From a virus (lineage: Duplodnaviria; Caudoviricetes), in the IMG/VR virus record IMGVR_UViG_3300017700_000715, positions 1 to 63,909 of that record: a stretch of DNA of 63,909 nucleotides. One strand, given 5' to 3'. This document shows, one piece after another, positions 1 to 63,909 of this stretch. The notes beneath the pieces were generated by a model. That model worked only from the letters and a program-made list of their open reading frames with translations. It did not search any database and was not told the origin of the DNA. How positions within the stretch are numbered: the first letter of the stretch is position 1; each line of letters begins with the position of its first letter. Both the position numbers and the translations under genes were made by a program.

Positions 1-123
1 ACGTGGCAGACGACCATTAGCTACGCCGGCGCAAGCGGAGCCCTTTCAGCCGCTCTCGCCAATACGCCGACCGGCGCGGCGACGCTTATCCTTGAGGTTG
101 TCAGCGGGACCGTTCAGCTTGGA
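1..123. repeat. Terminal direct repeat copy 1 (circularisation overlap)
   Basis: Identical to 63787-63909; one ORF reads through the join in frame. Confidence 0.97.
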
Positions 124-645
124 GGCGTCGATCTTAAATCTTCCGCATCTGGCGTGAGGGTCAACAAGCTCTGCGCCTCCGGCTCGGCAAGCAATTCATG
201 GAGTCTTGCTGCCTCTTCAAATTCTCAGTGGCGTTCTCGCATAAATGAACTCGGCGCGAAACTTCACATCATCGGCCTGCAGACGAACGACCAGGGTGCG
301 GGGTTTGACCCTGATGCGGCCTACACGACGCAGATGGGCAATATCATCACGGCACTACGTCTCGCTGATCCTTACTGTGATATTTTGCTTACCTCGCCTC
401 CCGAGAACCAACGTGTTGCCAACGCCTTCCCAATGAGCCGCTATACGGCAGCGACGCGGGCCCTTGCAAACGCGCAAAACTGCGCCCATTTGGATCACCA
501 ATTCAACTTTGGGGTGTTACCGGCAGACTATGCTTGGGCTAACGCGGCGCGGCAATGGATGAACTCCGATCTGATCCATCCCGTGACGGCTACCGGCGGG
601 GCCATTTTAACCGATGCCGTTCTCGAAACGTTGAGGCCGCGCTGA
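1..645 (+). CDS. SGNH/GDSL hydrolase, C-terminal part (gene starts at 63223)
   Basis: GLQTND (block III) and DLIHP (block V); in frame with the GDSW-containing ORF starting at 63223. Confidence 0.8.
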   Translation, partial: TWQTTISYAGASGALSAALANTPTGAATLILEVVSGTVQLGGVDLKSSASGVRVNKLCASGSASNSWSLAASSNSQWRSRINELGAKLHIIGLQTNDQGAGFDPDAAYTTQMGNIITALRLADPYCDILLTSPPENQRVANAFPMSRYTAATRALANAQNCAHLDHQFNFGVLPADYAWANAARQWMNSDLIHPVTATGGAILTDAVLETLRPR

Positions 646-791
646 CCCCACCGCTAGTATTTAGGAAAGCGATGAAACTGACCCTTCCCGAAGTGCTGCA
701 CCCCACCACCCGTAGCAAGGGTGATACACATTTACAATTTTACACAAGCATCACCGATCCAAGATGATCGGACCAACCAACGGAGACTATA

Positions 792-1163
792 ATGCCTGGA
801 TATGTTCGTCGTGGTCGTTCGCTTGCCGCTCTTGGCTCGTTCATTCGCACTCAGCAGGTCGCTAAAGCTGTAACGGCTTTTGCAGGTGGTGGTAAAGCTA
901 ACGGCGTGCCTGTCACGTCTGGCATCACCATTGCAACTGTCGTGGCGACTGCTGGTGACTCTATTCTTCTGCCTTCACCCAAGGCTGGTGACGTTTATTG
1001 GGTCATCAATCGTGGCGCGAATGCTTGCCAGTTGTTTGCCGCTGGTACCGCGACGATTAATGGCGCTGCGACGGGTACTGGTATCTCTCTGCCTGCCGCG
1101 GATGCTGTTTTGTTGGCTTGTGTGGCTGATGGCGCTTACCTTGGTCAGATCATCACTGCTTGA
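792..1163 (+). CDS. Small Ala/Gly-rich putative virion accessory protein
   Basis: GGAG RBS; beta-rich composition; located in head module. Confidence 0.55.
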   Translation: MPGYVRRGRSLAALGSFIRTQQVAKAVTAFAGGGKANGVPVTSGITIATVVATAGDSILLPSPKAGDVYWVINRGANACQLFAAGTATINGAATGTGISLPAADAVLLACVADGAYLGQIITA

Positions 1164-1177
1164 TTTTAGGAGTCGTT

Positions 1178-2548
1178 ATGAAGCGAACCATTGACCGGGC
1201 ACAATCTGACGTCTACACGGTCGAGAAGCTCGGTCGCACTCAGGAGATTACCCCCGAGGGTTTTCTCCTGTGTCGCGACGTGCCAATCGCACGTGTAGGT
1301 GAGATGTTGTATGCTCCTGGCGAAGTACCGGTAAGGCCAGGTAAGGATTTCATCTCTAGGGTTAGTCGTGATGAGGCCGTGCTTCTGCATGTTGATACTC
1401 TCGCGTCCTTCGAAGGTAAGGCGGTCACGATTGACCACCCCAATGAAGATGTTAACCCAGACAATTGGGAAGAGCTTGCTAAAGGCTTTGCCCGCAACGT
1501 TCGAGTAGGTGAGGGTGATCAAGCAGGCCATATGGTCGCTGATCTTCTCATCACTTCTCGAAAGGCAATTGCGCAGGTCCGCGATGGTCTGCGTGAGGTG
1601 TCTCTCGGATACGACGCCGAATATGAAGATCTTGGCGGAGGATTTGGGAGGCAGATCAGGATCACCGGCAATCACGTGGCCTTAGTGCTAAGTGGCCGGT
1701 GCGGACCAATGTGCTCAATCGGAGATAGCGATATGAAGACGAGGGACAAGTCCCAAAAGACTACGGACCGCAAGGCTTGGTCCGACCGACTGCGTGGTTA
1801 TTTCTTGACCCGTGACGAAGATGGTTTCGTCAAGGAGCTTGAAGGCGCGCCTGACGTTGCTGAGATCGACGGCGACGACAAGACCCACAATATCACGATC
1901 AACCTGCAGGGTGCTGCTCCGGCAGCTGGTCCTGTAGAAGCCGCTGCTGCTGTTGGAGAAGTTGCTGCTCCTGCAGATCCAATGGCTGCAGTCATGACGA
2001 TGCTCGAGTCAATCAATACTCGACTATCTGCTCTTGAGGGTGTCAAGGCTGATCCTGATCCGGTCGACGAAGACGATGATGTCATCGACGAAGACGATGA
2101 TGACGACGAGACGACCAAGGACAAGAAGACTGTCGACTCGAACAAGAAGACCAAGGACAGTTCCTCGTTGCAGGAGCAGTTCACGGAAACCTTGGCTCGT
2201 GCCGAGATCCTCTCGCCTGGCATCAAGCTGCCGACGTTCGATCGCAAGGCTGATTTCAAGCAGACTTTCGACTCGATCTGCGGTCTGCGTCGTCGTGCTC
2301 TCTCGAAGGTCTCCGATGACCATCGTGAGCTCATCGCTCCTGTCCTCGAAGGACTGGATCTGAAGAAGGCAACTTGCGACTCGATCAAGCATGTCTTCAT
2401 CGCCGCCTCTGAGCTTGCTCGGAAGTCCACCAACGATCATCAGTTCAAGGTTACTCGTCCTGTCAAGGATAGCAGTGCCAAGAACATTCCGACGATCGCT
2501 GAGATCAACAAGAAGAACCGTGAGGCTTGGGACAAGAAGACGTCCTAA
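1178..2548 (+). CDS. DUF2213 prohead protease/scaffold
   Basis: TPEGFL..DVPIARVG, VTIDHP, EVSLGYDA, GNHVALV..GRCG motifs; acidic C-terminal scaffold; AGGAG RBS before ATG 1178. Confidence 0.85.
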   Translation: MKRTIDRAQSDVYTVEKLGRTQEITPEGFLLCRDVPIARVGEMLYAPGEVPVRPGKDFISRVSRDEAVLLHVDTLASFEGKAVTIDHPNEDVNPDNWEELAKGFARNVRVGEGDQAGHMVADLLITSRKAIAQVRDGLREVSLGYDAEYEDLGGGFGRQIRITGNHVALVLSGRCGPMCSIGDSDMKTRDKSQKTTDRKAWSDRLRGYFLTRDEDGFVKELEGAPDVAEIDGDDKTHNITINLQGAAPAAGPVEAAAAVGEVAAPADPMAAVMTMLESINTRLSALEGVKADPDPVDEDDDVIDEDDDDDETTKDKKTVDSNKKTKDSSSLQEQFTETLARAEILSPGIKLPTFDRKADFKQTFDSICGLRRRALSKVSDDHRELIAPVLEGLDLKKATCDSIKHVFIAASELARKSTNDHQFKVTRPVKDSSAKNIPTIAEINKKNREAWDKKTS

Positions 2549-2586
2549 CAGTCGCACAATTCCCAAATCTCTCGGAGAGAAAATCA

Positions 2587-3069
2587 ATGGTCGCTTACAA
2601 GTATAGGATCCCTGCGGGTATCCCGGGCGCGGTCAATCGTACTGGCCAGTCCACCATCGAAGCTCAGGTCTTCGATGCCGCGTTCCCCGTGCTTCTGTAC
2701 GGTGTGCCGGTCAAGATCGTGTCGGGTCTCGTCCGTCCGATCGCCTCGGGTGACGCTGCGTCGCTCGTCTATGGCTTCCTCGCTCGTCCCTATCCGGCGA
2801 ATTCCAGCCAGGATGGTCTCGGTGTTGGTGTCCCGGTGGTTTCTGCCATCGCCGATGTCATGCGTCGTGGCTACATGACGGTGAAGCTGAACAACGTGAC
2901 CGCGGCCACCAAAAACGGTGCGGTTTACGTTCGCAATGCCAACGCTGGTGCGGGTACGCCCATCGGTGGTCTTGAAGCCGGCGCGACTGACACCGTGCTC
3001 ATCCCGGGCGCGTATTTCATGGGCCCTGCTGACGCCGACGGCAACGTCGAAATCGCTTACAACATCTGA
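2587..3069 (+). CDS. Capsid decoration/cement protein
   Basis: Lies between protease and major capsid gene; PAGIPG...RRGYMTV...GNVEIAYNI pattern; GGAG RBS. Confidence 0.7.
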   Translation: MVAYKYRIPAGIPGAVNRTGQSTIEAQVFDAAFPVLLYGVPVKIVSGLVRPIASGDAASLVYGFLARPYPANSSQDGLGVGVPVVSAIADVMRRGYMTVKLNNVTAATKNGAVYVRNANAGAGTPIGGLEAGATDTVLIPGAYFMGPADADGNVEIAYNI

Positions 3070-3086
3070 ACGAGGACAGCTCAGAC

Positions 3087-4154
3087 ATGACCAAGACTGT
3101 ACTTCTCCCTGGTCTGGGTGCGGGCCTCGTTGCCCTCTCCAAGCCGGCCATCATCAGGGCGCGTACTCGCGACAATATGATGACCTTCGACTCGCGAACG
3201 GTCGACTCGACCGGCTCGTTCCTGGTCGGCGAACTGGAGCGTCTCGATCCGACGCTTCATGATCCGCTGGTCTCTGTCACCTGGTCGCGTGATATCGACC
3301 TGCGTGAGGACGTCACGATCGCAGATGAGGTTTCCTCGTTCACGAACAACTCGTTCGCTGCGGCTGGTGGCATTAACCCCACTGGTAAGGCGTGGATCGG
3401 TAAAGAGTCGAATGCCATCACTGGCATCGCGCTCGATATCGGCAAGACAGCCAATCCCCTCTATCTCTGGGGCATGGAAGTCTCGTTCACGCTGCCTGAG
3501 CTCGAGTCTGCGATCAAGCTTGGTCGTCCGATTGATACTTCCAAGCTTGACGGTCTCAAGCTCAAGCACAACATGGACACCGACGAGATGGTGTACGTGG
3601 GTGATACGACCGTCGGCAAGACTGGCCTGGTCAATTCGTCCGCGGTCACCAACATTGCGGCTGTTGCAAACGGTGCTGGTGGCACTCCTCAGTGGTCGAC
3701 CAAGGACCCGGATGAAATCCTCGCGGATGTCAACGAGCTCCTGTCGTCTGTCTGGGAAGCTTCGGGCTGGGCGGTCATTCCGACCGAGCTCCGCCTGCCT
3801 CCGCAGCAGTACAGCTACCTGGTTGCCCAGAAGAACTCTTCGGCTGGCAACATCTCGATCCTGAAGTACCTCGAGGAGAACAACCTCTCGGGTTCGAATG
3901 GTCAGCGCCTGAATATTCAGCCTCTTAAGTGGCTGATTGGTCGTGGCGTTGGTGGTACGCCGGGTGTCCTGAACACGGTCGATCGTATGATCGCCTATAC
4001 GAAGGATCCCAGCCGAGTTCGTTACCCCATGACTCCGCTGCAGCGCACTCCGATCGAGTATCGCTCGATTTGGCAGACCACGACCTACTTCGGTCGTCTG
4101 GGTGTCATGGAGTTCGTCTATCCGGAGACCCTGGGTTATCGCGACGGTATCTAA
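3087..4154 (+). CDS. Major capsid protein (DUF2184 type)
   Basis: FLVGELERLD..L..PL...TW.RDI start, YPETLGYRDGI end; 355 aa; position; strongly biased codon usage. Confidence 0.88.
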   Translation: MTKTVLLPGLGAGLVALSKPAIIRARTRDNMMTFDSRTVDSTGSFLVGELERLDPTLHDPLVSVTWSRDIDLREDVTIADEVSSFTNNSFAAAGGINPTGKAWIGKESNAITGIALDIGKTANPLYLWGMEVSFTLPELESAIKLGRPIDTSKLDGLKLKHNMDTDEMVYVGDTTVGKTGLVNSSAVTNIAAVANGAGGTPQWSTKDPDEILADVNELLSSVWEASGWAVIPTELRLPPQQYSYLVAQKNSSAGNISILKYLEENNLSGSNGQRLNIQPLKWLIGRGVGGTPGVLNTVDRMIAYTKDPSRVRYPMTPLQRTPIEYRSIWQTTTYFGRLGVMEFVYPETLGYRDGI

Positions 4155-4169
4155 TCGTCCCAGTAGCTC

Positions 4170-4195
4170 ATGCCCCTCGTGAAAGCGAGGGGCAT
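4170..4195 (+). terminator. Stem-loop after major capsid gene (terminator or mRNA stabiliser)
   Basis: atgcccctcg-tgaaag-cgaggggcat; no U-tract. Confidence 0.5.
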
Positions 4196-4231
4196 CGTCG
4201 ATTGGGAAGACCACTCAAGGAGAACTACAGA

Positions 4232-4936
4232 ATGGGCTATCTTTCTCTCAAGCAGCCAATCACAGTCATTTTTGATGACGGCACTCGTCGTTCATTTTCG
4301 CCAGGTGTGAACAAAGATGTCACCAAGGATCAGTCTGAGCACTGGTACGTGAAGGCAGCTGGTGGTGAGTACTTCGACAAGATCGAAGACGCTCATAAGA
4401 ATGCTCCTGAGATGAAGAATGTTGTCGCGGCGCGTCGTGCTGAGTGGGAACAGGCTACCAGGGCAGCTATGCTTGCTGCAATCAATTCTGAGACCCTTCG
4501 CAAGGACCTTGTGGCTCTTGAGAAGGAAATGGGGGTCGACACCAAGAAGGCAGATGCTGTCTTCAAGGAAACTCTGAAGGATGAGGAAGATCGCATGACC
4601 AAACTTCGTAGTGAAGCTGAAGAGGCTGACGCCGTTCAGAAAGAAGAGGACACCAAGTCTGCCCTGACTCCGGCGGAAGCCGAAGTTGTTGCCGCTGGTT
4701 CCGCAGAAGTGGCCAACACTGAGATGGATGGCCCGGCCAAGGCTGAGGCTGATCAGGCCGCTGAGGAAGGTGGCAAGACCATCATTGGTGATCGGGCAGT
4801 TGTTCCTGGCACTCCTGAGGCGAAGACTGCCCAGAAGGTTGAGGACAACAAGAAGGATGAAGCAGCCAAGAAGGTTGAGGCTTCCAAGCCTGCTCCCACG
4901 ACTGCGACTACCCAGGGTGCGTCCACCAAGAAGTGA
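4232..4936 (+). CDS. Hypothetical head-associated protein with Ala/Glu/Lys-rich tail
   Basis: AAGGAG RBS before ATG 4232 (ORF-track start is too far upstream); HWYVKA motif. Confidence 0.6.
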   Translation: MGYLSLKQPITVIFDDGTRRSFSPGVNKDVTKDQSEHWYVKAAGGEYFDKIEDAHKNAPEMKNVVAARRAEWEQATRAAMLAAINSETLRKDLVALEKEMGVDTKKADAVFKETLKDEEDRMTKLRSEAEEADAVQKEEDTKSALTPAEAEVVAAGSAEVANTEMDGPAKAEADQAAEEGGKTIIGDRAVVPGTPEAKTAQKVEDNKKDEAAKKVEASKPAPTTATTQGASTKK

Positions 4937-4944
4937 GTTGATCA

Positions 4945-5343
4945 ATGGCCACGAGCGTGACGCCCGCAACATTTCGGGCCAATTTCCCCGAATTTACGGA
5001 CGCCACGAAATATCCTGACACTCAGGTGAATTTCTGGATTGGTTACGCTGATACGTTGCTCTACGATCTTTGTCGTTGGAGCACGATGCGTGATTACGGT
5101 ATCCAGCTCGTGGTTGCTCACCAACTGGCTCTTGCCGCTCGCAATGCAGCGGCCGGAGCTGGTGGTGGTTCTCCGGGATCTACCGCGGGAGCCGTTTCCA
5201 GCAAGTCTGTTGGTGGAGTGTCAGTCAGTTACGACACTGGTGCAGCGATTCTTGCCAACGGAGGCTACTGGAATTTGACGTCCTACGGTATTCAGTTCTG
5301 GCAACTTGCCATGCTTGTAGGCATTGGAGGATTTCAGTTGTGA
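4945..5343 (+). CDS. Head-tail adaptor (DUF4054)
   Basis: FRANFPEF...YPD, L.VAH.L, SKSVGGVSVSYD, W.LT.YG..F. Confidence 0.85.
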   Translation: MATSVTPATFRANFPEFTDATKYPDTQVNFWIGYADTLLYDLCRWSTMRDYGIQLVVAHQLALAARNAAAGAGGGSPGSTAGAVSSKSVGGVSVSYDTGAAILANGGYWNLTSYGIQFWQLAMLVGIGGFQL

Positions 5344-5858
5344 ATGAGAAGCTTAGCGGAGTCAAAACCACCGTCGATAAAGTCGATAGTGTAGTTGACT
5401 CAGTTAGGAGTCTTGTTGAGCGTGAGATCCTTGTGGGTATTCCAGCATCAACAGCAGGAAGAGCAGTTGAGCCTGGAGATGAACCCATTGATAATGCTAC
5501 CATCGGATATCTGATGGAATTCGGTTCACCAGCTGCTAATATTCCTGAGAGACCTTTCTTGGTTCCAGGAGTTAGATCAGCTGAAGATGCTATTGCTAAG
5601 CGCTTAAAAAGCGCAGCAGAAGCTGCTCTTAAGGTTCAACCTGCGGCTGTAGACATTCAGATGAATGCGGCAGGTCTTATAGCACAAAATGCAGTGCGCC
5701 AGAAAATCACTGACGGTCCATTTGTGCCACTTGCACCAAGAACTCTTGCAGAACGCAAGAGTCGTGGCCGAACGGGCATTAAACCTCTAATCGATACTGG
5801 TCAACTTCGTCGGTCAGTAACCTACGTCATCAGGGACTCAGACGATGCCTCTTCTTGA
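5340..5858 (+). CDS. Neck/tail-completion protein
   Basis: EFG....IPERPFL and KPLIDTGQLRRSVTY motifs. Confidence 0.75.
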   Translation: MNEKLSGVKTTVDKVDSVVDSVRSLVEREILVGIPASTAGRAVEPGDEPIDNATIGYLMEFGSPAANIPERPFLVPGVRSAEDAIAKRLKSAAEAALKVQPAAVDIQMNAAGLIAQNAVRQKITDGPFVPLAPRTLAERKSRGRTGIKPLIDTGQLRRSVTYVIRDSDDASS

Positions 5859-6219
5859 CGTCACTGAAGTTCTTCTTGATCCTATGTTTCAAGACACCAG
5901 CCTTGTCGCTAGACGTGAGACTGAGACCGTTGGTCTTAACGGTATGGCAGTTTTCACACCCACAACGTTTAGCTTTGCCGGCGTTGTAGTTCAAGCTTCT
6001 GGAGAACAACTTCAAAGACTTGAAAATGGTACTCGACATGCTGACAGCATAGACATCTACACGTTGGAGAATTTGATAGACGGTCAGCAAGGTCTAACGG
6101 CTGACGTGGTCATATGGCAAGGTAATGAATACACCGTTGCCAAGGTACTTGACTGGTCGACTTACGGTCGTGGATTTAAGCATGTGATCTGTGATCTCCG
6201 CAACCTGATACCATCATGA
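5845..6219 (+). CDS. Head closure protein
   Basis: MPLLDVTEVLLDP start; D.V.W.G.EY.V motif; position. Confidence 0.65.
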   Translation: MPLLDVTEVLLDPMFQDTSLVARRETETVGLNGMAVFTPTTFSFAGVVVQASGEQLQRLENGTRHADSIDIYTLENLIDGQQGLTADVVIWQGNEYTVAKVLDWSTYGRGFKHVICDLRNLIPS

Positions 6220-6227
6220 GTTGATCA

Positions 6228-6824
6228 ATGCCGAATACAAGCGCGACAGGCGGATACCTCGCTCCGGCATCAATCGCTCCATCATATGATACCCCTCTGG
6301 ATCTCCAGATACAATCTTTGGTAACTGGTATAACCGGGATTATCGGTAGTTTAGTCAGACCTCGGTGGCAACCGCGCCCTCCAGCACAACCTGATCGTGA
6401 AGTGACTTGGTGTGCCATCGGGATCATCGAAATCAACACAGAATTTGGGCATCATATAAAGCACAATTCAACCGGGGAGGGTAGCGATGAGGCGGAAACG
6501 TTCGAGACTCTCGAGCTCCTTACTTCTTTCTATGGTCCGCAAAGCAGCGGAATGGCCGCTCTTCTCCGGGACGGATTGTGGATTGCGCAAAACCGTGAAG
6601 CGATGCGTGCCAACGGGTTGGCTCTTGTTGACGTTCGACGCATCACCCACGTCGGAGAGTTAGTGAACCAAGAATACATACGCCGAGCTGATCTACCAAT
6701 TGTGCTTCGTCGTAACGTGTCTCGGACATATCCCATTCTGAACCTGCTGCAGGCTCAGATCGAACTGCAGTCCCTCAACGGGGATCAGCTGCGCATTCAG
6801 AATTTTCTTGTACCGGAGAGCTGA
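6228..6824 (+). CDS. Neck/tail terminator protein
   Basis: TSATGGYL, LVRPRWQP.PP, SFYGP motifs; directly precedes sheath gene. Confidence 0.7.
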   Translation: MPNTSATGGYLAPASIAPSYDTPLDLQIQSLVTGITGIIGSLVRPRWQPRPPAQPDREVTWCAIGIIEINTEFGHHIKHNSTGEGSDEAETFETLELLTSFYGPQSSGMAALLRDGLWIAQNREAMRANGLALVDVRRITHVGELVNQEYIRRADLPIVLRRNVSRTYPILNLLQAQIELQSLNGDQLRIQNFLVPES

Positions 6825-6827
6825 GAC

Positions 6828-8627
6828 ATGGCCAAAGGCCTCGCAATCACCAATATCGTCAATGTTAGCATTGTCATCTCGCCAATTGCTGCACCGACTC
6901 GTAACTTCGGTGCAGCTCTGGTAGTCGGTGCTTCTGATGTCATCGATGTTGGCGAGCGTATTCGTCAGTATTCGAACATGGAAGGCGTGGCTCAGGAATT
7001 CACTTCGACTGATGTCGAATACCTGGCTGCTGAGAAGCACTTTGGACAGGTTCCGCAGCCTTCGACCATTTACATCGGTCGTTGGGCTCGTACCGCTACT
7101 CAGGCTCGACTTCGTGGTGGAGTTCTGACGCCTGCTGAACGTGCTCTTGGTAACTTTACACCAGTTTCAGCTGGCGCGCTTTTCATCGTCGTTGACGGTG
7201 TTCCTAAGACAGCTTCCGGCATCAATCTGACGGGTGTCACCAACCTGAATGGGGTTGCGGCGCTTGTCGATGCAGCCTTGACTGGTGCTTCTGTTGTCTG
7301 GGATGCTATCTCCAGCCGCTTTATCCTGGAGAGTGATACGACAGGCGTTGCTTCAAGCCTGTCTTACATGAGGGATCCTACGGCGTTCGGCAATATGGCC
7401 TTGTCTGGTCAGCCGGCTCCCAATGATACGTTCACGGTCAACGGGACCGTTGTGACTTTTGTCGCAAGTGGTGCGACTGGCAATCAGGTCAACATCGGTG
7501 TTAACGCGTCTGCGACGGCTGCTGCTCTTCAGACCTTCTTGGCTTCGAGTGTCGACGTTAACATCTCCAAGATGACCTATTCGGTTCTTGGAACGACCGT
7601 CTATGCTATCTCGGTCGTTACGGGGGCTCCTGGCAACGCATATACCTTGGCTAAGTCGGGTACCAACCTGACTGTGTCTGGTGCAACGCTTGCTGGTGGT
7701 ACCGGCGTTTCTGTCGCTGGTCTTCTCAAGGGTCTTTCGACGCAGTCTTCTGCTCCTGTCGCAGGTATTGCAGCTGAAACTTTGGTCAATGGCCTGATTG
7801 CCCTGGTCAATGCTTCTGGTGATTGGTATTCGGCCAATATCGCCGAACTCGGTGTTGATAACGCATCAATTCTTGCCGCGGCTGCTTATATTGAAGCTCA
7901 GGCCAAGAAGCGTGTCATGGGCATCACTATTCAGGACACTACTGTTCTGGATCCGACCATCACCAATGACATTGGTTCTCAGCTTTCTGACGCTGAATTC
8001 CGGAGGACTTACTCCCAGTACTCCAGCTCAAGTGGTCAGGCAATCTCGTCTTTCTTTGGACGAGCTTCGACGATTAACTTTGGGGCCAGCAATACTGCGC
8101 TGACCATGAAGTTCAAGCAGGAGCCTGGTGTCACTGCTGAAGTCTTGACGGAAAATCAGGCTCAGGCACTTCGTAACAAGCACGTCAATGTGTTTGTTGC
8201 TTACGACAATCAGACTTCCATCATCCAGGAAGGTGTTACGGCCAACGGATCCTTCTTCGATGAAGTTCAGGGTCTCGATTGGCTTGAGAATGCTGTTCAG
8301 ACAGCAGTCTACAACCTTCTCTATACCAGTTCCACGAAGGTTCCACAGACCGATGAGGGCACAAACCTCATCATCAACACCATCAATGAGGTGTTGATCC
8401 AGGCCGTCACCAATGGTCTTGTGGCTCCTGGCAAATGGAATGCGGCTGGCTTCGGTCAGCTCAAGCAGGGTGATCAGCTCTCCAAGGGCTTCTACACCTA
8501 TGCTCCGCCTGTCGCGACACAGAGTCAGGCGGATCGCGAGGCTCGCAAGAGTGTCCCCATCCAGGTCGCCGTTAAGTTGGCCGGTGCGGTCCACTTCGTC
8601 GATGTCATCATCAACGTCAACCGCTGA
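6828..8627 (+). CDS. Contractile tail sheath (DUF3383)
   Basis: [35 protein letters not shown] motifs; internal insertion domain. Confidence 0.88.
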
Positions 8628-8638
8628 GGAACGGCCAA

Positions 8639-9103
8639 ATGGCATCTAATTCCTACTCTTTTGCTGACTGCCAGGCGGCCATTAAAGGTCCCAACGGGAG
8701 TTTCTCGATCGGCAACGGTGCTGGTGCTGCTGAAGAAGGCATCACCATCACTCAGAACGATGACAAGGGCAGCTTGACCATGGGCGCCGACGGTTCAGGC
8801 ATGCATTCACTGCATGTCTCGAAGGCTGGCATGGTCACTGTTCGGCTTCTGAAGACTTCACCTGTGAATGCTCTTCTGATGGATATGTATAACGCCGACA
8901 CCGCTTCGGCGGCCGTCTACGGTCAGAACACGATTACTCTTCGTGATCCGGCTCGTGGTGACGACATCGTTTGTCAGAATTGCGGTTTCCGCAAGGCTCC
9001 TGATATTTCGTTCGCCAAGGATGGCAATATTCATGAGTGGTCTTTCAACTCGCCCGTGATTGACTATACCCTGGGCGTTGGTACTCCTGCTGTGGTGATC
9101 TAA
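8639..9103 (+). CDS. Tail tube protein (DUF3277)
   Basis: YSF.D, EEGITI, MGADGSGMHS, LLKTSPVN; follows sheath gene. Confidence 0.82.
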   Translation: MASNSYSFADCQAAIKGPNGSFSIGNGAGAAEEGITITQNDDKGSLTMGADGSGMHSLHVSKAGMVTVRLLKTSPVNALLMDMYNADTASAAVYGQNTITLRDPARGDDIVCQNCGFRKAPDISFAKDGNIHEWSFNSPVIDYTLGVGTPAVVI

Positions 9104-9615
9104 TGCGTTCTTCGCATGAATTTGAAGTCGGAGCCTTTCAATATAAGGCCCGACCGATGGAGGCCCGGGCCCAGATCAACGTGGTGAGGCGTATTTCGCC
9201 TCTCCTCGTTGGCATGGTTCAGCCTGCAATTAATCAGTTGCAGGAAAAGGCCAAAGCTCAAGCAGCCATTGCTAAAGCAACGGGCACTGAGGCTCTTCCT
9301 GCTGACAAGATGACCATCCTCGATCTTGATATTTCCAAGGTCATTCCAGGTCTTCAATCGGCTATGAATATGCTTTCGAGCATGCCTGACGAAGATTTCG
9401 ACTACATCCAGGAGAATTGTCTCAAGCTTGTTGAGCGCCAGCGCTTGGGCGATACTGGATGGGTCAAGATCTGGAATACTGGAGCACGCCAGCCCCAATT
9501 CGATGACATCGAAGGTCATCAAATTCTCACTATTATGTTCAACGTGCTTAAGGTTGAGATTGGCCCTTTCTTCTCAGGTCTGATCTCAAACTTGATCGAA
9601 GGCGGTCAGACCTAA
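9103..9615 (+). CDS. Tail assembly chaperone
   Basis: Between tube and tape measure genes; in-frame slippery heptamer C CCT TTC at 9564-9570. Confidence 0.75.
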   Translation: MRSSHEFEVGAFQYKARPMEARAQINVVRRISPLLVGMVQPAINQLQEKAKAQAAIAKATGTEALPADKMTILDLDISKVIPGLQSAMNMLSSMPDEDFDYIQENCLKLVERQRLGDTGWVKIWNTGARQPQFDDIEGHQILTIMFNVLKVEIGPFFSGLISNLIEGGQT

Positions 9616-9815
9616 AGTATGATCCGGTCGCATTGCCAAATGATCTAGATTTCATCTGGCGTCCAATACTTCGCGGGTTGTGCAAATATGAGAGCTTGAT
9701 TGATTGTACCTTGTCGCTCATGGATTTCGCGGATATGAATGACGCGCTTGACGTGATGGATGAGAACACTCATCGAGCCCAAGCAGCTCAACAGGCAGCG
9801 AATAAGGAAAAGTGA
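9558..9815 (+). CDS. Tail chaperone extension in the -1 frame
   Basis: -1 frame is open from 9558 to 9815; RP..RGLC.YESL.D.TLSL.D pattern; no good RBS for its own TTG start. Confidence 0.65.
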   Translation, partial: DWPFLLRSDLKLDRRRSDLKYDPVALPNDLDFIWRPILRGLCKYESLIDCTLSLMDFADMNDALDVMDENTHRAQAAQQAANKEK

Positions 9816-9818
9816 TCC

Positions 9819-11813
9819 GTGGCCGAGACGATCAGAGAGTTTCTCGTCAAGATCGGCTATCAGGTCGATGGAAGCAGCGAGCAGAAGTTTGAACGCAGCC
9901 TTGGACGGGCAACTCTTCGTGCTGAACTTCTAGGTCGTGCAATTGCTGAGGCGGCTGAGGCTGTTGTTCGAGGCGCCACTCGAATTGCTGCTGCCTTTGA
10001 TGATATCTATTACGCCAGCCAGCGCACCAAAACTTCAGTTGAGAACCTCAAAGGTCTCAGCTACGCTGTCAGTCAGCTTGGTGGTTCTTATGAAGGAACC
10101 ATGCAAGCTCTTGAGAGTTTCTCTCAGAAGCTTCGCTCAAATCCAGGTTATGACTCACTAGTTCGTCAGCTTGGTGTTGCCACGAAGCAGAATGGACAGC
10201 TTCGTCAGACTACGGACATTGTCAAAGATCTTGCCAAGGCACTTTCGACAAAGCCCTATTACATCCAGAAGCAATATTTTGAAGCTCTCGGACTTGACGA
10301 GCGTACCTTTAATGCTCTTCAGTCTGGTGATCTTGTAAAGTACACCGAAGAATACCGCAAGAAGCAAGAAGCTCTTGGTGTTGATCAGCAGAAACTTTCC
10401 GTTATTGGTAAAGATCTAACCCAGGCGTGGCGGTCTCTGTCCGTTACACTTGGAACTCTCGGTGATAAGCTTCTGAATGCTGTTGGTCCTGGTTTGACCG
10501 ACATGATCAAGCGTTTTGACGATTTTATCTTGCGTAATGCTGATAAGATCGAGGCATTCTTCAAGAGGTTGCTTGAGATCCTCGAAGAAGTTGTCAAGGC
10601 CTTTATGCTTCTCGTTGAGAAGGGTGAAGGTCCGATCGTCGAGATGTTCGACAAGATCGTCAAGTCTGTAGATTTGCTAACCACGGCACTTACTGTATTT
10701 GCAGCGTTCCTTGTTGGTTCGTGGCTGGTCAGGGTGCTTGGAGCTTTTGCTGCAGTTGGAACAGGCTTTGGTGCCATGCTGCTAAAGCTTGGTCTTAGTC
10801 CAGCCGGCCTTGCCGCAGCTGGATTAGCCTTTAGTGCCAGTCCAGCAAACGGTGGTGAGGACGCTGAGATACAGCGTCGACGTTCCAACGGAACTTGGGG
10901 CAATACTCCGACGCAGAATGGCACGACTGGCGGCGGTGGAGCGGCTCCTCCACAAATCACAGACAAGAGAAACTGGTGGCAACGCACTATGCCTAAGGTT
11001 CTTGGCGGCCGGGATGCTCCTTCAGCTGGATCAGGTGGAGGTAACAGTAACGCTCCTATCAGAGGTAGTACTTTTACGCAAAAAGCTCCTGGTATTATGA
11101 AGCGCCTTCAAGAGGACTTCGGACTTACCAAGGAACAAGCTGCCGGCGTGATGGGAAATCTCGGCCACGAAAGTGGTGGCTTGAATACTCTGCAGGAACG
11201 CAATCCTATTGTTCCAGGTTCTAGAGGTGGTTATGGCTGGGCTCAGTGGACTGGGCCTCGTCGCAAAGCCTTTGAAAAATGGGCAGCTGACAATGGTCAC
11301 ACAGATTTATCTTCTGATGAGGCTAATTACGGCTTCCTAAAACATGAACTTAGAACAACGCATAGAGGGGCTATATCTGCTCTGAAGAAAACTGGAACGG
11401 CAGAAGAAGCATCTGTTTCTTTTGAGCAGACGTATGAAGGCGCTCACAAAGACCACAAGGCTTATGGATCACGGGCTAAGTGGGCAAATAGAGCTCTTCG
11501 TGCTGCTGAAAGAGCTGCTGCCAGTGGAGATCAAGGTGGATCGGTACCTTATTCGCCGTTCTCCAAGATTAATGCAGGTTCTATGTCTGCCGTTCAGTCA
11601 AACGCAGCTTTGTTTGGTGCCGGTATTCAATCGAATTCTGCTCCCTTGACCCCCGCACCAAGCAGCAGTACTAGCAACGTCGATATGCAGCAAAAGACCG
11701 AAATCACTATTATTGGTGGTGGAGATCCAGCTGCTACAGGTGCAGCTGTTGCTGACGCCCAGAAAGGTGTCAATGGAAGCATGCTTAGAAATATGCAAGG
11801 TGCAGTTCGTTAA
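9819..11813 (+). CDS. Tape measure protein with phage tail lysozyme domain
   Basis: AETIREFLV.IG start; helical body; AAGVMGNLGHESG...GYGWAQWTGPRR...FEQTYE lysozyme motif. Confidence 0.85.
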   Translation: MAETIREFLVKIGYQVDGSSEQKFERSLGRATLRAELLGRAIAEAAEAVVRGATRIAAAFDDIYYASQRTKTSVENLKGLSYAVSQLGGSYEGTMQALESFSQKLRSNPGYDSLVRQLGVATKQNGQLRQTTDIVKDLAKALSTKPYYIQKQYFEALGLDERTFNALQSGDLVKYTEEYRKKQEALGVDQQKLSVIGKDLTQAWRSLSVTLGTLGDKLLNAVGPGLTDMIKRFDDFILRNADKIEAFFKRLLEILEEVVKAFMLLVEKGEGPIVEMFDKIVKSVDLLTTALTVFAAFLVGSWLVRVLGAFAAVGTGFGAMLLKLGLSPAGLAAAGLAFSASPANGGEDAEIQRRRSNGTWGNTPTQNGTTGGGGAAPPQITDKRNWWQRTMPKVLGGRDAPSAGSGGGNSNAPIRGSTFTQKAPGIMKRLQEDFGLTKEQAAGVMGNLGHESGGLNTLQERNPIVPGSRGGYGWAQWTGPRRKAFEKWAADNGHTDLSSDEANYGFLKHELRTTHRGAISALKKTGTAEEASVSFEQTYEGAHKDHKAYGSRAKWANRALRAAERAAASGDQGGSVPYSPFSKINAGSMSAVQSNAALFGAGIQSNSAPLTPAPSSSTSNVDMQQKTEITIIGGGDPAATGAAVADAQKGVNGSMLRNMQGAVR

Positions 11814-12115
11814 TTCCAAGCACAGACTCGGACACGACGACCAAGCCAACATGCTCCACTTTTTGTAACTTCACCAAGAGGAGAGTGGGCGTGATTTATG
11901 CCCCTCTCTTCATTCCAAAATGCTTCTCCTCCCTGATATGGAAGGACAGCAAAATAGGTATTTGGTGTTGCTCCAACAGTTACATTGATCATTCCGTTAT
12001 GAACCTGGCATGGCCCAGAAAGCTTGGTTTGATCATCAACAACGATCAAACACTTGGCAGCAAGGGCAGGCCCAGACGCTGTGATAGCTAAAGCCATAAT
12101 TGCAGCACGGATCAT
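11810..12115 (-). CDS. Small secreted Cys-containing protein (moron)
   Basis: GAGGAG RBS; signal peptide MIRAAIMALAITASGPALA; four Cys; own promoter. Confidence 0.75.
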   Translation of the reverse strand: MIRAAIMALAITASGPALAAKCLIVVDDQTKLSGPCQVHNGMINVTVGATPNTYFAVLPYQGGEAFWNEERGINHAHSPLGEVTKSGACWLGRRVRVCAWN

Positions 12116-12140
12116 CAGGATATCTCCTCTAACTTTCGCC

Positions 12141-12169
12141 ATTATAGCACGGAATAAATGAGGAGTAAA
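12141..12169 (-). promoter_or_regulatory. Sigma70-like promoter for the moron
   Basis: TTTACT-N17-TATAAT on - strand. Confidence 0.75.
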
Positions 12170-12170
12170 C

Positions 12171-12698
12171 ATGTCGATCCTTGACGACGCGTTTGCGTTA
12201 ATTTTCTCGAACCAACGGCAATTTGGCACTCTAGTGCCTGATGTGGTTATTCGTGAATTGAACCGCGACGAGATGGTCATTACTGATCATCCTGTTGAGC
12301 GTGGCGCCGCCATCTCAGATCACGCCTTTATTCGCCCTCTTGAAGTTGAGATTGTGGCAGGTTGGTCCGACTCGACCGGAGGTTACGCCGGATATTGCGA
12401 AGAAGCTTATCAGGATCTGGTGGCTCTTCAGAAGGAACGTGAGCCATTTGATCTTGCGACAGGCAAACGTCGATACAAGAATATGCTTCTTGCATCCATC
12501 GGTGTTCAAACCGATGAAAAAACTGAGCATTCGCTTATCGCAACGCTTCGGTTTCGCGAGGTGAATATTGTTGAGACCCAGACGACAAGTGCTCCAAAGG
12601 CTTCTCAGTCAAGTCCTCAGAAGACTTCTCCCACAGTTCAGTCTGGAACTCAACAGTTAAGAACAGGAACTGGTGGACGAGTGGTTGGAGGAGTATAA
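12171..12698 (+). CDS. Baseplate/tail-tube initiator protein
   Basis: ITDHPVE.GA.ISDHA and TGKRRY.NML motifs. Confidence 0.75.
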   Translation: MSILDDAFALIFSNQRQFGTLVPDVVIRELNRDEMVITDHPVERGAAISDHAFIRPLEVEIVAGWSDSTGGYAGYCEEAYQDLVALQKEREPFDLATGKRRYKNMLLASIGVQTDEKTEHSLIATLRFREVNIVETQTTSAPKASQSSPQKTSPTVQSGTQQLRTGTGGRVVGGV

Positions 12699-13012
12699 TG
12701 GCCACAGTCTATGAATTTCCTCTTCGACCTGAAGCTCAGGAAATGCAGATTACTTTAGCGACGGTAGAATATTCTGTCCGCTTCAGTTTTTGCGACACAC
12801 CTGACGGGGGTTGGTTCATTGACATTTCTTCAGTCGATGGTGTTCCTCTTGTTCGTGGGATACCGTTAACTGCAGGAGAAGATGTTCTTCAACAATTCGC
12901 CTATCTGAATTTCCCCGGAGAAATCCGTGTTGAGACAGACGATGACGATCTTGTTGAACCAACCTATGATAATCTTGGAACCAACGGCAGAGTGCTTTTC
13001 ATAACGCCATGA
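12698..13012 (+). CDS. Small baseplate protein
   Basis: W..DI...DG.PLV.GIPL..G.D.L.QF.YL, PTYDNLG; position. Confidence 0.65.
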   Translation: MATVYEFPLRPEAQEMQITLATVEYSVRFSFCDTPDGGWFIDISSVDGVPLVRGIPLTAGEDVLQQFAYLNFPGEIRVETDDDDLVEPTYDNLGTNGRVLFITP

Positions 13013-13950
13013 CTAGACAGTGGATCAGAGAAGTTCGACTGCTTATTGATGCAGGCGGCAAATCTACTGACGTTTCAGCTCTTCGCATTCGCTTCAAGGT
13101 TCAACAGAACAACATTCAGCGGCCCAATTCCGCTGAAATCTTTATTACAAACCCTTCTCCAGATACAGCTCAACGTATCAAGAAGGAAGGTCAACTAATC
13201 ACTCTAGAGGCTGGTTACAAAGAAGGATATGGACTCATCTTCAAGGGTGAGTTAATCCAGAAGCGCATTGGTCGCGACAATCCGGTCGAGACTTATCTCG
13301 CTCTTGTGGCTACTTCGGGAGATCGTGCTTATAACTTCTCAACTGTCAGCAAAACACTTGCTGCGGGTAGCACGTTCAAAGATCAAGTTGACGAAGTCAT
13401 AAAAGCCATGAAGCCTTACGGCATTGAGCCAGGTTTCATTGCTGATTTTGGCAATAAGAAAATGCCAAGAGCTCGAACCTTATTTGGTTTATCCCGTGAC
13501 ATTATGCGAGACATCGCATTTTCTACTGGCACAAGCTGGAGCATCCAAAATCAAAAGCTGCAAGTTGTAAAGAACCAAGAGTCGCTTCCAGGCGAAACTC
13601 ATGTGATCAACTCAAGAACTGGTATGGTGGGGCTTCCTCAACAGACTCTCGACGGTATTCAGGTGCGAATGCTTCTGAACCCCAAGATTGTACCCGGTTC
13701 TCGAATTAAACTCGATCAGAAGAGTGTTCAAGAGGCGGCTTTCAGTCCTAACTATTTGGCTGAGGTTCAGAACAGTATGATCCCTTCTCTTGCGGAAGAT
13801 GGTCTTTACAAGGTACTTGTCTCAGATCACCACGGTGATACTCGAGGCAATTCCTATTACACTGACGCTATCTGTATTCGCGCTGATGGTCAGGGACCTC
13901 TACCGATAGGATTGGCTGGTCAAGGTATTAACCTGGATCCTGGAGAATAA
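13009..13950 (+). CDS. Baseplate hub protein
   Basis: LEAGY, WSIQN, TGMVG.P, LLNP, GDTRG motifs. Confidence 0.75.
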   Translation: MTRQWIREVRLLIDAGGKSTDVSALRIRFKVQQNNIQRPNSAEIFITNPSPDTAQRIKKEGQLITLEAGYKEGYGLIFKGELIQKRIGRDNPVETYLALVATSGDRAYNFSTVSKTLAAGSTFKDQVDEVIKAMKPYGIEPGFIADFGNKKMPRARTLFGLSRDIMRDIAFSTGTSWSIQNQKLQVVKNQESLPGETHVINSRTGMVGLPQQTLDGIQVRMLLNPKIVPGSRIKLDQKSVQEAAFSPNYLAEVQNSMIPSLAEDGLYKVLVSDHHGDTRGNSYYTDAICIRADGQGPLPIGLAGQGINLDPGE

Positions 13951-13951
13951 C

Positions 13952-14638
13952 ATGGATGTCCGCCAGCGCATCGATGATCCTGAGGAAAACCTCAGAGCGG
14001 CACTCGATGATCGTCAAGCTAAGATGTGGACATCTGCTCCTGGCCGAGTGGTTGATGTAGATCTTGCAAAACAGACTATGTCTGTCCAGCTTACCGTCAA
14101 ATCCTTTATTAAGGGTGAAGACGGTAAGCAAAAAGCTGTTGATATTCCGATGCTGAAAGATGTTCCCTTTCAGTGGCCAGGTGGTGGTGGCATGGTTATG
14201 ACATTTCCTGTGAAAGCAGGAGATGAAGTTCTTGTCAACTTCTCATCAAGATCTCCAGACGCTTGGCAGCAGTCTGGCGGCGATCAGATGCCGACTGATG
14301 CTAGCATGCACAGTCTCTCAAATGGTTTTGCTACACTGGGATTTAGATCAAATCCCAACGCTGCAAAAATTACGGATCCATCATCTACTGGCGCTGAAAT
14401 GCGGTCGGAAGATGGTAAGACTAAGATGAGCATGTCTGCTGCAGGTGGCGTTGGTATAAAGACAGATAAAGCCGTCGCTATTGAAGCAACAGGCGGTACG
14501 TCAATGACTGGCGACATGAATATCACGGGAACTCTCACTGTTACAGGTGAGATTGTTCTTAACGGGATCAGTCTTTCTACTCACAAACATACAGGTGTTG
14601 TCCCAGGTGGGGGCACAAGCGCAGGACCTACAAACTGA
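13952..14638 (+). CDS. Baseplate spike (Gp138/GpV-like)
   Basis: DVP...P.GGG...TFPV..GDE N-terminal OB fold; H.H.GV C-terminal apex. Confidence 0.82.
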   Translation: MDVRQRIDDPEENLRAALDDRQAKMWTSAPGRVVDVDLAKQTMSVQLTVKSFIKGEDGKQKAVDIPMLKDVPFQWPGGGGMVMTFPVKAGDEVLVNFSSRSPDAWQQSGGDQMPTDASMHSLSNGFATLGFRSNPNAAKITDPSSTGAEMRSEDGKTKMSMSAAGGVGIKTDKAVAIEATGGTSMTGDMNITGTLTVTGEIVLNGISLSTHKHTGVVPGGGTSAGPTN

Positions 14639-14994
14639 TGCGTTATCGCAAGCTCGACGCCAACGGTGATTATACCTTCGGCCAAGGGCAGGCTGATTTC
14701 TGGAAAGATGTGCCTGATGCTCCGGCTCAGGCAGTCAAGACTCGTTTATTTCTTTTCCAAGGCGAGTGGTTTCTTGACTCTCGTGAGGGTATGCCTTGGA
14801 AAACTCAGGTTCTAGGTAATCGCACAGCACCAACTCGTGATCCTGCTATTCGCTCTCACATTTTGGGATCTCAGGGTGTTAAAGAGATCATCGAATACTC
14901 CAGCACCTTAAATCGTGACACTCGATTGTTTGGTGTTTCCACTACCATCGACACGATTTATGGGCGCACAAAGGTCGAGGGAGCCAACTTCTAA
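14638..14994 (+). CDS. Baseplate wedge/sheath initiator
   Basis: MRYRKLD..GDYTFG, QAVKTRL.L..GEWFLD, DTIYG. Confidence 0.75.
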   Translation: MRYRKLDANGDYTFGQGQADFWKDVPDAPAQAVKTRLFLFQGEWFLDSREGMPWKTQVLGNRTAPTRDPAIRSHILGSQGVKEIIEYSSTLNRDTRLFGVSTTIDTIYGRTKVEGANF

Positions 14995-16169
14995 TGGCAC
15001 TGCCAGTCTGCACTATTGATGAGAATGGCATCTTTCGCCCTGATTATCAGACCGTCCTTGAGTACTTCAAGGAAAAGTTTCGTGGCATTTATGGCCAGGA
15101 TGTATACATCGAACCTGATAGTCAAGATGGTCAGATGCTGGCAATCTTTGCTCAGGCTGTCCACGATGCCAACGACATGACTGTTCAGACCTACAACTCA
15201 TTTTCGCCTTCAACTGCGAGGGGTGTGGGTCTTTCTTCAAACGTCAAGATCAATGGTATTGCACGACGTGTTGCCTCCTATTCGACTGTGGATCTTTTGA
15301 TCACAGGTCAGGTTGGTACTACGATTGAAGGTGGAATTGCTCAGAGTTCAGATGGAACTCAGTGGCTTCTGCCAGATCTCGTGATTATTCCAGTCGATGG
15401 AGATATCACAGTAACGGCAACAGCCAAGAGTCCCGGAGCAATTACCGCATTGCCTGGCGACATCACGACGATTGGCACGCCGACACGTGGTTGGCAGTCT
15501 GTAGAGAATTTATCGTCAGCAGCGGCTGGTGCTCCTGTTGAAACTGATGCCGAACTTCGTCGTCGTCAAACTATCTCAACGGCTTTGCCTTCTCGAACTG
15601 TGTTTGAAGGTACAGTTGGAGCTGTAGCATCACTGCCAGGTGTGACCCGCTATCGCGGATACGAGAATGATACAAGTGTCCCAGATGCTGATGGAATTCC
15701 TGCCCATAGCATCTCTCTTGTAGTTCAAGGTGGCGACTCCCAAGAAATTGGGCAAACTATCGCTGACAAGAAAACCCCTGGCACTGGTACCTATGGCACA
15801 ACTGCTGTAGATATTGTGGATGATTTCGGGGTCCTTAGGACAATCCGATTTTATCGACCTACAGATGCTGTCATCGGAGTAGAAGTTACTCTGACAGCAC
15901 TTGCTGGATACACTGCTGCTATTGAACAGAGCATCAAAGATACTGTGGCAGAATGGATATCTGCCTTGGAAATTGGTGAAGATGTTGAATGGGCAGAGGT
16001 GTTCTTGCCAGCTAACCTGTTCGGTGGACTTGGTGTAAAGAACTACAAAATTACATTGCTCAGAATTAAGAAAAATGCGGGTGCTTTTGGTACCTCAGAT
16101 CTTACGGTTCTGTTCAATGAAGCTGCTGTCTCTTTGCCAGCTGATGTGACAATTATCGTCAACCCCTGA
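14994..16169 (+). CDS. Baseplate J-like protein
   Basis: DSQDGQ, ETDAELR.R, YENDT, PAHSI..VV.GG motifs. Confidence 0.85.
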   Translation: MALPVCTIDENGIFRPDYQTVLEYFKEKFRGIYGQDVYIEPDSQDGQMLAIFAQAVHDANDMTVQTYNSFSPSTARGVGLSSNVKINGIARRVASYSTVDLLITGQVGTTIEGGIAQSSDGTQWLLPDLVIIPVDGDITVTATAKSPGAITALPGDITTIGTPTRGWQSVENLSSAAAGAPVETDAELRRRQTISTALPSRTVFEGTVGAVASLPGVTRYRGYENDTSVPDADGIPAHSISLVVQGGDSQEIGQTIADKKTPGTGTYGTTAVDIVDDFGVLRTIRFYRPTDAVIGVEVTLTALAGYTAAIEQSIKDTVAEWISALEIGEDVEWAEVFLPANLFGGLGVKNYKITLLRIKKNAGAFGTSDLTVLFNEAAVSLPADVTIIVNP

Positions 16170-16178
16170 GAGTAGCAG

Positions 16179-17309
16179 ATGACGCAGCAGCTGATCAACG
16201 TCGGTATCGTCGCAAATGACGGTACTGGTGATCCCTTCCGCACCTGCATGCAGAAGGCTAATGACAACTTCACAGAGCTATACGGTGCCCTGGATGATTT
16301 CGTCACTCCTGATGGCACCCAGATACTGACGAATAAGACCCTCGTCACTCCCGTCATCACCAGCCCAACTGGATTGGTGAAGGCGGACGTTGGCCTCAAC
16401 AACGTCAACAACACGGCTGACGCCAATAAGCCAGTCTCTTCAGCTCAGGCTGCGGCTGACGCACTAAGGGTGCTAAAGTCCGGCGACACTATGACCGGCG
16501 CACTTGTGTTGGCCGCTGATCCCGTGGCACCACTCCAGGCTGCCACAAAGCAGTATGCAGACAATCTCATTGCTGCGGCTGACGCTCTTGTCTTCAAGGG
16601 TCTGATCAATTGCTCTGCCAATCCGAATTATCCGACTGCTGACTGTGGCTGGACTTATCGTGTCTCGGTCGCGGGTAAGATTGGTGGCGCCTCAGGAATT
16701 AATGTTGAAATCGGGGATCTACTGACTTGCTCCGTTGATGGCAGCCCTGCTGGTAATCAAGCTACTGTCGGCGCAAACTGGGGCATCGTCCAGACGAACA
16801 TCGATGGTGCAGTCACGCTGACCGGCACGCAGACGCTTACCAATAAGACTCTCGACGCCCCAGTAATCACAGGTGTTGCTGCTGTTCCAACGGCAGCTCC
16901 AGGCACCAACACCACACAGCCTGCTAGTACGGCTTATGTTACGGCAGCCGTGGTTGCTGCTGGTATCTTCACTAAACAATTCATCAGCAGCAACATTAAT
17001 ATTGTTTCTGCGGCCCAGGGCACAGTTGCTCATGGATTGGCTGCAGTTCCTAAGATGGTAACTGCCCATTTGGTTTGTGTCACAAATTACCTCAGTGCGT
17101 ATGTGGTTGGTGACATTATTCCGATTGGTATTGACTGGCAAGGATCAGTTCGAGGTGTTGGTCTAACCATGGACGCCACCAATTTGAAATATACCATGGG
17201 TAATGCAACCAACGTATTTCAGGTTCTTGACCCTACTCCTGGAACACCTGGAGCTGACCTGCTTTTGACCAACGCAAACTTCAAGCTTGTGCTAAAGGCA
17301 TTCGCATGA
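16179..17309 (+). CDS. Tail fibre/baseplate-attached protein
   Basis: INVG..ANDGTGDP.R....K.N.NF.ELY attachment motif; DVGL.NV.NT.D.NKPVS; TQ.LTNKTL twice. Confidence 0.7.
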   Translation: MTQQLINVGIVANDGTGDPFRTCMQKANDNFTELYGALDDFVTPDGTQILTNKTLVTPVITSPTGLVKADVGLNNVNNTADANKPVSSAQAAADALRVLKSGDTMTGALVLAADPVAPLQAATKQYADNLIAAADALVFKGLINCSANPNYPTADCGWTYRVSVAGKIGGASGINVEIGDLLTCSVDGSPAGNQATVGANWGIVQTNIDGAVTLTGTQTLTNKTLDAPVITGVAAVPTAAPGTNTTQPASTAYVTAAVVAAGIFTKQFISSNINIVSAAQGTVAHGLAAVPKMVTAHLVCVTNYLSAYVVGDIIPIGIDWQGSVRGVGLTMDATNLKYTMGNATNVFQVLDPTPGTPGADLLLTNANFKLVLKAFA

Positions 17310-18085
17310 CATGGCCAACTGGCGACTCGCTAGATCCCACGGCGGACGCCACTTGGGTGACAGCAGATAATGGAACAGCAGTTACTCCAACTCCTGATCC
17401 ATTTGAAGTAATCACAGCTGATAGATACATGGATCTTATCACGAGTTATCATCGTGGTCGTCCTAAATTCTCGGCTATGATGGTTTCACTACTTGAACCT
17501 CCTGCAGCTCAGCAAACATTTACTCAGCATCTACCTCTTGACTTTGATCTCGATGTGGCTGTAGGTGTTCAGCTTGATGTTGTCGGTGAATGGGTAGGTC
17601 GATCGCGTTTTATTCGGGTACCTATTCCAAATGTCTACTTTACCTTTGACGATGATCTTCGAGGGTTTGATGCAGGTGTTTGGAAAGGTCCATACGACTC
17701 AGATGCAGGTGTTACTCGTCTAGATGACGAAACCTATAGAACCTTGCTTCGAGCTAAGATAGCAGCAAACCATTGGGACGGAACCTTGCCAGACGCGAGG
17801 CGAGTTCTAGATATTGTATTTCCTAACGGAGATACAAAGCTGTTTATCGTTGATAACCAAGACATGACAATGACATTTGGAGTGTCAGGCACGCTGCCTT
17901 CACTTCTATTTATTGTGCTGTTGTCTCAAGGATACATACCGGTTAAGCCCGAGGGTGTCCTAGCGAACTACGTGATCACGAGCGAACCTGGACCTATGTT
18001 TGGTTTCGATGTTGATAACGAATTCATCTCTGGCTTCGACTCTGGAGCTTGGGGTGTTCCCCCTGAATACTTCACAGGACCCTGA
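17306..18085 (+). CDS. Baseplate wedge protein (DUF2612)
   Basis: FDLD.AVG.QLD.VG.WVG.SR, LDDE.YR..LRAKI..N.WDG, DNQDMTM. Confidence 0.82.
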   Translation: MTWPTGDSLDPTADATWVTADNGTAVTPTPDPFEVITADRYMDLITSYHRGRPKFSAMMVSLLEPPAAQQTFTQHLPLDFDLDVAVGVQLDVVGEWVGRSRFIRVPIPNVYFTFDDDLRGFDAGVWKGPYDSDAGVTRLDDETYRTLLRAKIAANHWDGTLPDARRVLDIVFPNGDTKLFIVDNQDMTMTFGVSGTLPSLLFIVLLSQGYIPVKPEGVLANYVITSEPGPMFGFDVDNEFISGFDSGAWGVPPEYFTGP

Positions 18086-18090
18086 TCAAC

Positions 18091-19155
18091 ATGGCGAACG
18101 ACTTTCTTCCTTTCGGCACCGCGGGTGGTGCCAATGTCATGTCTCAGGCCGCCTATGCTGCTCTTGGCGCGCGTTCCTCAGGTTTTGTCGCAGGCACAGC
18201 GCTTAGCGCTCAGTTGAACAAGGCTTGGCGTCAGTCATCTGTGATGGCTTACATTATTGGCCAGTTTGTTGCTGATCATTCTGGTGAAGATGCTCTTGAC
18301 GATGGTGATCTTGCAGAGCTCTATGCAAGATTTGAAACTGCAATTCGTCGTCAAGATCTAAATTACTTGGGCGTGGTTTCTGGAACAGCTAACGCTCTTA
18401 CAGTTGGAATTGACCCTGCGCCTGGTGCTTGGTCAGAATTGACTGGAGTTCCACTGGTCGTTATTACGGCCTCTTCAAATACCGCAGCAAATCCAACTAT
18501 CAATATCGGCGGTTTGGGAGTTAAGACTCTTAAGCAGTCTGACGGGACTGATTTGCCTATCGCAGCTTGGCGTACAGGCGCTTTGCTTGAGTTGATCTAT
18601 GATGGCACGAATGTTCGCATTCTATCTGGGGCAGATCAAGCAGCGATCAATGTCGCGCTCAACAACTTTATCATCATCGCTGACCAAAAACCTGCTGGTA
18701 CAGATGGTGGTGACTTCCTAGCCGGTGCTTGGCGCACTCGTACTCTGAACACTATTGTCGCAGATCCCAACGGACTTGTTGGATCAGGTCTTGTGACTTT
18801 GGCCTCAAATCAGATTACGTTGGGTGTAGGTGTCTGGATCCTTTCTGCTTCTGCCCCTGCAGTTGCGGTCAATAGTCACAAGACGCGTCTTCAGAATATC
18901 ACCGATGGCACTACAGCTTTCACAGGTACATCTGAACAAACCACCCAGAATACAAACACTGATCAGCTGGCTACGCGTTCATTGCTTGTTGGCCGTATTG
19001 CCTTGACTGCACCCAAGACTTTTGAGATCCAGCATATCGGAGAGCAGAATTCAACGGGCTTCAATCCAGGCGTTGGTTTTGGTCTAGGCAGTGTTTATAT
19101 TGGTGGCACTGGGCCTGAGACCTATACGATTTGTGAGATCAGAAAGGTCGGCTAA
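18091..19155 (+). CDS. Tail fibre protein
   Basis: NDF.PF....GANV.SQ..Y, A.SAQ.NK..RQ, D.LDDGD N-terminal domain. Confidence 0.78.
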   Translation: MANDFLPFGTAGGANVMSQAAYAALGARSSGFVAGTALSAQLNKAWRQSSVMAYIIGQFVADHSGEDALDDGDLAELYARFETAIRRQDLNYLGVVSGTANALTVGIDPAPGAWSELTGVPLVVITASSNTAANPTINIGGLGVKTLKQSDGTDLPIAAWRTGALLELIYDGTNVRILSGADQAAINVALNNFIIIADQKPAGTDGGDFLAGAWRTRTLNTIVADPNGLVGSGLVTLASNQITLGVGVWILSASAPAVAVNSHKTRLQNITDGTTAFTGTSEQTTQNTNTDQLATRSLLVGRIALTAPKTFEIQHIGEQNSTGFNPGVGFGLGSVYIGGTGPETYTICEIRKVG

Positions 19156-19156
19156 C

Positions 19157-20398
19157 GTGACCACAATTGATGAGCTCATTCAAGCCCAAGTGGTTCAGGC
19201 TGTTGCCGCAGTCACTTCTGGAATTGCAAAAGGTGATCCTGGGGATGAAGGTCCTCAGGGTCCAGCGGGAGATGGTCATTTTCCTGGATGGCTTTCTGAT
19301 GGTCAGTTTGACTCAGGCTGTGTAGATTTTTTGGCTCGTCGTTTGCAATTGCAACAGCGGTTGTTGCTTCTTCCTCGCCCAACAGGTCAAAAAGTTCCTG
19401 CTGATCAATCAATCTATCCGGGTGGTTATGGCAATCATTCCTATTGCGATGTGACAGCGATGGCGGACGGTGACTCGTTTCTCATCGTTCCATTCAATCG
19501 CAGCACGGGCTTTATCTACAGGGCATCCACCAGGCGTTTTACTCCCATTCCATCGATCGACGGGCCAGTTCCTTCTGGTCAGAGCAACGGTGTGTTGTTG
19601 CGCTCTAGTCGCATCCTGATGTGTCCTTACTCGCAGGATAGACTCCTAGCATACAACCCACTTACTGAGCAGATTGAGACCCTTAAGACAGGGCTCTCAG
19701 GCCTGAACAAGTGGAGCGGTATGGCTACAGCTAAAGGTGGCATTGCCTATGCCAGTCCACACCAAAGTAAGAGGATCGGAATTTACGACGAGAATGCTAT
19801 GGCGGGAAGCCAATGGCGTCTGTCAAACCAGGATCTTTCTATCGTAGATTACGCTTATGGCGGCGCACCAATCCCTCTGCCCGATGGAAAGCTGCTATTT
19901 ATTCCCTATAACGAGACTCGAGCAATGATCTTTGATCCTGTCTCGGGGATCGCGACACTTGGAGCCCCAGGTAAATTTCCGGGTAATGAGAGCTTCTGGA
20001 ATGGACGCCTACTAACCAGTATAAAAGTGCTGCTCTATCCTCACAAACACGATCGTCCAGTCATCTACGATTTTGTCTCAGACACAGTCACGCCGTTCCC
20101 TGGAGTCACCGGAACTCTGAACGTTTCTAACTTCAACGGCGGTGTTTGGTTGGCAGACTCTCGTGATGCTCTGATACCTTATCGTTCGGGCCGTTGCGTT
20201 ATCATCGACACGAACAATAATATGGTGCATTTTCCACCTGGCAGCTATGTCGATGGAGCATGTAAAGGTGGAGCATTGATGGCAGACGGCAACGCCTTAA
20301 TGGCACCGTTTAATGCTGATACTCCAATGTTCTTGATGACAGGAACAGGTGCAAGGCTTGATCCTGAATTGATCACCAGCCCACACATGAACCGATAG
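19157..20398 (+). CDS. Collagen-like linker plus repeat (beta-propeller-like) protein, possible receptor-binding protein
   Basis: KGDPGDEGPQGPAG; repeated L.DG.....PY/PFN units; GTG start inferred at 19157. Confidence 0.55.
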   Translation: MTTIDELIQAQVVQAVAAVTSGIAKGDPGDEGPQGPAGDGHFPGWLSDGQFDSGCVDFLARRLQLQQRLLLLPRPTGQKVPADQSIYPGGYGNHSYCDVTAMADGDSFLIVPFNRSTGFIYRASTRRFTPIPSIDGPVPSGQSNGVLLRSSRILMCPYSQDRLLAYNPLTEQIETLKTGLSGLNKWSGMATAKGGIAYASPHQSKRIGIYDENAMAGSQWRLSNQDLSIVDYAYGGAPIPLPDGKLLFIPYNETRAMIFDPVSGIATLGAPGKFPGNESFWNGRLLTSIKVLLYPHKHDRPVIYDFVSDTVTPFPGVTGTLNVSNFNGGVWLADSRDALIPYRSGRCVIIDTNNNMVHFPPGSYVDGACKGGALMADGNALMAPFNADTPMFLMTGTGARLDPELITSPHMNR

Positions 20399-20406
20399 GA
20401 TAGACG

Positions 20407-21144
20407 ATGAAGAAATCGATTGAGCAGATCCAGCAAGCTTTGCTTGATCGTAACTTTGATCCTCATGGTGTCGATGGTAAGATGGGCAAGAACACTGTCC
20501 AAGCCACCAAGGATTTTCAGCACTCCGTTGGTCTATATGTGGACGGAGTTGCTGGTCCTCTGACTCTTGAGGCCTTGTTCGCTGAGGAAGAACCTAAAGT
20601 TCAGGTAAATCCTGTGGGCAAGTCGTCTATTCCAAAAGCCTGGATGCCTAAAGCCGACATTGATCGTGTCATCATTCATTGGACGGCGGGATCTCATCAG
20701 GCTTCGAAAACTGACCGCGAACACTACCACATTTTATGGGAGTTTGACGGTACAGCAATTCGTGGCATTCCGACGATTGACAAGAATGACGCTGATGGAG
20801 CCAAGTCAGGTTACGCAGCTCATACTTTGAACTGCAACACAGGTTCTATTGGTGTTTCCATGTGTTGCATGGCTGGAGCCATCGAAAGCCCATTTAAAGT
20901 GGGTTCTGCGCCAATGACCAAAGAGCAGTGGGATGCTATGATCAGTGGAGTTGCTGATCTTTGCAAGCAATACGGTATTCCCGTAACTGATCGCACGGTT
21001 TTGACCCACGCAGAAGTTCAGGGAACATTGGGCATCAAGCAAAGAGGAAAGTGGGATATCACTCGTCTCGCATTCAATCCTTCTGTCGTCGGAGCTAAAG
21101 CTTGCGGCGATCTTCTGCGGCGTTCTGTTGCTGCTCTTCTCTGA
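20407..21144 (+). CDS. Endolysin: peptidoglycan-binding domain plus N-acetylmuramoyl-L-alanine amidase
   Basis: VDG.MG..T..A...FQ...GL.VDG.AGP.T; IIHWTAG, YH, AHT...NTGSIG, THAE motifs. Confidence 0.85.
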   Translation: MKKSIEQIQQALLDRNFDPHGVDGKMGKNTVQATKDFQHSVGLYVDGVAGPLTLEALFAEEEPKVQVNPVGKSSIPKAWMPKADIDRVIIHWTAGSHQASKTDREHYHILWEFDGTAIRGIPTIDKNDADGAKSGYAAHTLNCNTGSIGVSMCCMAGAIESPFKVGSAPMTKEQWDAMISGVADLCKQYGIPVTDRTVLTHAEVQGTLGIKQRGKWDITRLAFNPSVVGAKACGDLLRRSVAALL

Positions 21145-21156
21145 CAGGAAACAATC

Positions 21157-21564
21157 ATGCTGAAAAAAATCTCTATCATTTTCGCCTTGACTGCCGCTAC
21201 TCTGGTTGGTGGATGTCAGTACCAGTTGAGTCAGACTTCCGCCCAGGGATGGGGTCAGATTGCAGCTGGAGCTGGTCAGGTGATTGGCAAGACCAGCGCT
21301 GATCCAAAGATCCAGAAATCACTTGATCAGTTGTATGCCAAGTGTGACTCACTACGCCTGCTTGCAGCAGCTGGTGTGATGCTTGCTCCTGAGAAACAGC
21401 GCAAAGCCGCCCAGATTGCTTCTGCAGCAATTGACGGTGTTTGTCTCTCTCCGCCTTCTGAAGACTTGACTGCAGTTCAGGCTGCACTCACCACTGCAAT
21501 CAAAGCTTATGAAGCTGCGATTGCCGTCCAGAAAACAGTGCCAGCCTCTGGAGGATCTATCTAA
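21157..21564 (+). CDS. Lipoprotein in lysis cassette (spanin-like)
   Basis: Signal peptide with LVGGC lipobox; follows endolysin. Confidence 0.55.
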   Translation: MLKKISIIFALTAATLVGGCQYQLSQTSAQGWGQIAAGAGQVIGKTSADPKIQKSLDQLYAKCDSLRLLAAAGVMLAPEKQRKAAQIASAAIDGVCLSPPSEDLTAVQAALTTAIKAYEAAIAVQKTVPASGGSI

Positions 21565-21893
21565 TGACTTTGAATTCTCAGAACACTGATGGATCAGCTC
21601 CTCAGAATATCTTCGAGTCTCTCTGGAACAATGAGCAATTTAAGAGTGGATTGCGCACTGCTCTGCAGACTGTAGGCACCGCCGTAGCTGGAAAGGGTCT
21701 CATTGACGAGTCAATGATCCCCACGTTTGTTGGGGCAATCATGTGGCTTATTCCCACTGTTTGGGGTCTCTACGTCCGACGCAAAGATGGTCTTGTCGCA
21801 AGTGCTGCGGCTTTGCCTGAAGTGAAGAAGATTGAGACCACGCCCGATATGGCGGCTCGTATTCCTGATCCCACGGTTGTGGCGAAAAGTTGA
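21564..21893 (+). CDS. Putative holin
   Basis: Two hydrophobic segments; lysis cassette position. Confidence 0.5.
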   Translation: MTLNSQNTDGSAPQNIFESLWNNEQFKSGLRTALQTVGTAVAGKGLIDESMIPTFVGAIMWLIPTVWGLYVRRKDGLVASAAALPEVKKIETTPDMAARIPDPTVVAKS

Positions 21894-22321
21894 ACGTGTT
21901 AGTTTCGGCTCCTGCTGGACCGTACAGCTCCAATAGGCTGTTCGAGTGGATGATGGCATTTGGAATGCTGCTATTGTCCCTAACCTTCGCGCTCCCCGGT
22001 GATACTCTCAGCCGGGGAGACTATCGCATCATTTCATGGATGGGAGAAGAGTTTTTTGCCTGCTTATTTGGTATTGTCGGCACAATGCGTTGTGTAGCGT
22101 TATATGCAAACGGAAGACTGCCAGTTTATGGCCCACTGATGCGTTATGTGGGTTCCTTTGTAGGAGCTCTTTGCTGGATGAACCTTGCTCTACCTATAGC
22201 AGTTGGGAGTATCATCACAGGAAACGCGTCGCTTGTCGTGCCCATTTTCGGGGTACTTATTTTGGGAGAATTACTCTCCGTCTACAGGGCTGTAAAAGAT
22301 GGCGGCTATCGCAAACGCTGA
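21890..22321 (+). CDS. Four-TM membrane protein (holin/antiholin-like)
   Basis: Four hydrophobic helices; coupled to neighbouring genes. Confidence 0.5.
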   Translation: MNVLVSAPAGPYSSNRLFEWMMAFGMLLLSLTFALPGDTLSRGDYRIISWMGEEFFACLFGIVGTMRCVALYANGRLPVYGPLMRYVGSFVGALCWMNLALPIAVGSIITGNASLVVPIFGVLILGELLSVYRAVKDGGYRKR

Positions 22322-22688
22322 CATTCTAAACAATTATCCAGTTCTTCAGTTGGCGGCTGGAGCTCTCGTGGTTATTGTCGGTGTGTATATGACTCTTAAG
22401 GCCGCCGGAGACAACAAGAAGACAGGACATATAGCACCTCCAGGACACGATCCTCTTGGGCTGACTGTTCTGGCTAATGGCATGGTTGGAATGCTCGCTG
22501 GTATGGTAGAATTGCTTAGGAGCATTCTTGGAACCATGGGAGATATTCGTGTAGAGATTGCTGAGACAAACAGCAAACTTGACCAGCTTCGTGAAAGTCA
22601 TCATTCAGAAATGGATGTTTTGCGACGTGCTGTGGAAAATGGACCACAGAACAAACGACAAATTAGAGACAATTCGTCAGATAAGTAA
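22299..22688 (+). CDS. Membrane-anchored coiled-coil protein (lysis-associated)
   Basis: N-terminal TM segment plus C-terminal heptads. Confidence 0.45.
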   Translation: MAAIANADILNNYPVLQLAAGALVVIVGVYMTLKAAGDNKKTGHIAPPGHDPLGLTVLANGMVGMLAGMVELLRSILGTMGDIRVEIAETNSKLDQLRESHHSEMDVLRRAVENGPQNKRQIRDNSSDK

Positions 22689-22727
22689 TGGCCCGCCCTT
22701 CTTAATTGAGGGGCGGGCCATTTTTTT
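22687..22727 (+). terminator. Rho-independent terminator at the convergence of late and early arms
   Basis: aatggcccgcccttc/gaggggcgggccatt stem followed by a T7 run. Confidence 0.85.
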
Positions 22728-22730
22728 GTC

Positions 22731-23174
22731 TCAAAATTCTACATCGGGAGATTTAGACTTTGTTGGACTGTATCTGATACCATCAGGACCAATCCACTCA
22801 TGACCTAACAAGTTAGCGAAATATGTTCCAGGTTTTTCTGCCGCCTTCTCTGCGACAAGGGCTTCCAGCGCTTCGAGGCGGGAGGCGGCTTCGTGCAGGA
22901 GCGTTTTGGCAACCGGCGCTGTTTCCCATGTTGCGGCGGACGATCGCATAGCGCGACGCAGCCTCTTGACCATCTCCCCGCTCGTGCTCGCGACGGGCTT
23001 GGCGGCCTCGTAGGCGAGGATGGCGGCCCGTGTTGCTCCGCGCACTCTGCGGGCTGTCGCGGGGGAGGCGCCGGCCCACTGAATCATGCCGGCCATCCCG
23101 CTTGGGTCATCCCAGGATGACGAAACATCCCAAGCCTCTTTGCACGCCGCTTCCAGAGCCTTCTCGTCTATCAT
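22731..23174 (-). CDS. Hypothetical protein (GC-rich, prophage-type)
   Basis: ATG 23174 overlaps upstream stop (ATGA). Confidence 0.55.
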   Translation of the reverse strand: MIDEKALEAACKEAWDVSSSWDDPSGMAGMIQWAGASPATARRVRGATRAAILAYEAAKPVASTSGEMVKRLRRAMRSSAATWETAPVAKTLLHEAASRLEALEALVAEKAAEKPGTYFANLLGHEWIGPDGIRYSPTKSKSPDVEF

Positions 23175-23848
23175 GGCTGATGGCCTTTTGATGTGGCATC
23201 CGCGAGCACGAGAGCGGCATGGGCTTTGCCATTCAGCGACGCCGTAACCACACTGCACCAGATATCGGCGTCGCGGCGCTGCGACCATGTTCCGTTCCAG
23301 AAGGTGCCGTCCTCGTCATCTCGATAGAAATTGAACAGTACCCCGCGATGGATCTGGCTCTCGTGGGGCATCTCGCCAATGGGCTTCCAGTCCTCGTAAC
23401 GGCTCTCCAACTCCTCAACCCGCCGCTCCGCCTTCTCGCGCGCCTCTGTCTTTGAGGTGAGCTTGGCGGTGGTGGCGCGTTTGACGAACCACGTCACAAT
23501 ACGGTTGAGCGAATTGAAGTTAATCGTACCTACGATCTGATGACCCGGGTAAAATTCAGGGTCGAAAGGATACGGCTGCAACTCGCCAAACTGCGCCGCC
23601 TTGACCGCTGCCCCGAGATCAGCGAACGGCATCTCTCCGTAGGCAGGGAACGCCACCGCCTCGACCTCATCGCCTACGAGGGGATTTGGGACGGGATCAG
23701 TCGCGGGGCAGACAGGCGCTGCGGCGAGCATGGCGGCATAGTGCTCCTTCTCGTCGTTCCGGTCGTGCCATGTGGACCTCACACCTGCTTGAAGCATCTC
23801 AAGAGTGGGATTGACCGGCACGAGCTTCCATCCGTCAGGTCCGATCAT
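23171..23848 (-). CDS. Hypothetical protein (ead/Ea22-like mosaic)
   Basis: PDGWKLVPV.PT.EM..AG...Y.AMLAAAP module common in temperate phages. Confidence 0.6.
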   Translation of the reverse strand: MIGPDGWKLVPVNPTLEMLQAGVRSTWHDRNDEKEHYAAMLAAAPVCPATDPVPNPLVGDEVEAVAFPAYGEMPFADLGAAVKAAQFGELQPYPFDPEFYPGHQIVGTINFNSLNRIVTWFVKRATTAKLTSKTEAREKAERRVEELESRYEDWKPIGEMPHESQIHRGVLFNFYRDDEDGTFWNGTWSQRRDADIWCSVVTASLNGKAHAALVLADATSKGHQP

Positions 23849-24165
23849 CGGCTCGCCTCATTGGTTTTGTGGGTATCGGGGAGGAGGGGGCGGGGTTCGA
23901 GGGCGGCGCGAGCGCGGATACTGGCTTCGATCTCGGGGCGGACAAAAGGCCGAGCCAGATCGCGTGCGCGGATGACAGCTTCACGTTGCCATGCCCGGTC
24001 ATCAGGGCCGCCGTCTGCGCGACCAGAAAGTGTATCGTTGCAATAGGTGTAGACGCTGTCCAGCGCCCCCTCCAACTCAGCAACCCGCGCCCGCAGCGCC
24101 TCGACCTCGCTAGGTTCTGGCATGTCGGCTCGCGGATGCGCGCCATAATTCCCTTCATCAGGCAT
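23845..24165 (-). CDS. Hypothetical protein
   Basis: GGAGGA RBS; EALRARVAELE coiled coil; ATGA coupling. Confidence 0.55.
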   Translation of the reverse strand: MPDEGNYGAHPRADMPEPSEVEALRARVAELEGALDSVYTYCNDTLSGRADGGPDDRAWQREAVIRARDLARPFVRPEIEASIRARAALEPRPLLPDTHKTNEASR

Positions 24166-24256
24166 CAGACGATCCTCCAATCCTTGAGTCCCAGACTGTC
24201 ATGATAGCGGACAGAACCGCTAAAACTATTATAGTTCCAGACATGAAACTCTCCTG

Positions 24257-25762
24257 TTAAAACCAGCTTCTCACTGGACGACTCATAATCAAATCAGACA
24301 TGCTCTTCTTATTCCTGAGCACTTCCATGATGCGCTCATCCACAGTGTCAGGAGTCACTAGGTCGATATACGTCACTGGCTTGGTCTGTCCAATACGGTG
24401 TGCCCTATCTTCAGACTGCAACCTATGTTCCAAGTTGTAGCCATTAGAGTAGTAAATCACCAAATTGGCTTCAGTCCATGTGTTGCCATATCCTCCTGAT
24501 TGAGGATTAGCTACCATAAACCGCGACTGGTTCTCTTGTAAACAAGTTTCTTTGCCAATGACCTGATGATTTGCATCAAGAATGGGTCTCCAGCCTTTGA
24601 ACCTAAAGACACCATCATCCTTCTCAGCTGTTGATGCTCCTCCATGATATTCGGACACTGAGCCATGACCAAATTTGTCCCGGAGTATTTTGGCGACGTC
24701 TTTGAGAGTCTGGCGATATGTCGCCCAGATGATTACCTTACCTTCATAGTCTTCGAGAATATCTAGCAAGGTTGAAAGTCGCTCATTCTCAATTGAAGCG
24801 TATTGATCATCACCAATCTTAAGCTGTCCACAGACAATTTGATGCAGTTTAGTGATTTGAGACAACACATTGATGACTTCAATCTCTTTGCCTTCCAGCT
24901 CAAGAATAGCTTCATTCTTCAACTGAGTATATAAAGCTTCCTGTTTAGGTGTGAGAGGCACAACTCTCTGAGTGTAGATCTTTGGTGGAAGATCTAGACA
25001 TTGATCCTTAAGCAGTTGATGTGAGAAGGTCTTAACCTTCTGGGCCAGGTCTTCTAGGTTCCTGTAGCCCACCACCCTCTGAAAACTCCTGGATCCCAAG
25101 TATTCGATCTCTACAACACAATAATTATTACGGAAGGCAAAGTAACTACTAAAACCAAGCAATCCTTTGCCAAGCACCATTGACTGTCCCCACAAGTCCA
25201 TAGGCGCCTGGGTTACAGCCGTACCAGTCATGATCCGCTTGTAGGCGCTCTTGAAAGCCCAGACATAAGCTTCTTTGCTTCGTTTGGAGTCGTAGTGCTT
25301 TACACAGGTTGACTCGTCAACAATAAGCATCACACGCTTGTGTGCTTTATAAAACTGCTCTAGGACTTTGCTTCCACCAAAAGCCAATGACTCGATGTTA
25401 ACGACCAGAATGGGCAATCTATCGCGGCCAGTTCTAGTTAGAGATTTCATTGCATTCTTGAAAGCAACACTGCTTGCCTTCAAAGATGAAAAGAGCACTG
25501 TCTCTCGCTTGATGCGATCAGGTAGATGTGCTGGGATCTCATATCGAGTCCAGTTGGCATACTCACCTTTCTTGGCGGTAATTACAACTGCGTCAATCAT
25601 ATCATTCTCAAATAGATACCCAAAGGTATTGATAGCGATCCATGACTTGCCGAGACCCATCTCAATGAAATAAGCCCAAGCCTTTTTGTCCTTGGTTTCT
25701 TCAAAGACTTTGAGTTGGTTTTCATAGAAAGGTTGAGTCTTAAACTCGTACTTCTCAGTCAT
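24257..25762 (-). CDS. SNF2-like superfamily 2 helicase
   Basis: EMGLGKS, IVDES, MTGT, GGYGNT, QSEDRAHRIGQ. Confidence 0.9.
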   Translation of the reverse strand: MTEKYEFKTQPFYENQLKVFEETKDKKAWAYFIEMGLGKSWIAINTFGYLFENDMIDAVVITAKKGEYANWTRYEIPAHLPDRIKRETVLFSSLKASSVAFKNAMKSLTRTGRDRLPILVVNIESLAFGGSKVLEQFYKAHKRVMLIVDESTCVKHYDSKRSKEAYVWAFKSAYKRIMTGTAVTQAPMDLWGQSMVLGKGLLGFSSYFAFRNNYCVVEIEYLGSRSFQRVVGYRNLEDLAQKVKTFSHQLLKDQCLDLPPKIYTQRVVPLTPKQEALYTQLKNEAILELEGKEIEVINVLSQITKLHQIVCGQLKIGDDQYASIENERLSTLLDILEDYEGKVIIWATYRQTLKDVAKILRDKFGHGSVSEYHGGASTAEKDDGVFRFKGWRPILDANHQVIGKETCLQENQSRFMVANPQSGGYGNTWTEANLVIYYSNGYNLEHRLQSEDRAHRIGQTKPVTYIDLVTPDTVDERIMEVLRNKKSMSDLIMSRPVRSWF

Positions 25763-25853
25763 TTCGTGGATCCTGTGTAATCGGTGGATATCTACCGGTA
25801 TACCTTATATAGACAAGTCAATCCGGATTATCCGTTAAATTCTACATCTGACT

Positions 25854-25893
25854 CAAAAGAATAAGCCGACGGACACTTTTGCATCCGTCGGCT
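25854..25893 (-). terminator. Probable terminator after the ssDNA-binding-like gene
   Basis: agccgacgga/tccgtcggct stem then tattctttt on - strand. Confidence 0.6.
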
Positions 25894-25922
25894 CACAAGT
25901 CTACTCGATATTGAGCCGTCTA

Positions 25923-26744
25923 CTAGAACGGAATGTTATCATCCATTCCATCGCCACCACCAGACGCAACACCAACATCACCAGTGGTCGGTTCCGCGGA
26001 ACGCTTGACATCACCCGCTTCGATCAACTGATGGAACATCTTGGCCTGATCATAGACAGCCTTGTTGACGATGTCTCCCTTTTCGATGGACAACTGCCAC
26101 CAAGAATTGTTGGCCTTCTGCTCAAGCACCGTCCGAAGACGATAGGCATAAAGCCAACGAGGAGCGATCATCTCGGTCCCCGGAATACGGGTCGTGAGAA
26201 GCTCGTTGTTCCACCGACGATTGACCTTGAGGCCTGTCGACTTCAGAGTCGTAACGCACTGACCCCAGGCGTTAGTCTCCGGATCCTTGTAAAGACCGTA
26301 GTGGTAGGCAGTCTCAATCAACAGATTGCCATTGGGAAGGATAGGCTGCTTGCGATCGTTGGGCTTGGCCTGCTGACGAATGTCCGAGTCAATCGGATAT
26401 TCTGCAACCCAGCCACCGCCCTTGTCTCGATCAACCCACTCCACAAGCTTACGCTCATAGGCACAGTTGACAAAGATGATCCCTTCCTTGCGCGCCTCAA
26501 AGGTTTCAAGAGAGACGTTGTTGAAGAACATAGAGGCCTGAGCACCCTCGATATACTGAGGAGCACCAGGGTTAACCTGAGGCGAGAGCCCCTGGAGAAT
26601 GGCAATATACGGAAGAGCAACGTCTCCCGAGTCCATCTGAGAAACGCCCGCTCCAGCGTCCCTTTGTAGATCGGCAAGGTTCATTCCCTCAGGAAGCACA
26701 AGAGCCTTGGTCTCTGTCTTCGTAACTTCAGTCTTCGCAGCCAT
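25923..26744 (-). CDS. Putative phage ssDNA-binding/annealing protein
   Basis: LP.I.ILQ.LSPQV pattern; acidic DDNIPF tail; replication context. Confidence 0.55.
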   Translation of the reverse strand: MAAKTEVTKTETKALVLPEGMNLADLQRDAGAGVSQMDSGDVALPYIAILQGLSPQVNPGAPQYIEGAQASMFFNNVSLETFEARKEGIIFVNCAYERKLVEWVDRDKGGGWVAEYPIDSDIRQQAKPNDRKQPILPNGNLLIETAYHYGLYKDPETNAWGQCVTTLKSTGLKVNRRWNNELLTTRIPGTEMIAPRWLYAYRLRTVLEQKANNSWWQLSIEKGDIVNKAVYDQAKMFHQLIEAGDVKRSAEPTTGDVGVASGGGDGMDDNIPF

Positions 26745-26806
26745 TGGTATTCTCCATGATTAAACGCTGATTGTTTGTGGTTAGCGTCACACCACCTTCG
26801 TCGAGA

Positions 26807-27385
26807 TCAGGCTTTCTTCTTCACCTTTGGAAGGGTGATCTTAGCCTTTTCTCCAACAAATACCGTGAATAGATCAGGAAGCGCTGTGCCAGACTCAATC
26901 TGTTCCTTGGCCCAGGCTTTCAGTGTAGAATGATGCACGGACTCTTCAAGGGAGACATCAAAGCCTTCTTCCTTGAGACTGTCCATAAGATCTTTGGCGT
27001 CTTTACGAGCTTCTTCACCCTTGCCAAATGGGACCGTGACATCTGTCTTGATGAGTGGCCCATGGCCATTGTCTTCGAGCCACTTGTAAGCCAGCGGGCG
27101 GTTCTCAACTTTGATCGAAGCGCCATAGAACTTCTCAACCGAGATTGAGGCGCCATCTTCCAGCTTGAAGCTACGCATACCAAGCTCAAGCATGGCATTG
27201 GGAAGATCAACTTCAGAAATCTGACGAAATTTGGCGTTTAGCTCTTTAAGAGCTTCTTCGGCCTCTTCAATCTGACCAGCTAACGAGAGTTGTCGCAAAG
27301 CCAAATTAGAGATAGACATCAGTGAAGCGTCATCAGTCTTGATGTTCGCTGAGTCGGCAAGGGCTGCTTGGAGAACGTCGTCCAT
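26807..27385 (-). CDS. Conserved replication-module hypothetical protein
   Basis: LP.AM.E.G...F.LEDG, WL.DNG.G.LIK, VH..TLKAW motifs. Confidence 0.6.
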   Translation of the reverse strand: MDDVLQAALADSANIKTDDASLMSISNLALRQLSLAGQIEEAEEALKELNAKFRQISEVDLPNAMLELGMRSFKLEDGASISVEKFYGASIKVENRPLAYKWLEDNGHGPLIKTDVTVPFGKGEEARKDAKDLMDSLKEEGFDVSLEESVHHSTLKAWAKEQIESGTALPDLFTVFVGEKAKITLPKVKKKA

Positions 27386-27400
27386 GTCTATCCTCTCTGG

Positions 27401-27706
27401 TTAATTGACTCGTATCTTGATGGGTAGATAAACACGTTCGCGCCTCATCCACTTAAGGAGTTGCAGGTGTCCACCAAGATATTCTGAAACGATAGATGTG
27501 GCTAGACCGATGGCCACAGGATCTCCAGTTAATAGGAGATAATCTTCGAGTGCTATGTTACCAAGGTCTTCTCGGAGTTTGTCTACAGTAAACTCATACG
27601 AGAAATTAGTATCACCTGGTGGTAAAAGGGTGACAATATCACCAAACGACATGGCCGGAGCCAAGTCATGATTGGGCTGTTCTTGAATGACGTAGACTTT
27701 AGGCAC
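27401..27706 (-). CDS. Small Rossmann-like (CARF/SAVED-like) protein
   Basis: KVYVIQ...DYLLLTGDPVAIGLA...LLKW....Y.P; GAGGAG RBS. Confidence 0.5.
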   Translation of the reverse strand: MPKVYVIQEQPNHDLAPAMSFGDIVTLLPPGDTNFSYEFTVDKLREDLGNIALEDYLLLTGDPVAIGLATSIVSEYLGGHLQLLKWMRRERVYLPIKIRVN

Positions 27707-27730
27707 TTAAAAGTCTCCTCTCTGATATTC

Positions 27731-27759
27731 AATATAGACACATAGATCAAAACAGTACA
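27731..27759 (-). promoter_or_regulatory. Sigma70-like promoter
   Basis: TGTACT-N17-TATATT. Confidence 0.65.
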
Positions 27760-27783
27760 TTAGAGAATTAGCCAATGCTTGAT

Positions 27784-28203
27784 CTATTGTTCGCTAAGTA
27801 TTGCATTATAGATATCAGTCCATTCGTGATTTGCAAGGTTGTTAATGGCGCGGGGCTTAATAGATGTGACATCAACAACTATCCAATCCTTGTACATATG
27901 TCTTTGACTTTCTAGCAAGGTTTGGACATTGTAAAGCATCACCACATTAATGTCAAGCGCAAGAACCCATAAATTCTTGTACTCAGCATGTCGAGCTCTC
28001 TTCTTAAGCCAAGCCAACTGAAATGTCTCAAACTTCATTTCAGCTTTGCGAATAACCTTAGTCTCTATCCAGCCCTGCTTTCCCTTGATAGCATAAGAGA
28101 TATCAGGGGTCCCTGACTCGGTTGTATTCTCTACTCGTGAGTGATCACCCCAGAGTAGAAGTTTCTTCCTGACATGATTGCGATAGAATTCGGTTTCGTT
28201 CAT
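27784..28203 (-). CDS. PD-(D/E)xK nuclease (VRR-NUC/Holliday junction resolvase-like)
   Basis: RVEN....GTPDI......GWIETK...Q.AWL. Confidence 0.8.
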   Translation of the reverse strand: MNETEFYRNHVRKKLLLWGDHSRVENTTESGTPDISYAIKGKQGWIETKVIRKAEMKFETFQLAWLKKRARHAEYKNLWVLALDINVVMLYNVQTLLESQRHMYKDWIVVDVTSIKPRAINNLANHEWTDIYNAILSEQ

Positions 28204-28460
28204 TAGAATAGACTCAGTTGAACAGGTTTCTGGGGCTTTACTTTGGCTGCAACTTTAGTCTTTACTTCACGCTCACGCCCAATGCCTAGGTATTCACGTT
28301 CCTGTCGGCATTTTCGCAAGTAATCTTCCATCTTGCCTTCTTTTACAGCGACACACATTTCATGACAACCTTGCCCTATTCTTCCATCTTTATAATAAAT
28401 GTAGAAGAATTCAGCTCCGTTGGCTTTAACTATCTGTGCGTCAGAATAGACCTGTGACAT
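28203..28460 (-). CDS. Hypothetical protein ending in a clamp-binding motif
   Basis: C-terminus KPVQLSLF; start inferred at ATG 28460. Confidence 0.6.
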   Translation of the reverse strand: MSQVYSDAQIVKANGAEFFYIYYKDGRIGQGCHEMCVAVKEGKMEDYLRKCRQEREYLGIGREREVKTKVAAKVKPQKPVQLSLF

Positions 28461-30468
28461 GAGGAACAACCTCTCCCCAACTGGATCCAAAATCAGGTGA
28501 AGCATCAAATGGAATGGTCGTCTCAATAGCGTGCTCCATGATCTCTTGGGTCCTGATTAACTCATGATCACTGAAAACGGTTCTACCGAGCTCGTCGTAC
28601 ACTTGTACTTGGGGAGTAAGACCCTCACCATCAAGAAGAATGATGCACTTCTTAATCTGATCGGCGGCGGAACCTTGGACCAAAGCATTCAATGCCTTGT
28701 GTACCATGGCACGGGCCACATTCTCAGCACCCCACTTCTCACAAGCTTCTTCATATGTGGGAACGGGTTTATTCCAAATGAAGGCATTGTCATGTTTGTC
28801 GGGAGAATATGACTTCTCCCACATGCTGAACCGTCGCTTACGACCGAGAATGGTCATGATCCATCCACGCTTGGCGACCATCTCCATACACTTCTCTTCG
28901 AGCTTCTTGACGTAGGGCACACCGTCATGGTAGGCTCTAAAGATCTCGTCCGCGACCTTTCTTGTGAGGTTCAATTTCTTGGCAAGCTTAGCCTTGCCCA
29001 TACCGTAAGCAGATCCAAGGTTAATGTCCTTGGCATTGCGCCGACCGATATCTTTACCTGACTTGTCCTTGACAAGATCAGCCGTCATCTGGTGATAGTC
29101 AATCTTGGGATTGTCGAGATACTTCTGTCGAGCCTCGGCTGCACCTGGTAAATCTAGCAAATAGGCGTAATGCAAGAGGATCCGAGGTTCTTGCTGGCTA
29201 TAGTCCCACTTGCCCCACTTTCCACCTTCGTCTGGTATGAATAGAGACCGGACCTTTTTGCCCCACAAAGGTGAACGCGTCGGAATGTTTGTGAGATTTG
29301 GCTTAGATGACGCAATACGACCTGAACGAGTGCCTTTGCTCTTGCCACCATCTTCATCTTCTTCCATGGCACGTAATTGATGCCAATTAGGATGAAGACG
29401 ACCTTTGACATTCTTCTCAAGGATCATGCCCTCAACGAAGTCGCACCGGATCTTATGAAGTGTACGCCATTCGTTGAGTTGCAGACAAAATGGATCAGTC
29501 TGAATTTCAAGCCAATCACCATTGACCGATAGATTGTACTCACCAGTTTTCTGATTGATGGTGCCGGTCGTGGGAAGTTCTAGACCACGAGCTTGGAGAG
29601 CTGCTATAAGGTGTTTGTTAGAGCCGAGATTGATCCGGTATCCAGCCATATCGGCGAGGACATCATAGATTGAGTCCTCAGCAGATTTCATCTCGTTGCT
29701 GAGTTGCTCAGCACGGTCCAAATCTACTCTAATTCCACGAAGGCGCATTTTGAATAGAATAGGCTGAAGCTGCTGCTCCAACAAGAAGATGTCCCAGACT
29801 TCATCAGCCTTTAGAGCCTGTTCTTGCTCAAGGAAGATCATGACTGGGTTTTCAGCGTCATCTTCAGCATATTCACCAACGTATTCTGATGGCAAATACT
29901 TCATATGCTTTTTTGGATCCGCTCCATAACAGGCTGCGGCTTCTCGAAGCTTTGCTTCATTCTTGCCGTATCCTAGGTAATCTTTAGAAAGCACATCAAG
30001 GCTATAACCATCAGCCTTTTCTTCATTGAGCAATGGCTCCGCGACCTGAATATCACAGAGATCACCAAAGATCGGGATATCAAGTGAGTTTAACGCTTCA
30101 AGTTCATAGGTAAGATTTGCGCCGCATTTCGGCTGCCTTGCATCTTTGAGATGATGCTTGATATATGACACGACTTGGCTCTTGTCAAGGTTTCCCGAGA
30201 CATGGCCAAATGGCAGATATATCTTACGGCTGTTTTCATCAGCCATTGAGATGCCAATGACTTCAGCATCTCCACGAATAAAACCCGGACCTTGTTTGTC
30301 AAGGTTTGGGTCGTTTGTTTCAACGTCGATGCCGATATATTCGGACCTAGAGAAGTCAGGCCACTGCGTAGAGTCAGTGGGTACCTGCCAAGTCTTATCA
30401 GGTGTAAACATAGGAAGTTGGTTTACGTCACTGATGGTTTTGGATCCACGTCTTCCGGGTCTACGCAT
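28441..30468 (-). CDS. Family A DNA polymerase with 3'-5' exonuclease domain
   Basis: IDVET exonuclease I; SGRIASSKPNLTNIP; DYSQQEPR (A); RRNAKDINLGSAYG (B); QVYDEL (C). Confidence 0.92.
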   Translation of the reverse strand: MRRPGRRGSKTISDVNQLPMFTPDKTWQVPTDSTQWPDFSRSEYIGIDVETNDPNLDKQGPGFIRGDAEVIGISMADENSRKIYLPFGHVSGNLDKSQVVSYIKHHLKDARQPKCGANLTYELEALNSLDIPIFGDLCDIQVAEPLLNEEKADGYSLDVLSKDYLGYGKNEAKLREAAACYGADPKKHMKYLPSEYVGEYAEDDAENPVMIFLEQEQALKADEVWDIFLLEQQLQPILFKMRLRGIRVDLDRAEQLSNEMKSAEDSIYDVLADMAGYRINLGSNKHLIAALQARGLELPTTGTINQKTGEYNLSVNGDWLEIQTDPFCLQLNEWRTLHKIRCDFVEGMILEKNVKGRLHPNWHQLRAMEEDEDGGKSKGTRSGRIASSKPNLTNIPTRSPLWGKKVRSLFIPDEGGKWGKWDYSQQEPRILLHYAYLLDLPGAAEARQKYLDNPKIDYHQMTADLVKDKSGKDIGRRNAKDINLGSAYGMGKAKLAKKLNLTRKVADEIFRAYHDGVPYVKKLEEKCMEMVAKRGWIMTILGRKRRFSMWEKSYSPDKHDNAFIWNKPVPTYEEACEKWGAENVARAMVHKALNALVQGSAADQIKKCIILLDGEGLTPQVQVYDELGRTVFSDHELIRTQEIMEHAIETTIPFDASPDFGSSWGEVVPHVTGLF

Positions 30469-30962
30469 CAGGTTTTCATCCGCTCTTGCTTAATTCGTTC
30501 CATCAATTCAATGGTGAATTGAGATTGAAAATGTTCCCAAGTTCTTCTTTTGCCTTGTGCACCAAGCCATAACACCTTAGACTCGTTGTGTGGATATTCT
30601 TCAAGAAACACAATCCGTTCACAACCTGTATTCAGTAGCGACTTGATGCATTGCATGCATGGCGAGGCTGTGCAATAACATGTCCTAATATCTTCGACAT
30701 CATGGCATTGCACAAGGGCATTCATCTCAGCATGAGAAGCTAGACAAGCATCCAATCCACTACCAGAAGGCAGATCAGCACCAGGACACTTATGATCAAT
30801 ACAATGTCTAACACCTCTTGGCACTCCATTCCTACCCACACCAATGATGTGGTTAAGATGATTGGTCAGGACACAGCCGACCATACGCCGAAAGCAGGTT
30901 GAACCTGCTCCGGCGATAATGGCTTGCGACATAAAGATCTCATCATTATGCATTCGCTGCAA
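30468..30962 (-). CDS. dCMP deaminase family protein
   Basis: STC.RR.VG, G.NG.P.G, HAE.NA, SPC..C; start uncertain (TTG 30962 or ATG 30953). Confidence 0.88.
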   Translation of the reverse strand: MQRMHNDEIFMSQAIIAGAGSTCFRRMVGCVLTNHLNHIIGVGRNGVPRGVRHCIDHKCPGADLPSGSGLDACLASHAEMNALVQCHDVEDIRTCYCTASPCMQCIKSLLNTGCERIVFLEEYPHNESKVLWLGAQGKRRTWEHFQSQFTIELMERIKQERMKT

Positions 30963-31749
30963 GACGAAAGCCCTCCACAACACCATCACCTTTGGCGTGA
31001 CCCCAAAGCCAATGGATCAGATGCTCAGGTTCACCAAACCAGTCCAGCGGATCAAAGGCGGGATATGCCGCTGGCATGAAATCATCGGCAAGAATGAGCT
31101 TGACCTTCTCAAGGTTTGACTCATACAGATGCTGAGAACCTGCCGTCAACGTGATGTTGCCCAACTTCACAGTGAGACCAAGGTGGCGAAGATAAAGCGC
31201 CAAATACCCCGACAACATCGAGAAGTTAAAGATGTCATAAGGCCAGCCAAGGTAGGCATCAGACGACCGCATGGTGTCAAAGCAATAAAGCACACCATCT
31301 CGAATGAGCCACTGAACAGAGATAGTGCAAGGTACATCCTTGGTCTTGGGTGGGTTCTCACGCCAGATATTGATGACGGCTTGACGACTGCTTGGATCCT
31401 CTACCAAAGCTCGTGCAACACCGGCAATCTGGTCAACGATCTTAGGTCCGTAAGACCCAAAGAACCTGATACCATCATCACTGAACTTGGAGATCTCTTT
31501 GCTGAATGGAGCAATCTGATCGACCTTGTTGTCTCCAGACAGGATCCAGGCAGCCTCCGCTGCCATGAACTTGTAGCCAATCTTTCGGAAAGGCATGGTC
31601 ATAATGGGGTAAGCCATATTGACCTTGGACTGATATCCCATCATCTCGAGACAGGGCAGTCCACGGGGCGCCGTCTTGTTGCCATACTTGACGATGTCAC
31701 TGGCAACAGACAGCCAGGCTTGGTTGGCAGTGTAGGCTGGCTTAAACAC
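30946..31749 (-). CDS. Divergent thymidylate synthase homologue, likely dCMP (hydroxy)methylase
   Basis: SRQAV..IW, DVPCT, MRSSD..LG.PYD, S.HLY; Asp in place of the ThyA specificity Asn. Confidence 0.8.
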   Translation of the reverse strand: MFKPAYTANQAWLSVASDIVKYGNKTAPRGLPCLEMMGYQSKVNMAYPIMTMPFRKIGYKFMAAEAAWILSGDNKVDQIAPFSKEISKFSDDGIRFFGSYGPKIVDQIAGVARALVEDPSSRQAVINIWRENPPKTKDVPCTISVQWLIRDGVLYCFDTMRSSDAYLGWPYDIFNFSMLSGYLALYLRHLGLTVKLGNITLTAGSQHLYESNLEKVKLILADDFMPAAYPAFDPLDWFGEPEHLIHWLWGHAKGDGVVEGFRLAANA

Positions 31750-32698
31750 TGGCGAGTCCTTTCAAGAACATAAGATCGTCTAGCTCTTTGGGAGCAAACC
31801 GACGATACCACTGAGGATGTTTTATCATGTCATGATCGATTTGGAAACGATTAAGTGCAGCAGAAGCACTGTGACCAAGGGCTACAACTGAAGATGGTTG
31901 AAGTTCGTCAACATATCTGTCAAGTGGAACTTGAATACCCTCAGGAGCATGAGCATTTGCCCACGCAAGTTTGTCTTCACCGATACCCAATTCAGCTAGG
32001 GCATTAGTGATCCACAGTGAGCTATTGCCATACTCGAAGAATGGCCACACCTCACGACGGGTCTTAGGATTGCTCTGGTCACCCACCAACAGTATCTTGG
32101 GCTTCCAGCTATTGCCGGCTACAAGCCTGTTCTTGGGATCTTCCCACTCTGGGGCGACAAGATCGGTGACAGAAAAGGCATGATCAAGCAGCCACCGACA
32201 GTAATCATCGAGAAATCTTCCATGGGTGTCAAGGTCGTAGTGGACAGCATCAAATCTCGGCCCAAGCGACTTGTAGAGTTCGGCATACCCATCATATACA
32301 CCTTGCATGGTGGTGTACATTTCATCACGAGACTCCTTGAGTTTCTCGAAGCGCTCATAATATGCCTTCTGATCCGACGGGATACAGAAGACATAGGTCA
32401 CACCATGTTTCAACCCGACCCGATCAAGCATGCGACCACCGAGAGGCCATTTGCTGCCTCCTCGAAACACATCTGCATAGATCTTTTCTGAAGCCCACCA
32501 ACGATCCAGAATGACTGGTTGGTGTTGAGCATACTTAAGACAAAGTTCAATTGCTGCTGTGTGGTAATCAAACATACGATCTTTAAATCTATATGTTAAA
32601 TGAATATATTTTGAGTTTCCAAAATATTCAGCTAATTTATTACAGAGCGTTGTTTTGCCACTTCCATCTGGACCTTCCACGCAGATTATTGGATGCAT
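31742..32698 (-). CDS. dNMP kinase fused to a UDG-superfamily-like domain
   Basis: EGPDGSGKTT and LDR at N-terminus; ILLVGDQSNP...PF...N...VALG...HPQ at C-terminus. Confidence 0.72.
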   Translation of the reverse strand: MHPIICVEGPDGSGKTTLCNKLAEYFGNSKYIHLTYRFKDRMFDYHTAAIELCLKYAQHQPVILDRWWASEKIYADVFRGGSKWPLGGRMLDRVGLKHGVTYVFCIPSDQKAYYERFEKLKESRDEMYTTMQGVYDGYAELYKSLGPRFDAVHYDLDTHGRFLDDYCRWLLDHAFSVTDLVAPEWEDPKNRLVAGNSWKPKILLVGDQSNPKTRREVWPFFEYGNSSLWITNALAELGIGEDKLAWANAHAPEGIQVPLDRYVDELQPSSVVALGHSASAALNRFQIDHDMIKHPQWYRRFAPKELDDLMFLKGLASV

Positions 32699-33327
32699 TT
32701 GTTCATTTCCTCTCTTAGCTCTGAAGATAGAGACGATTTAAGTGGATACTTAGCTCGCCAAGCCATAGCCTTTATAGCTCTGTCTTTCTTGTATTTTAAA
32801 CTGCTAAACTGATTATAATACAAAAACCATAGTAAATAAGCTGCCGTTTCACCCGCTAATCTAGCGTATAGTATGGTTTTTCTAGGAACAATGGTAGGTG
32901 ATTTTAATCCAAGATTTTCTACAAAATCCCTGAATTTATCTATGTCTTCTTTTCTCCCACATAAATTCATATGAGGACCTGCATTATCATAAGCTACTAT
33001 ACAACCATCTCCATCTATCATTCCTCTCCAAAAATGCTTACTTATATAGATATCATCTCTGATTTCATTCTTAAGACCTAATTTTATTAGATTGGGTTGA
33101 GAAGTACCTATGGAAAACACTTCTTGAATTCCATAGGTACTTGATTTTACTGCGTGCGCTACGTTATCTTTTCCAATATAATGAGCAAACGCTTCAACGG
33201 GCTCCTTGTGTTTCTGAGCAAAATACAAGGTTCCATTTGATGATATGTGACCGTCAGCTTGAAGATAACCAAGCCAATACAAGTCTTCATCAGATAATGG
33301 ATCGTTAAATCGTTTTATAGCACTCAT
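32686..33327 (-). mobile_element. Free-standing double-motif LAGLIDADG homing endonuclease gene
   Basis: YWLGYLQADG and FWRGMIDGDG; visibly AT-rich compared with flanks. Confidence 0.82.
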
Positions 33328-33611
33328 CGTTTCGTTCGTTCCGTCCCGAATTCAGTTTCCAAGAGAAGCATATAATGCTCCTCATATTTGGCGCGCTTTT
33401 CTGCGTCGCATGTCTGCATTACCTTAGACGCCAATCGTGCCGTCACGACTAATGCTGCTCTGTCGCAAAGAAAATATGACCCAGCTAAAAGGCCCAAAGC
33501 CTTAAACATCTGCTCCACAATTTCAGTGAGAACTTCTTCATGGGCTGACTCAGACTTACGGTTGCATTGGCACAGAAAAGCCGAGTCTTCAGTTTTGATT
33601 GGCGTGGACAT
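33324..33611 (-). CDS. Hypothetical protein
   Basis: ORF coupled to both neighbours. Confidence 0.45.
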   Translation of the reverse strand: MSTPIKTEDSAFLCQCNRKSESAHEEVLTEIVEQMFKALGLLAGSYFLCDRAALVVTARLASKVMQTCDAEKRAKYEEHYMLLLETEFGTERTKR

Positions 33612-34095
33612 TGTCTTTCACCAGGTCACTGTGATCGGGGGCAGTCCATCCTTCGGGTTTGACCACATCGTAGGCCGAGCCACGCTTGCTGTCAGAGATC
33701 TTTGCAACCCGCACCTTGGCCATATTGGCGGCATGCACACGATGCCAGGCTTCCTTGAAATCAAAGCCATGAATGTGTGAAGTGCCCAATACAACGTACA
33801 CTAAGTCAACGAGACCGTCAAGCATTTCCTCAAGGTGCTTGGCCACTTTCTCTTGGTCAAGCTTCTCCAGTCCCAACTCGAACTGGAGGCTGACAGCGTG
33901 GTCCTCGTACTCCCGCAGCTCCTCCTTCATGAAGTCGCGACGGAACCTCGAGAGTTCGGGCTCAAGACTCCGGGGTTTTCCGTCGTACTCGAGACCAAAC
34001 TTCTTGTGAAATTCCTCGATGTCCTTGACAGGGTCAAAGGGTTTGCCGTAAGGCGCCGTCATCGCTTCTATGTAGATATCCCTCTCTTCGCTCAT
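33589..34095 (-). CDS. MazG-like/all-alpha NTP pyrophosphohydrolase
   Basis: EFH.KFG, EEL.E, D.LVDLVYV..GT, VH.ANMAK, KPEGW.AP. Confidence 0.82.
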   Translation of the reverse strand: MSEERDIYIEAMTAPYGKPFDPVKDIEEFHKKFGLEYDGKPRSLEPELSRFRRDFMKEELREYEDHAVSLQFELGLEKLDQEKVAKHLEEMLDGLVDLVYVVLGTSHIHGFDFKEAWHRVHAANMAKVRVAKISDSKRGSAYDVVKPEGWTAPDHSDLVKDNVHANQN

Positions 34096-34107
34096 GATAG
34101 TCTCCTG

Positions 34108-34410
34108 TTACTTTAATTGTTGATGCCAGGTTTTCAAACGCATAGCTTTTGATTTCGCTCTATCCATGATCGCTTGTCTATCGAGTCCAAAATGATCTAT
34201 GTTCAGCTCTATATTTGCTAGAACGTCGGCCATTTCTTCTGATAACCAAACATGATTTATTTTACCTGTCTCTGGATCCCGTTCATCAATGCCTTGGATC
34301 ATGCATCTCGCAGCAGCTGAACCACATTCGTTAAGTTCTTCTAACAATTTTCCCAGATGCTTGAGATTTATTGGAGAAACGTCAGGATGCCACGGATCAT
34401 TATCAGACAT
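34108..34410 (-). CDS. Second MazG-like pyrophosphohydrolase
   Basis: KLLEELNE...EEMADV pattern. Confidence 0.6.
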   Translation of the reverse strand: MSDNDPWHPDVSPINLKHLGKLLEELNECGSAAARCMIQGIDERDPETGKINHVWLSEEMADVLANIELNIDHFGLDRQAIMDRAKSKAMRLKTWHQQLK

Positions 34411-34421
34411 GGATGCAATCC

Positions 34422-35393
34422 TTAGTTGTTGTGCTGCGGGTAACCTTCATAGGAGGCAAGCTGCTCCCACTTCTCAGAACTTGTCCAAGGCTTGGAAACC
34501 TCAGACAAGGGCTTGAACTTTCGGGCGTAATTGTCCTTGGCAAGTTTCAAGATCCAGATATTGTTGCGGGCATAGGCCGGCATCAATGGAGCAAAGATGG
34601 TCGCCAGAACATTGGTATCGTAGTACTTGTAGAGGCGTTCATACACCTCCTTACTGCCGGGGATCTCCTTGAACATTACGTCCCGGTAATCTCGTATAGA
34701 GGCGAACGTGCCATAATTCTCGGCAATCTCGAAGCCAAGATCCTCGATCATCGCGCCGAGTGCATCACGCTTCATCTCGTTGACATGGTTATCGGCGGCG
34801 CCAACGGACGAGTCATAGCAAGGCGTTGAGATAAACGCGACAGAGTCCTCACCATGATGGGCCTTGGTCTGCTCCATGATGAAGCCCATCTTGTTGAGCA
34901 TGGCCCGAGCATGGCTCGGCTCTACATGCTCAAGCACTTCAAAGCAGGTAATGATGTTCGGGAGATCGTGCTCGCCTTCTTCGACATCGCCGTCGATATA
35001 GAGAACCGGCTTGACGGTGTCATCGATGATCTCGGGCTGACGGACAAGCACCTGCTTGGAGGCGAAGTCGACGGAGCCATAAGCGGACAGCGGGAACTTG
35101 CCCTTGCTGAACATGTCCGTCTTGAACTTGGCCGATTTGTTGTAGTCAAGGCCGATGTAGTCCGCGACAATGAAACGGTTCGAGTAGAGCATCTTGGCAA
35201 GGGGCATGTCGACGCCGCAGCCAATGTCGAGGACTCGTGCGGTCTGATACCGGCCACTTGTGCCCAGTTTGCGGGCCACGTGTGTCCAACGGAAAACGTG
35301 TGCGATATAGTCGCGATGTATCATAATCCGTTCTTCCGCGGTATCAATCGACAGGTGTGTGTTGTCGATGCTCTTGCCTCGAACATTGGCCAT
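34422..35393 (-). CDS. Class I SAM-dependent methyltransferase
   Basis: VLDIGCG, YIGLD, FEVLEHVE, FISTP; no DPPY/NPPY or motif IV-type PC context of DNA methyltransferases. Confidence 0.8.
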   Translation of the reverse strand: MANVRGKSIDNTHLSIDTAEERIMIHRDYIAHVFRWTHVARKLGTSGRYQTARVLDIGCGVDMPLAKMLYSNRFIVADYIGLDYNKSAKFKTDMFSKGKFPLSAYGSVDFASKQVLVRQPEIIDDTVKPVLYIDGDVEEGEHDLPNIITCFEVLEHVEPSHARAMLNKMGFIMEQTKAHHGEDSVAFISTPCYDSSVGAADNHVNEMKRDALGAMIEDLGFEIAENYGTFASIRDYRDVMFKEIPGSKEVYERLYKYYDTNVLATIFAPLMPAYARNNIWILKLAKDNYARKFKPLSEVSKPWTSSEKWEQLASYEGYPQHNN

Positions 35394-35434
35394 ACTGAAA
35401 TCCTCAATTTTGATGGAAAAGCGTTACAATCTCC

Positions 35435-35463
35435 ATAATAGAGGATTATCTAGCTAAAGTAAA
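35435..35463 (-). promoter_or_regulatory. Promoter for the methyltransferase/nucleotide operon
   Basis: TTTACT-N17-TATTAT. Confidence 0.7.
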
Positions 35464-35488
35464 CTCAAATAGTAGCCGGGCTGTGGAT

Positions 35489-35516
35489 AAAGAAAAAGGG
35501 CGCCGAAGCGCCCTCT
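35489..35516 (-). terminator. Rho-independent terminator
   Basis: agggcgc-ttcg-gcgccct followed by a U-rich tract on - strand. Confidence 0.8.
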
Positions 35517-35518
35517 TA

Positions 35519-35809
35519 TCATCCAACAAAAATGCATTGACCTGTATATTTTCCTTCATCATCACAGGTTAGTGAAATTTTGATTTTGCAGTGACTGAAA
35601 TGGTCTCCACGACCAAAAATATCGCCAACAAATTTAAGAGCTGATTTTTGAGAAACCTCGATGAGGCAGGACATATCGTTATAGCCTCTCTGCTCTTCAA
35701 CATTGCTGTAAAGAAATGTTCCGCCGCGAACAAAATGCGTAACACCAGCGCGATAAGAACGCTTGATGAGCTTGATGGCTTCTTCCTGGGTGACGTAATG
35801 ATCGATCAT
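35519..35809 (-). CDS. Hypothetical early protein
   Basis: ATCAACCACGGAG leader/RBS before ATG 35809; own promoter and terminator. Confidence 0.65.
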   Translation of the reverse strand: MIDHYVTQEEAIKLIKRSYRAGVTHFVRGGTFLYSNVEEQRGYNDMSCLIEVSQKSALKFVGDIFGRGDHFSHCKIKISLTCDDEGKYTGQCIFVG

Positions 35810-35834
35810 GGTGTGTCTCCGTGGTTGATGATCC

Positions 35835-35863
35835 TTTGTAGAGTGTCCCAACGGAGAAGTAAA
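35835..35863 (-). promoter_or_regulatory. Early-type promoter
   Basis: TTTACT-N17-TACAAA followed by the conserved leader. Confidence 0.55.
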
Positions 35864-35885
35864 CAGCTAAATGAGAAATTCATGA

Positions 35886-36015
35886 ATAAAAAGAGGGCCC
35901 AAAGCATTTCTGCCTTGGACCCTCCCTCCAGCCGCTCAGCTCGTGCTGATGACTGCTCCCTCGCGGGCGGTCAACCCACCGCGGAGACGAATGGGTTGAC
36001 CATCCGCTCCGGGGC
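35886..36015 (-). ncRNA. Candidate structured RNA ending in a GAAA-tetraloop terminator
   Basis: About 17-bp stem 35963-35979/35991-36007, nested hairpin 35929-35955, terminator 35888-35924; mismatches mostly resolve as G-U on - strand. Confidence 0.45.
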
Positions 36016-36366
36016 TCAGGCCGCCGCCGTCTCGTCAACCGGCGCATCCGCCGGCACATCCTTGGCCTTCTTGCCGCGCTTGGGCTTCTCAGCAGCGCCC
36101 TCAGCGGCTTCCTTAGCGGGCTTCTCGTCGGCGCCCTCGATGGCGATCAGGCCATCCTCAACCATCTTCTTGGTGTAGAACTTGAAGACGCGGGCGGCGC
36201 CCTGGCGGGACTTGAAGCGCTCGTCAGCATCGATCTTCTCGAAGAGATCGCTCAGCGAGGTAGCAGTGCCGACACCGGTCGTGTCGTTCAGAACGGCCAG
36301 CATGGCCTGGATCTGCGGGGTCTTGACTTCGTCGCCGGGAACCTTGAGAAGGGTGACGGTCTTCAT
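36016..36366 (-). CDS. Winged-helix-like protein, paralogue 1, with Lys/Ala-rich tail
   Basis: TPQIQAML...KSRQGAARVFKFY..KM...GLI; AGGAG RBS; strongly biased codons. Confidence 0.65.
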   Translation of the reverse strand: MKTVTLLKVPGDEVKTPQIQAMLAVLNDTTGVGTATSLSDLFEKIDADERFKSRQGAARVFKFYTKKMVEDGLIAIEGADEKPAKEAAEGAAEKPKRGKKAKDVPADAPVDETAAA

Positions 36367-36420
36367 GGTGGAACTCTCCTGGGTTAAGGTTTAGAGCGTC
36401 CTTGCTCATTACCTGGGTTG

Positions 36421-36449
36421 ATAGTAGTCTCGAACTCAAAGCTTGTACA
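36421..36449 (-). promoter_or_regulatory. Promoter
   Basis: TGTACA-N17-TACTAT. Confidence 0.7.
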
Positions 36450-36474
36450 CCCATAAAGTGTGCCAAGCTTATGT

Positions 36475-36810
36475 TTATTTATGAGTCACTCCAAGGTCAA
36501 AATGACCATCTGACCCAAGCTTGGCATATTCAATCTCATAGTCATGTTTCTCGATGTGACGAAACATTGCTCTGGCTTCGTGGAGTGCTATCACCATCCT
36601 AAGATGGTAGATGATCTGGGCATTACCATCCCAAGGCACTTCAGAGTCGAGAAATTTCACGCGATCAATGAGAGCCCGACAGACTTCCTGATTAGTAGTG
36701 CCAGGCTTTGGTTCGTGAGGAGAACGCTGCACGAACTGTAGATGATGATAAGCATCACCATCAAGCTGCTTCAAAGCATAGGTATGACCGGGTTTAATGA
36801 CTTCAGGCAT
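36475..36810 (-). CDS. Tad1-like (Thoeris/CBASS signal sponge) protein
   Basis: GH.Y...LQF...GTTNQEV..ALIDR..FL....P...N..II.HL...I....AR...R resembles the Tad1 pattern as I recall it. Confidence 0.55.
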   Translation of the reverse strand: MPEVIKPGHTYALKQLDGDAYHHLQFVQRSPHEPKPGTTNQEVCRALIDRVKFLDSEVPWDGNAQIIYHLRMVIALHEARAMFRHIEKHDYEIEYAKLGSDGHFDLGVTHK

Positions 36811-37030
36811 GGCTAAATCCTCTATGAGGGGTGAGACATAGCATTCATTCGCCAGCGGCTATGCCTCAGATGAAGCTGGCTTATTGTAGGCCCATTAGTG
36901 ACGGCCCATTCTCCGCCTCCTTAGTTGTCCGACAGGCGACCGTGCGTCGTCGGCTCAAGGCCTGGCCTACAGTTGGCTCAGGCTCGGCTCATGGAGGATC
37001 TCCGGCCCCAAAGGGCCGGAGTCTCTGTTC
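36811..37030 (-). ncRNA. Candidate structured RNA with H-type pseudoknot
   Basis: Stems 36833-42/36858-67 crossed by 36851-56/36875-80; 36885-92/36964-71; hairpin 37000-37021. Confidence 0.45.
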
Positions 37031-37627
37031 TCACTCCTCGTCGTCGGACTCTTCGTCCTCGGACTCATCAACCTCAGACTCATCACCCTCTTCATCGGAC
37101 ACGCCGACAGCATGGATGACGCCGAGAACTTCCAGAGCACGCCGATAGTAGGCGAAAAGCTGGTCATCCTCGATCTTGGACTTCACGAAGCCAAGGTTCT
37201 TGGCATAACCGGCGATATCAGAACCGATCATGGCATCACGCGGCGAGAAGATCTTCGCTGAGGCGAGATACTCAAGGAGACCACGCACCTGCTTCGGGGC
37301 GGCATTAAACGCCTCCTTGTATCCATCAGTCCAGGTCGCCGGATTTCCGACAGCCTTATTCAGGTAGTAGAACTTGTGCTTGAAGGGCTGGTTGCCAGAC
37401 AGGTTGACACCATGACGGAGAACCTTGCCTTCAGGATCACGCCGACGAAGCGACGGATAGCGACGGACAACATTTTTGATGGAGTCCTTGGTGATGGACG
37501 GCGACTCAGCCTGCAGCTGCATCTCGTGAACCGAGACGGCATTCTCGAGCTGGTCCTTGGTCATCTCGTGACGACCAGTGATGTTGTAGAGTTTCGCCTT
37601 AGCGAGCAATTCGGTCTTGGTTGCCAT
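37031..37627 (-). CDS. Rho-N (helix-extension-helix) domain plus winged-helix-like paralogue 2
   Basis: TKTELLAKAK.YNITGR..MTKDQL N-terminus; PKQVR.LLE.L...KSK.....LFAYY...L..LGVI; acidic tail. Confidence 0.65.
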   Translation of the reverse strand: MATKTELLAKAKLYNITGRHEMTKDQLENAVSVHEMQLQAESPSITKDSIKNVVRRYPSLRRRDPEGKVLRHGVNLSGNQPFKHKFYYLNKAVGNPATWTDGYKEAFNAAPKQVRGLLEYLASAKIFSPRDAMIGSDIAGYAKNLGFVKSKIEDDQLFAYYRRALEVLGVIHAVGVSDEEGDESEVDESEDEESDDEE

Positions 37628-37676
37628 GATCTTCTCTCCGCTCTTGCGTCGCTCGTTATGTTCGACGCGATGATTA

Positions 37677-37705
37677 TTTATATGCCGCGCTACCGCCCAT
37701 GTACA
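37677..37705 (-). promoter_or_regulatory. Promoter
   Basis: TGTACA-N17-TATAAA. Confidence 0.7.
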
Positions 37706-37800
37706 TAGCTATTTTCAAAATTTGCGAAAATAATTTGCGTCCATTTGGGAGGGTATATAGAGAGCGTTTTCCACAAAGAACGCCAAGCCTGCAAATTGCA

Positions 37801-37828
37801 TTGTACTTTACCCGTTAATGGGTATAAT
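37801..37828 (+). promoter_or_regulatory. Promoter of the primase operon
   Basis: TTGTAC...TTACCCGTTAATGGG-TATAAT; GGAG RBS downstream. Confidence 0.6.
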
Positions 37829-37875
37829 GTCAAAATTCAGGCCGAAATTGCCTGTCCATCAGAGCGGAGATTGAG

Positions 37876-38571
37876 ATGCAAACCTATGAGGAGCGACCCT
37901 CAGGTCAATGGGTCGTGGTGCTTTTCCCACAGAACAAAATCAAGGATTATTCGGACGTTCGCCTGTTTCCGACCATGGATGCTGCGACGAACCGATATGC
38001 CAAGGCTACCCGGACTCAGCACATCTACTCCAGCCCCGGAGAGATGGTGCATCGCCACGGTGGTCCGGTGCTTCACAAGTTTCTCGTGGATCTGGTCGAG
38101 CAATATGACCGACCTGCTGAGCGCTACAAGACTTGTGAAATTGGTGATGGCGAATTGATCGCGAACACCGAGATCCACTCCAGCAAACGAACTGAAGTGG
38201 CCGATGAGCTTTGGCGTGTGTGCCAACTCATTGGAGACAAGACTCTTGGTATCGTCTCAAGCGGTGATGACGACGACAAATTTAAGATCCGCATCGATCG
38301 TATGACGACGCCTGAAGGTCGTGAGATCTGGAGCAAGTTCCCCAAGCAGGCACGTCAGATCATCGAAGCGTTGATCACAAATGCCAAGTCCATTATGACT
38401 GAGTCTGAACTCCAGAAGCTTGTTGCCAAGCTTGTGGCTGATCGAGTGATGAAGACCAAGCAGGATCCATGGAGGATCTTTGCTTATTATGCCCCAATGT
38501 TTGGTGATCATGCCTTGCTGTATTACCCGGGGAAGCGCCACAAACTAGAAGACCATGAAGACAATATCTGA
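37876..38571 (+). CDS. Hypothetical protein with C-terminal winged-helix-like paralogue 3
   Basis: PKQARQIIEAL...KTKQDPWRIFAYY. Confidence 0.65.
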   Translation: MQTYEERPSGQWVVVLFPQNKIKDYSDVRLFPTMDAATNRYAKATRTQHIYSSPGEMVHRHGGPVLHKFLVDLVEQYDRPAERYKTCEIGDGELIANTEIHSSKRTEVADELWRVCQLIGDKTLGIVSSGDDDDKFKIRIDRMTTPEGREIWSKFPKQARQIIEALITNAKSIMTESELQKLVAKLVADRVMKTKQDPWRIFAYYAPMFGDHALLYYPGKRHKLEDHEDNI

Positions 38572-38593
38572 GCCACGGCTCTGAGGGTCTATA

Positions 38594-40840
38594 ATGTCAA
38601 ATAAGCAGATAACCTGCGAAGAGATTGCGGTCAGTCTCGGGGGCGGTAAGGAAAAGCGAAATGGCGATGGATCATGGAATACCCGGTGTCCGGCCCATCA
38701 TGATGACGGCCCATCACTTTCAGTAAGTGAGAAAAACGGCAAGATCCTTGTGCGTTGCCATGCTGGCTGCACACAAGACGCCGTCATCAGTGCGTTACGT
38801 GAACGAGGCCTGTGGGTTGCCAAAACCAAGACGTGGACATCCAAGCCATTTGCGCCAAAGGGTTCAACGCCGCCAACGGCTATGGACCATCCCAAGTATG
38901 GCAAGGCCTCCAATAGCTGGGTTTATCGAAACCGCCAAGGCCTGATCGCCGGTATCATTTGCCGGTTCAACTACCAAGATGGTGACAAGCTCCGTAAGGA
39001 GATCTTGCCCATGACGTGGTGCATGTCCGACGAGGGCGAGCATCGTTGGTGGTGGAAACAGATGGCGGAACCTCGATGCCTCTACAATGAGCATCGACTG
39101 GATGAGCATAAACCCATCCTCATTGTCGAGGGCGAGAAGGCCTGTGATGCAGCCCAGAAAATCGTGGGCGATCAATATCTCTGCATGACATGGCCAGGTG
39201 GTAGTAAAGCCGTCAAACGGGCTAACTGGAAGCAGTTGGTCAATCGTGACATTATCATCTGGCCTGATGCTGATGAGCCCGGAGATATGGCGGCAAGATG
39301 GCTTGCTGAGATCCTGATCGAGGAAAATGCCCGATCAATTCGTCGTGTGATGCTACCTGAGGGATTGCCTGAAGGTTGGGACATTGCTGACGAGATGCCT
39401 GCGGGCCTTACATTTGACCCCTTAACACTTATTCGTACTGCGCCATCATACAAGCCTCAAGGCGACTCGGTCGTTGAGAAGTTCAATCGTGAGTTTGCGC
39501 TCGTCATGATTGGTGGCCAAGCCGTGGTCCTCCAGGAGGAACGCAAATACAGTGATGGTAAGGTGGATCTCAAATATCTGTCCGTCACAGCCTTCAAGGA
39601 GTTTTACGGAAATCGGCAGGTCATACAAGGCAAGCAACAGATACCGGAAAGCTCATATTGGATTAAGCACGAAGAACGGAGATCATATACCTCCGTCGTG
39701 TTCGAGCCAAACAGTAATAATAAGCAGGCGTATAATCTATGGCGGGGTTTCTCTTGTGAGGCTGATCCCACTGGAGATTGGTCACTTCTTGAGAACCACA
39801 TCGAAGAGAATTTGGCCCGAGGAGATCAATCTTTAGCTCACTGGATCATGGGATGGTTTGCGCACATTGTGCAACACCCAGATGAGAAGGTTGGTACATC
39901 TCTCGCGTTCCGAGGAAAGCAGGGCACAGGCAAGACGATCATTGGCAAAGCCATGGGTGCACTATATCGCCCACATTATGTCTTGGTTGAAGACTCTCGA
40001 TATGTGCTGGGCAACTTCAACAGCCACATGGCGTCAACTCTATTGCTTCATGCTGACGAAGCATTCTTCGCTGGTGATCCAAGACACGTCGGGCGACTAA
40101 GAGGTATGGTCACGTCCGACAGTCACCGGATCGAGATGAAGGGCAAGGACTCCTTCGAAGTCAACAACTATATGAGGCTCTTGGTCACCTCGAACAATGA
40201 CTTCATTATGCCTGCTGCCTTCGAGGAAAGACGGTTCGCGGTTCTGGATACAGGTGAAGGCCGAATTCAGGACAAGAACTATTTCAAGGCGATGTGGAAG
40301 CAGCTAGAGAATGGTGGCTTCGGTGGATTGCTTCATCATCTACAATCATTTGATCTTTCAAATGTAGACATTGGCGTCATTCCAGTCACAGCTGCTCTTC
40401 AAGAGCAAAAGCTATTCAGCCTTGACGGCGTCATGCGTTTCTGGTTTGAACGGCTATGGCAAGGTCAGGCCTTGCCTCATCTTGAGAAAGACCTATGGCC
40501 TGACTTCATAGCCGTTGAAGATATCTACGACGCTTATCTGAAGCGGTCAGAAGCCTGGGGTGAACGTCGTCGCGTGGACATTCCGACCTTTGGGAAGGAG
40601 CTCAAGAAGATCTGGCCCGGTACCGTGCTCAACAAGAAGCGTGTCAGGATCAAGCGTATGGATCGCTATGGACAGCTCAATGAGCAAGAAGTAATGGCCT
40701 ACAAGCTTGACCACCTGTCAATCCATCGCAAATGCTTTGCAGAGATTTGTGGCGCTGTTGATTGGCCAGCAGAGGGTGAAGAGGCTCCTGATCTTCCTAA
40801 GTTCAAGGAGACTGAGAAGCAGGATGATGTTCCATTTTAG
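38594..40840 (+). CDS. Primase-helicase (zinc finger, TOPRIM, SF3-like P-loop helicase)
   Basis: CPAH.D..PSLS...CHAGC; IVEGEKA...WPGG...WPDAD; GKQGTGKT, ADEA, TSN. Confidence 0.88.
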   Translation: MSNKQITCEEIAVSLGGGKEKRNGDGSWNTRCPAHHDDGPSLSVSEKNGKILVRCHAGCTQDAVISALRERGLWVAKTKTWTSKPFAPKGSTPPTAMDHPKYGKASNSWVYRNRQGLIAGIICRFNYQDGDKLRKEILPMTWCMSDEGEHRWWWKQMAEPRCLYNEHRLDEHKPILIVEGEKACDAAQKIVGDQYLCMTWPGGSKAVKRANWKQLVNRDIIIWPDADEPGDMAARWLAEILIEENARSIRRVMLPEGLPEGWDIADEMPAGLTFDPLTLIRTAPSYKPQGDSVVEKFNREFALVMIGGQAVVLQEERKYSDGKVDLKYLSVTAFKEFYGNRQVIQGKQQIPESSYWIKHEERRSYTSVVFEPNSNNKQAYNLWRGFSCEADPTGDWSLLENHIEENLARGDQSLAHWIMGWFAHIVQHPDEKVGTSLAFRGKQGTGKTIIGKAMGALYRPHYVLVEDSRYVLGNFNSHMASTLLLHADEAFFAGDPRHVGRLRGMVTSDSHRIEMKGKDSFEVNNYMRLLVTSNNDFIMPAAFEERRFAVLDTGEGRIQDKNYFKAMWKQLENGGFGGLLHHLQSFDLSNVDIGVIPVTAALQEQKLFSLDGVMRFWFERLWQGQALPHLEKDLWPDFIAVEDIYDAYLKRSEAWGERRRVDIPTFGKELKKIWPGTVLNKKRVRIKRMDRYGQLNEQEVMAYKLDHLSIHRKCFAEICGAVDWPAEGEEAPDLPKFKETEKQDDVPF

Positions 40841-41045
40841 CCAACAATAGCTATTGGCCAGGGGCCACAATAGAAGAACTCGCCATCAAAGATGTAGCCC
40901 AAGCCTAATTCCTCCAGATATCCGACATCATGTGACCATTGTCTGGATACCTGGAGATGACAGGATTTGCCCCAGATTGCAGCAGGATACTAAGAAGGAC
41001 GAGAGCCTGGGCCCTCGTCCTATTCTGTGGAAGCGGCATTTTCAT
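40837..41045 (-). pseudogene. Small gene apparently split by a 1-nt frameshift at a G4 run
   Basis: GGAG RBS and ATG 41045; frame 1 stops after 46 aa while the -1 frame continues to a stop overlapping the primase stop. Confidence 0.35.
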
Positions 41046-41102
41046 GGTCAAAGTCTCCAGTTGAACTAGAGACAATTGTACCTATTAACGGTTAATCTTC
41101 CG

Positions 41103-42011
41103 TTAGACAGCTACAGGTGCTTTAATTGCAGCGTGACTCTCATAGCCAATAAGCTGAATATCATCTAACCCAAAATCCCAAACATTCTTAACGCTGTTTT
41201 CACCTGTATAGATAAACAGCTTAGGAAAATCTAGTGGCGCACGTTTGAGTTGTTCTTCAGCAGCATCCATATGATTATTGTAGAGATGTAGATCACCAAA
41301 GGTGTGAATAAAATCTCCAACCTTGAGACCACATACACCGGCCATTAGGTGTGTAAGCAATGCATAGCTGGCAATATTGAATGGCACTCCAAGTAAAATG
41401 TCAGCTGACCGCTGATACAAATGACATGAGAGCTTCCCATTTGCCACAAAGAACTGAAACAGGCAATGGCATGGGTGCAGCGCCATGTCGTCGTTCCATG
41501 CTGGGTTCCAAGCCGTTACAACATTACGTCGTGAATTTGGATCCTTTTGTATCAGCTCTTGAGCAATAGCCATCTGATCAATATGACCACCACATCCTTC
41601 TCGTTCTGGAAAACGACGCCATTGCGCTCCATATACAGGTCCAAGATCACCATAGCTTGGTTCAATATCTCGATCAATTAGGCCTTGCTCAAATTCCCTA
41701 ATCGACAGCTTTTGACCTGTTGACCTATTAAATTCAGCTAGTGGCCAGTCGGACCAGATTGATACGCCCTGCTTGATCAGTGGAATGATGTTGGTCTCGC
41801 CACGAAGCATCCAAAGCAATTCGGCGACCACGCCCTTCCAAAACACTTTCTTGGTGGTCAGGAGCGGAAACCCCTGTTGAAGGTCGAAACGCATCTGGGC
41901 TCCGAAGATGCCTCGCGTTCCGGTGCCGGTGCGATCACCTCTCTCAGCAACGTCTGTTCCATAACGAAGCCGACGGAGCAAGTCAAGATACTGATGTTCT
42001 GGGTGTCTCAT
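41103..42011 (-). CDS. thyA: Canonical thymidylate synthase
   Basis: [52 protein letters not shown]. Confidence 0.95.
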
Positions 42012-42700
42012 CGCTGAATGCCTCCCTGCTTCTTTGCAAGATAATGCTTCACAGTTGCATAAAAATCTTCGTCCTTGCCATCAATGTTGACGAGCCACTG
42101 AAGATAAGCAGTTGGCAGTGAGTCAAAGCGCTGGCCTGCATGCTTGCCAAAACTGATCTTCTCTTGAATGACTGGAGTCTGAGTCAACTCGATCAATCGC
42201 TCGACACTACCTGCCATATTCTGAAGATATATGAAGAGATTAGCGGAGACAATGGCGTCATAAAGTGCCCGGTGTGGTGCAAGATCTGCCGGTACATCAC
42301 ACTTGAGCTTCAGGAAATAGCGCAAGACCTGGTTCTTGTGGGATGGTGCCTCCTTGACTAGGTGGCGCGCTGCTCGGAGTGTGCAAAGCCAAGCCTTGTC
42401 AAACTTGGGGACGAACCGCTTGTCGAATGGTGCATTATGGGCACCGACATAATCTGCGTCAGCTACCCACCCATGAGCGTCCTTCATGTATTGCTCATGA
42501 GGCATAGCGTCAACGACATCAATGTCGGTCAGATGATGGACAGCCGAAACCTCAGGCGGAATTGGCATGCCTGGGTTGATTAGCGTCTGAAACATGTCGA
42601 CAATGCGACCATCCTCGATGACGACGTGGGCATACTCAACTGCCTTGTCTGTATGTCCTAGTCCAGTGGTTTCGGTGTCGAGGATAAAGACTTTGGTCAC
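42008..42700 (-). CDS. DEDDh 3'-5' exonuclease (exonuclease X-like)
   Basis: LDTETTG, HNAPFD, HRALYD, FGKH.G...LP..YL.W. Confidence 0.88.
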
Positions 42701-43110
42701 CTGTGTCTCCTGCTTCCATGATGAAATCTTATATATGGACCATTATCGATATGCAGATGCTGCATTCGACCTGAATATGTTCCAAGTCCTCCTTGGTGGT
42801 TAAGCCTCAACCAAGCAAGGACCTGACCATAGCTACCACGAGCAGGATGAAAATCAATAGCCTTGCATGAAGCATGATAAGAGGCATGTCGTGTGCCAGC
42901 AATCCGAGCATTTCGTCTATAGGTGGAGATTACTGTGACCTTGCCAAACCTATTTTCGATAGCTTTGAGGGTATTCTTTAATTCTACCGGTAAACAGGAT
43001 ATACTGACACTTGATTTACTTACCGGATAATTCATCTTGGACCCTGAGTCCAGTGTCTGACATCCTCCAAGAATAATAGATGTCAGACCTACAATCAAAC
43101 CATATCGCAT
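42697..43110 (-). CDS. Peptidase M15 family lipoprotein
   Basis: LGGC lipobox; S.YR, SYH....AIDF, GGLGTY.....HID.G; start at ATG 43110. Confidence 0.78.
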   Translation of the reverse strand: MRYGLIVGLTSIILGGCQTLDSGSKMNYPVSKSSVSISCLPVELKNTLKAIENRFGKVTVISTYRRNARIAGTRHASYHASCKAIDFHPARGSYGQVLAWLRLNHQGGLGTYSGRMQHLHIDNGPYIRFHHGSRRHR

Positions 43111-43184
43111 GATTTTACTCTTTTTATGATTGTTGTTAACAGTATAATGCTTGGATGCCAAAGTACACAAGATGATGTGCCTGA

Positions 43185-43499
43185 CTAGTCCACACCCCAT
43201 TGCTTGTAAAGAGCTTGAAGGTTCTCACCAGTCTTCTTGGCTTGTTCTCGAGCCGTAGCTCTCATGTACCAGCGCTTCTTCTTGAATTTGATGGACTCAG
43301 CGTTCACATGGTAATAGCGCTTCTTTCGCTGAGCCTGGGCCTTACGATGATTGATCACTACGCCTGGGGCTATAGTACTTTCATAGGTCGTGAAACGCTT
43401 CTTACAGACAAGACACTCACGTCGACGTCTGAATACATTATCGGGTGCCTGACGTGAGTCAAGCACCCGGGTCTCTTCATTGCATGATGTGCACTTCAC
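43185..43499 (-). CDS. NrdR-like zinc-ribbon protein without an ATP-cone
   Basis: MKC..C....RVLDSR......RRRREC..C..RFTTYE. Confidence 0.8.
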
Positions 43500-44248
43500 A
43501 CCACTGGATCCTTGTCTTCAGGTTCAGGTGGGAAGGCAAAGGCTTCTCGAACGGCTTTGCGCCAATATCCTTCAGCTTCATTCCAGTGTTTTCCGCCAAT
43601 ATCAAAGTCTCTGGTATCATCAGGAACTCCACTGAATGGTTCCTTGCCATGGGCTGTGATAACTTCAAGATAAGCTTCTGGGTTGACCCTTGATAGAGTT
43701 TCCATTACAACTTGATGATAACGGACATAGGTCTGCCGTGTATACTCCGAATGAAATCGTCGCCGAGTTTCATGTTCCCAGGAAGCCATTGACGAACTAA
43801 GGTTCCACTGGTGTTCATCGTGAATTGCTTCTTTTACTCCACGAAGAAACTTCAGGCGATCCTTGATAGTCATGGCATCACTAGAATAACGGCTGGTCAG
43901 ACACTCTATAAAGCGCTCTCGCACCTCTTCATTAGACCACAGCGACTCGGCAAGAGCGGCAGGGTCAGCCCGCTCAAGGATCTCATCAAGCATGTCGACA
44001 ATCGGGATCACCAGTGCATTGTCACGCACTTCGATGTTCGGGAAGTGATCTCGAGGATTGAAGCTGTTGGGTCCAGATGAATATGACCCGTAATTGGCAC
44101 GGGTGTCCTCGATGGTGACAGGCACGTCCTTGGGCACACGGATCTGCTTGTTACCATAGGTGCCATGGATAACGTAAACAGCTTCACCAGTGTTTCCATC
44201 GATGAAGTTGGGCTCTGATGGCTTCTTGGCAGTAAGTTGAACGGTCAT
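43496..44248 (-). CDS. Hypothetical protein
   Basis: 250-aa ORF coupled to neighbours. Confidence 0.65.
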
Positions 44249-44472
44249 GTCTCATTCCACTTCTTGATGACAGTGCACCACTCGCTGAGTTCAGAGACAC
44301 ACCCAAGAACGCTCAATTCACCTTCTTCAAAGGTAATGACGAACTTGTTGGTGTCACGATTGCCCCATTCTTTAGAGTCAAACTCCAAAGTATCTCCCAG
44401 ATGAATTGGGCTTTTATTTCTGTCAACAAGGCCTGTGTCAAGGCCTAATTCATCCATACGACCTGTGGTCAT
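44245..44472 (-). CDS. YopX-like C-terminal fragment protein
   Basis: TGL.D.N...I..GD motif; ATGA coupling. Confidence 0.5.
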   Translation of the reverse strand: MTTGRMDELGLDTGLVDRNKSPIHLGDTLEFDSKEWGNRDTNKFVITFEEGELSVLGCVSELSEWCTVIKKWNET

Positions 44473-44741
44473 ACGCGTTCTCCCGTAAAGACGGTTTCAT
44501 ACGTTGCAGGGCGATTTATCGATGTAACACGAAATATCAATTGCTCGCCACCAAACCAATGAGCAATTACTTCACCCAACTCCAAGGTATCACTTGAAGG
44601 CCAAGCTGTGAGTGGTTCCTCTAGAATGAAGGTCCATGGATCTCCAGCTTGTATCGTCTTGAGAGGATGTTCTCGTGAAACTTCAAGAATGTCAGGCATG
44701 GCTATCCTCTTAGTAAGAGAAGAAACAGAAACAGCAAACAT
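44469..44741 (-). CDS. Hypothetical protein (start may be 44699)
   Basis: GAGGA RBS before MPDIL. Confidence 0.5.
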   Translation of the reverse strand: MFAVSVSSLTKRIAMPDILEVSREHPLKTIQAGDPWTFILEEPLTAWPSSDTLELGEVIAHWFGGEQLIFRVTSINRPATYETVFTGERV

Positions 44742-44852
44742 GTAAAGAGAATAGTCATGTCTGTCTCGAGCTGATCGTTGTTGAAATCCTTAGCTCGAGA
44801 TATCCAGACGATTGTCATCATCATGGAAAACAGACAGAGGACTATTTTCATG

Positions 44853-45122
44853 TCAACTTGGTTCCTCTGGATGTCTTTCAGGATGCATGAGAATAGGATA
44901 ACCGAAATCTACATCTTCGTCTGGTACAACCACAACGATAAAGAAATCACCAGTGCCGCTTAGACCTGGCATACAGCCTCCATTGGCTGCATGTATCTTC
45001 GGTCGCGCATCGGCTCCACCATTATAATATGGCTCGTGGACTGAACGGGGCAGGACGCCTCGTGCAGATGTATACCACTTGCCTCGTGGCTTGAAACAAT
45101 GAAAGGTGGCGTTGTGGGTCAT
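44853..45122 (-). CDS. Hypothetical protein
   Basis: FKP.GKWY...PGL motif; GAGGAG RBS. Confidence 0.55.
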   Translation of the reverse strand: MTHNATFHCFKPRGKWYTSARGVLPRSVHEPYYNGGADARPKIHAANGGCMPGLSGTGDFFIVVVVPDEDVDFGYPILMHPERHPEEPS

Positions 45123-45123
45123 G

Positions 45124-45549
45124 TCACTCCTCAAGCTTCTTCAAGAGTTCAGCAGCCTCGGCATTGCTTTCGGCAAGCCTTGAGAAACGCTCACGAACAG
45201 ACTGTTCCTTGAGCATTAATTCGAGCTGGGCTCGGATCTGATCCTTTTCCTTCTTCTTCAATAGAAGATCCTGGTTGGTCTTCTGCTGAACCTTGATCTG
45301 TTCCTTGGAAAGGAGACGAAGATAGAACTTTGTGGCACGAGCTGAGGCAGTCTCGTGCACTTCCGTCACCCTGGCAACCTTGATACGGTCGTCAAAGGCG
45401 GTCTGGGAATAGTATCCCATTCCGGTGGTGTCCCAGCTGATGGACGTGACCACAAGATCACCCAGCTCCGGTGCATCATTCTCAGGCACTAGATAGTGAT
45501 ATTCCGAGCTTTTGCCCGTAACCTTGAAGATAACAGCGACTGACTTCAT
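45124..45549 (-). CDS. Hypothetical protein (beta N-terminus, coiled-coil C-terminus)
   Basis: AAGGAG RBS before ATG 45549. Confidence 0.6.
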   Translation of the reverse strand: MKSVAVIFKVTGKSSEYHYLVPENDAPELGDLVVTSISWDTTGMGYYSQTAFDDRIKVARVTEVHETASARATKFYLRLLSKEQIKVQQKTNQDLLLKKKEKDQIRAQLELMLKEQSVRERFSRLAESNAEAAELLKKLEE

Positions 45550-45753
45550 GGTAGTTCTCCTTAGCAGCGGGACTTCAAGCCCCAGGTTGAGATGAGTGAG
45601 ATAGGCCATAGAGCAATATGCATCTCGGTAGTCGGAGGCACATGACAGGCATTCTCGACGATACGCTTCGTCGGTTGAAACGACAAAGTGCCCATCAAGA
45701 TATAGCTCGCCATAAGGCTGGCGGCGACAGCAGCTCGGAATGATGACACAACG

Positions 45754-46005
45754 CTACTCCGGTTTACGATTGATGATAATGGCACACTTGTCGCCATCTA
45801 TGGAGGTGTACTCAACACAGATGGTTTCCGGTGTCATAATGAGATTGGTCTGCGGCCATTTCATCGGCGCGGTCGGGAAAACCTTTGCCGCAGCCTTTAG
45901 CCATGCCTCAAGCTTCATTATCTTGCGGGGAGTCGCCATTCCACTCGTCTTCATGATGCCAAGACGAGGATGGCTGTATGTGACCATGGGCATGATCACA
46001 CCTCT
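45754..46005 (-). CDS. Hypothetical protein
   Basis: ORF in co-oriented early cluster; start uncertain. Confidence 0.4.
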   Translation of the reverse strand, partial: RGVIMPMVTYSHPRLGIMKTSGMATPRKIMKLEAWLKAAAKVFPTAPMKWPQTNLIMTPETICVEYTSIDGDKCAIIINRKPE

Positions 46006-46178
46006 TTCCCAGCAAGCCATTCGGCTGCTTTAGCTTCATCGGTAGGGTTAAACTCAAGACCGATGGTCTTCCAGAACTTTCCAGAAACAAAGGCGTTAAG
46101 ATTTCCATAGATATTCCGGCGGATCGAACGCTTGCCCTTGGGGGTCTGCTCGATCTGGGCGTTGATGAAGAATTTCAT
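45996..46178 (-). CDS. Hypothetical early protein (60 aa)
   Basis: Conserved leader and GGAG RBS directly after promoter. Confidence 0.6.
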   Translation of the reverse strand: MKFFINAQIEQTPKGKRSIRRNIYGNLNAFVSGKFWKTIGLEFNPTDEAKAAEWLAGKEV

Positions 46179-46204
46179 GGTCAGTCTCCGCTCTTGATAT
46201 AAGC

Positions 46205-46233
46205 ATCCTATGCCGAGATCGCCGGAGTGTACA
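46205..46233 (-). promoter_or_regulatory. Early promoter
   Basis: TGTACA-N17-TAGGAT. Confidence 0.8.
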
Positions 46234-46246
46234 CCACAAAATGCAC

Positions 46247-46486
46247 CTACGTGGAAATTCGTTCGCCATCGTAGAGAAACAGGAACTTGTCCAAGGCGTC
46301 GGCCGTCTTGAATGCCCAATAGACGTGGTCGTCGATGGGCACACGGAGAAGGTGGCCACAAACCTCTTCCACAGGTTCTGGCTTAATGAGCGGCTCTTTT
46401 GGCGTCTTGGCCATGAAGCCATAGCCATTCTTCTTTCGGTCCCAGAAAGCTTGGTTCTTAGACCATTTTGAGAGTTTCATAGGCAC
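46247..46486 (-). CDS. Hypothetical protein
   Basis: ORF in early cluster. Confidence 0.45.
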   Translation of the reverse strand: MPMKLSKWSKNQAFWDRKKNGYGFMAKTPKEPLIKPEPVEEVCGHLLRVPIDDHVYWAFKTADALDKFLFLYDGERIST

Positions 46487-46610
46487 ACCAGTTCAGTTGA
46501 GCCGTTGGCATGGATCTTATAGCCCCAGGGCAATCCATGACAAGGCGGGTTTGAGGGTTCTGGGATCTTGATGACAAGAGAGATCATCACCAAAATTACC
46601 AAGCTGAGGA

Positions 46611-46850
46611 TTACCTTTGCCATGGGAACTTGCCTTTGCCATCCCATACCTTGTAATTTATGTAATGGTCATCGTCCGTCTGAACATGAGTGCAAGTCGT
46701 CTGAATGTGCTGCACAACCATGAACTGAAGACCAGGCCATATATTTGACATTGAAGTGGCAACGTCAAGAGCTTCTTGATACGTATACTTGTCGGCAAAT
46801 TCGTAGATCATGCGGCCTTTGCATAGGACCATGTAGCTTTTGGGCATCAA
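46611..46850 (-). CDS. Hypothetical protein
   Basis: GGAG RBS; coupled to upstream gene. Confidence 0.5.
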   Translation of the reverse strand: MMPKSYMVLCKGRMIYEFADKYTYQEALDVATSMSNIWPGLQFMVVQHIQTTCTHVQTDDDHYINYKVWDGKGKFPWQR

Positions 46851-47179
46851 TATTCTCCGAGGTTCTCAAAGCGACCATCGTTGAATTCTTCAGGTAAACG
46901 ACCGTATAGCTTGCCACCGTCGTCTGCCTGATAGACAGTGATCTTGTCACCTTCCTCGATGACAACGCCACCTTTGGCAGTCTGGAATTCGAGTTCGCCA
47001 AGTTCCAAGTATGTGGTTTGACGTTTCTTGTGCTTCATGTGGCGCTTCCCACGTCTAAGAGCCGTTAAAAGCTCAGGGACAGTGCAGGTCAGGTTCCAAT
47101 CCTCTGGATTGTCGCTGAATGTGCCATCACACAATCCAAAGATGATTTCTGTGAGAGGATCCATTGGACCTGGTTTCAT
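46847..47179 (-). CDS. Hypothetical protein (DUF1653-like C-terminus)
   Basis: VYQA.D.G.LY.R...EF.DGRF. Confidence 0.5.
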   Translation of the reverse strand: MKPGPMDPLTEIIFGLCDGTFSDNPEDWNLTCTVPELLTALRRGKRHMKHKKRQTTYLELGELEFQTAKGGVVIEEGDKITVYQADDGGKLYGRLPEEFNDGRFENLGEY

Positions 47180-47352
47180 GATTTCTTTGCCTTTGCGTGA
47201 TTGACAGTGGACATGTGCTTCATGGTCAACTCGTAAACGATGTGAGGCTGGCCTTCTTCTGACGTCAACTTGTCGGCATGGTCAGTCGCCTCTTTAAGAC
47301 TGAGAAAACCACCCTTGCGATAGGGACCAACGTAGGCGCGAACTTCAAACAT
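47176..47352 (-). CDS. Hypothetical 58-aa protein (not in ORF track)
   Basis: GAGGA RBS; ATGA coupling to next gene. Confidence 0.5.
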   Translation of the reverse strand: MFEVRAYVGPYRKGGFLSLKEATDHADKLTSEEGQPHIVYELTMKHMSTVNHAKAKKS

Positions 47353-47363
47353 GACAGGTTCCT

Positions 47364-47804
47364 CTAGAACGGGATATCGTCGTCCAGTCTATCACTGTTG
47401 CTCTGATGCTGTGAACTAGACGAACGGCTAGACCGACTGTCGTCTTGGTCATTATTCTGGGAACCGCCACCACCACGACCAAACATCTTCATTTGAGCAT
47501 TAAAGCCACTCAGAACAATCTCAGTGATGTAATTCGTCTTGCCGTCATGTTCCCATGACCGGTACTCGACCTGCCCCTCAATGAGGACTTCCATACCCTT
47601 TTGGAGATACTTCTCCATGATCTTCGAGAGATTGGGGTTCATGCACACAATGTTGTGCCATTGCACCTTCTCTTTCTTTTCACCAGTCTGCTTGTCGGTC
47701 CAACTCTCTGAGGTGGCCATGCGGAATTTAGCGATGGTCATGTTTCCGGGAGTGGTAATGACGACATCGGTACCGAGACGGCCGATCAGGGTTACGCGGT
47801 TCAT
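47364..47804 (-). CDS. ssb: Single-stranded DNA-binding protein
   Basis: MNRVTLIGRLG, ATSESW.DK.TGE.KE..QWH, Y.TEIV, DDDIPF tail. Confidence 0.93.
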   Translation of the reverse strand: MNRVTLIGRLGTDVVITTPGNMTIAKFRMATSESWTDKQTGEKKEKVQWHNIVCMNPNLSKIMEKYLQKGMEVLIEGQVEYRSWEHDGKTNYITEIVLSGFNAQMKMFGRGGGGSQNNDQDDSRSSRSSSSQHQSNSDRLDDDIPF

Positions 47805-48079
47805 TTCTTATCCTCTGGGTAAAGGTATTTCAGGTCAGGATGACCTGGAGTCCAAAGACGACGACCATTCTGAACTGAGTGCGCTCTTATGAGCTTAATG
47901 GTGTTCTTTATACCATACTGTCTATACAAGGTGTAAACATCTCGTTCACACCAATCATCAGGACAATGTACAGTAATGTATTCACGCAGCTCTTTGGGGA
48001 GCTGCATGAAATATAGATCTCGTTGATCAACGGTCAGTAGAGACCGCTCATCACCATGTGCATTGTGGTTATCAGCCAT
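47801..48079 (-). CDS. Hypothetical protein
   Basis: Coupled ORF; F..LP.ELR..I motif. Confidence 0.5.
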   Translation of the reverse strand: MADNHNAHGDERSLLTVDQRDLYFMQLPKELREYITVHCPDDWCERDVYTLYRQYGIKNTIKLIRAHSVQNGRRLWTPGHPDLKYLYPEDKK

Positions 48080-48778
48080 TTATGACAGTCTCTTGGTTTC
48101 CTGAGCATTCATGGGTCGGTTGATGTCGACATTCATGGCAGCAGTCGTGCCGGCAAAATCGCCAATAATACCGTGTCCACGATCTTGAAGTTTGGCTTCA
48201 GTACCCTTGGTCGTTTCTTTCACAAAATCATCGATGGCTTTCTGAAGATCGATGTCCAGAGCAAAGGCTTGAACTTTGGGTGCAATAGTGCGCAACCAAC
48301 CCTTACAGAAACCGTCAAGTTCGGCACTCATCTCAGGACCACGAGAATATCCACTGTGGGAGAGTCTTAGAGAGAATGCAGCACGTTCCTTCACCAACTG
48401 GCGCTGAAGAAAAGTCACAGTGTACTCAGCCAAGGGCAGGTTCATTTTGGGACCGATATAGTTGTATCGCGCCCAATAGTCCTTCTTGTTTTTGCTATTG
48501 CCATGTCTGAAAGTGGTCTTGCAGCCAAAAGCATTGCCAATGATGGCAAACAAATTAGCTTCCCAATCCTTGGCCTTAGAAATTGACTGCGTTGACTTGA
48601 TCTCAATTGTCCCGATCTGATGGCGCAGCAAACTGGACTGAGTCAGATTGTGCTCAGCCATGATTTCACTTGCCTTGGCAAGTGCAGCAGCTGCCTCGTT
48701 GGCATTGCTCGAGGTGGACAGATTGAGGAGTTTCTGGATTTTGTCCAGCAGCTTGGAATTATCGGTATTTGCTGTCAT
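48080..48778 (-). CDS. DUF2786-domain protein
   Basis: LDKIQKLL.L..S.N.NEA.AAL.KA..IM..H.L. Confidence 0.75.
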   Translation of the reverse strand: MTANTDNSKLLDKIQKLLNLSTSSNANEAAAALAKASEIMAEHNLTQSSLLRHQIGTIEIKSTQSISKAKDWEANLFAIIGNAFGCKTTFRHGNSKNKKDYWARYNYIGPKMNLPLAEYTVTFLQRQLVKERAAFSLRLSHSGYSRGPEMSAELDGFCKGWLRTIAPKVQAFALDIDLQKAIDDFVKETTKGTEAKLQDRGHGIIGDFAGTTAAMNVDINRPMNAQETKRLS

Positions 48779-48839
48779 GATCGCTCTCCATGAGGGGTGG
48801 CACTTATGGATGCAGGCAATTACGCCTGCAGCTTAAGTG

Positions 48840-49124
48840 TCAGAATTCTTTGCAAATTTTGGAGATTTGCTCATCAGTCAGAAGTTTAAAACAATAATCT
48901 ATGAACTTGCCTGGAGCATTTTGATTGTGCTCATTACATATTGCCACAATCACGGCAATTTGACCTACTGTCAGTGAGACTTTTTCTCCATTCTTGCTTA
49001 TAAAAGCAAGATGATGATTTTGTGGATGCACTAAATTTGCATCGTAGTTATTTGAACTGTTTGCCATTTTGGCAAAATCAAATGTGGTTGTCAGGGTATG
49101 GCGAGTTGTGGTAATATGAGTCAT
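48840..49124 (-). CDS. Hypothetical early protein
   Basis: Conserved promoter, leader and RBS; AT-rich. Confidence 0.6.
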   Translation of the reverse strand: MTHITTTRHTLTTTFDFAKMANSSNNYDANLVHPQNHHLAFISKNGEKVSLTVGQIAVIVAICNEHNQNAPGKFIDYCFKLLTDEQISKICKEF

Positions 49125-49150
49125 GGTCGTTCTCCGTGGTTGATGTTAAG

Positions 49151-49179
49151 ATCCTACGGCGAAACGGGCGGCATGTACA
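49151..49179 (-). promoter_or_regulatory. Early promoter
   Basis: TGTACA-N17-TAGGAT. Confidence 0.8.
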
Positions 49180-49197
49180 CAGGCTTGCGCAACTATT

Positions 49198-49455
49198 TTA
49201 GAGGGAATTACGAAAAGCGTGGCCCTTCTCTTTATCATTATCATCAGCACATTCCTCGCACAGAAAACCACCACCCGTGGAGTAGGCGGCAATCTCCCAA
49301 GTGCACCAAGCCCATGATCGACAGACACAACAATAAGTTGGTCGTGTCATGGGACACCACCAAGATGGAAGTCGGAGACTCCATGACGAGGGTCGCGCTC
49401 TAAAGAGAGTGGATCTCAATCGTTGATACAATTCTTCTCGGGCTCGGGCACTCAT
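49198..49455 (-). CDS. Small Cys-rich hypothetical protein
   Basis: CCVC...CEEC. Confidence 0.4.
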   Translation of the reverse strand: MSARAREELYQRLRSTLFRARPSSWSLRLPSWWCPMTRPTYCCVCRSWAWCTWEIAAYSTGGGFLCEECADDNDKEKGHAFRNSL

Positions 49456-49694
49456 CAGTAATCCACCGGATCATAGCCATGCCAATCGTAAGGAGGCTCA
49501 GCCCCGCAGTGATCGCAGTAGTAAGTGCGATCACCACGTTCGTATTTGTAGTCATGATCAGGACAGCATTCTTCACACCAAGTAGGGCCTTTGGTGTTAG
49601 AGATGTCAGTCTCCTTGCCACAGACTGTGCATTTGAATTCAGTACCTGGCGCCGAGTATTTGGACAAGTTCAGGCTCCCTCTTAAGAAGATCAT
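49455..49694 (-). CDS. Small zinc-finger-like protein
   Basis: CTVC, CEECC, CDHC. Confidence 0.5.
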   Translation of the reverse strand: MIFLRGSLNLSKYSAPGTEFKCTVCGKETDISNTKGPTWCEECCPDHDYKYERGDRTYYCDHCGAEPPYDWHGYDPVDY

Positions 49695-49911
49695 GAACTA
49701 CGTTTCTCATGATATTGAAGTCGGTGCCCTTGTAGTTTTGCTCCAAGAGGGCTTCAATGACATAGGCCTTGTTCTGCTTGTCAGCAGCTTCATAGGTTTT
49801 ATGTTTGGTGCCGTTGGAGTCGATGTACTCTTTGATCGTTACGACTTCGACTTCAGGTACTTTGAGAACAACAGTGATCGTGTCTTCAAGTGCGATGTTG
49901 TTTTCAGTCAT
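49639..49911 (-). CDS. Hypothetical protein
   Basis: ATGA-coupled ORF with AAGGA RBS. Confidence 0.5.
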   Translation of the reverse strand: MTENNIALEDTITVVLKVPEVEVVTIKEYIDSNGTKHKTYEAADKQNKAYVIEALLEQNYKGTDFNIMRNVVHDLLKREPELVQILGARY

Positions 49912-50171
49912 TTTGATTTTCCTTTAACAATGTCGGCTAAGGTCATTCTGCTCTTATGAAGCCAGACAGACTTAAGATCTCCGCAATGGATCCAACTGAC
50001 TTCATATAAAATACCTTCACCTTTCCAGGTGACACCTGTGACGTTGGCTATGAGATCTGTACAGCCATCAATGTAGACTTTTTGGTGAAGTCCAAACTCA
50101 GCAAAGAATGCAAATAAACCAACAGTCACTCGTTTGTCATCAATAGGTCGATTTGAAGGATTATCAGTCAT
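49908..50171 (-). CDS. Hypothetical protein
   Basis: ATGA-coupled ORF. Confidence 0.5.
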   Translation of the reverse strand: MTDNPSNRPIDDKRVTVGLFAFFAEFGLHQKVYIDGCTDLIANVTGVTWKGEGILYEVSWIHCGDLKSVWLHKSRMTLADIVKGKSK

Positions 50172-51082
50172 GGTGTGAGAGCCTTATATTGGGTGAGAGT
50201 GCGTTCGCGGATGAGCATCCCCATAGCCGGATCGCCACGGTAGTGTGGCTCGATCCAGATAACATGCTCTGCTTCTGTGTCTCGGTGATAGCATCGGAAA
50301 TGGCCCAGGACACGGTGATATCGCTTTCGTCCGCCTCCACCTTCCAATGAGCTGTTTCCATCATGAGACTGCCGACTAATAACGCCCATTCTTGATCCGA
50401 GAATTCCAAACCGCATTTTGATGTGGCTGTATTCGAGCAAAGCTGGCTTGTTGTTACGGGCTCTCTTTTTCTGAAGCTGCGGCGAATGTTGAACATCAGT
50501 CTTCTCGATCACCTTGGGTTGCTGCAATAAGAACAATCCAAACAAGCAGCACTTCATGGCAAGGTTCAAGGTCTCTTGCCATTTGCCAAGGTTTACTGTG
50601 GCGAGTTCTTTCTCATCAAGACACCATTGCAACTTGCCGTAGATCTCAGCGTCTGGGTAAGGAGGAGTATGAAGATCATATACAGCAACGACAGTTACTA
50701 CTTTGCTGCCAATATTGCGATCATGCAAAGAACTTACCACATACATTTTGATAGGTAAATCAGTTTTACCTGATGGGCAGATTAATACACCGAGCCTCTC
50801 AAAATAGATCTTGTCTTTATGAAAGACACCTGTGTCCTTCCACTCGACCCAAATATTTTCTGAGGGAAGTCGAGTGTTACGAAAGACCATGTGCATGTCA
50901 ATTTGCTTCTCTCTAATCATCTCGGCAATGACTAGATGAAGAGGCTCTTCAAAAACTATGCGATCTGCATACTTCGCATATTCATTTTTTGATGTGATCT
51001 CGAGAGTCAGCCGATCTATTACCTCTTGGGCAATGTGATGATCAGCTGGTTTTTCGATAAACTGCTGAGCAAGGGTTGTCAT
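50168..51082 (-). CDS. Hypothetical protein
   Basis: 304 aa; C-terminal H.V.GHFR......WI.PH.RG motif. Confidence 0.65.
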   Translation of the reverse strand: MTTLAQQFIEKPADHHIAQEVIDRLTLEITSKNEYAKYADRIVFEEPLHLVIAEMIREKQIDMHMVFRNTRLPSENIWVEWKDTGVFHKDKIYFERLGVLICPSGKTDLPIKMYVVSSLHDRNIGSKVVTVVAVYDLHTPPYPDAEIYGKLQWCLDEKELATVNLGKWQETLNLAMKCCLFGLFLLQQPKVIEKTDVQHSPQLQKKRARNNKPALLEYSHIKMRFGILGSRMGVISRQSHDGNSSLEGGGGRKRYHRVLGHFRCYHRDTEAEHVIWIEPHYRGDPAMGMLIRERTLTQYKALTP

Positions 51083-51280
51083 CAGAGGTACATCAACTTA
51101 TAGCCGACGACAACTGCCCAGCCGAGCCAGACGATAAAGGCAATCCACATGAGGAGCTTTTTCATGACAACCATCCATAGATGATGTAGATTGAAGTCAC
51201 AAAAGCAAAGATCACATAGCCGAAGATAATCAACCACAGGGCTCGGCGTGGGATCTTATCGAGAATGTCCAAAATTCGGT

Positions 51281-51511
51281 TCATTTCGGGAACGCCTTCT
51301 CGAAAGCCTCAACCGGGAAAGCAGGTGGGTCAACTAACACGTCGTTGCCATAAACAACTAATGGAGTCATAGGATGACCTTCACCATACCAAACATTGGC
51401 GTTGTCAGCGCACTTCTGTGCTTCTTCTTTGCTGTTGCAAACAGCATGGATATGCATAATCATACCGGTTGCACGAGATTTATGAACTACGGCATAGCAA
51501 CGCTTGATCAT
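51281..51511 (-). CDS. Hypothetical protein
   Basis: AGAGCGGAG leader/RBS before ATG 51511. Confidence 0.5.
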   Translation of the reverse strand: MIKRCYAVVHKSRATGMIMHIHAVCNSKEEAQKCADNANVWYGEGHPMTPLVVYGNDVLVDPPAFPVEAFEKAFPK

Positions 51512-51536
51512 GGTAGTCTCCGCTCTCTTGGGTTGG

Positions 51537-51824
51537 TTAGGAATTGGCGCGGACGATGGCGCCGGGTTCTTTGGTCCACTTGGGTCGGTCATCTTCGTGA
51601 GCAGCACCCACCCAGATCTTCACAGTTGGCGGCGGCATCTTTTGCTTTAATGCCTGCCTGATGTCTTTGGAAGATGCTGGCTTGACAGCAACGACAAGGT
51701 GGCCCATGCCTGCTTGAAGCATCAGCCCACGAATATCAGCAGCCATGAAGTTCAGCGTCGCATCATTGGTTTGCTTTCCAATGTAGCTGTCGACGATCAA
51801 TTGGAGATGATCTTGAAAGGTCAT
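51537..51824 (-). CDS. Hypothetical protein
   Basis: ATGA coupling; GGAGGA upstream. Confidence 0.5.
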   Translation of the reverse strand: MTFQDHLQLIVDSYIGKQTNDATLNFMAADIRGLMLQAGMGHLVVAVKPASSKDIRQALKQKMPPPTVKIWVGAAHEDDRPKWTKEPGAIVRANS

Positions 51825-51997
51825 TGACCGAAAAATCCTCCCCAATATAGCAACCAGATAATTAGAACTGCATTAAAAAATGCTGCTCCAACATCATAAT
51901 TACTACGTGGTTTTCCATGCTTGATAGCGAACAATATTATATCTGCTGCTATTAGAAATAGCATAATGGCTTGTGGCCAACCAATAGTTAAGGTCAT
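51821..51997 (-). CDS. Small two-TM membrane protein
   Basis: WPQ...KHGKPR..Y......LLYWGGFF. Confidence 0.6.
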   Translation of the reverse strand: MTLTIGWPQAIMLFLIAADIILFAIKHGKPRSNYDVGAAFFNAVLIIWLLYWGGFFGQ

Positions 51998-52154
51998 GGA
52001 TCTTTCCTGTTGATGTAGAGCCAAAAGCCATTGACCTGACGATTGGCAGTGATTACGACCCACCGACGATATGGCGTTTTGAATGCAAACCAACGGGCAT
52101 ACCATGGGGTGAGTTCCCATGGTCCCGCTGAGATCTGGATGTCGGGAGGAGTGG

Positions 52155-52382
52155 TCATTCGAGTTCAAGCTCTGCAAGCAGCTTGTCAGTCAGTTGAACG
52201 GCTCTTTGAACAGCAACGTCATCCTTAACGTGACCATAAGCACCTGGATTTGCCAAGATACCTTGCAAAGCTGCCGTGGCAATATATTCACGCTTGGTGA
52301 GACCACCTTCTGACTTGGCGATTTCACCAACTTTCATAAGGTGTGGAAATGCATTATCTTTTAGGGGATTAACATCTATCAT
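52155..52382 (-). CDS. Conserved phage hypothetical protein
   Basis: GLTKREY.A..ALQG.LAN...AV...D.LLAEL; AGGAG RBS. Confidence 0.65.
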   Translation of the reverse strand: MIDVNPLKDNAFPHLMKVGEIAKSEGGLTKREYIATAALQGILANPGAYGHVKDDVAVQRAVQLTDKLLAELELE

Positions 52383-52645
52383 GGTAGCTCTCCTGGGTTT
52401 CCCACATGACTGCACCAACACAAGGGAGATGCAGGGTATGTAGGAACATACCGTTAAATGCTGTTAACCAGCTGTGCAAGCCATCACGAAAGCCCGGGGC
52501 CATAATGGCTCATCCACGGGAGTTAACATCGGGGCGTTGGGAGCGGGATGCTCTGAAGGCCGTATCCCGTTATCCCTATGGTCGGCCTATTCGGAACTAT
52601 ATGTCATGCACCTGTTCCTTCCAGGGTGAGAAGTTTCAGGGAGTA
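52383..52645 (-). ncRNA. Candidate multi-stem structured RNA
   Basis: Stems 52435-41/52446-52, 52462-68/52522-28, 52479-84/52505-10, and 52544-49/52564-69 crossed by 52557-62/52583-88. Confidence 0.4.
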
Positions 52646-52912
52646 TTACGCCAGTTGCTTCTGACTGACAAGGGCGTTGGATAAGGCGCCATTGGCAAGG
52701 TCAGAGGCAATCTGACGTTCGCGGCGGATGTCCGCGGCGACTTCAGCAGGAGTGAGCATGTGCTCCATGGACTGGCCGAGCACCTTGACACCTGCAACGT
52801 TGCAGGTCGTGGTGAATGCACGAGCATCACCCTGCGTTTCGAAGAGGAAGCTCTTGCACTGGATCATGAGATCCGTGGGAAACTCGACGGTCACTTTGTA
52901 GATGGTCTTCAC
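52646..52912 (-). CDS. Hypothetical early protein
   Basis: Conserved leader and GGAG before GTG. Confidence 0.6.
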   Translation of the reverse strand: MKTIYKVTVEFPTDLMIQCKSFLFETQGDARAFTTTCNVAGVKVLGQSMEHMLTPAEVAADIRRERQIASDLANGALSNALVSQKQLA

Positions 52913-52945
52913 TTTTGGTCTCCGCTCTTGTGGTTGACAAGAGTA

Positions 52946-52974
52946 ATAGTAGTGTGATTTTCAGGCAGCGTACA
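52946..52974 (-). promoter_or_regulatory. Early promoter
   Basis: TGTACG-N17-TACTAT followed by TCAACCAC leader. Confidence 0.65.
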
Positions 52975-52991
52975 CGTCAGATTGTGCCGAG

Positions 52992-53333
52992 TCAGAGTCG
53001 ATATGACTCAGGCTGTTGAACGTAGCCTATGATCATGCGGTAATACACATGGTAGACAAGGCCGTTGACGTCCTCATCAGTGCCAAGGTACTTGAAGCCT
53101 GTGACTGACTCAGGTGACTCAAACTCAATGCCTGTCCAGTACGTTATGAATTCGTATTTGCGGAACTTTTGAGGACTGGGGTCAACCTCAGCCCAGCACA
53201 CAAGATTGTGACCTTTGTTCTGGAAACCCGCCTTTATGATCTTGGCTTCGGCATCTAGGACATGGTGTATGATTGTGCCATGCCCAAATGACGTGAGGGA
53301 ATATTTGTAGATGACTTTTTGCTTAGCTGCCAC
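52992..53333 (-). CDS. Hypothetical protein
   Basis: IYKY...WAEVD...TG...YLGT....LV.HVY pattern of small phage proteins. Confidence 0.6.
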   Translation of the reverse strand: MAAKQKVIYKYSLTSFGHGTIIHHVLDAEAKIIKAGFQNKGHNLVCWAEVDPSPQKFRKYEFITYWTGIEFESPESVTGFKYLGTDEDVNGLVYHVYYRMIIGYVQQPESYRL

Positions 53334-53670
53334 TGAGTTTCTCCACTAATGCTTGTCGAGCGCGTTTTGCTTGCTCGAGCGGTGAATACTTTATATACTC
53401 CTCTTGGGTTATTCCAACAAGAGCGGCTATAAAGCGATGGTAGACCGGTGTGCGGATGACGACCATGTGGTCGCCAAATCTGTTGGTGTAGAAATGTACG
53501 TCAATCTCAAGTTTGCGTACACCTTTCTTTATGAAGTGGGCGCGATCTTGTCTGAGGACGTAGTCATGAAGCTGTTGGCAGGCGACACGTGGGTTGTTGG
53601 TCTGGAAGATGACCTGAACGTTTATGTCACGGAGGAGGTATTTACCGGTGATTTTCGGTGTATATGCCAT
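53323..53670 (-). CDS. Hypothetical protein
   Basis: ORF; start inferred. Confidence 0.45.
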   Translation of the reverse strand: MAYTPKITGKYLLRDINVQVIFQTNNPRVACQQLHDYVLRQDRAHFIKKGVRKLEIDVHFYTNRFGDHMVVIRTPVYHRFIAALVGITQEEYIKYSPLEQAKRARQALVEKLSGS

Positions 53671-53743
53671 AGGAAATATACCGGTAGAATTAAGGCGATG
53701 GATCGGAATGGACACAGACGGTCAGTCTGGCTTGTCAGTCAAG

Positions 53744-54049
53744 TCATATTTTCATTGGATCAATAGGCTCGTCCCTAACATGGGATCCCTTAAACCTAAG
53801 GTAGAAATGATTAGTTGCTTTGCAGGTTGTACACCAAGCCTTTAATCCTTTTGTGGGTATCTTGTTGTAAGTGTCCACAAATCTATTAGGGTTAAGCATA
53901 CTCTCTTTTGGGCCATATGGAGCGTCTCTGAATAGTTTGTAAACGAGATGATCATTGTGACACCGGATATCTGATCCTTTCGGAATGTGGCCATAAACTA
54001 CACTGATTTTTCTCATATCTTTTTCAGAGATATCAATGAGGTTTATCAT
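53744..54049 (-). CDS. Hypothetical protein, possibly zinc-binding
   Basis: C...H and C..C. Confidence 0.45.
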   Translation of the reverse strand: MINLIDISEKDMRKISVVYGHIPKGSDIRCHNDHLVYKLFRDAPYGPKESMLNPNRFVDTYNKIPTKGLKAWCTTCKATNHFYLRFKGSHVRDEPIDPMKI

Positions 54050-54053
54050 GAGA

Positions 54054-54458
54054 TCACCGGGCGTTGATTAGGTCAAACTCAGGATCATCATCATCTTCAA
54101 TATGATCTGGAGCGTCTTCATCATCAACAGAAGTTCCGGTCACATTGATAATTTCTTGTTGTTCTTCTGTAAATGTTGTCTTTGTATTGTAGTTGATCTT
54201 AGTGACGTATTCTTGGCGTTTGATGCCAAGCTTCCAGGTTATCACAAGCTGAATGATGTCGCCACCATTTAAATTGAAAGCCGTAAGGTCAGTGAAGAAC
54301 ATATCAGTGATGAATTCGCTGGGATCTCGAGCTAACTTAGCCACTAGCTTTTTAAGCATGTCTGGCGTATGTATTGGTTTGCCATCGAGGAATAGCTGAA
54401 GTAATAAACCAAGACGTCGATGTGATGAATTGATGGTGGCTTGAGAGTAGTTGGCCAT
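54054..54458 (-). CDS. Hypothetical protein with acidic tail
   Basis: GAGGT RBS before ATG 54458. Confidence 0.5.
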   Translation of the reverse strand: MANYSQATINSSHRRLGLLLQLFLDGKPIHTPDMLKKLVAKLARDPSEFITDMFFTDLTAFNLNGGDIIQLVITWKLGIKRQEYVTKINYNTKTTFTEEQQEIINVTGTSVDDEDAPDHIEDDDDPEFDLINAR

Positions 54459-54460
54459 GA

Positions 54461-55222
54461 CTACTTTACCTCGTAAATGGTGACATTTGGATTTCTGTAT
54501 GGGAGAACAAACCAACGTATAGAAAGCTTCACGAGGTGTCGTTCATCATGCTGGACTGCCACATCTTGGATCTTTAGCCTTCTAACGAGAGCCTCAATCT
54601 TTGGTTTGTTGAACATAATTGCCAAGCGGCAGGCTACCCCACGAGGGTCTTTGGTTCTGTAGGCAAGTTCTTGTGGTGATGTGTTGTAGAAGAGCACATC
54701 AAGGGCTGATATCATTAATCGCTCTTTATTGTACTCATCTTCGGCTATTGGTGTGCGAGCCTGGGCTTTCTTTACACGTTGAGTGGACTGGGCTTCTGAT
54801 GGATCCAGCAAACCGTCCTGGATGCGTTGAGCTTCGAACGCCATTGTATAGAGATCGCGCTTGTATTCAATATGAAGGAGTTGGAAACAGAGGGCAGCGT
54901 AACCCAAGTCCTGAAGCACGATCCTCTTGTCAATGTACTTGACCATTCCCTTCTCTATCAACACTTTGATAGACTTAGGGTGAGTATCTAGTTCTGGGAG
55001 ATAGGGACCTTGGTTGTGCCATTGCTGATACTTGTAGATTTTACCAAGGATCAGGTGTTGAGCTGGAGAGATCTTTAGCTCAGGAGGTATGCGCGTGATC
55101 TTTTGTTCTCTGTGGAAGAGCATCAGATGAGGCTTATTCATGTAAGCTTCATCGACGATGTGTCTAGGCTCTAGGTGCTTGATTTTGGTAATTTCTGGAT
55201 ATAATTTCGAAGGTTCATTCAT
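54461..55222 (-). CDS. Hypothetical protein next to the AT-rich region
   Basis: 253-aa ORF; possible helix-turn-helix segment. Confidence 0.6.
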   Translation of the reverse strand: MNEPSKLYPEITKIKHLEPRHIVDEAYMNKPHLMLFHREQKITRIPPELKISPAQHLILGKIYKYQQWHNQGPYLPELDTHPKSIKVLIEKGMVKYIDKRIVLQDLGYAALCFQLLHIEYKRDLYTMAFEAQRIQDGLLDPSEAQSTQRVKKAQARTPIAEDEYNKERLMISALDVLFYNTSPQELAYRTKDPRGVACRLAIMFNKPKIEALVRRLKIQDVAVQHDERHLVKLSIRWFVLPYRNPNVTIYEVK

Positions 55223-55793
55223 TTAACCTAGCCTCAAAGTCATAGTAAAATTGAATTTTTATACAGTAGTCTATTTCGAGGCTTCGGGTAACAACAATAT
55301 GTGCCATGTTATAAACAAAATTGATAACATATTCGTTGTAAGCTTGGCAATATTTTTTATAGCTATATTTGATTTTATTACATTATTGAAATAGGATATG
55401 CATGTATGGGAGACATTATACTATCCATGTAATTGATTTTATTAGACAATTTTTCCTATATCTGGTATTATATGAGTATGCATCAAATTTTCAAGGTATT
55501 CCCTGTATAGACTTTTTATTTATTCATGTCAGTATTACATTTATTCTCTATCACGTCGACTATAGAATTGTCTCTTTTGCTATAATATCTAATATATAAT
55601 TTAAATAGATATTATATTATAAGTACTTAGAGTATATTCAATAGGTATATTGAATTAAAGTCACCTGGAAAGAATTACCCGAAAACCCGAAATTTGGCTC
55701 ACTTTTCACAAAGAATTGTACATATAAATATCAGTAATGTATAATAAACCACTCAGATCACACTAGTCCTAGAGATCCCTAAGGAACCCACCC
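55223..55793. other. Very AT-rich non-coding region, candidate replication origin or physical genome end
   Basis: About 570 bp between divergent genes; inverted TTCGGGTAA (55283) and TTACCCGAA (55675). Confidence 0.5.
55717..55745 (+). promoter_or_regulatory. Promoter
   Basis: TGTACA-N17-TATAAT. Confidence 0.78.
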
Positions 55794-56003
55794 ATGCTCA
55801 AGATCCCCGGCGCCAGCGGCGCGATCGTGAAGTGCGTCAACAATTCAGATGGATATGAAGACGACTTGGTTGTTGGTGAAAACTATTTTGTGATCTCAGT
55901 AGAGATCCATGGAGACAGTTGCTATCTCAGTGTCATGAGAGATGGTAAAGTTGTACCGGGTTGCCAATCACAACGCTTCATCAACCTGGAGAAGCTGAAG
56001 TGA
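55794..56003 (+). CDS. Hypothetical protein
   Basis: AAGGA RBS; VKCV......L.VG..Y.V motif. Confidence 0.55.
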   Translation: MLKIPGASGAIVKCVNNSDGYEDDLVVGENYFVISVEIHGDSCYLSVMRDGKVVPGCQSQRFINLEKLK

Positions 56004-56449
56004 ACTTCCGCGACACAGGTACAATGATAGCACAGGGCGAGAAACTCCTCGCCCAAGCCTTTCAGGTCGCTGAGTCTGAGAGGTTAAAGAACAGCCGGTC
56101 GCCGGCTAAGATGAGCACAGCATGGCCCGAGATCCTGTTCTCATTATACGACCGCGTCGGCATGACGGCCGATGACCATAGGGCAAGCTTCAATGCCAAG
56201 CAGGTGACAGAGGCTCAGCGCGTCGTTGACATCTTCTCCAAACTGGATTACTCATCCACGTTCAAGAAAATAGCGCTGCGCCGAGCTCGTACCAAGGAGA
56301 CTTGGAAGAAGCTCAGCGAGCGCTTTGGGTACAGCTGGGCAGTCTGTCGTCAGGTTAGTGACGAGATTGTCGTGCACCTTGTGATGGAGGTGCAGCGACA
56401 AGGGGTGGTGACTCCGGTGAGAGTGCCGGAGATGGCTAATGAATTTTAG
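56000..56449 (+). CDS. Putative late transcription regulator (DUF6362-like HTH)
   Basis: AWPE motif; C-terminal W..L...FG.S helix-turn-helix; upstream of terminase. Confidence 0.5.
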   Translation: MNFRDTGTMIAQGEKLLAQAFQVAESERLKNSRSPAKMSTAWPEILFSLYDRVGMTADDHRASFNAKQVTEAQRVVDIFSKLDYSSTFKKIALRRARTKETWKKLSERFGYSWAVCRQVSDEIVVHLVMEVQRQGVVTPVRVPEMANEF

Positions 56450-56697
56450 AGCTGGCGATAAACCTGATAGAGATACTTGAGCTGACGGCCTGTCCCGTGC
56501 ATGACAGTTTTATCTGTCCGCTCATAGGAGACCAGAGTTCCGCCGGTCTTGTCATGTTCTGCAAACACCTCAGAGAAAGAGTCCTTGACGGACTTCTCGA
56601 GGGTCTCGCCATACCCATATGAGCCTGTGCCAAAAGCCCAGGTGCGAATGGTCACGAACTTGGCAGTTTCCGGGCCAAAATAATTGTGTGGCGTCAT
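56446..56697 (-). CDS. Hypothetical early protein
   Basis: Conserved promoter, leader and RBS. Confidence 0.6.
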   Translation of the reverse strand: MTPHNYFGPETAKFVTIRTWAFGTGSYGYGETLEKSVKDSFSEVFAEHDKTGGTLVSYERTDKTVMHGTGRQLKYLYQVYRQL

Positions 56698-56723
56698 GAT
56701 GTATCTCCGTAGTTGATATAAAG

Positions 56724-56752
56724 ATCCTACAGCAACGGCCGAGGCTTGTACA
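56724..56752 (-). promoter_or_regulatory. Early promoter
   Basis: TGTACA-N17-TAGGAT. Confidence 0.8.
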
Positions 56753-56772
56753 CCCCGGCCGTGCAGTTATTT

Positions 56773-56949
56773 TCAGTATATCTTGTTGATTTTTTTAACC
56801 TGCTCATGCCAGGCTTCAATTTCTTTTTCAGTAAGATATTCACGAAGAGCCTCAAATACCTCATCTACGCCACCTTGTGGAATACCAGCGATGTGTAATG
56901 CATTTACAATTGAAATCATACGCCAATAAGGGTTGCCGATGTCGGTCAT
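56773..56949 (-). CDS. Hypothetical early protein (58 aa)
   Basis: Conserved promoter, leader and RBS before ATG 56949. Confidence 0.6.
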   Translation of the reverse strand: MTDIGNPYWRMISIVNALHIAGIPQGGVDEVFEALREYLTEKEIEAWHEQVKKINKIY

Positions 56950-56975
56950 GATCGTTCTCCGAGGTTGATATAAAG

Positions 56976-57004
56976 ATCCTACAGCAGACCCCAGAACCTG
57001 TACA
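56976..57004 (-). promoter_or_regulatory. Early promoter
   Basis: TGTACA-N17-TAGGAT. Confidence 0.8.
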
Positions 57005-57097
57005 CCACAAAATGATGACAAGCCAAAATCATTTCAGTGTACATGGCATTTAATCCGGGGTACGCGCGTGGGCGCACCCGAGTGTATTAAGAGTGGG

Positions 57098-57298
57098 TCA
57101 TTCTTCAGGCTTGGCCACTTCCCGGAAGAAAATGTCCCACAAACCGTTGAGGCCGATCGCGATCAATGCACCACCAATAGCTGTGCCAAGATCCCAGACA
57201 CGATCATTTTCTACAAACCATGATGCATAACAGATCACAGGTCCTGTAATAAGACCCATGACAGTCTTCGAGTGATTATCCCAACAACGTCTTAGCAT
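57098..57298 (-). CDS. Small two-TM membrane protein
   Basis: Two hydrophobic segments; TGTACT-N18-TACCAT just upstream suggests a leaderless mRNA. Confidence 0.5.
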   Translation of the reverse strand: MLRRCWDNHSKTVMGLITGPVICYASWFVENDRVWDLGTAIGGALIAIGLNGLWDIFFREVAKPEE

Positions 57299-57387
57299 AG
57301 AGCTATGGTAATACTTGACCTAGTCTTCAGTACATAAGCATTGTATAGCCTGGCACAAATAAATATCAAATAGAACTTTAAGATCTA

Positions 57388-57416
57388 TTTACTTACATTG
57401 GAAACCATACTAAGGT
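57388..57416 (+). promoter_or_regulatory. Candidate late-operon promoter
   Basis: TTTACT-N17-TAAGGT upstream of terminase genes. Confidence 0.5.
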
Positions 57417-57460
57417 AGATAAAATCACCCACATGTCTGAGATAGTTTGGAACAGAGTCC

Positions 57461-58117
57461 ATGGCTCTTCGTGAGCAAAGCCCTGAATTCGATGCACTGT
57501 TGGAGCAGGTCGAAGATCGCTACTCCGTGCTCATCGATGCTTTTCTCGAAGACCTAGACAAGCGTAGTGTTCCCATTTCAGACTACGCCAAGCTTACAGC
57601 TCAACAGGTCAATTGGGGCCTGAAGATCAAGTCGTACCTCGCCTATCTGTTGAATGGCGAATCAATGCAGGAAGCTGCATTCCGAGTTCAGGTCTCAACC
57701 GGCACGATCAATTCATACCGTAAGAACTTCAAGACATTCGCCGACCTTGTGAATGCCGCCTATGAGGATGGCTTCGCATTGTTCGAGCGTGAGGCACGAC
57801 GCCGCTCGGTTGATGGCGTGACGACCTATGTGGTGTCCGGTGGTAAAGTTGTGCTGGATCCAGAAACTGGTCTGCCTCTTCAAGAGCAGAAATATTCAGA
57901 CAGCCTTCTCATGTTCTTGATGAAGGGCCGGGACCCGAAAACGTACCGTGAACGCACAGACGTCAACCTCTCCGGCGAACTCAATCTCACAGGCGCTCGG
58001 GACGCGCTTCTCGAGAAGCTTGCTCCAGTCCTTAGCGCGCTCCTACAAGACGACGAAGAACAAGACGAAGAAGCAGCAAATACACCAGCTGCTGACTGTG
58101 ATCCAGAACCTGAATGA
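57461..58117 (+). CDS. Terminase small subunit
   Basis: HTH; E.EA.RR...GV; KYSD.LLMFL.KG..P..YRE; precedes large subunit. Confidence 0.8.
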   Translation: MALREQSPEFDALLEQVEDRYSVLIDAFLEDLDKRSVPISDYAKLTAQQVNWGLKIKSYLAYLLNGESMQEAAFRVQVSTGTINSYRKNFKTFADLVNAAYEDGFALFEREARRRSVDGVTTYVVSGGKVVLDPETGLPLQEQKYSDSLLMFLMKGRDPKTYRERTDVNLSGELNLTGARDALLEKLAPVLSALLQDDEEQDEEAANTPAADCDPEPE

Positions 58118-59411
58118 AGAAGAGTCTGCAGCTCTTCTTTATGACTGGAATTTCTGGGCGCGTGACGATCAACTGCTCCCAACTGCTGTCCAAGCCAACG
58201 GTGATCCTTGGCTAATCTGGATGATCCTGTCCGGTCGTGGTTGGGGTAAGACGAAGACCGGCGCAGAGTCAACGATCGCCATGGTGCGATCCGGCAAAGC
58301 TAAGCGCATTGCGCTGGTGGCCGAGACTGCAGCAGACTGTCGCGATGTTATTGTCGAGGGTGACTCAGGCATCATGGCCTGTTCCCCTCCAGATTTTAGG
58401 CCTGTATACAAGCCGTCTATCCGCAGCTTGGAGTGGCCCAATGGCGCGATTGCCACGACCTACAACGCGACCGAGCCCGACCAGCTCCGTGGTCCTCAGC
58501 ACGACTGGGCCTGGAGCGATGAGCTTGCCAAGTGGCGATACTACCAAGAGACCTGGGACAATCTCCAATTCGGACTCCGACTTGGTAAGCTACCAAGGCA
58601 GATTGTCACTACTACTCCAAGACCTATCCCGCTTCTAAAAGAGCTCTTGAAGAACCCGGCCGTTCACATCACCCGTGGAACGACCAGCGACAACCACGAC
58701 AACCTTGCAGGTTCATTCCTCAAGCAGGTCATTGCTCGATACGAGGGCACACGACTCGGTCGTCAAGAGCTAAGTGGTGAATTGCTGGATGATGCTCCTG
58801 GAGCATTGTGGACGCAGAACATGATTGACCAGGCTGTTTTGTCTGGTGTACGTGCTCCTAATGATCCGCTGGCTGATGGCTGGCATCATTTCTATTCACG
58901 CATCATTGTGGCTGTTGACCCATCGGGAGCAGATGGTGAGAACCCAGATAAAGCCGACGATATCGGCATCGTCATTGCAGCGAGAGGCTATGACGGTCGT
59001 GGCTATGTCTTGGGCGATTACACTGTCAACGCATCCCCAGGTGTTTGGGGTCGCCGAGCGGTTGACGCATATCATAGGTTCGAAGCTAATCTGCTTGTCG
59101 CCGAAAAGAACTTCGGCGGAGCAATGGTGCAGTATGTCATCCAATCGACAGACTCCACGGTCCCCTATAAAGAAGTCACAGCGGCAAGGGGCAAAGCAAT
59201 TCGTGCGGAGCCTATAGCTGCTCTCTACGAGCAGGGAAAGATCTCGCACGTTGGCTCATTCCCTGAGCTTCAAGATGAACTTTGCTTGATGACCAACACT
59301 GGTTATCTTGGCAACAGTTCACCTAATCGTCTTGACGCAGCTGTGTGGGCTTTGTCTGAGCTGATGCTTGACGCTGGTGGCGCAGACCTTTGGGCCAAGC
59401 TTGGCCAGTGA
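57948..59411 (+). CDS. Terminase large subunit (true start possibly GTG 58098)
   Basis: GRGWGKT, LRGPQ....WSDELAKW, VTTTP, VAVDP, AEKNFGG, SPNRLDA. Confidence 0.92.
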   Translation: MNAQTSTSPANSISQALGTRFSRSLLQSLARSYKTTKNKTKKQQIHQLLTVIQNLNEEESAALLYDWNFWARDDQLLPTAVQANGDPWLIWMILSGRGWGKTKTGAESTIAMVRSGKAKRIALVAETAADCRDVIVEGDSGIMACSPPDFRPVYKPSIRSLEWPNGAIATTYNATEPDQLRGPQHDWAWSDELAKWRYYQETWDNLQFGLRLGKLPRQIVTTTPRPIPLLKELLKNPAVHITRGTTSDNHDNLAGSFLKQVIARYEGTRLGRQELSGELLDDAPGALWTQNMIDQAVLSGVRAPNDPLADGWHHFYSRIIVAVDPSGADGENPDKADDIGIVIAARGYDGRGYVLGDYTVNASPGVWGRRAVDAYHRFEANLLVAEKNFGGAMVQYVIQSTDSTVPYKEVTAARGKAIRAEPIAALYEQGKISHVGSFPELQDELCLMTNTGYLGNSSPNRLDAAVWALSELMLDAGGADLWAKLGQ

Positions 59412-59424
59412 GAAGGATGATCTA

Positions 59425-59577
59425 ATGTCATTGCTCATTATTCTGTTGCTTGTGATCCTCATTGTCGGTGTCTGGCCGAGTTGGCCACACAGCGCCGGTT
59501 GGGGACCATATCCATCAGGTGGTCTTGGTATCATCCTTCTTATCATTATCATCTTGGTGTTGACCGGGAGACTATAA
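59425..59577 (+). CDS. DUF3309 small membrane protein
   Basis: P.WPHS.GWG.YPSGGLG..L......L.GRL. Confidence 0.8.
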   Translation: MSLLIILLLVILIVGVWPSWPHSAGWGPYPSGGLGIILLIIIILVLTGRL

Positions 59578-59578
59578 A

Positions 59579-61114
59579 GTGTCTGACGAGAAGCCGAGGA
59601 TCAAGGTGAAGGCAGGAAGCAGCGGTTGGACCGCTGACTCCTTCCAGAACGTGGTCGCTCGGCTTGGTCAGGGCACGGAGAATGTCGCGGCTCACGGCCG
59701 CTACGGCTACAACCCCATTACTCGCAATCGCCAGCAACTTGACTGGATGTATCGGGGGTCGTGGATTGTGGGCGCAGCGGTCGATGCACCTGCCGACGAC
59801 ATGGTCAAGGCTGGTATCAAGATCAAGGGTTCACTTGGGCCTGAAGATATCAAGAACCTCGGCGCGTCTCTACGGAAAAAAGGCGTATGGTCAGCACTAG
59901 CTGATACCATCCGTTGGTCACGTCTGTATGGTGGCGCGATCTCAGTCATCATGGTGGAAGGCCAAGAGCTCTCCACTGAACTTCGTATGCCCACGGTTGG
60001 TAAAGATCAGTTCAAGGGCGTTGTTGTTCTTGATCGCTGGATGGTTGAACCCACTACCCAAGACCTTGTCGGTATTCCAGGTCCCAACTTCGGAATGCCC
60101 AGGTTCTATCGAGTTGTGGCCGGTTCCGTCCTGGCTGGCAAGCTGATCCATTACACCCGAGTCGTTCGCTTTGATGGCGTTGAGCTTCCCTTCTGGGAAC
60201 GCCAGTCTGAAATGGGCTGGGGCATGTCTGTGCTCGAGCGTATCTATGACCGGTTGCTTGGTTTTGATAGCACAACTCAGGGCGTTGCTCAGCTTGTTTA
60301 TCGTGCACATTTGCGTGTCTTGAAGGTTAAAGATCTTCGAAGTGCGATTGCTGCGTCGGGTCCTGCTATCAATGGTATCATCAAGAATATCGAGATGATC
60401 CGAGCCCTTCAGACTACTGAGGGAATGACGGTCATTGATAGTGAAGATGACTTTCAAGCATTAACCTACGCCTTCTCTGGTCTTTCAGATGTTATGCTGC
60501 AGTTTGCTCAGCAGTTGTCTGGCGCCCTGAAGATCCCAATGGTGCGACTGTTCGGACAGACTCCGACTGGTCTTAACACCAACGGCGAGGGTGATCTTCG
60601 CACGTATTATGATGGCATCAATCAGGAACAAGAGTCGGATCTCCGTGATCCAGTGACTCGGATCCTTGAGATTGCCCACATGTCTGAGTTTGGTAAGCCA
60701 CCTGCTGAGGATTTCGACTTCGATTTCGAACCTCTCTGGCAGTTGACTGATCAGCAAAAGGTTGAGGTTGCTAAGGGAACTGTTGAGGCTGTTTCTTCGG
60801 CACTTGATGGAAACCTGATTGACCTTGCGACAGGCATGAAGGAACTTAAGCAGTCGTCTGAGATTACGGGTATCTTCAGTAATATTTCTGAAGATGCTAT
60901 CAGTCAGGCTGAAAATGAGCCACCAATGCCTGGTGAGCTTGAAGATGGTCTCTCCTCAACCTCTCCTGGGGATCTACTTGGGGATGAGACCCTGGAGGCG
61001 GACCCGAGGGCTGGCGTTCCGGGTCCGTCTCCAGCCGACATTAGTCCAGGTGTTCGTCAACTGAAGCTTGGTCTTGATCCTGATACACAGGTCACCTTGA
61101 GGGCTGTAAGATGA
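59579..61114 (+). CDS. Portal protein (DUF1073)
   Basis: MYRGSW...AVD..ADDM, W.RLYGG, WG.SVL, IP..RLFG..P.GL..GE.D...YYD, F.PLWQ. Confidence 0.88.
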   Translation: MSDEKPRIKVKAGSSGWTADSFQNVVARLGQGTENVAAHGRYGYNPITRNRQQLDWMYRGSWIVGAAVDAPADDMVKAGIKIKGSLGPEDIKNLGASLRKKGVWSALADTIRWSRLYGGAISVIMVEGQELSTELRMPTVGKDQFKGVVVLDRWMVEPTTQDLVGIPGPNFGMPRFYRVVAGSVLAGKLIHYTRVVRFDGVELPFWERQSEMGWGMSVLERIYDRLLGFDSTTQGVAQLVYRAHLRVLKVKDLRSAIAASGPAINGIIKNIEMIRALQTTEGMTVIDSEDDFQALTYAFSGLSDVMLQFAQQLSGALKIPMVRLFGQTPTGLNTNGEGDLRTYYDGINQEQESDLRDPVTRILEIAHMSEFGKPPAEDFDFDFEPLWQLTDQQKVEVAKGTVEAVSSALDGNLIDLATGMKELKQSSEITGIFSNISEDAISQAENEPPMPGELEDGLSSTSPGDLLGDETLEADPRAGVPGPSPADISPGVRQLKLGLDPDTQVTLRAVR

Positions 61115-61626
61115 GACTGACCATCAACGTTGATTGTTCGTTGATAAGACGAACAATTGACGCTGGGTTTGAGGAGTCAAAACATCCTCGAGCAGAAAAT
61201 GGTCAATTTGGTTCTGGATCACGTCTTGGTGGTGATCACAAGGAATGGCATTCTAGCAAAGGTGAACGCAAGCTTCCTACGAATGAAGAAGCAGTTGTTC
61301 AATCACCTATTCCCCTTGCCAAGACTGACCTTAATAAGGTCAAAGGACCTGGTGTATCTGAGGCTGTAAAAAATCAGCCAACTCAATCAGTACCACTTAA
61401 CAAACTAGGTACCTTGCAACCTCAAGTTGCAGTGTCTAAGCTTAAGAACTTCTCCAAAGAAGCTCCTCCAGTGAGTGTAGTGAAGTGGAGAGGAAAGATG
61501 ATTTTGATCGATGGTAATCATCGCGTATCGTCTGCTTGGGTTTCGGGTGAAAAGGACATTAAAGCTAAGGTACTTGACTTGGATGACCCCAAGAATAAAA
61601 AGTACTTGAAAGAGGAACACAGATAA
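61111..61626 (+). CDS. HPR-motif head-associated protein with ParB-N/sulfiredoxin-like domain
   Basis: FEESKHPRAENGQFG; PP..V......ILIDGNHRV. Confidence 0.65.
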   Translation: MRLTINVDCSLIRRTIDAGFEESKHPRAENGQFGSGSRLGGDHKEWHSSKGERKLPTNEEAVVQSPIPLAKTDLNKVKGPGVSEAVKNQPTQSVPLNKLGTLQPQVAVSKLKNFSKEAPPVSVVKWRGKMILIDGNHRVSSAWVSGEKDIKAKVLDLDDPKNKKYLKEEHR

Positions 61627-62334
61627 ATGGCTCGATCATCCACCTGGCAAAAGGCTCGGCGTGCTGACTCAGCATTCAGTCGAGCCTTGGTCAAGGCGGC
61701 TCAGATCATCGGCCGTATTGTCAAGCAGTTTGGTGAAGATCATAGAGCTGCTAGACTTGCTCTTGAGAACTATGCACGCACGATTACTCCTTGGGCAGTC
61801 TCAACTGCCCGAGCAATGGTCGACGATGTTAATGCTCGAGACGAGAAAGCTTGGCGCAGCCACAGCGAAGCCATCGGCAAAGGTCTTCGTAAAGAAGCTG
61901 CTCAAACGACCGTTGGTGCTCGAACCCAGCAGCTTACCCTTGAGGGTGCAAAGCTTATTCGCAGCTTGCCTTTAGAGGCTGCTGAGCGTGTGAGTAAGCT
62001 TTCGCTTGAAGCTATGTTTGATGGTGCACGTGCTGATGAACTCCAAAAGGAGATCATGCGTACTGGCGAGGTGACTGAGAGTCGTGCAAGATTGATTGCT
62101 CGTACGGAGGTAGGTAGAGCAGCAAGTGCTCTGACCCAGGCACGCGCCGAAAGCATTAATTCTCCAGGATACATGTGGAGAACTGCAGACGATAGCGACG
62201 TTCGTCCTTCTCACAAGAAGATGAACGGTAAATTTGTTGAGTGGGACAAACCACCAACACTTGATGGAATGACTGGGCATGCTGGAGCATTGCCTAATTG
62301 TCGCTGTTACGCTGAGCCGGTCATTCCGGACTAG
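61627..62334 (+). CDS. Head morphogenesis protein (MuF/SPP1 gp7)
   Basis: RARLIARTE, Y.W.T..D..VR.SH, NCRC...P. Confidence 0.88.
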   Translation: MARSSTWQKARRADSAFSRALVKAAQIIGRIVKQFGEDHRAARLALENYARTITPWAVSTARAMVDDVNARDEKAWRSHSEAIGKGLRKEAAQTTVGARTQQLTLEGAKLIRSLPLEAAERVSKLSLEAMFDGARADELQKEIMRTGEVTESRARLIARTEVGRAASALTQARAESINSPGYMWRTADDSDVRPSHKKMNGKFVEWDKPPTLDGMTGHAGALPNCRCYAEPVIPD

Positions 62335-62345
62335 AGGAGAGATCA

Positions 62346-62597
62346 ATGGCCGTTGGCACAGCATCTGTGGATATTGTCACAGCAAACTACGTATTGGTTG
62401 GCGTGGCTCCTATGATTTTACAGCTATCTGTGGGATCTGCTGCAGTAATCGCTGTTGCAACTTCTTTGCCAGGACCTACTGCTGTAGGTCTTCGAATTGA
62501 GCCTGGAGATCCTTTACTGCCTATTACAGGTGTGGGTAACGTTTATGCTCGCGCCATTCGCAATCCTGGCAAAATTGTCGCAGCTATCCTGGCGTAA
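62346..62597 (+). CDS. Small putative virion protein
   Basis: GAGGAG RBS; beta-rich. Confidence 0.5.
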   Translation: MAVGTASVDIVTANYVLVGVAPMILQLSVGSAAVIAVATSLPGPTAVGLRIEPGDPLLPITGVGNVYARAIRNPGKIVAAILA

Positions 62598-62613
62598 GCC
62601 AACGGAGATTTAA

Positions 62614-62964
62614 ATGTCCAGCATTGTCTGCGAAGCCCTCACCTACCGCCCAGTCACGTCTGGGCTTGGTAAACCGTCCACCTCTGACGTTTCAGTCGTT
62701 GGAGCTGTAAAGTCCTCAAACACTGTTACGCCAGTTCCTGTGGCTGCTGCTACGGTTTGGCCTGCGTCTGGTGTCGCAACTGAGGACAGCTCTGTTTTGG
62801 TGCGTTGCTTTGGATCCGCGGGATATATTACCGTGGGTAGTGCATCTGCCGATCCGACTGTGTCTCCTCGCAAGCTTGTTGACCAGGTTTCCAATAACGA
62901 TTTTGTGAATATCTTCGTGCCCAAAGGTTCGGTTATTCGCGCCATTGCTGCAACGATTGCTTGA
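62614..62964 (+). CDS. Small putative virion protein
   Basis: GGAG RBS; beta-rich. Confidence 0.5.
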   Translation: MSSIVCEALTYRPVTSGLGKPSTSDVSVVGAVKSSNTVTPVPVAAATVWPASGVATEDSSVLVRCFGSAGYITVGSASADPTVSPRKLVDQVSNNDFVNIFVPKGSVIRAIAATIA

Positions 62965-62973
62965 GGTATTTTG

Positions 62974-63219
62974 ATGTCGCGACCGTTTGCTATCAAGGGA
63001 GGCTGGCCTCCCAAGATTAAGCTGCCTTTTGGTGGTAAGAATGGATCGCCCATCCGGGGTCGTTTGCCTTTTGCAGATCCCACCTATGGCACGGGTGGTA
63101 ACCCCGTAGCCTATGCGTCCTATCCCGCCCCTTCCGGCTACCGCTGGGATTTTGTCACCGATGGCGGCGCCATCGTCACAGATGGCGGCATCCCCGTCGT
63201 CGATCTCGTGGGAGCCTGA
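62974..63219 (+). CDS. Small putative virion adaptor protein
   Basis: GAGGT RBS; VTDGG repeated twice. Confidence 0.5.
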   Translation: MSRPFAIKGGWPPKIKLPFGGKNGSPIRGRLPFADPTYGTGGNPVAYASYPAPSGYRWDFVTDGGAIVTDGGIPVVDLVGA

Positions 63220-63222
63220 TCT

Positions 63223-63909
63223 ATGCCCGAACTCGACCTATCGATGACAAACCGTGGTGTCGCGGCACAGACGCAGCGACTGCGCGAGACTCGCATGCGT
63301 TTGCGTGCGATCAAGAACGGCACGGCCATGCAGCTCGTCATCAACTTGATCGGCGATAGCTGGGTTGCCGGCGATTATTGGTCTCCCAACTTTGCGAAGG
63401 TGCTCCAGACTGAGTACGGCATGGCAGGCGTCGGCTTCGTGGGCTTCGGTTTCTACGCCAACAATCAGGCCCTGCCGTTTGTCGAAGGAGGCAACCAGCC
63501 TTCTCAGGGAGGTCCTTCGACCGTAGATGGGAATGTTCGACCGGACCTCGTTGCCAAGCCTATCTTCATCGGAACATGGAACTCGGGGCCAGCCACCGCG
63601 CCGGCCACCGGCAACGGCCTTGGTTACAACCGGGGAAGTTCCGCTCAGCCCAACCTGAGCTATGCCGAAAGCACGACTGTTGGCGACCGCATCAAGGTCA
63701 CGTTCCCAGCGGGACATGATTCCTCGCGAATCTTCTATTGGGGTAGCGTGGCCGGCTCCTTCCGCTATTCCTGGAATGACGGGACGACGTGGCAGACGAC
63801 CATTAGCTACGCCGGCGCAAGCGGAGCCCTTTCAGCCGCTCTCGCCAATACGCCGACCGGCGCGGCGACGCTTATCCTTGAGGTTGTCAGCGGGACCGTT
63901 CAGCTTGGA
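63223..63909 (+). CDS. SGNH/GDSL hydrolase, N-terminal part (about 402 aa across the join)
   Basis: GGAG RBS, ATG 63223, LIGDSW block I; open to the end and continuous with 1-645. Confidence 0.8.
   Translation, partial: MPELDLSMTNRGVAAQTQRLRETRMRLRAIKNGTAMQLVINLIGDSWVAGDYWSPNFAKVLQTEYGMAGVGFVGFGFYANNQALPFVEGGNQPSQGGPSTVDGNVRPDLVAKPIFIGTWNSGPATAPATGNGLGYNRGSSAQPNLSYAESTTVGDRIKVTFPAGHDSSRIFYWGSVAGSFRYSWNDGTTWQTTISYAGASGALSAALANTPTGAATLILEVVSGTVQLG
63787..63909. repeat. Terminal direct repeat copy 2
   Basis: Identical to 1-123. Confidence 0.97.

Follow-up and report, generated by a model that had tools for sequence, protein, structure and literature searches.

A predicted phage pathway for C5-modified cytosine with a SAM methyltransferase in the place of glucosyltransferases

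The stretch of phage DNA analysed here (the window; IMG/VR record IMGVR_UViG_3300017700_000715, 63,909 nucleotides) is a complete phage genome of 63.9 kb and carries a gene run that we read, with a probability of about one half, as a T4-type pathway that would swap cytosine for a C5-modified cytosine before replication, with a SAM methyltransferase in place of the glucosyltransferases and with 5-methoxymethylcytosine as the best guess for the product. The T4 hydroxymethylcytosine pathway comprises the dCTPase gp56, the dCMP hydroxymethylase gp42, the dNMP kinase gp1, cd, td and the α- and β-glucosyltransferases. The likeness to T4 extends to a presumed dCTP-removing pyrophosphatase, a thymidylate synthase (TS) homologue with a D/D/D signature, a dedicated dNMP kinase, and a dCMP deaminase alongside a separate ThyA, and the TS homologue indeed keeps the company of kinase and dNTP pyrophosphatases that the original prediction had described for modified-base phages. 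By contrast, the TS homologue is just 21% identical to gp42, the pyrophosphatase belongs to the MazG type, the kinase carries a UDG-like domain as a fusion partner, the DNA polymerase is a family A enzyme, and a class I SAM methyltransferase holds the tailoring position, no glucosyltransferase having been found. Pfam families of glycosyltransferases, carbamoyltransferases, TET/JBP and radical-SAM enzymes are all missing from the 106 ORFs of the complete genome, which bears out the earlier statement on glycosyltransferase and TET/JBP genes; about 45 ORFs fall into no family, so that an unrecognised transferase could be among them.

Every gene named in the original prediction was found where it had been placed, on the minus strand, by ORF, Pfam and PHROG analysis (Table 1): the methyltransferase, two MazG-like proteins, the dNMP kinase/UDG-like fusion, the TS homologue, the dCMP deaminase and Pol A. 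The co-oriented run reaches beyond these genes, from about 37627 down to 24257, and contains two further ORFs that had gone unmentioned. One encodes a LAGLIDADG endonuclease, which is missing from this place in most other loci, among them the closest relative (L005), and is probably a mobile insertion within the cluster; the other, of 95 aa, has no match in Pfam or PHROG and a tblastn match in L005 only. The 100-aa MazG-like protein has no Pfam match, and its gene, which is specific to the present genome, had no tblastn counterpart in any of 84 loci, L005 among them. For the one promoter proposed to head the run, a site with a 9-of-12 match to the consensus lies directly after the terminator-like hairpin, but promoter-like sites in the region (16) are not above their number in shuffles (12.3 ± 3.7). 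A promoter ahead of the methyltransferase gene is plausible from its sequence.

Table 1. Features of the gene run and its surroundings, with positions in the window.
Feature	Position	Strand	Evidence and remarks
Terminator-like hairpin ending the upstream gene (35519-35851)	35494-35517	-	10-pair stem with 6 G-C pairs, then T run
Promoter-like site TTTACT-17-TATTAT before the methyltransferase gene	35435-35463	-	Consensus scan, 9/12 match
Class I SAM-dependent methyltransferase, 323 aa, candidate tailoring enzyme	34422-35393	-	PF13489, 44.4 bits (cut-off 27)
Small MazG-like NTP pyrophosphohydrolase, 100 aa	34108-34410	-	PHROG 4856, E 3.7e-13
MazG/PRA-PH-type NTP pyrophosphohydrolase, 168 aa, presumed dCTPase	33589-34095	-	PF01503, 41.7 bits; PHROG 671, E 3.5e-26
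ORF without assigned function, 95 aa	33324-33611	-	ORF list
LAGLIDADG homing endonuclease	32686-33327	-	PF14528, 31.3 bits; PHROG 4645, E 5.9e-16
dNMP kinase and UDG-superfamily fusion	31742-32698	-	Model, Foldseek and profile matches
Kinase domain of the fusion, residues ~1-185	32144-32698	-	
UDG-superfamily domain of the fusion, residues ~186-318	31742-32143	-	
TS homologue, predicted dCMP hydroxymethylase (5hm-dCMP synthase)	30946-31749	-	PF00303, 83 bits
dCMP deaminase	30468-30989	-	PF00383, 54.7 bits; HAE and PCxxC zinc motifs in translation
Pol A, family A DNA polymerase	28441-30468	-	PF00476, 181 bits
Canonical ThyA (dUMP to dTMP)	41103-42011	-	PF00303, 339 bits

The motifs originally quoted for the TS homologue (DVPCT...MRSSDAYLGWPYD) and for ThyA (HPCH...) are exact. 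Positions 143, 169 and 177 of E. coli ThyA were used as diagnostic sites, a role taken from the accessible part of PMC13326640. The TS homologue reads D/D/D, as does T4 gp42, while the phage's own ThyA reads L/D/N, RB69 gp48 (a 5-hydroxy-dCMP synthase) E/N/D in the present alignment, and the sole TS homologue of Xp12, a Xanthomonas phage (MT664984), N/D/D, which is taken as the 5-methyl type from the known 5mC DNA of that phage and not from an enzyme assay. The Asp at the position of ThyA Asn177, confirmed here, identifies the enzyme by signature as dCMP-type, and since the D/D/D combination is that of gp42 and none of the others, the predicted product is 5hm-dCMP and not 5m-dCMP. The best PDB match of the TS homologue is the CMP hydroxymethylase MilA (E 2e-25), in which position 143 is also Asp, and an acidic residue at this site accompanies hydroxymethyl products, described as a correlation in the accessible part of PMC13326640. 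It is improbable that the TS homologue is instead a dCMP methyltransferase as in Xp12, yielding DNA with 5-methylcytosine to which the SAM enzyme might or might not add another methyl group: Asp177 would suit any dCMP-specific enzyme and the Xp12 homologue likewise adjoins genes for a MazG-like protein and for dCMP deaminase, but Xp12 carries Asn at position 143 (Leu in ThyA), has a DHFR, and at E ≤ 1e-3 contains nothing homologous to the methyltransferase or to the kinase. Of the two products proposed earlier, 5-hydroxymethyl is thus favoured over 5-methyl. The 5-hydroxycytosine pathway of RB69, DLP3 and RL38JI, as far as it is set out in PMC13326640, similarly combines an Asp177 TS homologue with a cognate dNMP kinase to make a hydroxylated dCMP that is then decorated, but with Asn169 and with tailoring by arabinosylation or glycosylation.

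The fusion of a dNMP kinase to a UDG-type domain proved to be real: the AlphaFold model (pLDDT 95.6) resembles kinases in its N-terminal half and family-4 UDG/UdgX in its C-terminal half. Foldseek matches include UdgX (6iod, E 5.3e-06), Thermotoga maritima UDG, YorR and thymidylate kinases, and profile searches of the PDB return YorR (8.5e-14, positions 5-172) and the UDG TM0511 (3.2e-4, positions 169-287). Among 45 homologues of the fusion, Thymidylate_kin is found in 34 and PF03167 (UDG) in six, while in MW202510 the kinase is unfused and a glycosylase is encoded separately at another place in the genome, after the primase. Superficially, the union of a P-loop kinase with a fold of the base-flipping type is reminiscent of the pairing of 5-HMUDK with aGPT-Pplase in M6- and ViI-type phages (compare PMC8989533). 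Nevertheless, a thymidine hypermodification, in which 5hmdU would be acted upon by the fusion as DNA kinase and glycosylase-like transferase, is highly improbable and disfavoured, given that position 177 is Asp and not Asn in all 75 neighbouring TS homologues, that the genome has a separate canonical ThyA, and that aGPT-Pplase is not among the 25 (of 29) families listed for the 45 fusion homologues. Furthermore, of 37 restriction enzymes tried on virion DNA of the related Stenotrophomonas phage AXL3, 35 failed to cut and the other two have A/T-only sites (PMC7504290, in its accessible part), which argues against modification of T. Plain 5hmC or 5mC could suffice for this resistance, since T4gt and Xp12 DNA also resist 81.9% and 89.9% of type II enzymes, respectively (PMC7653180, in its accessible part).

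The original prediction would have been refuted had the methyltransferase not accompanied the cluster in relatives, but it does so in 71 of 80 methyltransferase-anchored IMG/VR loci and in all five phage records that carry it. In these 71 loci a D/D/D TS homologue lies nearby (70 by tblastn, L081 by Pfam); eight of the other nine end too early to judge (≤ 1601 bp downstream). The neighbouring TS homologues, D/D/D in 75 of 75 cases, form three clades, one of them sister to T4 gp42; one clade is 43-49% identical to gp42 and only 22-25% to the window's enzyme, and methyltransferase identity is 44-49% across all three. The 168-aa MazG/PRA-PH-type gene is present in 78 of the 80 methyltransferase-anchored loci, a dCMP deaminase in 65 of 80 loci with Pol A directly after it in 59, and kinase and TS homologue constitute the minimal conserved pair. 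Conversely, the methyltransferase occurs in 65 of 80 loci anchored on the TS homologue, a set that shares contigs with the first. Among 50,697 phage records the five with the methyltransferase are AXL3 (twice), Pseudoxanthomonas phage PW916 and the Manatee Spring contigs MW202510 and MW202621, all within the seven best matches to the TS homologue. As in the window, the genes of these records run from methyltransferase through MazG, kinase (fused to UDG or not) and TS homologue to dCMP deaminase, with 30-44% identity to the window's methyltransferase and 40-48% to its TS homologue, but the virions are of other types (siphovirus, podovirus) and the annotation presents the genes as those of an ordinary thymidylate pathway. 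The methyltransferase is missing in the Pelagibacter phages HTVC200P and HTVC119P and in eight TS-anchored loci whose upstream part is 3.25 kb or longer, indicating that it is an add-on and not a requirement. Neighbouring replication genes are common to 41-50 of 80 loci, and much of the co-occurrence could reflect inheritance as a block.

The methyltransferase model (pLDDT 90.6) is closest to ChlM (Z 17.8, rmsd 2.7, 191 residues aligned); its other fold matches include an E. coli SAM methyltransferase, toxoflavin N-methyltransferase (Z 16.0), indolethylamine N-methyltransferase (Z 15.2), Hen1 and a cap N7 methyltransferase. The modelled fold thus resembles generic small-molecule and RNA methyltransferases, for which O-, N- and C-methylation are indistinguishable, and Pfam and fold matches revealed no recognisable DNA-binding or DNA-methyltransferase feature. 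PF13489 is the only Pfam match at E ≤ 0.01, with no DNA amino-methyltransferase family, and the sole NCBIfam match is a weak one to the O-methyltransferase UbiG (E 1.2e-4, 21.5 bits where the cut-off is 103). A search for longer fused forms found none; relatives number 1064 at E ≤ 0.001, and ESM Atlas neighbours fall into clusters that are 95-100% viral. Methyl transfer to the modified base is what we infer from synteny. The DNA might instead hold plain 5hmC, the methyltransferase acting on RNA, protein, a host metabolite, a signalling nucleotide or a bacimethrin-like product and merely travelling with the replication module, which we regard as possible but unlikely. The fold, the missing fused forms and the block inheritance of the surrounding genes would fit such a role, as would bacimethrin biosynthesis (BcmA-D of Clostridium botulinum), where a TS-like CMP hydroxymethylase, an enzyme of the N-glycosidic bond (glycosidase), a SAM methyltransferase and a kinase make a free pyrimidine antivitamin from CMP. 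By description, these are the same enzyme types as in the present cluster, but here they are part of a phage module for DNA replication that also encodes a dCTPase-type MazG, dCMP deaminase and Pol A, and the virion DNA of the relative AXL3 is modified (PMC7504290, in its accessible part). The viral clusters also speak against another role, as does the fact that none of the five phage records has the methyltransferase without a D/D/D-type TS homologue; moreover, in four loci (L018, L038, L041, L081) it still adjoins MazG, the D/D/D TS homologue and dCMP deaminase despite another TS clade and no nearby Pol A or kinase.

Even if 5hmC is made, the methyl group could go to another atom, for example N4 or N3, so that the base would carry two modifications without being 5-methoxymethylcytosine. 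The synteny evidence is identical for both products and the fold neighbours include N- as well as O-methyltransferases, but this outcome appears doubtful in view of the family matches, in which DNA amino-methyltransferases are missing and UbiG, though weak, is an O-methyltransferase, and of the strict tie to hydroxymethyl-producing enzymes of three clades, which is simplest if the hydroxyl is the acceptor. Indeed, the accessible part of PMC13326640 gives the hydroxyl as acceptor as the rule when phages hypermodify pyrimidines.

In the pathway leading to 5-methoxymethylcytosine, the MazG enzyme or enzymes would hydrolyse dCTP to dCMP, by analogy with T4 gp56, and the TS homologue, judged by its active-site signature, is predicted to turn dCMP into 5-hydroxymethyl-dCMP. 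The kinase domain would phosphorylate this product, a host NDP kinase would complete 5hm-dCTP, and Pol A would incorporate it, while dCMP deaminase and ThyA, going by their families, would keep up the supply of dTTP. The methyltransferase would then methylate the modified cytosine, on the nucleotide or in DNA and likeliest at the hydroxymethyl oxygen. Since its UDG-type motifs are conserved, the putative UDG-like domain most likely excises uracil (or 5hmU) let into DNA by a high dUMP flux. UDG domains fused to the family A DNA polymerases of SPO1-, SP-15- and YerA41-type phages were similarly proposed to clear uracil from DNA (PMC13697223, in its accessible part); in both cases a phage with a modified pyrimidine (predicted here) attaches a domain of the UDG superfamily to an enzyme of replication or nucleotide metabolism, but the partner there is a polymerase and the genomes are T-modified, whereas here a putative UDG domain is joined to a dNMP kinase.

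A close parallel in design is the 5hmC carbamoyltransferase system found by MetaGPA, which makes 5-carbamoyloxymethylcytosine and whose function was first deduced from co-occurrence; 110 associated Pfam families are reported in a figure and supplement of that paper (PMC8670742, in its accessible part). Both systems belong to uncultured phages and combine a TS-homologue dCMP hydroxymethylase (predicted here) with an enzyme that transfers a non-glycosyl group, a carbamoyltransferase there and a SAM methyltransferase here. With a conserved methyl-adding enzyme where T4 has sugar-adding enzymes, the present phage may make an undescribed DNA base.

The record measures 63,909 bp and carries an exact 123-bp direct terminal repeat (window 1-123 and 63787-63909), and since IMG/VR places it in the class of direct terminal repeats and rates it 100% complete, the window is taken as the entire phage genome. 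No near-identical DNA was found in the phage collection. By PHROG and Pfam scans the phage has a contractile tail; its structural genes, Pam3/E217-like, occupy the plus strand, and a long block on the minus strand holds those for replication and nucleotide metabolism. Near the left end, the tail-fibre-like ORF at 154-645 (+) (PHROG 38670) shows a match, scoring below the cut-off, to the GDSL lipase/acylhydrolase-like family PF13472 (E 2.1e-06) and is possibly a receptor-modifying esterase. Every gene that the original prediction had placed in a cytosine-modification cluster was recovered at its position by ORF, Pfam and PHROG analysis, and the motifs quoted for the thymidylate synthase (TS) homologue and for ThyA are exact in both; two further ORFs within the run, a LAGLIDADG homing endonuclease and a 95-aa ORF, had been overlooked (see table). 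The single promoter proposed to head the run holds in that a candidate site lies right after a terminator-like hairpin, but promoter-like sites are not in excess in the region (16, against 12.3 ± 3.7 in shuffled sequences).

Features of the modification cluster, the canonical ThyA gene and the corresponding genes of Bacillus phage G (window positions unless another record is named)
Feature	Coordinates	Strand	Evidence or remark
Hairpin	35517-35494	-	Terminator-like; directly before the candidate promoter
Candidate promoter	35463-35435	-	TTTACT-17-TATTAT; 9/12 consensus match
Class I methyltransferase	34422-35393	-	PF13489, 44.4 bits (cut-off 27)
100-aa MazG-like ORF	34108-34410	-	PHROG 4856 only, E 3.7e-13; no Pfam match
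168-aa MazG/PRA-PH protein	33589-34095	-	PF01503, 41.7 bits (cut-off 21.3)
95-aa ORF	33324-33611	-	Between the MazG and LAGLIDADG genes by coordinates
LAGLIDADG homing endonuclease	32686-33327	-	Free-standing; separates the MazG genes from that of the kinase
Kinase-UDG-like fusion	31742-32698	-	Kinase and UDG-like parts
TS homologue	30946-31749	-	PF00303, 83 bits (cut-off 24.3)
dCMP deaminase	30468-30989	-	PF00383, 54.7 bits
Pol A	28441-30468	-	PF00476, 181 bits; family A DNA polymerase
Canonical ThyA	41103-42011	-	339 bits; L/D/N
Phage G gp315 (JN638751)	230933-231871		Full-length kinase-UDG-like fusion
Phage G gp319 (JN638751)	233487-234218		TS homologue

The LAGLIDADG gene has the appearance of a mobile element inserted in the modification operon: locus L005, the closest relative (methyltransferase 92% identical), lacks it at this site, and related copies lie at other places in the loci L006, L007/L008 and L016. 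As for the MazG genes, the 168-aa protein belongs by profile (PF01503) to the MazG/all-alpha NTP pyrophosphohydrolases; the 100-aa MazG-like gene, for which tblastn found no match in any of 84 loci, L005 included, is a predicted extra pyrophosphatase specific to this genome. Around the cluster, a replication block (window 24257-28203 (-) and 37876-40840 (+)) travels with it in 19-50 of 80 related loci and comprises a 139-aa PHROG 2165 protein after Pol A, Pam3 gp32/gp33/gp34-like proteins, a SNF2 helicase, a 231-aa ORF and a primase. A possible regulator of nucleotide-metabolism genes, 104 aa long and with a zinc ribbon resembling that of NrdR (43185-43499 (-); PF22811, E 3.7e-14), is likewise encoded in the early or replication region.

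The TS homologue contains a thymidylate synthase domain with the catalytic cysteine (ThyA Cys146) aligned in its DVPCT motif, and its best solved relative is the CMP 5-hydroxymethylase MilA (E 2e-25). According to one study, position 177 (E. coli ThyA numbering) is Asn in enzymes acting on dUMP and Asp in those acting on dCMP; at position 143, ThyA, which forms a methyl group, has Leu, and hydroxymethylases such as T4 gp42 and MilA have an acidic residue, which goes with water access and a hydroxymethyl rather than a methyl product; and position 169 is Asn in 5-hydroxy-dCMP synthases (PMC13326640). In an alignment with the window ThyA, T4 gp42, RB69 gp48 and the TS homologue of phage Xp12 as calibrators, Asp replaces Asn177 (WPYD, aligned to FRND of T4 gp42, VPFN of ThyA and the Asp of MilA), as had been proposed for the cytosine-specifying position, and Asp also replaces Leu143 (KDVPC; Asp in T4 gp42 and MilA, Asn in Xp12, Leu in ThyA). 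The resulting signature at positions 143/169/177, D/D/D, is that of T4 gp42, whereas the window ThyA reads L/D/N, RB69 gp48 E/N/D and the sole Xp12 TS homologue N/D/D. The protein is thus not a canonical ThyA, which would have Asn and Leu at 177 and 143, nor a 5-hydroxy-dCMP synthase of the RB69 gp48 type, since position 169 is Asp (MRSSD) rather than Asn. The D/D/D signature predicts a dCMP hydroxymethylase of the T4 gp42 type and disfavors both 5-methyl and 5-hydroxy chemistry, so that of the two products originally considered, 5-methyl- and 5-hydroxymethyl-dCTP, the latter is favored by the active-site residues.

A pathway to plain 5-methylcytosine has a precedent in Xp12 (MT664984; locus L166), whose DNA is fully 5mC and whose genome combines DHFR, a dCMP deaminase and the N/D/D TS homologue at 44377-46980; the run also holds a gene annotated as HAD hydrolase, part of which shares 43% identity with the window MazG over 70 residues. 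Asn143, known here from this one sequence, may be a mark of dCMP methyltransferases, and with Asp at this position in the window enzyme an Xp12-like route is very improbable. Hypermodification of thymidine instead, by way of a 5-HMUDK and an aGPT-Pplase, is hardly credible: Asp177, not the dUMP-type Asn177, is present in 75 of 75 neighboring TS homologues, and no aGPT-Pplase occurs either among 25 of the 29 families listed for 45 homologues of the fusion protein or in genome-wide Pfam scans.

The methyltransferase is a class I Rossmann-fold SAM-dependent enzyme by profile, motif I and fold. Its predicted structure (pLDDT 90.6) matches, in the VIA comparison, ChlM (Z 17.8, rmsd 2.7, 191 aligned), the E. 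coli SAM methyltransferase 4htf (Z 17.1), toxoflavin N-methyltransferase, Hen1, cap N7 methyltransferase and UbiG, and the Foldseek list is similar. Across 48 sequences the glycine-rich motif I, LDIGCG, is invariant, column identity averages 49%, and many polar residues outside the SAM motifs are invariant as well. PF13489 is the sole Pfam match at E ≤ 0.01, with none to the C5, N4 or N6 DNA methyltransferase families; UbiG is the sole NCBIfam match, and a weak one, and a PDB sequence search returned only leucine carboxyl methyltransferase at an uninformative E of about 0.3. No longer fused forms were present among 1414 candidates, which is weak evidence. One search gave 1064 relatives, and in IMG/VR 190 stretches encode one; the family is annotated throughout as “methyltransferase” within an “ordinary thymidylate pathway,” and the ESM Atlas neighbors fall to 95-100% into viral clusters that bear no functional name. 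Small-molecule and RNA enzymes dominate the fold lists, which is compatible with action on DNA too. A role unrelated to DNA, including one in making a small molecule of the bacimethrin kind, is unlikely. The fold matches are generic to class I enzymes and do not distinguish O- from N- or C-methylation, or DNA from a small-molecule substrate; transfer of the methyl group to another atom of the modified base is unlikely.

The methyltransferase occurs in five of 50,697 phage records (AXL3 in two records, PW916, MW202510 and MW202621), all of which are among the seven best matches to the TS homologue; in each of them the genes for methyltransferase, MazG, kinase, TS homologue and deaminase come in this order. 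Among the best 80 of the 190 IMG/VR loci encoding it, tblastn detected MazG in 78, the TS homologue in 70, the kinase in 67, the deaminase in 65 and Pol A in 59. Eight of the ten loci lacking a tblastn TS match have at most 1601 bp downstream; in L081 a TS homologue missed by tblastn lies upstream by Pfam (E 8.1e-15), and L080, also with no TS match, has only 176 bp upstream. The co-occurrence on which the original prediction had been staked is therefore borne out. All 75 TS homologues examined, 74 of them from tblastn and representing 70 distinct sequences, read D/D/D. They form three clades: one with the window, AXL3 and Pelagibacter-phage enzymes, a second with those of L038, L040, L048, L049 and L053-L055, and a third (L018, L041, L081) that is sister to T4 gp42, with 43-49% identity to the latter and 22-25% to the window enzyme. 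The methyltransferases beside all three clades are 44-49% identical to that of the window, which indicates that the TS homologue was replaced and the methyltransferase, MazG and deaminase were retained. Such an exchange speaks for a functional tie between the methyltransferase and the formation of hydroxymethyl-dCMP, and against co-inheritance alone. When the TS homologue is taken as the anchor instead, the best 80 of 440 loci with a clade-one TS homologue include 65 with the methyltransferase, seven that are too short upstream, and eight with at least 3.25 kb upstream and no methyltransferase; the two locus sets overlap in contigs. Part of the signal reflects inheritance as a block, because flanking replication genes are common to 41-50 of the 80 loci.

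Virion DNA of AXL3 withstood all but two of 37 restriction enzymes; the two that cut, TasI and Tru1I, recognize sites made up of A and T only, a result that the authors ascribed to a modified G or C (PMC7504290). The PW916 paper contains no comparable digestion. The AXL3 pattern fits a replacement of cytosine. By itself it does not prove anything bulkier than 5hmC or 5mC, since the 5hmC DNA of T4gt and the 5mC DNA of Xp12 already resist 81.9 and 89.9% of enzymes, respectively (PMC7653180). As for other tailoring enzymes, a Pfam scan of 106 window ORFs (104 that do not overlap and have 45 aa or more, plus two alternates) returned no glycosyltransferase or TET/JBP protein, in agreement with the first reading of the sequence, and likewise no carbamoyltransferase, aGPT-Pplase or radical-SAM enzyme; about 45 of the ORFs match no family and might include an unrecognized transferase.

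The proposed fusion of a dNMP kinase to a UDG is supported in both halves by an AlphaFold model (pLDDT 95.6, built with 45 homologues), Foldseek and profile matches. The N-terminal part (approximately residues 1-185) matches nucleotide kinases (YorR, 2axp, profile E 8.5e-14 over positions 5-172), contains the P-loop GPDGSGKTT, scores 29 bits against PF02223 (cut-off 27) and has thymidylate kinase structures among its fold matches, and Thymidylate_kin matches 34 of the 45 homologues; by P-loop, profile and fold, it is a predicted dNMP kinase of the thymidylate type. The C-terminal part resembles UdgX (6iod_B, Foldseek E 5.3e-06) and T. maritima UDG (1l9g, E 7.6e-06), with a profile match to the TM0511 UDG over positions 169-287 (E 3.2e-4); PF03167 matches six of the 45 homologues (best E 1.4e-07), and the fusion protein itself has no match at E ≤ 0.01. 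The residues that are invariant or at least 90% conserved include an invariant G206 followed by D/E, P219-F220, N248 and H294-P295, which we take to be UDG motif A (G-D/E), the stacking Phe, the base-reading Asn and the His-Pro of motif B, respectively. Canonical family 4 UDGs have four cysteines for a 4Fe-4S cluster. In the alignment, no column that is invariant or nearly so holds a Cys, and the domain is therefore classed as UDG-like and not as a canonical member of family 4. On the model of UDG-polymerase fusions (PMC13697223), it would probably clear uracil or 5hmU.

The fusion to the UDG is optional: in MW202510 the kinase is unfused and a glycosylase gene follows the primase, about 20 database homologues of 180-202 aa consist of the kinase only, and the UDG part is present in 51 of the best 80 of 190 loci as compared with 67 for the kinase. 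Nor is it confined to the methyltransferase-bearing group, since Bacillus phage G, in which no methyltransferase homologue was found, encodes a full-length fusion, gp315, which is 23% identical and covers 96% of the query; its TS homologue gp319 (34% identity) lies about 1.6 kb away. Divergence of the kinase was considered as an argument for methylation ahead of the kinase step and rejected, because low identity tracks the missing UDG fusion and not the missing methyltransferase. Kinase and TS homologue form the minimal conserved pair in relatives without the methyltransferase, e.g. Pelagibacter phage HTVC200P, and a cognate dNMP kinase brings modified dCMP into DNA according to PMC13326640, from which we infer that the domain acts as a 5hm-dCMP kinase.

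Taken in order, MazG, if specific for dCTP, would remove dCTP and supply dCMP, from which the TS homologue would make 5hm-dCMP. The kinase domain, on its presumed substrate, and the host NDP kinase would then yield 5hm-dCTP for insertion into DNA by Pol A, while the dCMP deaminase and ThyA would provide dTTP. Finally, the methyltransferase would methylate the modified cytosine, a step suggested by its tie to hydroxymethyl-forming TS homologues of three clades; both its acceptor and its timing relative to replication are provisional. The family assignments and the active-site signature are the tested parts of this mechanism. We tentatively propose, with a probability of about 40%, that in a large group of tailed phages, widespread in the environment, 5hmC takes the place of cytosine and its hydroxyl group is then methylated in a SAM-dependent manner to 5-methoxymethylcytosine by a virus-specific methyltransferase clade. 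With no fewer than 190 contigs in IMG/VR and some thousand protein clusters, the group has members of myo-, sipho- and podovirus type. AXL3 and PW916 belong to it and are in culture, so that, given the known resistance of AXL3 DNA to restriction, a direct test is feasible.

The system follows the known scheme of hydroxymethyl-pyrimidine hypermodification, with the methyltransferase as its presumed new element, and the kinase-UDG fusion is previously undescribed. A search from which subscription journals and supplements were largely absent found no report of methylated 5hmC in phage DNA or of a function for this methyltransferase, and 5-methoxymethylcytosine would be a DNA base for which no report was found. 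Hypermodification of phage DNA determines how restriction, CRISPR and glycosylase-based defence turn out, causes failures in sequencing and cloning, and is a source of tools for epigenetic chemistry. Even if the methyltransferase has another role, a widespread “thymidylate synthase” is reclassified as a predicted dCMP hydroxymethylase. The known tailoring of 5-hydroxymethyl- and 5-hydroxy-pyrimidines employs sugars, amino acids, polyamines and carbamoyl groups; a SAM-dependent methyl cap, added by an enzyme family that is abundant in metagenomes, would be a new and minimal chemistry and the cheapest known way of masking 5hmC against restriction enzymes that recognize it.

Follow-up and report, generated by a model that had tools for sequence, protein, structure and literature searches.

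A small domain shared by three neighbouring phage genes and its putative role in DNA binding

A complete phage genome of 64 kb contains three neighbouring genes, here called A, B and C, which carry one small common domain and lie among long, base-paired non-coding stretches. What the domain contributes to the phage, and whether the structured RNAs act with the proteins or on the messages that contain them, are the questions raised by this locus. The window is the whole stretch of 63,909 nucleotides that was analysed. A preliminary description of this DNA had proposed an undescribed family of nucleic-acid-binding proteins, possibly with partner RNAs, that coats or reads modified phage DNA or regulates the divergent replication operons. 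Parts of that interpretation stood, namely the paralogy of the three genes, the absence of a library model for them, the position of the locus and the arrangement in relatives, whereas the partner RNAs and the identification of a Tad1-like gene did not.

The domain common to genes A, B and C

Gene A (36016-36366, minus strand) encodes 116 aa, with the shared domain at residues 1-80 (36127-36366) coupled to a low-complexity Lys/Ala/Pro/Glu tail of net charge 0; the whole protein has a net charge of -1. Gene B (37031-37627, minus strand; 198 aa) begins with an HeH/Rho_N-like N-terminus (37547-37615), continues with a conserved basic segment (RRYPSLRRRD..GK..R.G.NLSGNQPF) and the shared domain (residues 84-176; 37100-37378), and ends, directly after the domain, in an acidic tail of 22 residues with a net charge of -16 (37034-37099), giving the whole protein a net charge of -7. 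Gene C (37876-38571, plus strand; 231 aa) has at its N-terminus about 130 residues that are confined to the C family, followed by the shared domain (residues 134-221; 38275-38538) and by a tail, YYPGKRHKLEDH, that is invariant. All three open reading frames were recovered where the preliminary description had placed them, with the motifs it had quoted, and so were the Lys/Ala-type tail of A, the acidic tail of B and the long N-terminal region of C. The Rho-N domain that it had assigned to B, however, is a sub-threshold match to Rho_N/HeH (PF07498; 13.6 bits, E 0.0055, against a cut-off of 24.9), and two B-type relatives, P0146 (29.1 bits) and P0160 (25.6 bits), do exceed that cut-off.

Pairwise BLASTP between the genes was weak (B-C E=0.001, A-B E=0.68, A-C E=27), and a first pass of hhalign with shallow alignments gave 89% for B-C, 1.3% for A-B and 0.6% for A-C. 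With deeper alignments, the family of small proteins that includes A (A8) matched the C family (A2) at 99.4% (E 3.9e-21) and the B family (A12) at 96.7% (E 4.3e-10). Leave-family-out HMMs, each built without the given gene's own family, were run on 537 open reading frame segments of the window, and A, B and C were the three best of these, with runners-up at E 0.2-1. Gene C was found at E 6.8e-15 and gene A at 1e-9 (1.9e-7 without the bridging sequence); gene B, at 0.015, was the weakest of the three. In the relative G002 a bridging protein scored with the profile of C (E 1.6e-5) as well as with that of A (E 6.7e-11). These HMMs and the deep hhalign comparisons rule out a chance likeness of three short motifs, and by such profile evidence the three genes are true paralogues that share a homologous domain about 85 residues long, as their common motif series had suggested. 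The same HMMs identified no fourth copy among the 537 segments. The membership of gene B is by profiles only.

The module, of a predicted alpha/beta type, would open with a short strand (KTVTLLK, KFYYLN or KFKIRID), followed by three helices, the first of which starts at an invariant P-x-Q, and by a hydrophobic strand. The third helix carries the signature (S/T)(K/R)Q-D-P-W-R-I-F-x-Y-Y-R..L...G.

A viral family beside modification and replication genes

The domain is not confined to this locus. At E<=1e-3 profile searches collected 910 cluster representatives, a number that falls to 132 at E<=1e-10; the domain is found almost exclusively on viral contigs, and a genome usually holds two or three clustered copies (2, 2, 2, 2 and 3 in five complete genomes). 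A pattern search of 185,579 species genomes returned two loci only, both on short MAG contigs. Six relatives of gene A and twelve of gene C were collected, together with fifteen family members for gene B and thirty sequences in its alignment A12. There is no model for the domain in Pfam, PHROGs or NCBIfam, and 135 of the 144 top family representatives have no Pfam family at 1e-3; to that extent the family is undescribed, as had been claimed. A limited literature search found no description of it, although one may still be in print. Among cultured phages, blastn and tblastn gave no match for the locus, gene B or gene T, the gene between A and B, while a consensus-like family member used as query recovered a single cultured-phage record, MW202510.1. 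Judged from these searches, the domain defines a large, unnamed, viral protein family.

Downstream of A, on the same strand, lies a block of genes at 28441-35393 (minus strand) in the order methyltransferase, two MazG-like genes, a 95-aa open reading frame without a family match (33324-33611, minus strand), a LAGLIDADG endonuclease, a Tmk-like gene, a thymidylate synthase (TS)-like hydroxymethylase, a dCMP deaminase and PolA. Gene annotation thus bears out that the locus sits between a hydroxymethyl-pyrimidine/methyltransferase operon and the primase. The arrangement was compared across 29 viral loci of at least 13 kb, each with a small family member, in a search that covered the block genes other than the 95-aa open reading frame and the endonuclease. 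Homologues of MazG were present in 28 loci, of the TS-like gene in 26 and of PolA in 26, and of the second MazG-like gene (34108-34410, minus strand) in 0 of 29; the methyltransferase was found in 29 of 29, a count that does not represent 29 independent events because the syntenic loci are probably related phages. The gene order of the block is the same in MW202510.1, and the neighbourhood of A and the methyltransferase is kept in the records G001, G002, G009 and G010, so the synteny expected in related phages was found. The family genes are part of the replication and nucleotide-modification block and not of the virion block, which fits a role on modified DNA but is no proof of one.

Genes B and C diverge from a putative control region at 37628-37875, described from a promoter scan and the sequence. 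It contains TTGACA-17-TAAAGT (37833..37805, minus strand), a putative promoter that overlaps a plus-strand TATAAT at 37823-37828, and a second conserved block, GCATATAAATAATCATC (37669-37685, minus strand). These blocks are kept in G001, with which the region is 78.5% identical overall. With one occurrence in the window, GCATATAAATAATCATC was ruled out as a common phage promoter word. The region may function as a promoter; the assignment of an own promoter to each gene is a consensus-level reading, with 6 promoter-like sites found against 2.6 +/- 1.7 expected. On the other side, gene C ends 22 bases upstream of a co-oriented D5/P4-type primase-helicase gene (38594-40840, plus strand; DUF5906 and Toprim in Pfam, DNA primase in PHROGs), and this adjacency is likewise kept in G001, G002, G009 and G010. 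A screen of 35400-38000 for iterons or an origin gave no convincing direct-repeat families. The cumulative GC skew has its minimum around 34-38 kb.

Structured stretches after genes A and B

The long, base-paired non-coding stretches described after A and B are real. Per nucleotide they are more stable than any of the 19 other intergenic stretches of the window that were folded, at -0.51 kcal/mol per nt on the sense strand after A and -0.41 in the stretch between B and T. The 3' region of gene A (35852-36015, minus strand) folds with an MFE of -83.6 kcal/mol (z -7.0) and is less stable on the opposite strand (-66.5, z -4.3); it includes the inverted repeat I5. Within it, a long hairpin at about 35963-36007 (minus strand) is followed by a second at about 35885-35933 (minus strand), in which GGGUCCAAGGCA-GAAA-UGCUUUGGGCCC is followed by the U-run UCUUUUUAUU. 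This is the anatomy of an intrinsic, Rho-independent terminator, which the second hairpin probably is. A simple terminator scan of the window did not list it. The stretch is identical to that of G001 at 146 of 146 bases, against a background identity of about 81%.

The stretch between B and T (36811-37030, minus strand; z -3.3) has a different organization and is read here as a leader. Its first hairpin (37000-37021, minus strand) is without a U-run. In the predicted fold a closing helix then forms between AUCCUCCAUGAG (about 36988-36999) and CUCAUAGAGGAU (about 36817-36828) and encloses four further hairpins. The Shine-Dalgarno sequence of gene T lies within CUCAUAGAGGAU, and the long-range helix covers GAGGA eight bases before the T AUG; because the closing helix covers this ribosome-binding site, the stretch is assigned to gene T. 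RNAalifold with G001 gave 60 pairs, of which 0 were broken and 1 was compensatory, and 3 of 120 paired columns differed against 18 of 101 unpaired ones (Fisher p 9.4e-5); covariation in both window RNAs rests on this one close relative, since a metagenome scan for further A-family loci returned its contig only. Where partner RNAs had been suggested, the window therefore holds, after A, a hairpin and a hairpin with a U-run and, after B, a predicted leader that hides the Shine-Dalgarno sequence of the next gene.

Gene T itself (36475-36810, minus strand; 111 aa) has no assigned family. Its only Pfam match at E<=1 was DUF816 (E 0.16) and its best PHROGs match phrog_2428, of unknown function (E 0.009); NCBIfam gave none, and tblastn found no match in 50,697 phage records. 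The label 'Tad1-like' is thus unsupported by sequence or profile searches. Among the loci examined, only G001 carries a homologue.

A candidate DNA-binding module, its rivals and known systems

Several features of the family point to a divergent winged helix-turn-helix that would bind double-stranded DNA. A Penicillinase_R winged-helix match above cut-off overlaps the domain in P0161, and among 40 members sub-threshold winged-helix matches were found to ANAPC2 (in 3) and to MCM_C, HTH_51, F-93_WHD and Trans_reg_C (in 1 each). In 7 of 143 representatives an AT-hook core (GRP, flanked by K/R) stands just N-terminal to the domain, Rho_N/HeH is fused to it above cut-off in P0146 and P0160, and tandem copies occur in P0036 (four) and in P0101 and P0123 (two each). 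The nearest structural neighbours of gene A in the ESM Atlas were the PriA 3'BD/WH region, DUF742 and RecQ (TM 0.42-0.50), from poor models (pLDDT 0.55 for A, 0.54 for C); for gene C the look-up gave no usable feature match. PF28729 is named in two Atlas rows.

Membership of three known families was examined and rejected, as no protein of the window matched HARE-HTH (PF05066; cut-off 25.9 bits), Linker_histone (PF00538; 22.4 bits) or DUF5343 (PF17278; 27 bits) at E<=10. The relative L022/P0037 reached 21.6 bits (E 2.8e-4) against DUF5343, and one of 144 representatives, P0036, scored with HARE-HTH (27.2 bits), no single stretch of it passing alone. A sequence search of the PDB with profiles A1, A2, A3 and A8 returned nothing better than E 0.1, and its matches to calmodulin, parvalbumin and ribosomal S9 were dismissed as chance-like.

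The explanation preferred here, to which as a whole a probability of roughly 0.55 is given, combines a paralogous DNA-binding module, a place in the modification and replication block, a division of labour between the paralogues and cis-acting elements in their mRNAs. Protein A would be the plain form of the family with a flexible Lys/Ala/Pro/Glu tail, expressed from its own transcription unit that ends in a stabilising hairpin and a terminator. Its task would be general DNA binding, DNA architecture or the regulation of replicating phage DNA. In protein B, an HeH DNA-binding motif, a basic segment and an acidic tail would have been added to the domain. Protein C would be co-transcribed with the primase-helicase, and its domain would bring the N-terminal region of C to DNA at, or close to, the origin or the replisome. 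The stretch after A would act in cis as 3' stabiliser and terminator, and that between B and T as a leader sequestering the Shine-Dalgarno sequence of gene T. Against this explanation, the net charge of A (-1, with a neutral tail) and of B (-7) does not go well with a simple histone-like coat.

The setting of the family allows a more particular role, in which the domain tells hydroxymethyl-pyrimidine-derived phage DNA from host DNA and coats, marks or regulates only one of them, as a functional analogue of SPO1 TF1 on hmU DNA would. The linkage to the methyltransferase-MazG-Tmk-hydroxymethylase-deaminase-PolA block, scored as invariant over the 29 loci of at least 13 kb, argues for it, as does the presence of block and family together both in the myovirus-type genome of the window and in contigs of roughly 41-45 kb, among which L018 encodes a head-tail connector of the T7 type and MW202510.1 has a podovirus as its recorded source. 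Precedents come from three sources, according to which hmU helps the binding protein TF1 to recognise SPO1 DNA specifically (PMC10531801) and winged-helix domains sense DNA adenine methylation (PMC11037411; bioRxiv 10.1101/2023.06.07.544091). However, the co-location may simply mirror a shared early/middle replication module of related phages, the window has no HARE-HTH member, and since a canonical ThyA is also encoded in the window, the pathway could be of the hmC or the hmU type; such discrimination is considered unlikely. Quite doubtful is a role of the family as phage 'chromatin' or reader proteins for hypermodified DNA, with work shared between paralogues and expression set by RNA. The domain would then recognise hydroxymethyl-pyrimidine-derived bases, perhaps finished by the methyltransferase, that the accompanying block supplies; proteins of the A type would coat or mark phage DNA, those of the C type would load the replisome, those of the B type would displace host factors through the acidic tail, and the conserved RNA structures beside the genes would set expression.

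That A and B are not basic overall speaks for a domain that binds protein and not DNA, with B resembling the delta subunit of Gram-positive RNA polymerase and C an accessory subunit of the primase-helicase. The strongly acidic tail directly after the domain of B, the HARE-HTH score of P0036 and, for C, the invariant terminal peptide and a co-oriented position adjoining the primase in all C-bearing records compared would all suit such adaptors. Against them, the HARE-HTH model matches nothing in the window and is absent among the 25 most frequent of the 31 families weakly matched by the 40 members, the AT-hooks, HeH fusions and tandem arrays of the family argue for DNA, and the family-bearing genomes of roughly 41 kb have no homologue of this primase (0/29), which leaves adaptors a rather improbable choice. 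Very improbable is the remaining alternative, that A and B bind the structured stretches after their own genes, in autoregulation or in ribonucleoprotein particles. Strong structure does follow A-type genes in G001 (where the sequence is the same), G009 (z -7.2), G002 (z -4.9) and G010 (z -7.1), and over the 120 bases that follow the gene the median z is -2.4 in 29 other loci and -0.95 in 145 controls (Mann-Whitney p 4e-5), a comparison in which the loci are related to one another and the controls include open reading frames that may not be genes. The identity to G001 at 146 of 146 bases after A points the same way. A block of about 75 nt common to G002 and G010 contains a small hairpin, including one compensatory pair, and then a long one with arms that are not the same in the two records and that the alignment did not fully pair. 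Yet the stretch after A ends, as terminators do, in a hairpin and a U-run, the stretch after B goes with the next gene, its closing helix lying over the ribosome-binding site of T, and the lineages have no sequence or Rfam family in common. Rfam gave 0 matches at gathering over the whole window, and a threshold of E<=5 added only snoRNA and miRNA matches at chance level, far below gathering; blastn with short words found the window stretches in G001 only. Two other intergenic stretches of the window also reach z -5.7 and -6.4 with no such gene adjoining.

Most early and middle genes of phages are without known function, and here one type of them resolves into a large, coherent family, unnamed in the libraries searched, with a fixed place beside the DNA-modification and replication block and a tendency to clustered paralogues. 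A profile of the family could annotate hundreds of viral open reading frames now called 'hypothetical'. If the proteins bind DNA, and especially if they discriminate modified DNA, they would offer a new handle on the organisation, replication and transcription of genomes in phages with altered bases and on the recognition of such DNA in vitro. The conserved leader before gene T offers, on a small scale, a case in which translational control by RNA structure could be tested for an uncultured phage.

Among known systems, the domain can be compared with winged helix-turn-helix domains in general (BlaI/MecI, that is Penicillinase_R; the MCM C-terminal domain, APC2/cullin and Sso10a), with which it shares a size of about 85 residues, the predicted order of strand, three helices and strand, and a third helix that is the most conserved; P0161 exceeds the Penicillinase_R cut-off over the same residues and several members match weakly, but no protein of the window reaches any family threshold and the fold of the family is a prediction. 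Neither the (S/T)(K/R)QDPWRIFxYYR signature nor the invariant PxQ is, to our knowledge, a feature of the winged helices of these proteins. HARE-HTH domains, which also occur in ASXL proteins and at the N-termini of restriction enzymes, are like the family, if its predicted fold is right, in being small winged-helix modules found beside DNA-modification genes. In the delta subunit of RNA polymerase of Gram-positive bacteria an acidic tail comes after the HARE-HTH domain, and B too has an acidic tail after its domain, but PF05066 matches no protein of the window at E<=10. The linker histones H1/H5 likewise join a globular winged-helix-like domain to a Lys/Ala/Pro-rich tail, as A, P0055, P0072 and P0137 do if the predicted fold is right; they differ in that the Linker_histone model finds no match and the tail of A is charge-neutral. 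TF1 is an HU-type protein that prefers hmU DNA, and its HU fold is unrelated to the domain described here. The parallel with it is that of a DNA-binding protein encoded by a phage in which a hydroxymethyl derivative replaces a pyrimidine. That TF1 recognises the phage DNA specifically is stated in PMC10531801, whereas binding by A, B and C is a prediction. At the RNA level, the stretch after A resembles intrinsic terminators in its hairpin followed by a U-run, and the long-range helix between B and T resembles Shine-Dalgarno-sequestering leaders in covering GAGGA before the T AUG; compared with terminators, 3' stabiliser hairpins and leaders as known, the window stretches are unusually long and stable, and that after A is conserved with G001 at 146 of 146 bases.

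One homologous domain in three genes of the window

Genes A (36016–36366, 116 aa), T (36475–36810, 111 aa) and B (37031–37627, 198 aa) lie on the minus strand, and gene C (37876–38571, 231 aa) on the plus strand with a D5/P4-type primase-helicase gene (38594–40840, plus strand) as its next neighbour. Downstream of A, on the strand of A, are a 110-aa ORF (35519–35851) and, beyond it, a methyltransferase gene (34422–35393). ORF calling confirmed the coordinates of A, B and C in the preliminary description, and none of the three proteins had a family in Pfam, PHROGs or NCBIfam. Searches of the locus and of gene B against 50,697 phage records by blastn and tblastn gave zero matches. The 63,909-base record carries direct terminal repeats and is rated 100% complete. 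It encodes myovirus-type virion proteins (major capsid, sheath, baseplate J, portal and terminase), proteins like Pam3 gp32–34, a family-A DNA polymerase and an SNF2 helicase. Besides a canonical ThyA, its nucleotide genes include a divergent second gene of thymidylate-synthase (TS)-like type, a dCMP deaminase, a thymidylate-kinase-like gene, two MazG-type pyrophosphatases and a class-I methyltransferase. A small ORF in the nucleotide-metabolism region (43185–43499, minus strand) has an NrdR-type zinc ribbon (Pfam Zn_ribbon_NrdR, E = 3.7e-14). Most of the stretch was found in one sequencing run only, a freshwater metagenome from which this DNA may originate, with just 0.06 of the sampled words present in a second freshwater run. 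The cumulative GC skew has its minimum at 34000–38000 and gene orientation flips at ~37.7 kb, beside the primase gene; 34000–38000 is a candidate replication-origin region, and no iterons were found in 35400–38000.

Raw pairwise similarity would not by itself convince that A, B and C are related, with BLASTP E values of 0.001 for B and C, 0.68 for A and B, and 27 for A and C. Metagenomic relatives, counting the query, numbered 15 for B, 12 for C and six for A, and a first-pass profile comparison of these linked B to C at 89% (E = 2.3e-6) and left A unlinked (probability 1.3% and 0.6%), nevertheless in the right register. An A-type protein of 129 aa from the related viral record G002, TTRQDPARILSFYQPQLVEKGII, acted as a bridge, being matched by both the C-family profile (E = 1.6e-5) and the A-family profile (E = 6.7e-11). 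A scan of viral contigs with the C-family signature yielded many proteins of 100–130 aa that combine the layout of A with the motif of C, in the pattern NRFYSFTLD...TPQI...LKTRQSSWRIFSYYRANMISDGFL.

A domain-only alignment of 14 sequences was used to build HMMs each lacking one family, and every stop-to-stop ORF segment of the window with 50 aa or more, 537 in all, was searched with them. The HMM without the A family recovered A at E = 1e-9 (1.9e-7 with the bridge protein also removed), that without the C family recovered C at 6.8e-15 and that without the B family recovered B at 0.015, values that may slightly favour the omitted family as the alignment had been built with all sequences present. 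A, B and C were the top three in every run, the next ORF having an E of 0.2–1. Deeper alignments matched the C family to the family of A and the small proteins at 99.4% (E = 3.9e-21) and the B family to the latter at 96.7% (E = 4.3e-10). The leave-out HMMs and deep profile comparisons therefore bear out the paralogy proposed from the first reading: at the level of sequence, A, B and C contain a single homologous domain, present in three copies in the window, with B the most diverged.

Viral proteins with this domain form a large, unnamed family. Searching 1.84 billion cluster representatives with the 14-sequence alignment returned 910 proteins with E ≤ 1e-3, of which 132 reached E ≤ 1e-10. One match, P0048, an S-layer/MucBP protein hit through 11 short stretches, is probably false. 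The remaining 143 listed representatives include 33 of up to 140 aa, 44 of 141–200 aa, 62 of 201–300 aa and four that are longer, and the domain is mostly C-terminal. No Pfam family was present at E ≤ 1e-3 in 135 of the 144 representatives scanned, and full-text searching returned no description of the family in the literature it covered. A pattern scan of 185,579 prokaryotic genomes, one per species, gave two loci, each on a short MAG contig; the pattern was narrow, and the result therefore shows rarity rather than absence.

Conserved RNA structures flanking A and B

The preliminary description had noted highly structured non-coding stretches after A and after B, and both were recovered (z = −7.0 and −3.3), with zero Rfam matches for either. 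The stretch after A (35852–36015, minus strand) has an MFE of −83.6 kcal/mol, compared with −66.5 (z = −4.3) on the plus strand. It folds into a long hairpin followed by a second hairpin ending UCUUUUUAUU, which is the anatomy of a terminator; this second hairpin was not listed by a simple terminator scan. The 146 bases from the stop codon of A through the U-run are all the same in the related record G001, against a background of 81% identity in the surrounding 5 kb and 86% in gene A itself. Two other intergenic stretches, 44742–44852 (minus strand, z = −6.4) and 22689–22812 (plus strand, z = −5.7), beat shuffles on both strands and are probably bidirectional terminators where operons converge, so stable folding by itself does not set a stretch apart in this genome.

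A-type genes of other lineages also have very stable 3’ stretches, unrelated in sequence to the window. In the related record G009 a long hairpin and terminator were again present (z = −7.2), while G002 has a stretch of 518 nt (z = −4.9) and G010 one of 289 nt (z = −7.1). The latter two share a block of ~75 nt (L008:1019–1109 in G002 and L013:4027–4116 in G010, both minus strand) that consists of GGAACGYGGAGACGGAAGUCGCRCGGCA, a 19–21-bp hairpin with the loop CACGUGC, and UUGUUGUAUC. One compensatory pair distinguishes its small hairpin in the two records; the arms of the long hairpin differ in sequence, and the indel-bearing alignment left that stem incompletely paired. The block keeps its position 3’ of the A-type gene despite inversion of the segment relative to its neighbours. 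Across 29 other loci, the median z of the 120 bases 3’ of the family gene was −2.4, and 145 control ORF ends gave −0.95 (Mann–Whitney p = 4e-5, for loci that are interrelated and controls that may include non-genes). The stretch after A is read as a 3’ stabiliser and terminator of a separately transcribed gene, and such an anatomy would fit high expression of A.

The hairpin directly 3’ of the B stop codon lacks a U-run, and B and T may therefore be co-transcribed. RNAalifold applied to the 220-nt stretch between them (36811–37030, minus strand) and its G001 counterpart kept 60 pairs and broke none, with one compensatory change (U–A to C–G) and one G–U to G–C. Columns differing from G001 number 3 of 120 when paired and 18 of 101 when unpaired (Fisher p = 9.4e-5), a contrast inflated by the use of the same two sequences to derive the structure; the substitutions in the T leader fall in loops. 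The predicted closing helix pairs AUCCUCCAUGAG with CUCAUAGAGGAU and would therefore cover the GAGGA of T, eight bases before its AUG. In this helix the base-pairing partner of GAGGA is an anti-Shine-Dalgarno-like AUCCUCC. The preferred reading of the stretch is a leader that controls translation of T, rather than a partner of B.

Each of the three genes had also been assigned its own promoter. Words of the form TGTACA-N17-TA..A. were seen by eye upstream of A and of B, and in the B–C spacer a minus-strand TTGACA-17-TAAAGT overlaps a plus-strand TATAAT (37823–37828), both retained in G001. The overall scan found 6 sites where 2.6 ± 1.7 were expected, which is only mildly above chance, and individual promoters are therefore plausible at most.

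Fixed place of the family beside a modification and replication block

Among close relatives, G001 (identity to the window of 91% for A, 85% for B and 77% for C) retains the order primase–C / B–T–A ... methyltransferase. G009 reads primase–C / A–homing endonuclease–methyltransferase, with B and T absent between; G010 reads methyltransferase–A-type / C-type–primase; and G002 reads methyltransferase / A-type–518 nt–C-type–primase, with its B-type gene 15 kb away. The pairing of A with the methyltransferase side and of C with the primase is constant in all four. T was found in G001 only among these relatives and the surveyed loci.

Scanning viral contigs with a consensus-like sub-alignment of the domain gave 52 loci, and the 51 new ones were searched with the window proteins. 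A homologue of the window methyltransferase (41–47% identity) occurred in 29 of the 29 loci of at least 13 kb, which are surely interrelated and so do not amount to 29 independent observations; the 12 loci lacking it were all shorter than 13 kb. The same 29 loci encode the 168-aa MazG (28), the TS-like hydroxymethylase (26), PolA (26), the Tmk-like gene (24) and the dCMP deaminase (19), and none has the primase, the SNF2 helicase or T. Block genes are usually found 1.5–5 kb downstream of the family member and in its orientation, the order being reversed in L041 and L042. A family member occurs in a single GenBank record, MW202510.1, from a podovirus of 41.7 kb whose order of methyltransferase, NTP-PPase, thymidylate kinase, pyrimidine hydroxymethylase, dCMP deaminase and DNA polymerase is that of the window downstream of A. 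The family therefore belongs to the replication/modification block, and has a fixed place beside its pyrimidine-hydroxymethylation, methyltransferase and PolA genes, both in the myovirus-type genome of the window and in contigs of ~41–45 kb, among them L018 with a T7-type head–tail connector. In MW202510.1 a hypothetical CDS (1158–1907, minus strand) covers the plus-strand family member at 1566–1847 and was probably called on the wrong strand.

Members of the family generally occur as clustered paralogues. Five complete records of 41–45 kb carry 2, 2, 2, 2 and 3 copies within a few kb, and the closer relatives, all incomplete records, carry three (G001, G002), two (G009, G010) and one (G011).

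Several features of the block itself were observed. The methyltransferase, MazG, Tmk-like kinase, TS-like pyrimidine hydroxymethylase, dCMP deaminase and PolA genes are colinear between the window (28441–35393, minus strand) and L031–L081, and the best NCBIfam match of the methyltransferase is UbiG, at 21.5 bits and far under the cut-off. Genes for LAGLIDADG-type homing endonucleases interrupt the block at differing sites (window 32686–33327, minus strand; G009 L025 860–1516, plus strand, and 5482–6171, minus strand). A 329-aa protein of G002 (L012:652–1638, minus strand) has a C-terminal uracil-DNA-glycosylase-superfamily domain (Pfam UDG, E = 1.9e-5); its 318-aa window counterpart (31742–32698) has only the P-loop start of thymidylate kinase. 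The gene set is compatible with either an hmC-type or an hmU-type pathway, canonical ThyA also being present in the window.

Fold of the domain and possible roles

The domain spans ~85 residues. Its first element is a hydrophobic strand, short in length, that reads KTVTLLK in A, KFYYLN in B and KFKIRID in C. Next, a helix beginning at P-x-Q, the sole invariant pair, is followed by a second helix in which E.EL is frequent, the signature (S/T)(K/R)QDPWRIFxYYR..L...G and a closing hydrophobic strand. Four profile searches of the PDB gave no match better than E = 0.1, and HMMs of HARE-HTH, Linker_histone and DUF5343 had zero window matches at E ≤ 10, which argues against membership in a named family. 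Elsewhere in the family, Penicillinase_R, a winged helix, exceeded its cut-off across the domain itself in P0161, Rho_N/HeH did so in two B-type proteins (P0146 and P0160) and HARE-HTH barely did so in P0036. This last protein (397 aa) carries four tandem copies of the domain, and P0101 and P0123 carry two each. An AT-hook core (GRP flanked by K/R) lies immediately N-terminal of the domain in seven of the 143 representatives. Sub-threshold Pfam matches in 40 small members included ANAPC2 in three and MCM_C, HTH_51, F-93_WHD and Trans_reg_C in one each, these winged-helix matches being intermixed with unrelated noise. The low-confidence ESM Atlas model of A has PriA 3’BD/WH, DUF742 and RecQ as neighbours (TM 0.42–0.50). 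All of these few side matches and fusions agree in direction, and suggest that the domain is a divergent, DNA-binding winged helix and the family probably one of winged-helix DNA-binding proteins.

Taken as a whole, the favoured reading (probability roughly 0.55) is that of a divergent winged helix binding DNA, in which A would bind DNA generally or act as a regulator, C would be accessory to the primase-helicase, and B would be a variant with an HeH and an acidic tail. The net charges of A (−1, with a neutral tail) and B (−7) fit poorly with a simple histone-like coat. Reading of the phage's modified bases by the domain is unlikely, and so is a role of its proteins as protein adaptors, in the manner of the RNA polymerase delta subunit. 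The RNA partnership raised in the preliminary description is very improbable, since the candidate partners are better explained as the leader of T and as the stabiliser and terminator of A. Pfam, PHROGs and NCBIfam hold no model of this family, whose members are probably winged-helix DNA-binding proteins and which stands out by its size, strict synteny and clusters of paralogues.
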